Position numbers and translations under genes: made by a program
Shown here: piece after piece, positions 1-20,000 of the stretch
Position numbering within the stretch: the stretch's first letter is position 1
How the letters are laid out: every line of letters begins with the position of its first letter
The notes under the pieces: generated by a model
What the model was told of the DNA's origin: nothing
What the model saw: the letters and a program-made list of their open reading frames with translations, nothing else
Databases searched by the model: none
From: an uncultured virus (IMG/VR IMGVR_UViG_3300030451_003166)
Taxonomy: Duplodnaviria; Heunggongvirae; Uroviricota; Caudoviricetes; Crassvirales
DNA length: 20,000 nucleotides
Virus record (IMG/VR): IMGVR_UViG_3300030451_003166
Strand: one strand, 5' to 3'

Positions 1-746
1 TTAGCTTTATCTGTTATTTTTTGAGTAACAGTTTTATTTTTATTTTTTTCTGCTACTCTTTTTCTACGATCATATACTTTTTGAGCTTCATTATCTAACT
101 TAACAGTAGGGTTAAATTCAGGAGCTTTAACGCTTTTTAATTTTCTAGGTATATTTTTTGTCTTTAATTTTTTAATTCTCTTTTTCTTTAAAACTTTTGG
201 TTGTGCTGTCTTACCAATTTCTTTACCACCAGAGTAACGAGTAGTTTCTATAGTACGATCAGCTCTTTTAACAACCATATTCTGCACTGATTCACCTGAA
301 GTAGGATCAGTACCTACGTTTTTAATAGGTTTAACCCTGGTTGTACCGTCGGTATTTTTTATTTTTTGATCTTTTCTTCTTTTTTTCTGTTTTAATGGAG
401 ATTTTTTAGCTGATTTAGGTATTGGTTTTCCTTGTTTTTTCCAAATTGCCTTACCTTTCTCGTCTAGATCTTCATATCTAACCACATCTTCACGTTGTTT
501 TTTCAAAAACTTTATATCTTTTTTAGTATAACTTTTTGGAAAAGTTTTTTTCTGTTTTAACGGAGATTTTGGACAGTCACACTTGCTCATAGGCTTACCA
601 CAAGGACCCATTGCTAGTTTTTCTACTTTTTCAGCTTGCTCAGCATGCATTTTTGAAGCATTTTTAAGTTGACTTACAACTTTTTTTATAGTATTGTTCT
701 TAGGTGCTGTACCTGGGTATGAAAAACCCTTCATTTTAAATGCCAT
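1..746 (-). CDS. Lys-rich basic protein, FKMKG-YPG family (runs off the left edge)
   Basis: Not in the ORF track. Manual translation from ATG at 746: MAFKMKGFSYPGTAPKNNTIKK...KSPLKQKK...KSPLKQKK..., open to base 1. Confidence 0.85.
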   Translation of the reverse strand, partial: MAFKMKGFSYPGTAPKNNTIKKVVSQLKNASKMHAEQAEKVEKLAMGPCGKPMSKCDCPKSPLKQKKTFPKSYTKKDIKFLKKQREDVVRYEDLDEKGKAIWKKQGKPIPKSAKKSPLKQKKRRKDQKIKNTDGTTRVKPIKNVGTDPTSGESVQNMVVKRADRTIETTRYSGGKEIGKTAQPKVLKKKRIKKLKTKNIPRKLKSVKAPEFNPTVKLDNEAQKVYDRRKRVAEKNKNKTVTQKITDKA

Positions 747-757
747 ATATCTTGTTT

Positions 758-1246
758 TTATCTATTATATAACTCGTTCCTTGTTTTTTTACGCTTTTTC
801 TTGGTTTTTTTAGCCTCAACCGTATACATATCATCGTAAGGAGTCATATCACGTTTGATCCACTTAGCTTTTGCTAACCTTCTTGGATCTGATTTATGTT
901 TATTTTTAGTTCTATTGTTTCTAGCTGACTCAATTCTTCCTGTTTTGTCAAATTTTATTACAGATTTGTATCTACCACCGCTAAAAATTCCTTTATGCTC
1001 AGGATTACCAGACCCTCTTTTTGATTTTGTTACAACTTTTTTAAGAGTACCGTCACTTCTCCATTTTGATTTACTTCTCCAATGAGGTTTTCCTTTGTGC
1101 ATTTTAGCAGGACTTTCCTCTTTTTTGTTAATTATTACAGGTTGCACGTTAGCAGCATCTTCTTTTGCTTTTAAACCGTGCTTTGTACTAATTTGTTTAG
1201 TTGGAGATTTACCAGGGTAACCAAACCCTTTCATTTTAAAACTCAT
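758..1246 (-). CDS. Lys/Arg-rich basic protein, FKMKG-YPG family
   Basis: 162 aa; starts MSFKMKGFGYPGKSPTK and also contains SPAK. Confidence 0.85.
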   Translation of the reverse strand: MSFKMKGFGYPGKSPTKQISTKHGLKAKEDAANVQPVIINKKEESPAKMHKGKPHWRSKSKWRSDGTLKKVVTKSKRGSGNPEHKGIFSGGRYKSVIKFDKTGRIESARNNRTKNKHKSDPRRLAKAKWIKRDMTPYDDMYTVEAKKTKKKRKKTRNELYNR

Positions 1247-1782
1247 TACTTAGGATTTTTCTTAGCTTTTTCTTTTTTCTTTTTCATTTCCGCTAGCATC
1301 TTTTTATCTGCAGCTAATTCAGCTTCGTAATCTTCAACTTGTCCAGTATGTAGCGTGCCATCCGATGCTTGATAGTACTTTTTACCATCTTTATAAACTA
1401 TTTTACCTTTAGGCTTTTTTTCTGTTTTTTTGTTTTCAACTTTTTGTTTAGCTGGTGAAGACTTTCGTAATCTAGCTATTAAAGCTTTCTTTTTCTCTCT
1501 AAGTTCATTTGCCGTTAATTTACCTAGCTTAAAATCTCTGTGTAGTTTTCCAGCTTCTCTTTCGTACTCAGCATTATTACCACCAGTTACTGGATCAACC
1601 GCTCTTATTTGTTTTGGGTTTTCTTTTTGATCTGCTTTTATTCTACTGTTAGTAGTTGGTCCTTCGTTTTTTCTTTGCTTTACTGGTGAAACTAAATCAG
1701 ACTTCATCATGTCTCCTAGTTCTTTTAAAGCGGATCTATGTCCAGCTGTACCTTTTATTATTGATCTTTTTTGTTTATACAT
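1246..1782 (-). CDS. Lys-rich basic hypothetical protein with SPxK motifs
   Basis: 178 aa; SPVK and SPAK; its stop overlaps the next start by 1 bp. Confidence 0.8.
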   Translation of the reverse strand: MYKQKRSIIKGTAGHRSALKELGDMMKSDLVSPVKQRKNEGPTTNSRIKADQKENPKQIRAVDPVTGGNNAEYEREAGKLHRDFKLGKLTANELREKKKALIARLRKSSPAKQKVENKKTEKKPKGKIVYKDGKKYYQASDGTLHTGQVEDYEAELAADKKMLAEMKKKKEKAKKNPK

Positions 1783-1794
1783 GTTTATTTATTT

Positions 1795-2334
1795 TTAACA
1801 GTTCCATCTACGTCTAGCAGCTCGACCTCTTTCACCGGTCCAGCCTCTTGATCTAGCGCAAAATGATTTTCTACGATTAGCAGCTTTACTACCTTTTTTT
1901 AATTTTGAAGGTGGTGTTGTTACAGCTGTTTTTAATTTACTACCTGGATTTTTACGTTTGTACTCATCAACACCTTTTTGTGTCATACCACCACCTGCCG
2001 CAGCTCCTGTTCCAGTTGGTTTTGCTTTATTAAAGTTTTTACCAGGACCTATAGTTCTACGCACATCTGGTTTTTTTAACGGTGTTTCAAGTACAGCTTT
2101 GTCACCAGGAAAACTATAATCTTTACCTGGCTTCATTATTTTCTTTTTACCTGTTGTTAATCCTTCACCAACTATCTTACCCTTCTCAAGAGGTTTGCCA
2201 TCGTTTTCAGACATGCTAATCTTATTAGAAGGTATTATGTTTTGTTTGTTGTTTACATCTGGACTATCTTTTCTATATCCTGTATTTGTAACTTTCGTAC
2301 CAGGATAAGGAAAGCCTTTCATTTTAAATCCCAT
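1795..2334 (-). CDS. Basic protein, FKMKG-YPG family, with C-terminal RRKSFCAR...RRRWNC module
   Basis: 179 aa; starts MGFKMKGFPYPG. The C-terminal module resembles one I recall from aquatic phage hypothetical proteins. Confidence 0.85.
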   Translation of the reverse strand: MGFKMKGFPYPGTKVTNTGYRKDSPDVNNKQNIIPSNKISMSENDGKPLEKGKIVGEGLTTGKKKIMKPGKDYSFPGDKAVLETPLKKPDVRRTIGPGKNFNKAKPTGTGAAAGGGMTQKGVDEYKRKNPGSKLKTAVTTPPSKLKKGSKAANRRKSFCARSRGWTGERGRAARRRWNC

Positions 2335-2343
2335 ATTTATATA

Positions 2344-2715
2344 TTATGATACGTTGCTACTTGACGCTCTACGTCTACCCATACCAACTTTGTTTTTAGC
2401 TGCTACAACTTTACGTTTCTCGCCTTTACTCATTTCACTCCAGGTTTTAGGTGATTTGCTATTTACAGATCTTGAAGGTCTGCAAACTTTAGTTGATTGA
2501 TTCTTTTCAGAACCACACTCATTACCTTTGTTATCAGTCCACTTTTCTTTAAACCATCTTTTTAAATTAAGTCCAGCTTGTGTCTTTCTAACTTTAGCTG
2601 GAGAAGATTTACGACAACTACCTTTTGAACCAGGTGCCGTGCCAGGTACACGCTCGTAACCTTTCCAACAAGGAAGAGGACTATTCTTTTTAAATTTAGA
2701 CTTAATATCGTACAT
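2344..2715 (-). CDS. Basic protein with CWKGY and LKRWFKEKW modules
   Basis: 123 aa; the modules are preceded by SPLP and SPAK respectively. Confidence 0.8.
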   Translation of the reverse strand: MYDIKSKFKKNSPLPCWKGYERVPGTAPGSKGSCRKSSPAKVRKTQAGLNLKRWFKEKWTDNKGNECGSEKNQSTKVCRPSRSVNSKSPKTWSEMSKGEKRKVVAAKNKVGMGRRRASSSNVS

Positions 2716-3056
2716 TACTTTTTACCGCCTTTTTTCTTTCTACACTTAGCTATCATACCACTTGCGTATGCTGATGGAAATACTTTGTGAGCTGCCTTTG
2801 CTTTGTAATAACAGTCATCTTTTAATTTAGCAGGAGATGCAGCACCTTTCTTTGCGTGCGCTGCTGCGCCAGCTAAACCTAACGCACCTTTAGCTAAACC
2901 TGTTATAGAGTCCATGCCTTTTGATTTTGCTTTTTCTGATTTTTTTTGAGCGTCGACCTCGGATTGTTTTGCAGCATTTACTGCTTTGACTACGTCTGTA
3001 TCCATCTTCATTGGAGACTTACCTGGATATGCGTAACCTTTCATTTTGAATCCCAT
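2715..3056 (-). CDS. Basic protein, FKMKG-YPG family, with C-terminal FPSAYASG..AKCRK module
   Basis: 113 aa; starts MGFKMKGYAYPGKSPMK; first gene of the leftward operon. Confidence 0.85.
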   Translation of the reverse strand: MGFKMKGYAYPGKSPMKMDTDVVKAVNAAKQSEVDAQKKSEKAKSKGMDSITGLAKGALGLAGAAAHAKKGAASPAKLKDDCYYKAKAAHKVFPSAYASGMIAKCRKKKGGKK

Positions 3057-3088
3057 ACTGATTATTTTTAGATTACTATATATTCATA

Positions 3089-3115
3089 ATTATTACACGT
3101 AAAATATAGTATTTA
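3089..3115 (-). promoter_or_regulatory. Candidate promoter for the leftward operon (TAAA-N13-GTGTAATAAT)
   Basis: Lies 33 nt upstream of ATG 3056. Resembles TAAA-N14-GTGTGATTAT at 13248-13275. Confidence 0.3.
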
Positions 3116-3134
3116 CAATTGCATGTTTTAAAAG

Positions 3135-3181
3135 TGTGACAATAGCTTGTTACTAAGTATACTTATAAGGCTTATGTCACA
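3135..3181. promoter_or_regulatory. Inverted-repeat element copy A (TGTGACAATAGC...GGCTTATGTCACA)
   Basis: Arms at 3135-3147 and 3169-3181, with inner perfect palindrome TAAGTATACTTA at 3154-3165. A second copy is at 11211-11256. Confidence 0.65.
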
Positions 3182-3203
3182 AAAAAAAGTTGTTATAAAT
3201 TTT

Positions 3204-3279
3204 GGGGTGAAGTATTGCTCCCCCCTACTGCACCACCACCCCACCATGGAAAACGCATATTTTATGGCCACCCCCGGCC
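3204..3279. other. GC-rich C-tract island (candidate origin or genome end/packaging site)
   Basis: CCCCCC, CACCACCACCCCACC and GGCCACCCCCGGCC within otherwise very AT-rich intergenic DNA at the strand switch. Confidence 0.4.
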
Positions 3280-3290
3280 TCGTATTTATA

Positions 3291-3324
3291 TATATTATCA
3301 TTGTTTTGTCGTTTTTGTATTGTA
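3291..3324 (-). promoter_or_regulatory. Repeated promoter-like motif, leftward copy
   Basis: Minus strand reads TACAATACAAAAACGA-CAAAACAAT-GATAATATA (9-nt spacer). Confidence 0.65.
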
Positions 3325-3354
3325 AATTTATTTTTATTTATTACTAATTATTTT

Positions 3355-3388
3355 TACAACGTAAATACGAAGTTATGTTGATAATATA
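3355..3388 (+). promoter_or_regulatory. Repeated promoter-like motif copy 1
   Basis: TACAACGTAAATACGA-AGTTATGTT-GATAATATA. Confidence 0.75.
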
Positions 3389-3493
3389 TATGTAAAAAGA
3401 AACAAACAAAAATAAAATTAAATTGTAAACAGTGACAAAACGGCCAACAACATACAACTATAAAATAACTAATAAACAAAGTATCTACTTTTA

Positions 3494-3527
3494 TACAATG
3501 TAAATACGGCTAACAAAAGATAATATA
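3494..3527 (+). promoter_or_regulatory. Repeated promoter-like motif copy 2
   Basis: TACAATGTAAATACGG-CTAACAAAA-GATAATATA, upstream of ORF 3564. Confidence 0.75.
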
Positions 3528-3563
3528 ATAAAATAAATGTTTAACTAAATAAAAATAATAATT

Positions 3564-3800
3564 ATGAGTAAATTAAATGTAATTGAGTCTAAAAGATTCG
3601 TAGTAAGAAAATCCTTAATCGGTAAAAATCAAGTAATAGTATTCACAAATAAAAAAGGTGACGTTATTAAGTACAATCACGACAAAGTGTATGAAATTAT
3701 GAAGTCAAAACTAGAAAACATGCCATGTTGGAATAAGTACAAAAGTTACACAGCTACTAACAATATTCCGTTAGTGTGTAGAAATGTAGAAATACTATAA
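3564..3800 (+). CDS. Hypothetical early protein
   Basis: 78-aa ORF with an A-rich leader, downstream of a motif copy. Confidence 0.75.
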   Translation: MSKLNVIESKRFVVRKSLIGKNQVIVFTNKKGDVIKYNHDKVYEIMKSKLENMPCWNKYKSYTATNNIPLVCRNVEIL

Positions 3801-3809
3801 CAAAAAACT

Positions 3810-3970
3810 TAGTCATAAAAAACTGTGTGTGAAGTGCTGATTAGCACACAGTGACTAGACACCTAGTTGAGTGGCATTTAGGGTGTTCTAAAAAATGCGA
3901 ATGTACCATGTCGTTTGGTCGACAATAGTAGTCATGGTGTGCAATGTGAGTTCGATTCTCACACTACTAC
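3810..3970 (+). ncRNA. Candidate structured RNA ending in a tRNA-like acceptor/T-arm minihelix
   Basis: TAGTAGT (3926-32) pairs with ACTACTA (3963-69), giving 7 bp. GTGAG-TTCGATT-CTCAC (3946-62) forms a T-arm. Several further stems lie upstream. Confidence 0.6.
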
Positions 3971-3998
3971 TAATGTTTAACTAATAAAATATAATACT

Positions 3999-4271
3999 AT
4001 GTGGAAAAATGTAGATAAAACTAGACTTCACCGAGAAGCGTTAAAGCATGCTTGGTTTAATATGGACACTTCAAATTTACCTGAAGTAAAAACAATAACT
4101 GTCACTATGGATAAATATCCTGCTCGATTAGGTTATGGTACAGTAAAGATAGAAAGTGATGGACCAAATGGTTACTGTTCTTACACTTCAATAAGAGAAA
4201 ATCCTTTCTTATACTTAAGTGAAAACGAAAAGTTTTTATCAGGTGAATATGAACTAATAATCATAGAGTAA
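3999..4271 (+). CDS. Hypothetical early protein
   Basis: 90-aa ORF. Confidence 0.75.
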   Translation: MWKNVDKTRLHREALKHAWFNMDTSNLPEVKTITVTMDKYPARLGYGTVKIESDGPNGYCSYTSIRENPFLYLSENEKFLSGEYELIIIE

Positions 4272-4272
4272 T

Positions 4273-4365
4273 ATGTATATAGTAGAATTTATAATACACT
4301 TAACAGTAATTGGTAGTATTTGTGCTTATATGGAATACATAATAAATACGAATAAAGAAAGATAA
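4273..4365 (+). CDS. Small hydrophobic peptide (30 aa)
   Basis: Manual translation MYIVEFIIHLTVIGSICAYMEYIINTNKER; starts just after the previous stop. Confidence 0.5.
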   Translation: MYIVEFIIHLTVIGSICAYMEYIINTNKER

Positions 4366-4369
4366 TATA
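4336..4369 (+). promoter_or_regulatory. Repeated promoter-like motif copy 3
   Basis: TACATAATAAATACGA-ATAAAGAAA-GATAATATA. Confidence 0.75.
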
Positions 4370-4383
4370 ATAAACTAATAAAT

Positions 4384-4530
4384 ATGACTAAAGAATTTTA
4401 TAAATTAGCAGATTATTACGCTCACAAACTATTCAGTGAGTTCGGCTATGATACTTGTAAGTATGATGAGAGACAAATAATTTTAGAAATAGTATTAAAC
4501 AAAATAAATAAAAAAGATGAAGAAAATTAA
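4384..4530 (+). CDS. Hypothetical protein (48 aa)
   Basis: Manual translation MTKEFYKLADYYAHKLFSEFGYDTCKYDERQIILEIVLNKINKKDEEN. Confidence 0.6.
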   Translation: MTKEFYKLADYYAHKLFSEFGYDTCKYDERQIILEIVLNKINKKDEEN

Positions 4531-4831
4531 ATTATGTGTAGCAGGCTTGCTACTAAGCGGAATGAGTTATGGACAAAGTGTAAATGAGTATGGAGCAGAC
4601 TACCAACTAATGAGTTATTGTGACTCTGTAAAGGTCGAGCACTTCAATAAGTTTCAAGAAATAGAATATCGACTAATGGATTTAATAGATGCAGTGAGAA
4701 TGGATATGTACTACGGTAGAATTAGTCAAGACAATGGTGCTTACTATATCAATGAAATAGCTCAACTACAGTACGAGAACAAGCAATTAATGGCAACAAT
4801 TTTTGTAAACTTTCCAAACAATAGAAAATGA
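4517..4831 (+). CDS. Secreted or periplasmic protein with Sec signal peptide
   Basis: MKKIKLCVAGLLLSGMSYG|Q: basic N-region, hydrophobic core, Gln at +1 (Bacteroidota Q-rule). Confidence 0.75.
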   Translation: MKKIKLCVAGLLLSGMSYGQSVNEYGADYQLMSYCDSVKVEHFNKFQEIEYRLMDLIDAVRMDMYYGRISQDNGAYYINEIAQLQYENKQLMATIFVNFPNNRK

Positions 4832-5007
4832 AATATACACATACTACAATAAGTAAAGATGGTACAGAGAAAAGAGAATATACTATCGATAAAGAAAATA
4901 ATGTAACAGAAAAGATAACGTTTAACCATGATTTGATAGAGTTTGACAAGTGGTTTGCTAAGTTAGAAGAAGAATATAATGAAGAACAAGCAAACAAATA
5001 CTATTAA
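4828..5007 (+). CDS. Hypothetical protein (59 aa)
   Basis: Manual translation MKYTHTTISKDGTEKREY...EEQANKYY; ATGA overlap with the previous gene. Confidence 0.65.
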   Translation: MKYTHTTISKDGTEKREYTIDKENNVTEKITFNHDLIEFDKWFAKLEEEYNEEQANKYY

Positions 5008-5040
5008 ACAATATAAATACGAATCACTAAAGATAATATA
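5007..5040 (+). promoter_or_regulatory. Repeated promoter-like motif copy 4
   Basis: AACAATATAAATACGA-ATCACTAAA-GATAATATA; ATG at 5044. Confidence 0.75.
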
Positions 5041-5043
5041 AAC

Positions 5044-5307
5044 ATGAAAATAACATTGACAAAATATAAAGGCAACACAGTGTACTCACTATATGTAGAA
5101 AAATACGGTGAACAACATCACTTAGGCTACATAAATGCCAAAGAACTAGACGAGTTACTTCCAAAAGATGTAGAGCAGAAGTATGAAGAAATCAAAAAAC
5201 CGTGTCCTGAAGCGCAAAAACTAGCAGCTTGTATCGGTGCAATGATAAAAGCAGACAAGACTTACTTTACAGATAGTATGGGTAATCATAGAGACGGACT
5301 AGACTAA
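5044..5307 (+). CDS. Hypothetical early protein
   Basis: 87-aa ORF immediately after a motif copy. Confidence 0.75.
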   Translation: MKITLTKYKGNTVYSLYVEKYGEQHHLGYINAKELDELLPKDVEQKYEEIKKPCPEAQKLAACIGAMIKADKTYFTDSMGNHRDGLD

Positions 5308-5375
5308 TGGCAGGGTGGGTAGTGTTTGCCGCTATAGTAATGTGGCTGATTAGACAAATTAGAGAATATGAGTGA
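5307..5375 (+). CDS. Small membrane peptide (22 aa)
   Basis: MAGWVVFAAIVMWLIRQIREYE; coupled by TAATG upstream and TGATG downstream. Confidence 0.6.
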   Translation: MAGWVVFAAIVMWLIRQIREYE

Positions 5376-5536
5376 TGAAACTAAGTAATAAGCAGAAGAG
5401 TAAGATAAGACGAGAGGTAGATTTAGAGTTAGGTAATTTACCTTACAAACAGAAAATACATAAAAACAAGAAAAGATATGATAGAAAAAAGTATAAAAAT
5501 ATTGACAGGCGTAATAGTAACGGTGATAATGTCTAG
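5375..5536 (+). CDS. Small basic protein (53 aa), ArfA/BrfA-like basic motif
   Basis: MKLSNKQKSKIRREVDLELGNLPYKQKIHKNKKRYDRKKYKNIDRRNSNGDNV. Confidence 0.55.
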   Translation: MKLSNKQKSKIRREVDLELGNLPYKQKIHKNKKRYDRKKYKNIDRRNSNGDNV

Positions 5537-5645
5537 TTGTGCTACTCAAACTGTAGAGTTTTCACACCCACTAGACATGGAATTAACACAAGAAGAGTGG
5601 TATGATGAGCAAATTGACTGCGAAAACTGTGATGAAATTGACTAA
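5478..5645 (+). CDS. Small lipoprotein (55 aa)
   Basis: MIEKSIKILTGVIVTVIMSS|CATQ...; lipobox-like MSSC and an acidic tail with CxxC. Confidence 0.6.
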   Translation: MIEKSIKILTGVIVTVIMSSCATQTVEFSHPLDMELTQEEWYDEQIDCENCDEID

Positions 5646-5646
5646 T

Positions 5647-5680
5647 TACAAAACAAATACGACAATAGCAAGATAATATA
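5647..5680 (+). promoter_or_regulatory. Repeated promoter-like motif copy 5
   Basis: TACAAAACAAATACGA-CAATAGCAA-GATAATATA. Confidence 0.75.
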
Positions 5681-5706
5681 TACGTAAAACATAAAAATAA
5701 ACATAT

Positions 5707-5898
5707 ATGAACACAATTAAACACTTAAAAAACGACTACATTAAAGTAAACAACATAGTATACAAACCATATACGCTACATGAGTTACCAGCTAACTTCG
5801 GTTGTATTGGTTGGCAACGCGACCCTGATGGTAATATTACCAAAGAAGGTATTAGCGAGTGGATAAAGTACAAAGGTTATGTTTATATTGCAGAGTAA
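5707..5898 (+). CDS. Hypothetical early protein
   Basis: 63-aa ORF after a motif copy. Confidence 0.7.
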   Translation: MNTIKHLKNDYIKVNNIVYKPYTLHELPANFGCIGWQRDPDGNITKEGISEWIKYKGYVYIAE

Positions 5899-6107
5899 TG
5901 AAGTGTAAATGTGGAAATATAATACCTGAAGGCAGAGTTAATCTTGGTTACAAAGTTTGTGTAGACTGCTCCTCCACCGAGCGATACGGGTGTGTACCTA
6001 TCACCTATCACAAGACCGGTAATTCCATACAGATTATGTCAAGCAGTGACGCGGCTAAAATAGCCAAGATGACTCGCCGAAAAGGTTATGGAACAATGTT
6101 AGGATAA
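5898..6107 (+). CDS. DksA/TraR-like C4 zinc-finger protein
   Basis: Likely start at the TAATG overlap (5898): MKCKCGNIIPEGRVNLGYKVCVDC, matching the CGxxIPxxR...CVxC pattern. Confidence 0.6.
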   Translation: MKCKCGNIIPEGRVNLGYKVCVDCSSTERYGCVPITYHKTGNSIQIMSSSDAAKIAKMTRRKGYGTMLG

Positions 6108-6110
6108 TAT

Positions 6111-6174
6111 ACGAGGGTAAGATAAGGTGGAATTGGCCCGACCAGTAGGTAACGAACACCCTTATCCTCGTTTT
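6111..6174 (+). other. Intergenic stem-loop (terminator or small structured RNA)
   Basis: ACGAGGGTAAG (6111-21) pairs with CTTATCCTCGT (6161-71); inner GGTG/CACC; followed by T residues. Confidence 0.55.
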
Positions 6175-6178
6175 CCAA

Positions 6179-6212
6179 CATAAACTAAATACGATAATAG
6201 TAAGATAATATA
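6179..6212 (+). promoter_or_regulatory. Repeated promoter-like motif copy 6
   Basis: CATAAACTAAATACGA-TAATAGTAA-GATAATATA; ATG at 6216. Confidence 0.75.
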
Positions 6213-6215
6213 AAT

Positions 6216-6371
6216 ATGAAATACGAAATAACATACGAAGATTGGATAGGCATGGGGTGTATTGAAGAAATATCTGCTACTGACGAGAAAGAAGCGGTTA
6301 TGAAACTACAACTAAAGCTTATAGATGAAGGTGATTTAATGACTAAACTAATAGAAACTAAAGAGATATGA
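6216..6371 (+). CDS. Hypothetical protein (51 aa)
   Basis: Manual translation MKYEITYEDWIGMGCIEEISATDEKEAVMKL...; ATGA overlap with the next gene. Confidence 0.65.
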   Translation: MKYEITYEDWIGMGCIEEISATDEKEAVMKLQLKLIDEGDLMTKLIETKEI

Positions 6372-6574
6372 AGTGTATAACAGTATTAGACTTTGAAATA
6401 GGAAAAGTATTTCAATATGAAGTAATGAGACAAGAAGGTTGGAATCCTGACGCTGAAAGTATAGAAGAATTTTTATCTAGTGTTGGTCACAACTTAAGTA
6501 ATTGTGAGTGGATGGTACATAATGACTCTGAAATAGCTTGTAGAAAAGCTCAGTGGACAAGATTTACAAAATAA
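6368..6574 (+). CDS. Hypothetical early protein
   Basis: 68-aa ORF. Confidence 0.7.
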   Translation: MKCITVLDFEIGKVFQYEVMRQEGWNPDAESIEEFLSSVGHNLSNCEWMVHNDSEIACRKAQWTRFTK

Positions 6575-6598
6575 ATACGATAATAGTAAGATAATATA
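6565..6598 (+). promoter_or_regulatory. Repeated promoter-like motif copy 7
   Basis: TACAAAATAAATACGA-TAATAGTAA-GATAATATA; 28 bp identical to copy 6. Confidence 0.75.
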
Positions 6599-6612
6599 AT
6601 AAAATTAAAATT

Positions 6613-7185
6613 ATGAAAATGAAAGATTACAACGGCGACCCAAGATATTGGGCTATATGGGAAAAGATGCAACTGCTTGGTATTCAAGACGTTAGCACTG
6701 AAAGACAAGATAAAAACGGCACAATCGAGTGGCAGTTACCAATCAAAAACAACTGGCCTAACTCAGACCCAGAGTACATTAGAGTAGCTTCTTTTGCTAG
6801 CGGTTATGTAAGAAATCAAAACAGTGGTTATAGTAACTATCAGCTTAACAAAAGATGTATGAGCGAGCCAACATACTACCCAAGTCACAAGTGGGTTGAT
6901 GGCAAACAAGTGCCAGATGGCAAGTATTACAAGTTTCAAACAAGAGGTTGTAAGTTAATACCAATAGAAATAGAAAGACTTGAATATATGCTAGAATATT
7001 GTATTAAAAACTACTACATTAAGCATGCTAATCAAGTACCAAATGGTGATTATGTGCCTAAATGGAGATACGAGTTTGATATGGAAAACGCTGCAAAAGA
7101 TACAGCACACGCTGTAGAACAATGGCAAAACAAAGTTCCAAAAGTATCAGTAATAGTAAACGGACAAAAGTATAATGTAACATGA
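6613..7185 (+). CDS. Hypothetical protein
   Basis: 190-aa ORF after a motif copy. Confidence 0.8.
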   Translation: MKMKDYNGDPRYWAIWEKMQLLGIQDVSTERQDKNGTIEWQLPIKNNWPNSDPEYIRVASFASGYVRNQNSGYSNYQLNKRCMSEPTYYPSHKWVDGKQVPDGKYYKFQTRGCKLIPIEIERLEYMLEYCIKNYYIKHANQVPNGDYVPKWRYEFDMENAAKDTAHAVEQWQNKVPKVSVIVNGQKYNVT

Positions 7186-7388
7186 AAAAGAAAATATTTT
7201 GGAGCGATGAAGCCCATGTACATTGCCACAGAAACAATGGAAAATTGAGAGGTGGCTTGTATTTCAGAGCGTTTGACTTAGTTAAATTTATGAAACTAGT
7301 AGAAAAAGAAGAAGGAGAAGTAGTCGGATTAGAGTTCGAGGGTAATAATGTAAATGTAATAATAAAAGAGCATGAAGAAAATAATTGA
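7182..7388 (+). CDS. Hypothetical protein
   Basis: 68 aa; ATGA overlap. Confidence 0.7.
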   Translation: MKKKIFWSDEAHVHCHRNNGKLRGGLYFRAFDLVKFMKLVEKEEGEVVGLEFEGNNVNVIIKEHEENN

Positions 7389-7542
7389 ATTTTTTTGGAG
7401 TAATAATAATAAAATGTTAATGGAAAACTTAGAAAAATATGAGCAAAAAGAGAAAATTAAACAGCAAAAATCCAAAATACTGGGACAAAAGCAAGTTAAC
7501 CGAAAAACCAATAAAAGAAAAGAAACTGTTTTGCACGGTTAA
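7372..7542 (+). CDS. Possible hypothetical protein (56 aa)
   Basis: MKKIIEFFWSNNNKMLMENLEKYEQKEK...; overlaps the next ORF by about 100 bp. Confidence 0.4.
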   Translation: MKKIIEFFWSNNNKMLMENLEKYEQKEKIKQQKSKILGQKQVNRKTNKRKETVLHG

Positions 7543-7576
7543 AGGTGTCAAAGTATATGGAGTATGGTATAAATAA
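7439..7576 (+). CDS. Small basic protein (45 aa)
   Basis: MSKKRKLNSKNPKYWDKSKLTEKPIKEKKLFCTVKGVKVYGVWYK. Confidence 0.55.
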   Translation: MSKKRKLNSKNPKYWDKSKLTEKPIKEKKLFCTVKGVKVYGVWYK

Positions 7577-7733
7577 CGAGGTGAGGGTGGTAGCGCGTGA
7601 GATGTGTATGAGCAGCCAGTACTACTGGGTAAGTCTCAGTCTTACTCACTTGGCAGAACGGCAGGATAAAGCAAAAATGGTGAGAAACTGGTTTGAAGTC
7701 CACACCATAGAACCACACCTGCCCGACTTCGTT
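7575..7733 (+). ncRNA. Candidate multi-stem structured RNA
   Basis: GC-enriched. Closing stem AACGAGGT/ACTTCGTT; internal stems TGGGTAAG/CTTACTCA, GGCAGG/CCTGCC and ATGGTG/CACCAT. Confidence 0.5.
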
Positions 7734-7767
7734 TACAATACAAATACGAATAAAGCAAGATAATAAA
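7734..7767 (+). promoter_or_regulatory. Repeated promoter-like motif copy 8
   Basis: TACAATACAAATACGA-ATAAAGCAA-GATAATAAA. Confidence 0.75.
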
Positions 7768-7792
7768 CACGTAACAAATAAAATTAAATAAT

Positions 7793-8167
7793 ATGCAAGA
7801 ACTTGAAAACAAGAAAGCTGCGTTAGAGCTTTTACAAAACGAAACTAACGAAAAACTAAACGATTACAAGCAACAAATATCTATATTACAAAAGCAAATA
7901 GATGACTACAACAAACCAGCATTAACACCTATGTATATGGACAAGATATATGAGGCAATTGAGATTGGTGTTGATGGTTTTGACTTTGATGATACTGACA
8001 ACTATGACATTGAGTACGGTATTGATTATGACGGTAGAGTACATTGTGAGAGCTTTGGATTTAGCAATGCGAGTGACTTAGTGCAAGAAGTTGCAGATGA
8101 AGTAATGAAGCTGTTCAGAGAAGCTGAGTGTCCAGATGAAGATGATAACCAAAAAAACCAAGACTAA
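7793..8167 (+). CDS. Coiled-coil and highly acidic protein
   Basis: 124 aa; N-terminal heptad pattern and a D/E-rich C-terminal half. Confidence 0.8.
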   Translation: MQELENKKAALELLQNETNEKLNDYKQQISILQKQIDDYNKPALTPMYMDKIYEAIEIGVDGFDFDDTDNYDIEYGIDYDGRVHCESFGFSNASDLVQEVADEVMKLFREAECPDEDDNQKNQD

Positions 8168-8168
8168 T

Positions 8169-8402
8169 ATGAAAACGCTATATGATAGATTAAAACCACA
8201 GTACAAAGATGTAATATATTCTCATCAAGAAAAATATTCTACATCTATAAACTCTCTTATTGAGACGCTTAAAACAAAACATACTTGGTTTTCACTAGAG
8301 GTAAGTGACGTATCAACGTTTCTAACATTCACAGATGTACCATTATATAACCTAACTAGCTCAGACGTTATGTTTGGCTCTAAATTTTTTACAAATGAAT
8401 AG
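8169..8402 (+). CDS. Hypothetical protein
   Basis: Likely start MKTLYDRLK at 8169, just after the previous stop (ORF track start 8136). Confidence 0.7.
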   Translation: MKTLYDRLKPQYKDVIYSHQEKYSTSINSLIETLKTKHTWFSLEVSDVSTFLTFTDVPLYNLTSSDVMFGSKFFTNE

Positions 8403-8456
8403 AATAAAACCACTTACAAAACCAAAAGGAATTTTTTTAATTACAAACCCAGGAAA

Positions 8457-8711
8457 ATGACAGCATTACAAGTAGAAAAATATATAAGAGAAGATCTTGG
8501 TATGACACCAAGACATGATTGCCATGCATTAGCACAAGCGATAACAGATATATCGTTAGACATGGACTATGATGAGTGCGAGCTAATGTATCTATTACTA
8601 GAAAATAGACCGATAGATGCCTTACACACTCATAGTTATGGCTTTCACACAAGAAACGGAAGAGAAATTATTAACAGAATGAAAAATTATTATTATGAGT
8701 ACACAAGTTAA
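8457..8711 (+). CDS. Hypothetical protein
   Basis: 84-aa ORF. Confidence 0.7.
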   Translation: MTALQVEKYIREDLGMTPRHDCHALAQAITDISLDMDYDECELMYLLLENRPIDALHTHSYGFHTRNGREIINRMKNYYYEYTS

Positions 8712-8961
8712 ACAAGAATTACCTAAATGGTTTAAAGGTGTTGTTTATGACGAAGGAGCAGAAGTTAGAAACCCTTATTCAGGAGAATCAATATACTTAA
8801 ACAATATAGAGTTAAGTATGTACGACCTTACAATGGGAGCTAGCACTGTATACGAGATGTTAAACGGCAACTGTAAACCACAAATAGTTAAAGATCTACG
8901 TAGAGGATTAGACTGGTTTAGAAAATATAACGCAAAAGCGTATATGATATTGTTAGACTAA
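8695..8961 (+). CDS. Hypothetical protein
   Basis: 88 aa; C-terminus ...GLDWFRKYNAKAYMILLD. Confidence 0.75.
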   Translation: MSTQVKQELPKWFKGVVYDEGAEVRNPYSGESIYLNNIELSMYDLTMGASTVYEMLNGNCKPQIVKDLRRGLDWFRKYNAKAYMILLD

Positions 8962-9425
8962 TGTTTTATTATTTACTAGGTTTTCTAATCGTAATATATA
9001 TATATTATGGTTTAGAAGTTTATATACAAGAAAATAAGTTTAAAAAAAATAAAGGAAAAATGAGTACAAGAGCACAAATTAGATTCGCAACAAGAGAAGA
9101 AGGTGTATCGTTTAATGAACATCCAGAAAAATTTCACGCACAGTTTTATAAACACCACGACGGTTATCCTGAAGGATTAGGTATAGACTTAGCAACAACA
9201 TTACTAGGTGGTAATAGTTCTGATGCTGTACCATTAGAAATAGACAGTTTAGACACAAGGCGTGGTGATGTAGAATATATATACTATATATGGCAAGCGC
9301 CATTAAAAACAACTTGGATAAGTATATTTGAAACTAGACCTTGGCAAGATGAAGAGGATAAATGTATATTTGTAGGTGAACCACAAAAACTAATAAACAA
9401 ATACAATACAAATACGAATGACTAA
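8961..9425 (+). CDS. Hypothetical protein (MSTRA...YKHHDGYP type) with in-frame hydrophobic N-terminal extension
   Basis: 154 aa; an alternative start is ATG 9060 (MSTRAQIRF). Confidence 0.75.
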   Translation: MFYYLLGFLIVIYIYYGLEVYIQENKFKKNKGKMSTRAQIRFATREEGVSFNEHPEKFHAQFYKHHDGYPEGLGIDLATTLLGGNSSDAVPLEIDSLDTRRGDVEYIYYIWQAPLKTTWISIFETRPWQDEEDKCIFVGEPQKLINKYNTNTND

Positions 9426-9435
9426 AGATAATAAA
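9402..9435 (+). promoter_or_regulatory. Repeated promoter-like motif copy 9
   Basis: TACAATACAAATACGA-ATGACTAAA-GATAATAAA. Confidence 0.75.
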
Positions 9436-9444
9436 AATAAACAA

Positions 9445-9723
9445 ATGACAAACGACGAATTAAACGACTTAGCAAACAGAATTGTTTCACGTATGGTAAA
9501 GCTAAAGTCAATGGAAGACTGGTTTAATCACGTTGGCAATACAAAAGCAGCATGGTCTAGCTACGAAGATCTTAACTTATCTGAAGAGGTTGAGGCTCTA
9601 GGCGAGGCTGCAAAGCTAATGACTTTGATGAACTTATGTCAAGATGACGAAGAGTACGAAAAATGTGCTATCATAAGAAACAGAATGAATGAAGTAAACA
9701 AGATATTAAAGAAATACAAATGA
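9445..9723 (+). CDS. Protein with C-terminal UVR (UvrB/UvrC)-like helical hairpin
   Basis: DDEEYEKCAIIRNRM resembles the UVR motif. Start moved to 9445 because ATG 9418 lies inside the promoter-like motif. Confidence 0.6.
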   Translation: MTNDELNDLANRIVSRMVKLKSMEDWFNHVGNTKAAWSSYEDLNLSEEVEALGEAAKLMTLMNLCQDDEEYEKCAIIRNRMNEVNKILKKYK

Positions 9724-10559
9724 TGAGAAAAAAACCAATGCTAGCTTATCCAGTTAGCGATAAACCAATAGACTACAACAACACCATATTTATGCAACCA
9801 AAGCTTGATGGCGTACGTTGTCTTATACAATATGATGATGGTAAAGTTACAGCTTATTCACGTACAGGTAAAGTATGGCAAAACATAGAGCATATCACTG
9901 TAAACTTATACAAGTTCTTCGATAAACACCCTAATGTTATACTCGACGGCGAGCTGTATAATCATGACTACAAAGATAATTTTGAACAAATCATATCTAT
10001 GGTCAGAAAAACAAAACCAACAGTAGAGGCACGTGCAGAATCACGCGATAACGTACAGTTTCATTGTTATGATATGTGTAATGAAGCAATGCCATTTGTA
10101 GATCGTATCAAGTTTATATATGATAACTTAAGAGACTCTTATTGTGTTAGAACTGTCGAATCAGAATCTGTTCTCAATGATGCAGATGCTAACTCGTTTC
10201 ACAAATATTGTCTCAAACAAGGTTACGAAGGCTCTATACTACGTATTAACGACGTATACAAGTGTGGCAGATCATGGTCACTACGTAAGTTCAAAGACTT
10301 TCACGACACCGAAGCTACAATCACAGGTTGGGTTGAAGGTAAAGGCAAACGTAAAGGTACTATTGGTAAATTTCTAGCTGTTGATGCTGACGGTATAGAG
10401 TTCGGTATGCCTGTTATGGATAACTTTAAATATCTACAAGACAACTTCAAACTTATGCAAGGTTATGTAGGTAAAACAGCTACGTTTACATACTTTGAAC
10501 GTACTAAAGCTAACAGTTACAGACATCCATTATTTAAATGTATTAGAGATTATGAATAG
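9720..10559 (+). CDS. lig: ATP-dependent DNA ligase
   Basis: Motif I QPKLDGVR, motif III LDGELY, IIIa FHCYD, IV EGSILR, V LRKFK, plus an OB domain. Confidence 0.93.
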   Translation: MMRKKPMLAYPVSDKPIDYNNTIFMQPKLDGVRCLIQYDDGKVTAYSRTGKVWQNIEHITVNLYKFFDKHPNVILDGELYNHDYKDNFEQIISMVRKTKPTVEARAESRDNVQFHCYDMCNEAMPFVDRIKFIYDNLRDSYCVRTVESESVLNDADANSFHKYCLKQGYEGSILRINDVYKCGRSWSLRKFKDFHDTEATITGWVEGKGKRKGTIGKFLAVDADGIEFGMPVMDNFKYLQDNFKLMQGYVGKTATFTYFERTKANSYRHPLFKCIRDYE

Positions 10560-10656
10560 AAATGAACAACAATTTTACAAAGACATTAGCGACTTAACTA
10601 AGGCGTTAACAAGACTAGTAAAAATATTAGAAAAATTAGCAAAAGAACAATTATGA
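10552..10656 (+). CDS. Small helical protein (34 aa)
   Basis: MNRNEQQFYKDISDLTKALTRLVKILEKLAKEQL; overlaps both neighbours. Confidence 0.5.
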   Translation: MNRNEQQFYKDISDLTKALTRLVKILEKLAKEQL

Positions 10657-11135
10657 ATATATTTTACTTAGATAAATGCCCTGACAAAGCGGCTAGATTA
10701 CAATATAATAAACATGTAGTCAAGATGATACTTGAGTCAGCTCAAATGTTGTGTACTGCTCATCATGTGTATGGATTTCCAGAAGACGTACCTTACAAAC
10801 AAGCTCATCTAAACCACCCATCAACTATATGGTGTCGACAAAATAGACATAATTATATGTGGTTATATAGACACATGATAGCTTTAGGTGATGAATATAC
10901 AAAGCGTTACAACAAAACACACATGTCTATAACTAAGTGTAAACATGCATTAAGATCTTATCCAGCATTGATACCTGATGGTGATTTTACACAACCGCCA
11001 CAAGCTATGCCAGACGAGTATAAAGATGAATGTAGTATACAAGCTTATTGGAATTATTACATAGGCGAGAAACACGTAGTAGCAAACCTTAAAACCGAAA
11101 AATTATATGAACAAAGACCTCAGGAAACGTATTGA
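10653..11135 (+). CDS. Pyrimidine-dimer DNA glycosylase-like protein
   Basis: MNIFYLD...KHVVKMILESAQMLCTAH...HLNHPSTIW...PQAMPD motifs. Confidence 0.75.
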   Translation: MNIFYLDKCPDKAARLQYNKHVVKMILESAQMLCTAHHVYGFPEDVPYKQAHLNHPSTIWCRQNRHNYMWLYRHMIALGDEYTKRYNKTHMSITKCKHALRSYPALIPDGDFTQPPQAMPDEYKDECSIQAYWNYYIGEKHVVANLKTEKLYEQRPQETY

Positions 11136-11241
11136 GGAATTTAATAAAATTAAATATCCTCAAGATAATGAAACAAGAATAATTATTGCAAGATTAAAAC
11201 CACAGGGGACTGTGACAACAGCCCCTAATATAAAGGAGTAA
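11107..11241 (+). CDS. Possible small protein (44 aa)
   Basis: MNKDLRKRIEEFNKIKYPQDNETRIII...; fills the gap between genes. Confidence 0.4.
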   Translation: MNKDLRKRIEEFNKIKYPQDNETRIIIARLKPQGTVTTAPNIKE

Positions 11242-11256
11242 TAGGCTAATGTCACA
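11211..11256. promoter_or_regulatory. Inverted-repeat element copy B (TGTGACAACAGCC...GGCTAATGTCACA)
   Basis: Same arms and near-identical span as 3135-3181; the right arm contains ATG 11249. Confidence 0.65.
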
Positions 11257-11881
11257 AGATAGAAATATGAAATACCTAAATGACCAACGTATTATATACC
11301 GACAACACCCTAAAACAGATATACCTGACATCGAAAACGAAATGTATATGTTTTATGAAAACGGTACTCATCAATGCTATGAGTTGTTTAGAAGTAAAGC
11401 TAAAATAACGACGTACAAATCATTAAAGTGGCACTTGCTTGTACTATGGTATTTAAACCCTCAGCTAGACCAAGACGAGTTCTTAAAACTAGCAGAAGTA
11501 ATAACACATAAACCAAACGGCTTTGTAAGCTTTAATATATCTAACGCATTGTTAAATAAAATGGTATATGAGGTTAGCATGTTAGACTTAGAAGAACCAC
11601 CTAAAAATAAATTACGTAAAGTAATATTCAAACCATTTACAGGTTTAACTAAAGAAGAAAAACTAAGCATTGTAGGTAAATTAATAGGTCGTAGTATTAA
11701 AGTATGTGCAGATGATATTTATGAAGTTATGGTAGATTTAAATGATATGGGTAAAAAGATTACTATAGGTAGAATAGCGGGTTTGCTAGACTGCTCTAGT
11801 AGAACAATACATAGAAATATGTGTACACAATTAAAAAGAGAAAAAGAATTATTAAACAAACAACTATGGGAGGACCAATAA
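11249..11881 (+). CDS. DNA-binding protein with C-terminal HTH
   Basis: KKITIGRIAGLLDCSSRTIHRNM fits an HTH pattern. Confidence 0.7.
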   Translation: MSQDRNMKYLNDQRIIYRQHPKTDIPDIENEMYMFYENGTHQCYELFRSKAKITTYKSLKWHLLVLWYLNPQLDQDEFLKLAEVITHKPNGFVSFNISNALLNKMVYEVSMLDLEEPPKNKLRKVIFKPFTGLTKEEKLSIVGKLIGRSIKVCADDIYEVMVDLNDMGKKITIGRIAGLLDCSSRTIHRNMCTQLKREKELLNKQLWEDQ

Positions 11882-12492
11882 ATAAAAACTTAATGGAAGA
11901 TCTTTTAACAGAAGAACAGTTAAGTATTATATCTCATGAATACAAAAGTGGTTTGTATGCTATATGTGGAGTTCCAAACTCAGGTAAAACTACTAGCATG
12001 AGATTTTTATGTAAAATAAAAAACGCAGCAATGTGTGAAAGAGGTAGTAAAAATAAATCTAATCCAGTGATGTTAGATAACCAATGGCCAAACCCACACG
12101 ATTTTACTATAGCTTCGGATGATAGTAATTGTCCAAGTGTTAGAGCTATGCGTAAAGAGTATACTGGTTACTCGCACTTGTTATATTTAAAAAACTACAT
12201 AAAGTTTTGCAGTAAAAACTACGATATAGTATGTATAGATGAGCCTGAGTTTCCGTTACAATATGATGGTAATGAAAAAGACTCTGTAGAAGCTATGAAA
12301 GAAGTTAAACAACTAGCTAACGATTTAGGTGTTATCTTAATAATGACAACACACTGCAAAGACTTTTTGTTATTGTCAGACAAAGCATTTTTTATAGACG
12401 GAAGACAGGTGCCAGCAACAAAACCAATACCATGGGAAAAACATACAGAACTAAAACAAATAGTAAAAAAAATAAACAATGAAACATTATAA
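11866..12492 (+). CDS. P-loop NTPase (divergent RecA/DnaB-like)
   Basis: Walker A GVPNSGKT, Walker B IVCIDE, and EVKQLANDLGVILIMTTH. Start uncertain (11821, 11866 or 11893). Confidence 0.65.
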   Translation: MGGPINKNLMEDLLTEEQLSIISHEYKSGLYAICGVPNSGKTTSMRFLCKIKNAAMCERGSKNKSNPVMLDNQWPNPHDFTIASDDSNCPSVRAMRKEYTGYSHLLYLKNYIKFCSKNYDIVCIDEPEFPLQYDGNEKDSVEAMKEVKQLANDLGVILIMTTHCKDFLLLSDKAFFIDGRQVPATKPIPWEKHTELKQIVKKINNETL

Positions 12493-13237
12493 TATAAGAA
12501 ACTATATAGCGTATAAAAACGATTTAGAGTCTACACTAAAAAGACTACAAACTAAAGAGTACAAAGATTATACTAGAGATGAACTTGTTACTAAGTTTAT
12601 GCCGCTTGTAGAAAACTTAGCTAGAAAGTTTGCGACAACACAACAAGCTTCAGGTGTTATGACAATACTAGACTTAATACAAGAAGGTAATCTATGTCTA
12701 TGCAAAGCTGTTGATCGTATAGACTGGGAAAAACTAAATGAGTCAGACGATAAAGAAAAAACAATAAAATCCTTTTTATCTAAAAGAATAAAAGGTGGTA
12801 TACGTAGAGCTATTGATATTAATAGAGGTCAGATGCGTTTACCCGAACACGTAACAAACAGTATACGTAAAAACTTTGGTAAAGACAAAAAGTCTGTAGC
12901 AATGTTCTTCAACTCTATATTTCTAAGTATAGATGCAGGACCAAGAGATGATGATGATATGCTTTATCAGATTGAAGACCCAACAGAGCCTTACAACCAA
13001 GAGTTTTTAAATATATACTTAATGAGTTTGTTAAAACAACATCTTGATATAAAAGAATATGAGGTGTTACGTATGAGCTATGGTCTTGATTGTGACAAGC
13101 ATTCTGCTGCAGAAATCGCCAAACATCTAGGTATAAAAGGCACTAGCTCTTACGTGCGTGTTTCACAGTTAAAAAAGCAAGCCGTCGACAAGCTTATAGC
13201 TAACGTTGATCACTCGCAAGTGGTTGATTTTCTTTAA
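12479..13237 (+). CDS. Phage-encoded sigma70-family RNA polymerase sigma factor
   Basis: Region 2 LVENLARKF...DLIQEGNLCLCKAVDRID; region 4 EVLRMSYGL...AEIAKHLGI...RVSQLKKQAVDKL. Confidence 0.9.
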   Translation: MKHYNIRNYIAYKNDLESTLKRLQTKEYKDYTRDELVTKFMPLVENLARKFATTQQASGVMTILDLIQEGNLCLCKAVDRIDWEKLNESDDKEKTIKSFLSKRIKGGIRRAIDINRGQMRLPEHVTNSIRKNFGKDKKSVAMFFNSIFLSIDAGPRDDDDMLYQIEDPTEPYNQEFLNIYLMSLLKQHLDIKEYEVLRMSYGLDCDKHSAAEIAKHLGIKGTSSYVRVSQLKKQAVDKLIANVDHSQVVDFL

Positions 13238-13247
13238 GTTATAAACT

Positions 13248-13275
13248 TAAAAGCGTACGCGCTATGTGTGATTAT
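13248..13275 (+). promoter_or_regulatory. Candidate promoter for the recombination/replication genes
   Basis: TAAA-N14-GTGTGATTAT in the intergenic gap before ERF. Confidence 0.3.
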
Positions 13276-13303
13276 ATATATAACAATTTAAACCAATATA
13301 CCA

Positions 13304-13870
13304 ATGAAAGATTTAAACCAAAAGCTAGCTCAAATACAAACTGAGCTAAAAGCAAAAAAATCGAGTTACAACTCGTTCGGTAAATACTATTTTAGAAAAG
13401 CCGAAGACATTTTAGAGGCTGTAAAGCCTTTCCTATTAAAGCATAACGTTACAGTTATAATTAATGAAGAATTAGTTGTAATTGAATCTATTAACGCTCC
13501 AATGCTTAAATCAACAGCAACTATATCAGATGGCGAGAATGCTATACACGCAACTTCTATGGTGGGTGTAGACTTAAACCAGAAAGGTATGCAAACAGCA
13601 CAACAGTTTGGCGCTGCTTCATCTTACGGTAAAAAGTATGCACTTGGTAATTTATTCTTGATCGATGACACTCAAGACGCTGATGGTAGTAATAACCATG
13701 GCAAGTCTAAAGCTGTGTCAAAAATTAAACAAGCTGCAAAACCAGCTATAACAAAAGAACAAATGGCTAAAGCTGTTGAATATGTAGCTGCAGGCGGTAA
13801 CGTTGATGCTATTGAAACTAAATATAAACTAACAGATGAACAAAGAAAAAATCTTACAACGGCTAAATAA
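13304..13870 (+). CDS. erf: ERF-family single-strand annealing protein
   Basis: NSFGKYYFRKAEDILEAVKP and QFGAASSYGKKYALGNLFLIDDTQDAD. Confidence 0.9.
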   Translation: MKDLNQKLAQIQTELKAKKSSYNSFGKYYFRKAEDILEAVKPFLLKHNVTVIINEELVVIESINAPMLKSTATISDGENAIHATSMVGVDLNQKGMQTAQQFGAASSYGKKYALGNLFLIDDTQDADGSNNHGKSKAVSKIKQAAKPAITKEQMAKAVEYVAAGGNVDAIETKYKLTDEQRKNLTTAK

Positions 13871-14567
13871 CGATGAGGACTACTATGGTGAGTTTGGCAA
13901 GCAGTTCCTTTCTAACTCAGATATAGGAACGTTGTTAAAAAACCCATTAGGTCTTCACGTTAAAAGGCCAACAACACCAGCATTTGTTGTAGGTGGTTAT
14001 TTTCACACGTGTATACTAGAACCAGATAAACTAGAGAGTTTTAAAGTTATAAAGTCTAAAACACGTAATACCAAAGAGTACAAAGAAATGTCAGGTGGAG
14101 AGCTGTGCTTATTGCAGCACGAGGTTGATGAGATATTATTAATGAGAGATAAGATGATGAGTAACGATATTTGTAGAGATCTTATACAAAATTCACAAAC
14201 CGAATACGAACAACCTGGGATAATAAAATTGTTCGACAACATGTGGAAAGGTAAAGCTGATATTGTTAATCATGAAGAAAAGTTAATAATAGATCTGAAA
14301 ACAACAGCTGATATTGACAAGTTCAAATGGTCAGCTTCAAAGTATAACTATGATTCACAAGCATACATATACAGTAAAATGTTTGGGTATGAAATGTTAT
14401 TCGTAGTTATAGATAAGAACACCAAACAAATCGGTATGTTCGACTGTTCACCAGAGTTTTATAAACGAGGTGAGGACAAGGTGAGTAAAGCAAGCGAAGC
14501 TTATGACTTGTTTTACAAGACCAAGGATTTTGATCCTAAACAGTATTTCATAAGCAAAACCCTTTAA
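13836..14567 (+). CDS. PD-(D/E)XK exonuclease (RecE/exonuclease VIII-like)
   Basis: LSNSDI, GGYFHTCILEP, KGKADIV, IIDLKTT, YDSQAYIY; adjacent to ERF. Confidence 0.85.
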   Translation: MNKEKILQRLNNDEDYYGEFGKQFLSNSDIGTLLKNPLGLHVKRPTTPAFVVGGYFHTCILEPDKLESFKVIKSKTRNTKEYKEMSGGELCLLQHEVDEILLMRDKMMSNDICRDLIQNSQTEYEQPGIIKLFDNMWKGKADIVNHEEKLIIDLKTTADIDKFKWSASKYNYDSQAYIYSKMFGYEMLFVVIDKNTKQIGMFDCSPEFYKRGEDKVSKASEAYDLFYKTKDFDPKQYFISKTL

Positions 14568-14579
14568 ACCAAATTAATT

Positions 14580-14747
14580 ATGGCTAGAACAAAAATGAAA
14601 GTATGTGACGTTACAGGTATGAAAACATCTGCAAACAATTTTTACAAAAACCAAAGTCATGTAAAAGCTGTAGATAACATTAGAAGAATGACATCTGCAA
14701 CTAAAGAACAATTAAAAAGAATGTTTAACCAAATCAATAATTACTAA
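14580..14747 (+). CDS. Hypothetical protein (55 aa)
   Basis: Manual translation MARTKMKVCDVTGMKTSANNFYKNQSHVKAVDNIRRM... Confidence 0.65.
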   Translation: MARTKMKVCDVTGMKTSANNFYKNQSHVKAVDNIRRMTSATKEQLKRMFNQINNY

Positions 14748-14749
14748 TT

Positions 14750-15058
14750 ATGGCAAGTATTATTAAAACGAGTATTAACCTCAACAATATACCTAAAGAT
14801 AAAATCTTTGAAGGTAAAAAAGGTAAATACTTACCGATTACAATTACGCTGAACAATGAACCAGATCAGTTTGGTAACCAAGGTCCAGTTGTAGTTGAAC
14901 AAACAAAAGATGAGAGAGATGCTAAAGCAGCTAAAACTTATCTTGGTAATGTTAAAGTAGTTTGGACTGATGGCAACAATGTTGACAGAGCTCCTATGGA
15001 TAACTCAGCGCCTGCTCCTCAGCAAGCACCTGCGGTTGAAGAAGATTTACCGTTTTAA
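14750..15058 (+). CDS. Probable single-stranded DNA-binding protein
   Basis: Beta-rich core, P/A/Q linker and acidic EEDLPF tail; lies between the exonuclease and the primase. Confidence 0.7.
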   Translation: MASIIKTSINLNNIPKDKIFEGKKGKYLPITITLNNEPDQFGNQGPVVVEQTKDERDAKAAKTYLGNVKVVWTDGNNVDRAPMDNSAPAPQQAPAVEEDLPF

Positions 15059-16773
15059 TGAATAGAGAAGAGATCAATGGATTTTTGATTGATGAGTTCA
15101 ATCAATACGGCCTAAAAGAGGGCGCAACACAAGGCACTTGCCCGTTGTGCTCTCACACTAGGAAACCTAAGAATCAGAAGCTAAAATGTGCTTCTTATGA
15201 TTGGGAACGTGGTCTCGGTACCTGTCACAATTGCAATACTAGTTTTCAACTTCATACTTACCAACGCAAGGGTAACAGCGAACGTGTTTATACTAGACCG
15301 GAAACGCCTACCGACTTCAACGAGGTAAGTACGAATGTTGAAACATGGTTTGAAAATAGAGGTATATCAAAGCAAACACTCAGAGATCTTCAAGTTACTG
15401 AAGGTCCTGAGTTTATGCCTCAGACAGGTAAATCAGAAAATACTATTCAGTTTAACTATTTAATGGGTGGACAACTCATTAATGTTAAATACAGAGACGG
15501 TAGAAAAAACTTTAAGCTTTATAAAGGAGCTGAAAAAGTATTTTATAATATCGATAGTATTGTAGGTTACGATTGGTGTGTTGTTACAGAAGGTGAAATG
15601 GATGTGTTAGCATTACATGAAGCTGGTGTACCAAATGCAATATCAGTACCAAACGGAGCCACGTTAAACAATAACAACTTAGATTATTTAGATAACTGTA
15701 TTGATTACTTTGAAGACAAAGCCAAGATTATATTAGCTGTAGATGCTGATGAAGCTGGTCAAGTTTTAAGACAAGAGCTAGTTAGACGTTTAGGCGCTGA
15801 GGTTTGTTACTTAGTTGATTTTAACGGTAACAAAGACGCTAACGACTATTTATTAGAACATGGTAAAGAGTCATTACGTAATGTAATATTAAACTCTAAC
15901 CCTGTTCCTCTTGAAAATGTATCAACACTTAGAGATATAGAAAATGAACTTAAAGACTTTGTTAAAAACGGTTTTAAACCAGGTTTCCAAGTTGGGCTTA
16001 GTAACTTCGATAAGATTTTTTCTACTTATACTGGGCAGTTTATTACTGTTACTGGTATCCCTAGTTCTGGTAAGTCTGACTTTGTTGACCAAATGGTTGT
16101 TGGTTACAACAATAACTATGGTTGGAAAACTGCGTACGCTTCTCCAGAAAATCAACCAATATATCTACACGCGCACAAACTAATGCGTAAGCATTGGCAA
16201 GACATGCCAAGTGTGGGTGATATTGGAGGTAACAAATGGGAACAAGTAGCAAACCACGTCAATGACAATTACTTTTTTATAGATATGGATAAGTATAACT
16301 TAGAGTCTATATTAAAAAAGGGTGCTGAACTTGTTAAACGTAAAGGTATTAAATGTTTGGTTATAGACCCGTTTAATAAAGTTAGAGATACAAACGCAGC
16401 ATCAGATGACGTAAACCGTTATACAATGGACTATTTAGCTAAGATTGAGTCTTTTTGTAAAAAGTATGATGTATTAACTTTTATTGTGGCACACCCTACT
16501 AAAATGTACAAAGGTCAAGATGGTAAAATTGAAGAACCAACAATGTACAATATTAAAGGTGGTGGTGAATGGTACGATGCTAGTTATCACGGTTTGTTAG
16601 TTCACAGAGATTATGAAGCTAAAACAACTAAAGTAAAAGTACTTAAAGTTAAGTTTCAAAACCTCGGTGAAAATGGGGCTGAATCACATTTTACTTGGGA
16701 GCCTAAATCTGGAAGCTTTATACCACATGAAGCTTTAGTTGAAGAGGGTGAACCAATGCCTTGGGAATCATAA
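15058..16773 (+). CDS. DNA primase-helicase (T7 gp4/Twinkle-like)
   Basis: Zn finger CPLC...CHNC, TOPRIM EGEMD and DADEAG, Walker A GIPSSGKS, LVIDP, VAHP. Confidence 0.93.
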   Translation: MNREEINGFLIDEFNQYGLKEGATQGTCPLCSHTRKPKNQKLKCASYDWERGLGTCHNCNTSFQLHTYQRKGNSERVYTRPETPTDFNEVSTNVETWFENRGISKQTLRDLQVTEGPEFMPQTGKSENTIQFNYLMGGQLINVKYRDGRKNFKLYKGAEKVFYNIDSIVGYDWCVVTEGEMDVLALHEAGVPNAISVPNGATLNNNNLDYLDNCIDYFEDKAKIILAVDADEAGQVLRQELVRRLGAEVCYLVDFNGNKDANDYLLEHGKESLRNVILNSNPVPLENVSTLRDIENELKDFVKNGFKPGFQVGLSNFDKIFSTYTGQFITVTGIPSSGKSDFVDQMVVGYNNNYGWKTAYASPENQPIYLHAHKLMRKHWQDMPSVGDIGGNKWEQVANHVNDNYFFIDMDKYNLESILKKGAELVKRKGIKCLVIDPFNKVRDTNAASDDVNRYTMDYLAKIESFCKKYDVLTFIVAHPTKMYKGQDGKIEEPTMYNIKGGGEWYDASYHGLLVHRDYEAKTTKVKVLKVKFQNLGENGAESHFTWEPKSGSFIPHEALVEEGEPMPWES

Positions 16774-17039
16774 TGGGAAAGAAATTTCATAGATCACCTA
16801 GAAAATCACCACCAAGAAGAAGTTGGACTCCTGAAGAGTTAAAAATAATAGGTTGGTGTTTAAATAGAAAAATAGGTGTAGGAATAAGCCCTGACTGGAA
16901 AGATGATTGGAACAGATGGCAAATAGATATATCTATAAATGGTAAAACGCACACCGACCCTAATAGATATAAAGATGAAGATGTGTATGACAAAGTTAAC
17001 GAATATTATAAATACTACTATGATAAATACAATAAATAA
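16773..17039 (+). CDS. Hypothetical protein
   Basis: Likely start at the TAATG overlap (MGKKFHRS...). Confidence 0.7.
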   Translation: MGKKFHRSPRKSPPRRSWTPEELKIIGWCLNRKIGVGISPDWKDDWNRWQIDISINGKTHTDPNRYKDEDVYDKVNEYYKYYYDKYNK

Positions 17040-17676
17040 TAAAGTCTTTAGAAATGCAAATGAAGCCTACGAGTATTTACACGACAGAATAATACAAGAC
17101 GGTACAGATTTTGCAGGTACTAAAGCATTGTTTAATGTAGGTTTTTATATGACAGAACCTACGGAAAACAAAATAACAAACAAAGAGCGTAACTGGAAAA
17201 AAGATTATGCTGAAGCTGAATGGCAATGGTACTTATCTGGCGATCGTAACATAGCTAAGCTTGGTGAGTTATATGGTAAAGTGCCAGCTATATGGAAACG
17301 TATGGCTGATGTTGATGGTAACGTAAACTCTAACTACGGTTGGCAATGGCAACGTAATCAACAGCTTGATAATGTAATTAAATTACTTAAAACACTACCT
17401 GAAACTAGACAAGCGGCTATATCTATATATGATGCTAAAGAGTATGATAAATATGCTTATGACACTCCATGTACATACGCTGTACAGTTTACAATTCACC
17501 GCGGAAAATTAGATATGTGTGTAACAATGCGTAGCAACGACTTATGGTATGGTTTTTGTAACGATCAATACTGTTTCTCTGAGCTGCAAAAGATGGTCTC
17601 TAATGAATTAAATATTAAACCTGGTGTATATTATCATTTTGCACATAATATGCATCTATATAATGACAAAATATGA
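17020..17676 (+). CDS. Thymidylate-synthase-fold enzyme, dCMP hydroxymethylase (T4 gp42)-like
   Basis: NSNYGW, PCTYAVQF, MRSNDLWYGFCND, NMHLY. Likely start 17020 (ORF track start 16939). Confidence 0.8.
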   Translation: MINTINNKVFRNANEAYEYLHDRIIQDGTDFAGTKALFNVGFYMTEPTENKITNKERNWKKDYAEAEWQWYLSGDRNIAKLGELYGKVPAIWKRMADVDGNVNSNYGWQWQRNQQLDNVIKLLKTLPETRQAAISIYDAKEYDKYAYDTPCTYAVQFTIHRGKLDMCVTMRSNDLWYGFCNDQYCFSELQKMVSNELNIKPGVYYHFAHNMHLYNDKI

Positions 17677-18506
17677 CGTATTGTATATACCATATACCGG
17701 GTGTAAAAATAGGTGTAACAAACAATGTGAGATACAGAGTTGAAGAGCAACAAGGTTATAAAGAAGGAGAATATGAAATAGTTGAAATGTCAGATGACAT
17801 AAACTATATCTCTGAAAAAGAACATGAGCTTCAACGTAAGTACGGTTATAGAGTAGACCGAAAACTATACTCTGAATTATTTAATAACAATTTTATAAAA
17901 TTAAAAACTATGAACATTAACGTAACAGAAATGACAACAACGTTTCCATGTCCTGTAAACAAACTAAAAGGTCGACTCATGGACAATAAAGGTATGAGAT
18001 GGGATATAGCTGGAACTAGTGTTGTATTGACAGATGCTACCATATCGTGGATTATGGATAATATTAAATGCTCTCAGTATACAAATGATAGATGTTATAT
18101 CTATAATAAAGCTTTTACTAGATGGTTTGATAATAACGATCCTTATGACGGTAAAACTTTAACAGGTGCTTTATCACCAACAGGTGTAAGATGTGCACAA
18201 CCTGATTGTAGTAACGAAACCTTATTTGACTGTATAAGAGTATGGGCTAACGAAAGAGGTTTATACGACAAGGGTGATGTCAAAACACAGTATATAAAAC
18301 TAATGGAAGAAACAGGAGAAATAGGTAGAGCTATACTAAAAGAAGATACTGAAGAGGTTATTGACGGTATTGGTGATGCTGTAGTTGTACTAACAAACTT
18401 AGCAGAACTAGTTGGTGTACCTATTGAAGACTGTATGCAGCAAGCTTATAATGTGATAAGCAAGAGAACAGGTAAAATGGTTAACGGAACATTTAAAAAA
18501 GATTAA
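17673..18506 (+). CDS. MazG-like NTP pyrophosphohydrolase with a GIY-YIG-like N-terminal region
   Basis: C-terminal KLMEETGEIGRA...DGIGDAVVVL; N-terminal YCIYHIPGVKIGVTNNVRYR. Confidence 0.8.
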   Translation: MTYCIYHIPGVKIGVTNNVRYRVEEQQGYKEGEYEIVEMSDDINYISEKEHELQRKYGYRVDRKLYSELFNNNFIKLKTMNINVTEMTTTFPCPVNKLKGRLMDNKGMRWDIAGTSVVLTDATISWIMDNIKCSQYTNDRCYIYNKAFTRWFDNNDPYDGKTLTGALSPTGVRCAQPDCSNETLFDCIRVWANERGLYDKGDVKTQYIKLMEETGEIGRAILKEDTEEVIDGIGDAVVVLTNLAELVGVPIEDCMQQAYNVISKRTGKMVNGTFKKD

Positions 18507-18507
18507 T

Positions 18508-18807
18508 ATGTCAGATAGAGAAATTATGGATAGCAAAAACGGTATCGTAGCTAGAAAGTCTTATGGCTTTCGTGATGAGGTCGTTAAAAATGTAGTTGAT
18601 AAGTTTGTTGATAGATCAGACGTCGGCTACGAAAAGTATGGTCAAACATTACACGATGAAAGAACATCAAACGTTAAAGGTTTGGCTGATTATTTAAATG
18701 ATATACAAGAAGAGCTTATGGATGCGATATTGTATATACAAACAGCTAGAGAAGAACTCGAAGAGTTAAAAGCTTTAAAAAACCCTTTTTTAAATGAAAA
18801 GGCGTAG
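18508..18807 (+). CDS. Small all-alpha NTP-pyrophosphatase-like protein
   Basis: RSDVGYEKYG...IQEELMDAILY (EExxD motif). Confidence 0.55.
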   Translation: MSDREIMDSKNGIVARKSYGFRDEVVKNVVDKFVDRSDVGYEKYGQTLHDERTSNVKGLADYLNDIQEELMDAILYIQTAREELEELKALKNPFLNEKA

Positions 18808-19237
18808 AAAAAAAGGTCCCGTCAGATCAAAGAAAGTCACGTTTGACGGGATTACTTTTGCTTCTGGATTAGAACGTTACATGTATCAAGTATTAAAGAA
18901 AGCTAAAATACATACCGAATACGAAGGTTGTACGTTTATACTACAAGAAGGTTTTATGCTTGATAACAGATCGTACGAAAGACAAAGTAATGGTAAAGGT
19001 GATATGGTTGATAGAGGTAGTAAAAAAATATTACCAATAAAATATACACCAGACTTTATTGGTTATGATTATGTTATTGAGTGTAAAGGTAGAGCTAACG
19101 AAAGCTTCCCACTTAGATGGAAAATGTTTAAAAAATATGTAAATCATAAGATGAAACATGTAACTTTATATAAACCTCAGAACCAAAAAGAATGTGACAA
19201 AGTAATTGAATTAATAACTAAAAACAGAAATAAATGA
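18794..19237 (+). CDS. T7 endonuclease I-like Holliday junction resolvase
   Basis: FASGLE, YTPDF, IECKG motifs. Confidence 0.8.
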   Translation: MKRRRKKGPVRSKKVTFDGITFASGLERYMYQVLKKAKIHTEYEGCTFILQEGFMLDNRSYERQSNGKGDMVDRGSKKILPIKYTPDFIGYDYVIECKGRANESFPLRWKMFKKYVNHKMKHVTLYKPQNQKECDKVIELITKNRNK

Positions 19238-19368
19238 AAGAGTGGGAATTAAGTTTTGGTTCATACCCAGGTATAATAATTGGGTTTAGAACTTATCAAG
19301 AAAAACATAGAACTAATCATGTATTTTATTTACCTTTTGTTGATGTTTGTTTAACCGTATATAAATAG
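19234..19368 (+). CDS. Hypothetical protein (44 aa)
   Basis: MKEWELSFGSYPGIIIGFRTYQEKHRTNHVFYLPFVDVCLTVYK; ATGA overlap. Confidence 0.6.
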   Translation: MKEWELSFGSYPGIIIGFRTYQEKHRTNHVFYLPFVDVCLTVYK

Positions 19369-19374
19369 TATTAA

Positions 19375-20000
19375 ATGAGTGATATAAATAAAAAAATACT
19401 TTCGGACTTAACAGTCCACATGAAATATGCTAAGTTTGTACCTGAATTAAACAGAAGAGAAACTTGGGAAGAGTTAGTAACTAGAAACAAGGAGATGCAT
19501 CAAAAGCGTTATCCTGATTTGTATAACGAAATAGAAGAAAATTATAGATATGTATATAAGAAAAAAGTTTTACCAAGTATGCGAAGCCTACAATTCAGTG
19601 GCAAACCGATTGAGATTTCGCCCAATAGACTCTACAACTGCTCCTATTTACCTATTGATCACGTTGATAGCTTTAGCGAGTGTATGTTTCTTTTGCTTAG
19701 TGGATGTGGCGTAGGTTATTCTGTACAAAAACATCATATAGAAAAACTACCTGAAATAACAAAACCATTTGTTGGTAGAACAAGAAGGTTTGTTATTGGT
19801 GATAGTATTGAAGGTTGGTCTGATGCAATTAAAGTATTAATCAAGTCTTATTTGGGCTCTAAGAGATCATCTAAGATAAAGTTTGATTATTCTGATATTA
19901 GACCAAAGGGAGCTAGGCTTGTGACCTCTGGCGGTAAAGCACCAGGACCACAGCCATTAAAAGAATGTTTATTAAAAATTAAAGGAATATTAGATGCTAA
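19375..20000 (+). CDS. nrdJ: Class II (B12-dependent) ribonucleotide reductase, N-terminal part
   Basis: Not in the ORF track. Manual translation: KYAK...RRETWEE...VLPSMRSLQF...YNCSY...LLLSGCGVGYSV...TSGGKAPGP; open to the window end. Confidence 0.88.
   Translation, partial: MSDINKKILSDLTVHMKYAKFVPELNRRETWEELVTRNKEMHQKRYPDLYNEIEENYRYVYKKKVLPSMRSLQFSGKPIEISPNRLYNCSYLPIDHVDSFSECMFLLLSGCGVGYSVQKHHIEKLPEITKPFVGRTRRFVIGDSIEGWSDAIKVLIKSYLGSKRSSKIKFDYSDIRPKGARLVTSGGKAPGPQPLKECLLKIKGILDA

Follow-up and report, generated by a model that had tools for sequence, protein, structure and literature searches.

Ser-Pro-hydrophobic joints between basic modules in a Crassvirales phage: a putative processing site of head cargo

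The closest described systems are phage head maturation proteases, as outlined in one published account (PMC9026906). There, gp21 of T4, which cleaves after L/I-X-E, takes off a capsid targeting sequence of 10 residues. The T4 internal proteins (IPI-III, Alt) are unrelated small basic proteins with a common N-terminal leader, which ends in a short motif that is repeated between segments. The head maturation site of phiKZ gp175 and SPN3US is S/A-X-E, a short linear motif with several sites per substrate in internal head proteins.

We analysed 20,000 nucleotides of an uncultured Crassvirales virus (hereafter the window). Its basic genes resemble those of the T4 internal proteins, since they have a common N-terminal leader ending in a short motif that recurs between segments. 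They differ in that the joints are S/T-P-hydrophobic and do not fit L/I-X-E, and in that cleavage is here putative. The phiKZ and SPN3US sites are also Glu-specific, and their substrates, in the same source, are large ejection proteins of jumbo myophages. A literature search, with most subscription journals outside its reach, returned no description of Ser-Pro joints.

Basic genes, leaders and joints

The six genes (g1 to g6) are arranged as follows.

3..746, minus strand: g1, basic protein of more than 248 aa that runs off the window; a leader and three or more modules, with two joints that are both SPLK
758..1246, minus strand: g2, basic, 162 aa; SPTK closes the leader, and SPAK forms the second joint
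1246..1782, minus strand: g3, basic, 178 aa; joints SPVK and SPAK
1795..2334, minus strand: g4, 179 aa; leader, module common to a Cellulophaga phi17:2 virion protein, TPLK, DUF6321 module
2344..2715, minus strand: g5, 123 aa; SPLP, CWKGY module, SPAK, DUF5872 module
2715..3056, minus strand: g6, 113 aa; leader closed by SPMK, then a helical module, SPAK and the KDxCY...PSAYASG module

We found no match in Pfam or PHROG for g1-g3. The DUF6321 module of g4 (PF19846) scored 45.7 bits against a Pfam gathering cut-off of 28.5, and the DUF5872 module of g5 (PF19197) scored 47.1 bits against 27.5. The joints and the leader fall outside these Pfam models. A promoter scan of positions 3000-3600 gave 10 weak sites for 4.4 expected and was not used.

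Four of the six genes start with an MxFKMKG leader, and two of these leaders end in SP-hydrophobic-K. The leaders form a 46-nt family with 70-76% identity between copies, and loci L081-L087 of related phages show the same arrangement.

701..746, minus strand: leader copy 1, MxFKMKG-type
1201..1246, minus strand: leader copy 2
2289..2334, minus strand: leader copy 3
3011..3056, minus strand: leader copy 4

By analogy, the leader resembles the capsid-targeting propeptide of T4, and a targeting role is putative. The preliminary description of this DNA had listed 11 joint sites, and all 11 were present in the genes it named, on the minus strand.

390..401, minus strand: SPLK, g1 residue 116
555..566, minus strand: SPLK, g1 residue 61
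1103..1114, minus strand: SPAK, g2 residue 45
1196..1207, minus strand: SPTK, closes the g2 leader
1447..1458, minus strand: SPAK, g3 residue 109
1678..1689, minus strand: SPVK, g3 residue 32
2074..2085, minus strand: TPLK, g4 residue 84; a module swap point, partly module-encoded
2593..2604, minus strand: SPAK in g5, immediately ahead of where the DUF5872 module begins
2671..2682, minus strand: SPLP in g5, immediately ahead of CWKGY; agrees with the S-P-hydrophobic core
2826..2837, minus strand: SPAK in g6, 5 residues ahead of the start of the KDxCY module
3006..3017, minus strand: SPMK, closes the g6 leader

The TPLK site is ambiguous because the Glu-x-Pro that precedes it belongs to a conserved module.

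Enrichment and core of the motif

The joint reading had been said to fail if amino-acid composition explained the motif frequency, and it does not. The 1003 aa of g1-g6 hold nine SP-x-K, and within-protein shuffling gave a mean of 0.77 and a maximum of six, so that none of the 20000 shuffles reached nine. The scrambled motifs PS-x-K and S-x-PK occurred once (0.77 expected) and never (0.76 expected). Together, these controls rule out a chance origin of the excess. TP-x-K showed no enrichment as a motif of its own (1 in g1-g6 versus 0.71). Elsewhere in the window there is a single SP-x-K in 5167 aa (37 plus-strand ORFs). Five related genomes show the same bias, with 14 strict motifs in 3910 aa of basic ORFs versus 6 in 75488 aa of other ORFs; a looser pattern, which picked up SPSK and SPCK noise, was dropped in favour of the strict one.

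At the DNA level, the pattern encoding S/T-P-hydrophobic-K has 10 matches in 20 kb, all between 390 and 3017 and all identical with in-frame sites. Their total is no higher than chance across the window (mean of 5.9, with 20 of 200 shuffles reaching 10): the signal is the confinement of the matches, not their number. The Ser codons of the joints differ synonymously, with both TCN and AGT in use, and the motif is therefore kept at the protein level.

Which residues matter bears on another suggestion of the preliminary description, that the joints are SPKK-like motifs binding the minor groove. A related reading takes them as S/T-P-x-K phosphorylation motifs; in either case they would help basic proteins to condense AT-rich DNA. 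Histone H1 tails carry SPAK and TPVK, so that SPAK matches literally and in basic proteins; g1-g6 contain 23-30% Lys+Arg, and the DNA of the window is about 31-37% GC. SPKK and S/T-P-x-K motifs need a basic residue at +3, and usually at +2. The joints and their homologues do not follow this rule. At one fixed position, 14 of 19 homologous contexts have T, E, Y, M, L or F in place of the +3 Lys (hand count). In the nine sites of the window, no basic residue occurs at +2, which always holds a hydrophobic residue or Thr. From these comparisons, the core appears to be S/T-P-hydrophobic with a dispensable Lys, which disfavours the SPKK reading. The joints are also tied to module starts, the motif occurs within an acidic stretch in one locus (L008), and there are homologues just as basic without it. 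We thus regard this explanation as very improbable, the least probable of those considered.

Module boundaries in related and distant phages

As judged from homologues, g1-g6 are strings of swappable short basic modules joined by a Ser-Pro-hydrophobic tag. The module behind the second SPLK of g1 is a gene of its own in L083 and L086, and is preceded by an SP-containing joint in L087. The two modules of g4 are separate genes in L087, where a 442-aa protein has the N- and C-terminal modules of g3 and lacks its middle part. In the loci read, we saw no homologue of the g2 modules or of the g3 module behind SPVK. Among the loci listed, DUF5872 starts at or beside the start codon in 72 of 76, and in the remaining four it lies directly behind SP-hydrophobic-K or a near variant. 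In the T7-like phage S-TIP28 and in HTVC028P, a separate gene of 75-82 aa encodes the DUF6321 module by itself; P60 was removed from this list, since the CDS annotated there does not match the module. The modules carry no tag when they are encoded alone. Upstream of one module, 19 of 42 contexts have the S/T of the joint at -5. Module swaps do break at the motif, a point that an alignment of homologues had been proposed to check. The motif had been said to come often right before distinct modules, and stand-alone genes and swaps bear this out, except for the RRKSFCAR block: it lies about 65 residues behind TPLK, within the module that TPLK fronts.

The same modules occur in T4-like cyanophages, one of which, S-CRM01, encodes gp21. 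We tallied distinct contexts upstream of four modules over 106 loci; the genomes behind them are related, and the contexts are not independent of one another. In the T4-like records, a hydrophobic-x-Glu was present in 14 of 19 contexts (22% of background 10-mers have one), and the Ser-Pro motif in none of the 19. Non-T4 loci gave the opposite pattern: 31 of 72 contexts had the Ser-Pro motif and five had hydrophobic-x-Glu. One of the eight T4-like DUF6321 contexts is perhaps a false module match and was kept in the count. The strict L/I-X-E of T4 fits only two of the 19 ten-residue cyanophage contexts (hand count), the others being V/F/Q/T-x-E. The motif thus sits where T4-like phages put Glu, the residue behind which their head protease cuts, and by this analogy it is probably a processing signal of proteins that enter the head.

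A third type of junction is found in gp041 of Cellulophaga phi17:2, a virion protein, and in a protein of Lbo-JY46. Both have the N-terminal module of g4 immediately followed by a short, recurring motif, but the chemistry of this motif is Gly-Gly, (F/Y/L)-(Q/K)-x-G-G, and not Ser-Pro-hydrophobic. One module forms part of a protein that carries a virion structural annotation in phi17:2 and phi4:1.

Swapping at the motif could also mean that it is a by-product of shuffling at the DNA level, a short repeat acting as recombination joint and retained as a harmless in-frame linker. Some copies are almost identical in DNA (families D2-D4), as this would predict. But the synonymous Ser codons, which already suggest more synonymous than non-synonymous change in the motif, argue against it, as do the restriction of DNA matches to the coding frame and the other amino-acid motifs that hold the same places in other lineages. 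We find it very unlikely. The motif may help shuffling without that being why it is kept.

A possible processing site and its candidate enzyme

On balance, we lean slightly towards the joints being lineage-specific sites at which Bacteroidota phages process their head-internal cargo. The genes g1-g6 would encode cargo proteins in the late arm of a phage with Elemovirus and Cellulophaga podophages as relatives, each protein being a chain of short basic modules for which other phages have separate small genes. The N-terminal MxFK(M/L) leader would bring each protein into the assembling head. S/T-P-hydrophobic(-K) would be the recognition site of the protease, and cleavage, within or just behind the motif, would strip the leader and free the modules, as gp21 does with T4 internal proteins.

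The preliminary description had proposed a maturation-protease site. The module boundaries and the Glu-ending signal of gp21-encoding cyanophages agree with this, cutting being the conjectural part; the classical sense of the term fares worse. It had pointed to capsid and scaffold as further places for the motif, and neither the presumed capsid protein nor the acidic scaffold-like protein has the strict motif in any of the five related genomes. The identity of the presumed capsid protein (485 aa) is based on its place in the genome, its length and a match to a 'virion structural protein' PHROG, with no PDB match. In a relative that is 99% complete (G002), none of the 21 late proteins was found to belong to a prohead-protease family, gp21 included, and the head modules of three named relatives have no protease annotation.

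That no canonical protease was found in these relatives would also suit an uncut docking tag that binds a pocket on capsid, scaffold or portal and loads the fused cargo, perhaps mimicking the N-terminal arm of the capsid protein. The motif repeats up to four times per protein (L087 and L086). In three of five genomes, the presumed capsid protein has A-P-(I/M)-K-(Q/H) close to its N-terminus (noticed after the fact), and the protein ahead of the giant late protein begins with TPLKQ in two of the four genomes where it is listed. However, the capsid look-alike is equally compatible with a cut site. A docking tag need not keep a fixed distance to the modules or be swapped for a Glu-ending signal in gp21 phages, and the untagged stand-alone modules also speak against it. 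We consider it a minority possibility.

If the joints are cut, a candidate enzyme is a 100-145 aa HExxH metallopeptidase-like protein, which in relatives carries the same leader as four of the g1-g6 genes. Its gene is absent from the window and was found in three of five related genomes; in L087, a close relative, it occupies 9348-9695. It occurs in seven of 80 loci, all seven of which have at least two motifs, versus seven of the 73 loci without the gene. Residues H55, E56, H59 and E97 are invariant in all 12 sequences, giving the HExxH and downstream Glu ligand of gluzincins. A predicted model (pLDDT 78) places HExxH on a helix that follows a three-strand sheet. The top matches were zincins, none reaching E 0.001 (best E of 0.23; Foldseek E of 0.5). 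The best in sequence and fold, all below significance, were the minigluzincins (selecase MJ1213, abylysin) and IrrE/PprI, which are similar in having about 105 aa and HExxH with a later Glu. NCBIfam returned nothing useful, and a five-sequence profile against the PDB returned only noise. Homologues also occur in phages of other groups. We propose it as the joint-cutting enzyme only tentatively.

A broader scenario is more doubtful still: in Crassvirales-related Bacteroidota phages without a recognised prohead protease, the MxFK(M/L) leader may bring into the head both the basic polyproteins and a zinc mini-protease that bears this leader as well. Once inside, this enzyme would cut S/T-P-hydrophobic joints, possibly also the capsid N-terminal arm, the basic modules being re-tagged with the local code.

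Basic modules of this small kind, DUF6321 and DUF5872 among them, are widespread in abundant aquatic phages (two of the modules match 48 and 365 records). If the joints are cut, these modules are head-internal peptides, and the junctions predict maturation-protease specificity in groups without a recognised enzyme. Cut joints would further point to a metalloprotease, not the usual serine protease, in the processing of head cargo, and would supply a novel leader with which proteins could be loaded into capsids. Should the cargo-only zinc mini-protease be real, distant phage groups would exchange basic modules from a single pool and re-tag them at each move to suit the local protease, with Glu, Gly-Gly or Ser-Pro-hydrophobic as the code, and protease specificity would be readable from module junctions alone.

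Enrichment of the motif in the basic genes

The window is made up of two divergent arms.

From 3564 rightwards: right arm, small early genes and replication genes
From 3056 leftwards, minus strand: left arm, six consecutive genes, g1-g6 (3..746, 758..1246, 1246..1782, 1795..2334, 2344..2715, 2715..3056)

The products of g1-g6 contain 23-30% Lys and Arg. A 46-nt leader, common to four of these genes (copies 70-76% identical), reads MxFKMKG(F/Y)xYPG and terminates in the motif in g2 and g6. Searching viral records with a degenerate pattern for this leader gave seven loci. The same type of cluster occurs in loci L087, L086 and L083, with genes for GroEL, a holin, terminase and a portal of 800 aa behind it. 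Named phages with a related portal are those of Elemovirus, Cellulophaga, Tenacibaculum and Maribacter (87 records; best identities 40-50%). From these clusters and portal relatives, we infer that the window comes from a Bacteroidota phage and covers the beginning of its late arm. In this phage group, GroEL and GroES-like proteins are encoded directly behind the basic-gene cluster (L087 4920-6488 and 13805-14395; also L008, L009, L059). The otherwise AT-rich intergenic region between the divergent arms contains a GC-rich island (3213-3283) marked by short runs of G and of C; a genome end or a packaging site may lie nearby. The genes recognized by eye span 9720-19998 on the plus strand; among them, only the primase-helicase was then checked by homology (nearest: Cellulophaga phage phi10:1, 41.5%).

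9720, plus strand: ATP-dependent ligase
12479, plus strand: sigma-like factor
13304, plus strand: ssDNA annealing protein
15058, plus strand: primase-helicase
16939, plus strand: thymidylate-synthase-like gene
17673, plus strand: MazG-like fusion
19375, plus strand: ribonucleotide reductase

The preliminary description proposed that SP-x-K sites in g1-g6 are polyprotein cleavage sites, and all eleven of its sites (nine SP-x-K, one TPLK in g4, one SPLP in g5) are where it placed them. SP-x-K is more frequent than composition predicts: nine occur in 1003 aa against a shuffle mean of 0.77, and none of 20000 within-protein shuffles attained nine. Scrambled-motif controls stayed at chance level, and the 37 plus-strand ORFs of the window (5167 aa) hold a single SP-x-K. 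At the x position, all nine sites have A, L, M, V or T. The corresponding DNA pattern has ten matches in the window, all within 390-3017, all in the coding frame, with TCT, TCA or AGT as Ser codon. This confinement to the frame and the varied codons argue that the motif is maintained at the protein level. Similarly, L087 has 21 pattern matches, a number reached in 0/100 shuffles, where 6.75 are expected, and 15 of its 16 plus-strand matches fall inside small basic genes.

Module boundaries and junctions across phage lineages

That these joints separate modules, as previously suggested, was borne out wherever stand-alone genes or module splits in homologues made it testable. L083 and L086 encode the module after the second SPLK of g1 as an independent gene, and the two modules fused in g4 are separate genes in L087, split at TPLK (the Glu-x-Pro found there is part of the first g4 module). 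For the DUF5872 module of g5, the contexts cover 76 of 80 loci. The module is the ORF start (M-A-V-R-K-T or a close variant) in 63, has Met immediately upstream in three and Val, which may be a GTG start, in six. In the remaining four, SPMK, SPFK or a variant (SALK, SAVK) stands ahead of it, aligned with the SPAK of g5. We assign nine of the eleven sites to the end of a leader or to a homologue-defined boundary; for the sequence behind the other two (g2 residue 45, g3 residue 32), no homologue was seen.

T4-like cyanophages carry the same modules within longer proteins. We tallied distinct 10-residue contexts ahead of modules; since the genomes are related, these counts are not independent. 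A hydrophobic-x-Glu motif (V, F, M, Q and T also admitted) occurs in 14/19 T4-like contexts against 22% of random 10-mers from those proteins; strict L/I-X-E, the T4 cleavage motif, occurs in only two, which speaks against an exact fit. The Ser-Pro motif is found in none of these 19 contexts, nor SP-h-K (h, hydrophobic) in 5030 aa of T4-like proteins, while non-T4 loci have the motif in 31/72 contexts and hydrophobic-x-Glu in 5/72. T4 gp21 cleaves behind L/I-X-E and thereby strips internal proteins of a capsid targeting sequence of ten residues (PMC9026906). A gp21 gene is present in cyanophage S-CRM01, whose capsid protein has L-A-E-A close to the N-terminus. In the one lineage of known chemistry, the junction thus ends in the residue after which the head protease cuts. 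Cyanophage genes within or adjoining module polyproteins also have leaders of about ten residues, containing Phe/Tyr and ending in Glu, which resemble the T4 targeting sequence.

L088 1927-2619: Glu-ending leader
L090 1906-2565: Glu-ending leader
L091 436-1728: Glu-ending leader
L102 3080-4444: Glu-ending leader

DUF6321, a g4 module, is a stand-alone gene in T7-like S-TIP28 and in HTVC028P. T7-like heads are not known to have a maturation protease. In Synechococcus phage P60, the CDS annotated over the DUF6321 match (L104 1397-1612) does not encode the module, suggesting a wrong frame. In Cellulophaga phi17:2, the first g4 module forms the start of a protein whose annotation is virion structural, with FQAGG directly after the module and recurring along the protein; a Lbo-JY46 protein is similar. 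Ser-Pro, Glu-ending and FQAGG junctions point to one module pool with three lineage-specific junction codes.

The core of the motif

Upstream of the KDxCY...PSAYASG module of g6, S/T-P-hydrophobic is present in 25/42 distinct non-T4 contexts, in 19 of them precisely five residues ahead of the module; the other 17 are mostly Lys-rich N-termini of short genes. Among the 19, counted by hand, the third residue after Ser/Thr is Lys in only five and T, E, Y, M, L or F in the rest. This variability at a fixed position indicates that the invariant core is S/T-P-hydrophobic, the SPLP of g5 included, and the core would act as a fixed-distance recognition element. SPKK-type motifs require a basic residue. 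The DNA-binding alternative of the preliminary description, an SPKK-like motif, fails on this count.

In the replication arm, a small ORF (16761-17039, plus strand) has a basic Ser-Pro repeat (SPRK, SPPR) at its N-terminus, which resembles genuine SPKK-type motifs more closely than the joints of the late arm do.

Head proteins, candidate enzyme and proposed processing

Five related records (G002-G006, completeness 61-99%) hold strict SP-h-K 14 times within 3910 aa of basic ORFs, compared with six times in 75488 aa of others. Of these six, a leader-bearing small gene and a giant late protein account for one each. The other four are one conserved portal SPTKD (residue 571-573), missing in G006, that could have a structural role or be a genuine site.

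G002 25003-27408: portal with SPTKD
G003 18242-20605: portal with SPTKD
G004 7269-9671: portal with SPTKD
G005 16676-19018: portal with SPTKD

In these records, strict SP-h-K is in neither the acidic scaffold-like protein nor the 481-490 aa protein behind it. The latter is presumed to be the capsid protein from its position, size and a 'virion structural protein' PHROG; it had no PDB match. Post hoc, we noticed A-P-(I/M)-K-(Q/H) near its N-terminus in three of the five records, with A-A-V-K-Q in one and no match in one.

L108:11599-13056 and counterparts: A-P-hydrophobic-K look-alike, about 15 residues from the N-terminus

MW202828 has S-P-Q-Q at the corresponding place, and no motif was seen in its small basic genes. 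A scan of 21 late proteins of G002 revealed no protease family, and the annotations of the head modules of three named relatives list none. With the strict motif absent from the scaffold-like and presumed capsid proteins and no protease found in these scans, a classical prohead protease common to scaffold, capsid and cargo is not supported.

In two records, a 406-420 aa protein ahead of the giant late protein starts with a few basic residues and then TPLKQ; the G005 and G006 counterparts lack this start.

L109:12005-13222 (G002): TPLKQ-starting protein
G004 23917-25179: TPLKQ-starting protein

The giant late protein (about 3000 aa) itself holds HExxH (L002 23-7519; L110:4494-13427), and is possibly another processing enzyme.

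Near GroEL lies the gene of a 103-144 aa protein whose M-x-F-K start, HExxH and later Glu are invariant in 12/12 sequences. Metallopeptidases make up most of its top matches in Pfam, PHROG, PDB and fold searches, none of which is significant; selecase ranks first in both PDB searches. All seven loci with this gene among the 80 DUF5872 loci have at least two motifs, against 7/73 without it; three of these latter seven end before or at its expected place. This co-occurrence may merely reflect descent. In L008 the protein opens with the leader of the window genes, which fits cargo as much as enzyme. Three of the five related records contain the gene; in a fourth it is truncated, and G005 showed no copy. 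Homologues occur in 11 records of other, larger phages. We regard it as a doubtful candidate for the joint-cutting enzyme. A second, larger HExxH protein (L038 8176-8892, 238 aa) starts with a MAFKM leader between motif-bearing genes.

The main rival, that the motif is an uncut docking tag, seems to us rather improbable. In the partial literature coverage available, no such joints are described for DUF5872, DUF6321, SPXK phage polyproteins or cyanophage prohead-protease motifs. The proposed likeness to the T4 targeting-and-cleavage system is in the way of working; the motif differs and no gp21 was found among the late proteins covered, so this is not a member of that system. The data establish the enrichment, the constraint at the protein level, the position at boundaries and the replacement between lineages, whereas packaging, cutting, the bond cut and the enzyme are conjecture. 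With slight preference, we propose the following: the leader would steer the basic proteins into the assembling head, a lineage-specific protease would cut at the S/T-P-hydrophobic joints, and the freed basic peptides would pack with the DNA.

Follow-up and report, generated by a model that had tools for sequence, protein, structure and literature searches.

Positions 3926–3970 of the window (the whole 20 000-nt stretch of DNA analyzed here, + strand) hold a tRNA-like minihelix, in which an acceptor-like stem and a T arm are joined by a short linker. The minihelix belongs to a large, apparently unannotated RNA family found in lytic phages of marine Flavobacteriia type. By analogy with the t-elements of plant mitochondria, it may act as a cutting signal for RNase P and the tRNA 3′-end pathway, with a mini-RNA also released, a reading that we consider about evenly balanced between right and wrong.

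The element reads TAGTAGT (3926–3932), CATGGTGTGCAAT (3933–3945), GTGAG (3946–3950), TTCGATT (3951–3957), CTCAC (3958–3962), ACTACTA (3963–3969) and C (3970), and lies between the plus-strand ORFs 3564–3800 and 3999–4271. A preliminary description had given the same letters, which were identical on re-reading, and its perfect 5-bp T-arm stem with a TTCGAnT loop (GTGAG/CTCAC, loop TTCGATT) and lack of an encoded CCA at the 3′ end were both confirmed. The 7-bp acceptor stem that it described is perfect in the window, but the outermost pair, T3926–A3969, is not conserved, and the stem of the family has 6 bp. The base preceding the stem is T in just 10 of 89 distinct full-length members, so we regard T3926–A3969 as a local accident and 3927–3932/3963–3968 as the conserved stem. 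In this register, as judged from the aligned members, A3969 is the counterpart of an invariant discriminator-like base and C3970–T3971–A3972 is the tail. The features of the region, from the gene before the minihelix to the gene after it, are as follows.

3564–3800, + strand: gene78, a conserved 78-aa early gene before the minihelix, without Pfam/PHROG family or fold match
3822–3852, + strand: hairpin 1, with an 8-bp stem (3822–3829 with 3845–3852) and a conserved 15-nt loop, TGAAGTGCTGATTAG; six of eight pairs changed on both sides
3858–3887, + strand: hairpin 2, with a 6-bp stem (3858–3863 with 3882–3887) and a loop that starts with TAGTT and ends with TTTAG; three of six pairs changed on both sides, 100% paired
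3890–3901, + strand: A-rich motif AAAAAATGCGAA, single-stranded, after hairpin 2 and ahead of the minihelix; invariant or nearly so in alignment A7
3927–3932, + strand: acceptor-like stem, 5′ strand, in the 6-bp register that is conserved; a seventh pair, formed with T3926, is particular to this window
3933–3945, + strand: linker, the D-loop analogue, with a conserved GG at 3936–3937 that is invariant in seed alignment A3
3946–3962, + strand: T arm, with a 5-bp stem (GTGAG/CTCAC) and a 7-nt loop (TTCGATT); four of five stem pairs covary
3963–3968, + strand: acceptor-like stem, 3′ strand; six of six pairs changed on both sides
3969–3972, + strand: discriminator-like A, then C-T-A; family tail A-C-W-A
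3974–3981, + strand: TGTTTAAC motif, ∼25 nt before the next start codon; exact copies occur upstream of ATGs
3999–4271, + strand: next early ORF, 90 aa, without assigned family; the gene at this position differs among relatives

A search for the complete architecture, defined as perfect stems of 7 and 5 bp, a TTCGANT loop and a linker of 5–21 nt, gave one occurrence in the window, against none in 300 dinucleotide-preserving shuffles. Folding of the single sequence predicts the expected shape at –9.9 kcal/mol, an energy that is ordinary for the composition (z = –0.68; 45 of 200 shuffles fold equally well).

An exact scan of IMG/VR, with the T arm and the acceptor 3′ strand as query, returned three contigs. 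All three had the same architecture with different linkers, and each kept two features from outside the query, a TGG and a 5′ strand that matches. Gene78 proved conserved and the early region syntenic. With the gene78 protein as bait, 80 loci were collected of 231 relatives. A MAFFT alignment of 29 elements (A3) was then used to build a covariance model, R1, which gave 59 matches at E ≤ 1 in 86 sources, 59 of 59 on the gene78 strand. The 48 matches with E < 1e-4 covered 43 of the 80 gene-anchored loci, and ten more of these loci gave weak matches, from variants with long or unusual linkers. Within the 1.5 kb downstream of gene78, the minihelix is missing in 27 to 37 of the 80 relatives, and it is therefore dispensable. 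We also ran an independent IMG/VR scan with a pattern that fixed only GGTT and the T arm. This yielded 111 stretches, 80 of which were examined: R1 matched in 76 and at full length in 74, and six loci held two copies. Each complete genome carries one or two copies, and the family as collected comprises 89 distinct full-length members.

When applied to bacterial contigs (one genome per species), the same pattern occurred in 12 places. Eight were true tRNA genes with the same T arm, which is short and common; the other four were full minihelices. The short MAG contigs on which these four lie contain gene78 as well and probably represent phage DNA that was binned. Neither a nucleotide match to a 1.3-kb region of the window (near or distant mode) nor a tblastn match to the 78-aa protein was found among 50,697 phage records; thus, no cultured member is known from that collection.

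Both helices of the element show compensatory change. In A3 (29 seeds, pre-selected by a pairing filter), 95.8% of cells are paired and both sides have changed in 10 of 12 pairs (89 cells); the covariation score is reached by 0 of 500 shuffles. Sliding the partner by one to three columns lowers pairing to 26–58%. Alignment A5 provides a cleaner test, since its members were collected without a constraint on the acceptor stem, whereas the A3 seeds were pairing-filtered. Its 62 distinct rows are 95.2% paired, again with 10 of 12 pairs changed on both sides (144 cells) and 0 of 500 shuffles reaching the score, figures to be read with the alignment having been fitted to R1 and with kinship of the sequences inflating such counts. 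The stems contain G–U pairs (UG in 7 of 29 sequences at one pair in A3), and this, together with the absolute strand bias, indicates that the selected entity is RNA rather than DNA. Covariation and conservation had been named in the preliminary description as a check on the minihelix, and both were borne out: 10 of 12 pairs show compensatory changes, and the element is conserved in over 100 related contigs.

While the stems vary, other parts of the element hardly do. The first acceptor pair in A3 is AU in 14, UA in 11 and GC in 4 sequences, and A73 is invariant. The loop is TTCGATT in 84 of 89 distinct members, and the GG of the linker, earlier proposed as a D-loop-like feature, is kept in 86 of 89. 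Across the alignment the linker starts N-(A/T)-T-G-G, and it spans 9–13 nt in most members; from the first stem base to the tail A, 80 of 89 members measure 43–45 nt. In another subfamily there is a seventh position beside the T stem (A5), which is A–U in 11 cells and a mismatch, mostly A–C, in 30 of 41. The window's subfamily lacks this position, giving a helix of 11 bp (6 + 5) versus the 12 bp of tRNA.

The bases that follow the acceptor stem are also conserved. Of the 89 members, 63 have the tail ACTA and 15 have ACAA (A-C-W-A in 78 of 89), and a metagenome strain variant, 3971 T>A, carries the other letter allowed in this tail. For comparison, we analyzed the trailers of real tRNA genes. 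The trailer is N73-C-W-A in 8 of 8 genuine tRNA genes from contigs of related phages (Asp, Ala, Met and five Arg). In a Flavobacteriaceae genome reached via one MAG contig (G008), C74 is followed by A or T in 16 of 16 ARAGORN tRNA genes, 11 of which have CAA. From these counts (8 of 8 and 16 of 16), the A-C-W-A tail represents the tRNA-gene trailer convention of the phage group and of its probable host lineage. We take this trailer as the strongest indication here that the minihelix enters the tRNA 3′-end pathway. At the level of sequence, then, the fold, selection for it, its strand, its position and its tRNA-gene-like trailer are established.

We similarly asked which known RNAs are present at the site. 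ARAGORN called no tRNA or tmRNA in the 20-kb window and none at the minihelix in the three contigs of the exact scan (L001–L003) or in 80 related loci. Rfam reported nothing at the window site at E ≤ 10, and its tRNA model (RF00005) had no match at the minihelix in relatives. The absence of a full tRNA from the window had been predicted in the preliminary description, which also held that relatives with a complete tRNA here would make the element a deletion remnant; no complete tRNA was found at the site, by ARAGORN in the 80 loci or by the Rfam tRNA model. With ARAGORN and RF00005 silent and a linker of only 9–13 nt, a canonical tRNA gene was rejected. Features of canonical tRNAs that the family does have are a TTCRANY T loop and a tRNA-gene-like 3′ trailer. 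The minihelix has neither acceptor nor T-stem sequence in common with the genuine tRNAs found on related contigs (Asp, Ala, Met, Arg). Hence, the part of the preliminary reading that stands is a tRNA mimic under selection, given the covariation, the conservation and the lack of a complete tRNA; its use, for transcript processing or as a decoy, is something we can only infer.

Other classes of RNA were tried and rejected. The tmRNA model (RF00023) gave 22, 17 and 12 bits for relatives versus a gathering score of 47, and no match for the window itself; no tag reading frame or pseudoknots of tmRNA were found, and ARAGORN called no tmRNA in the window or related loci. The tRNA-Ala identity of tmRNA was rejected as well: an A discriminator is present, but the third acceptor pair is never G–U (UA 22, AU 6 and CG 1 in A3; AU 32, UA 25 and GC 2 in A5). 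The Y RNA module of bacteria (YrlA) had no Rfam match in the window (E ≤ 10) or in 17 related loci (E ≤ 1). An attachment site or tRNA fragment of an integrative element does not fit either, as there is no integrase in the window or in a complete relative (G006), and the 5′ strand is present and covarying. Finally, Cellulophaga phage phi14:2, for which a preprint describes abundant early non-coding RNAs (10.1101/2020.03.07.982082), was rejected as a member; R1 finds only a T-arm-like hairpin there (E = 0.3), inside an ARAGORN-predicted tmRNA.

The early intergenic location given in the preliminary description was confirmed. The window derives from a phage genome of lytic type. Minus-strand ORFs up to 3301 match tail-fibre-like PHROGs. 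From 3564 onward runs a plus-strand block that starts with small ORFs without assigned function and continues with an ATP-dependent DNA ligase, a sigma factor, Erf and an exonuclease, and further on with a primase/helicase, thymidylate synthase, MazG and ribonucleotide reductase, so that replication genes follow the minihelix. The primase/helicase is nearest to that of Cellulophaga phage phi10:1 (41.5% identity), followed by those of Tenacibaculum, Riemerella and Flavobacterium phages. Window DNA is contained in 20 public runs, for the most part DNA metagenomes of marine origin, from 13 studies; only one is an RNA run, and its contigs cover 5080–5299 alone. On the basis of the primase/helicase relatives and the marine occurrence, the host is probably a marine member of Flavobacteriia. 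No integrase family is represented among the 40 ORFs of the window. The relative G006 is complete at 66 kb, with direct terminal repeats, a crAss muzzle-protein domain and a 2,732-aa ORF; its 57 ORFs include no tRNA-processing or tRNA-related enzyme and no integrase.

The minihelix is closely tied to gene78. Of the 80 loci found by the RNA pattern alone, 69 have a gene78 homologue no more than 1.2 kb away; in 68 it is upstream and on the same strand, and in one locus (L166) it lies downstream of the minihelix. Homologues in related loci are 62–85% identical, and the protein family comprises 419 representative clusters. The protein is basic, and its predicted model (pLDDT 85.6) gave no convincing fold match (best Foldseek E 1.5; best VIA-align Z 3.1, to small nucleases, within noise). 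Searches against Pfam and PHROG assigned it to no family. Longer forms of the protein gave only a sub-threshold GreA/GreB match, and a PP-loop fragment is a probable gene-call artefact; both assignments were rejected.

The sequence downstream of the minihelix varies, and the point at which metagenome contigs change to another sequence coincides exactly with the minihelix (joints 3962/3970). The element is always intergenic, and the extra copies in some genomes are likewise. Its median distance is 64 nt from the upstream stop, and the discriminator lies a median 33 nt before the next ATG ORF (≥30 aa); the latter distance is ≤48 nt in 35 of 45 cases and 14–16 nt in 11 of 45. The TGTTTAAC motif, which may be a promoter-like or initiation-region element judging by its placement, has four exact plus-strand copies in the window (3538, 3974, 14722 and 19348), all 25–28 nt upstream of ATGs (3564, 3999, 14750 and 19375), and similar motifs follow the minihelix in about 11 of 46 relatives as read by eye. 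No intrinsic-terminator-like sites were found in 3000–5500, and a sigma-70 scan gave sites not above shuffles (18 versus 15.8).

These data can be assembled into a model of transcript punctuation. The minihelix would be transcribed with the early genes, on the same strand, within a message starting at gene78. The RNA would fold as a coaxial acceptor/T-arm helix of tRNA, with the GG linker replacing the D loop and closing the tRNA elbow against the TTCGATT loop. General tRNA-maturation enzymes of the host would then handle it as a tRNA precursor: RNase P would cleave ahead of A3927, at the 5′ border of the stem, and the tRNA 3′-end pathway would cut at or just past the discriminator A3969, as for tRNA genes with a C-W-A trailer. 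The CCA-adding enzyme could complete the 3′ end afterwards. As a result, the early transcript would be punctuated, with gene78 mRNA split from the variable downstream genes and their start codon ∼14–45 nt further, and a ∼45-nt mini-RNA would be freed, as a by-product or a second product. In this scheme transcription of the minihelix, every cleavage step and CCA addition are what we infer.

Which enzymes could be involved is suggested by the pattern of conservation. The acceptor sequence is free, while shape, elbow, A73 and trailer are fixed, which is consistent with partners that read tRNA shape and not identity. RNase P and the CCA-adding enzyme would fit this description, as would the 3′-end endonuclease and exonucleases and the enzymes that modify the T loop. 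Moreover, the tRNA-gene-like trailer and the intergenic position on the coding strand appear to favor recognition by tRNA end-processing enzymes. For the 11-bp helix of the window's subfamily, recognition by an enzyme that measures the helix is assumed. If the TGTTTAAC motif is a real promoter, the downstream gene could be expressed without need of processing.

Several observations sit uneasily with a plain cutting mark, and they bear on a second explanation. Here a CCA-tailed mini-RNA would itself be the functional product, acting in trans either as a decoy or sponge for readers of tRNA ends or of the elbow (such as toxins of defence systems by which the CCA end is modified or clipped, or else SmpB, EF-Tu or modification enzymes) or as an RNA partner of the 78-aa protein. 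The near-invariant T loop and GG elbow are not obviously needed for cutting, and the conservation of T loop, GG and A73 exceeds what pairing needs. Linkage to gene78, whose product is basic and highly conserved, is tight (68 of 80 loci). A complete genome has no more than one or two copies, which occupy a fixed place rather than every gene junction. Furthermore, the Rfam tmRNA model weakly recognizes relatives with the body deleted (22 and 17 bits versus 47). On the other hand, the freely changing acceptor stem excludes partners that read a specific tRNA, no defence or counter-defence gene was identified nearby, and the RNAs of the analogous t-elements are seen as by-products (PMC11658184). 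As we read the alignments, the covarying acceptor argues against a decoy for a reader of one specific tRNA and not against a decoy for shape-readers. We regard a trans-acting product as rather unlikely, yet one to be taken seriously.

A related explanation is that the minihelix serves as a tRNA-like scaffold that carries or stabilizes RNA modules, as in engineered tRNA scaffolds or tmRNA. Together with the two hairpins it would form a ∼150-nt non-coding RNA (3822–3973), and in relatives the modules would be linker domains. Hairpins 1 and 2 and the A-rich motif (3822–3901) are conserved and covarying, and occur in a subset of members only, the window included. In 19 distinct sequences, 99.2% of the cells of hairpins 1 and 2 are paired and 9 of 14 pairs changed on both sides; one metagenome strain has a compensatory 3825 G>C with 3849 C>G in hairpin 1. 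Relatives also carry inserts between the GG motif and the T stem, of about 23–26 nt (L008, L029), 36–55 nt (L073), 43 nt (L083) and 85 nt (L059), and neither ARAGORN nor Rfam calls a tRNA or tmRNA in these long-insert variants. Yet the structures of the inserts are single-sequence folds only, and many members have just 21–64 nt from stop to stem and no hairpins. Hairpin 1 is found after gene78 in loci without a nearby minihelix (L017, L031, L035), and this, with the many minihelices that lack hairpins, indicates that hairpins and minihelix are separable modules. A scaffold seems quite unlikely to us. We give slightly more credence, while still thinking it unlikely, to a platform that combines it with a trans-acting product: host tRNA enzymes would excise, CCA-tail and stabilize the cargo, the bare 45-nt form would act in trans on readers of tRNA ends or the elbow, possibly with the 78-aa protein, and relatives would load modules of 20–85 nt. 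It is the near-invariance of loop and GG, the low copy number, the gene78 linkage and the 11-bp helix that keep a trans-acting product and a scaffold under consideration beside transcript punctuation.

The minihelix could instead act in cis and uncleaved, as a protective 3′ end of gene78 mRNA or as a structural boundary that helps to set where translation of the following gene begins, in hosts that do not depend on Shine–Dalgarno pairing. This would be consistent with linkage to the upstream gene and not to the variable downstream gene, with the short fixed spacing (A73 to ATG 14–16 nt in 11 of 45) in an A/T-rich leader, and with the finding of no intrinsic terminators nearby. But any hairpin would suffice for such a role, leaving T loop, GG and tRNA-type trailer superfluous, and a tRNA-shaped helix would be expected to draw RNase P. 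We consider an uncleaved element very unlikely. A functionless leftover (a deletion remnant of a phage tRNA, an attachment-site fragment or a conserved DNA patch for recombination) is barely credible, for although real tRNA genes lie 0.4–1 kb downstream in 8 of 80 related loci and metagenome contigs change sequence at the minihelix, the compensatory changes in 10 of 12 pairs, conservation across proteins merely 60–85% identical, presence of both acceptor strands, absolute strand bias, lack of an integrase in the window or G006 and lack of a complete tRNA at the site in any examined relative all argue against it, as the acceptor-unconstrained A5 test does against an ascertainment artefact.

If transcript punctuation is correct, uncultured phages of marine Flavobacteriia borrow the tRNA maturation of their hosts to shape early transcripts. 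The tRNA punctuation principle, and t-elements, are known from organelles. The family is large (111 IMG/VR stretches for one sequence variant), easily modeled and missed by tRNA finders and Rfam, which makes it a candidate for a new RNA family. The match of the A-C-W-A tail to the trailer of tRNA genes in the host lineage, the fixed partnership with gene78 and the variants that carry inserts offer handles on phage RNA processing, and possibly on tRNA-directed conflict between host and phage.

Known systems resemble the minihelix in different respects. The mascRNA of eukaryotes, a nuclear, cloverleaf-like RNA, is excised from a long transcript by RNase P and RNase Z and then CCA-tailed. The logic proposed here would be the same, with excision defining the end of the flanking RNA. 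Synthetic acceptor/T-arm minihelices are minimal substrates of RNase P, the CCA-adding enzyme and some aminoacyl-tRNA synthetases. They share with the phage element a coaxial acceptor/T-arm helix and a 3′ single-stranded tail; the phage element, a putative substrate, differs in being natural and conserved, with an added GG linker and an 11–12-bp helix.

The tRNA-like domain of tmRNA likewise comprises an acceptor stem and a T arm, along with a D-loop analogue lacking a stem and with A as discriminator, and the Rfam tmRNA model aligns relatives end to end with the body deleted, at 22 bits versus a cut-off of 47. Unlike tmRNA, the minihelix has a variable acceptor sequence and lacks the tag reading frame, pseudoknots and G–U third pair. 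Even the reduced tmRNA described from jakobid mitochondria, which is without the mRNA-like part, keeps the G–U third acceptor pair (PMC3590771). A full-text literature search found no published phage family of acceptor/T-arm minihelices. A 2023 catalogue lists 10,006 candidate structured RNAs from viruses and describes tRNA-like candidates that overlap ARAGORN calls (PMC10690425). The T-arm string has no occurrence in six supplementary files of that paper, and the motif may still be among its 8,495 unnamed IMG/VR candidates.

The closest parallel is with the t-elements of plant mitochondria, which are taken to be cis signals for RNase P and RNase Z. They are described as sites of cleavage by these enzymes at the ends of mRNAs and as receiving CCA and base modifications without being aminoacylated (PMC1920247, PMC11658184), the resulting RNAs being regarded as by-products (PMC11658184). 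Like the minihelix, they combine a tRNA-like fold and a conserved T arm with a position between genes in polycistronic RNA and a CCA that is not encoded (PMC1920247, PMC11658184); the minihelix itself has a tRNA-like fold, a conserved T arm and an intergenic position on the gene strand. The screening motif given for t-elements, GGTTCRANYCC, has no exact match in the window, where the sequence is AGTTCGATTCT. As described, t-elements show homology with tRNA genes and form non-canonical cloverleaves, whereas the minihelix consists of acceptor stem, GG linker and T arm only. Unlike t-elements, the minihelix, for which cleavage is only predicted, is one of a family in phages that has a conserved tail and a gene linkage of its own.

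Metagenome contigs from run X5 that match the window fuse positions 3962-3970, in the minihelix, to 4336, 4361 or 4517, with 365-546 nt of the window missing. Since the sequence that follows the minihelix in these contigs is not that of the window, the element sits at the border of a region whose gene content varies among related phages. Some family members also vary internally, with inserts of 23-85 nt separating the GG motif from the T stem. These insert-bearing minihelices lie in four related phage loci:

L073:2056-2145, first of two elements arranged in tandem
L073:2144-2226, second element of the tandem
L059:2172-2291
L083:2297-2377
L029:1871-1925

Neither ARAGORN nor Rfam called a tRNA or tmRNA in any of them.

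Upstream of the minihelix lies a second structured region:

Window 3822-3901, two conserved, covarying hairpins and then an A-rich motif (AAAAAATGCGAA), in the stretch that separates the minihelix from the 78-aa gene

The loop of hairpin 1 is 15 nt long (TGAAGTGCTGATTAG) and looks invariant, and relatives that lack the minihelix still carry this hairpin 3' of the 78-aa gene. No Rfam family matched the hairpins.

A sequence motif, TGTTTAAC, recurs exactly in the window:

3538, + strand, start codon at 3564
3974, + strand, start codon at 3999
14722, + strand, start codon at 14750
19348, + strand, start codon at 19375

All four copies precede the start codon by 25-28 nt, and the motif may be a phage promoter or initiation-region element. 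With one mismatch allowed, 53 copies were found versus 47 by chance, which is no excess.

Loci L099-L127 (G008, G009) include a Flavobacteriaceae genome in which position 74 is C and position 75 never C in 16 of 16 tRNA genes, and the trailer is CAA in 11 of the 16. C127, a 14.9-kb contig in a Lishizhenia bin, is dense in tRNA genes with unrelated trailers; it may be foreign DNA.

The complete 66-kb relative G006 encodes a 2,732-aa ORF (L240:11048-19243) with no Pfam family, and beside it a protein with crAss muzzle domains (L240:7642-9045). This arrangement suggests a virion module distantly related to that of crAss-like phages, of which a virion RNA polymerase may be a part.

In Cellulophaga phage phi14:2 (L243; NC_021806), ARAGORN predicts a tmRNA at 4031-4500 (tag GSSVQKLAMVA*), within a long non-coding region upstream of g006. 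A preprint (10.1101/2020.03.07.982082) describes the phage's long intergenic regions here as giving RNAs of unknown function, at very high levels of transcription.
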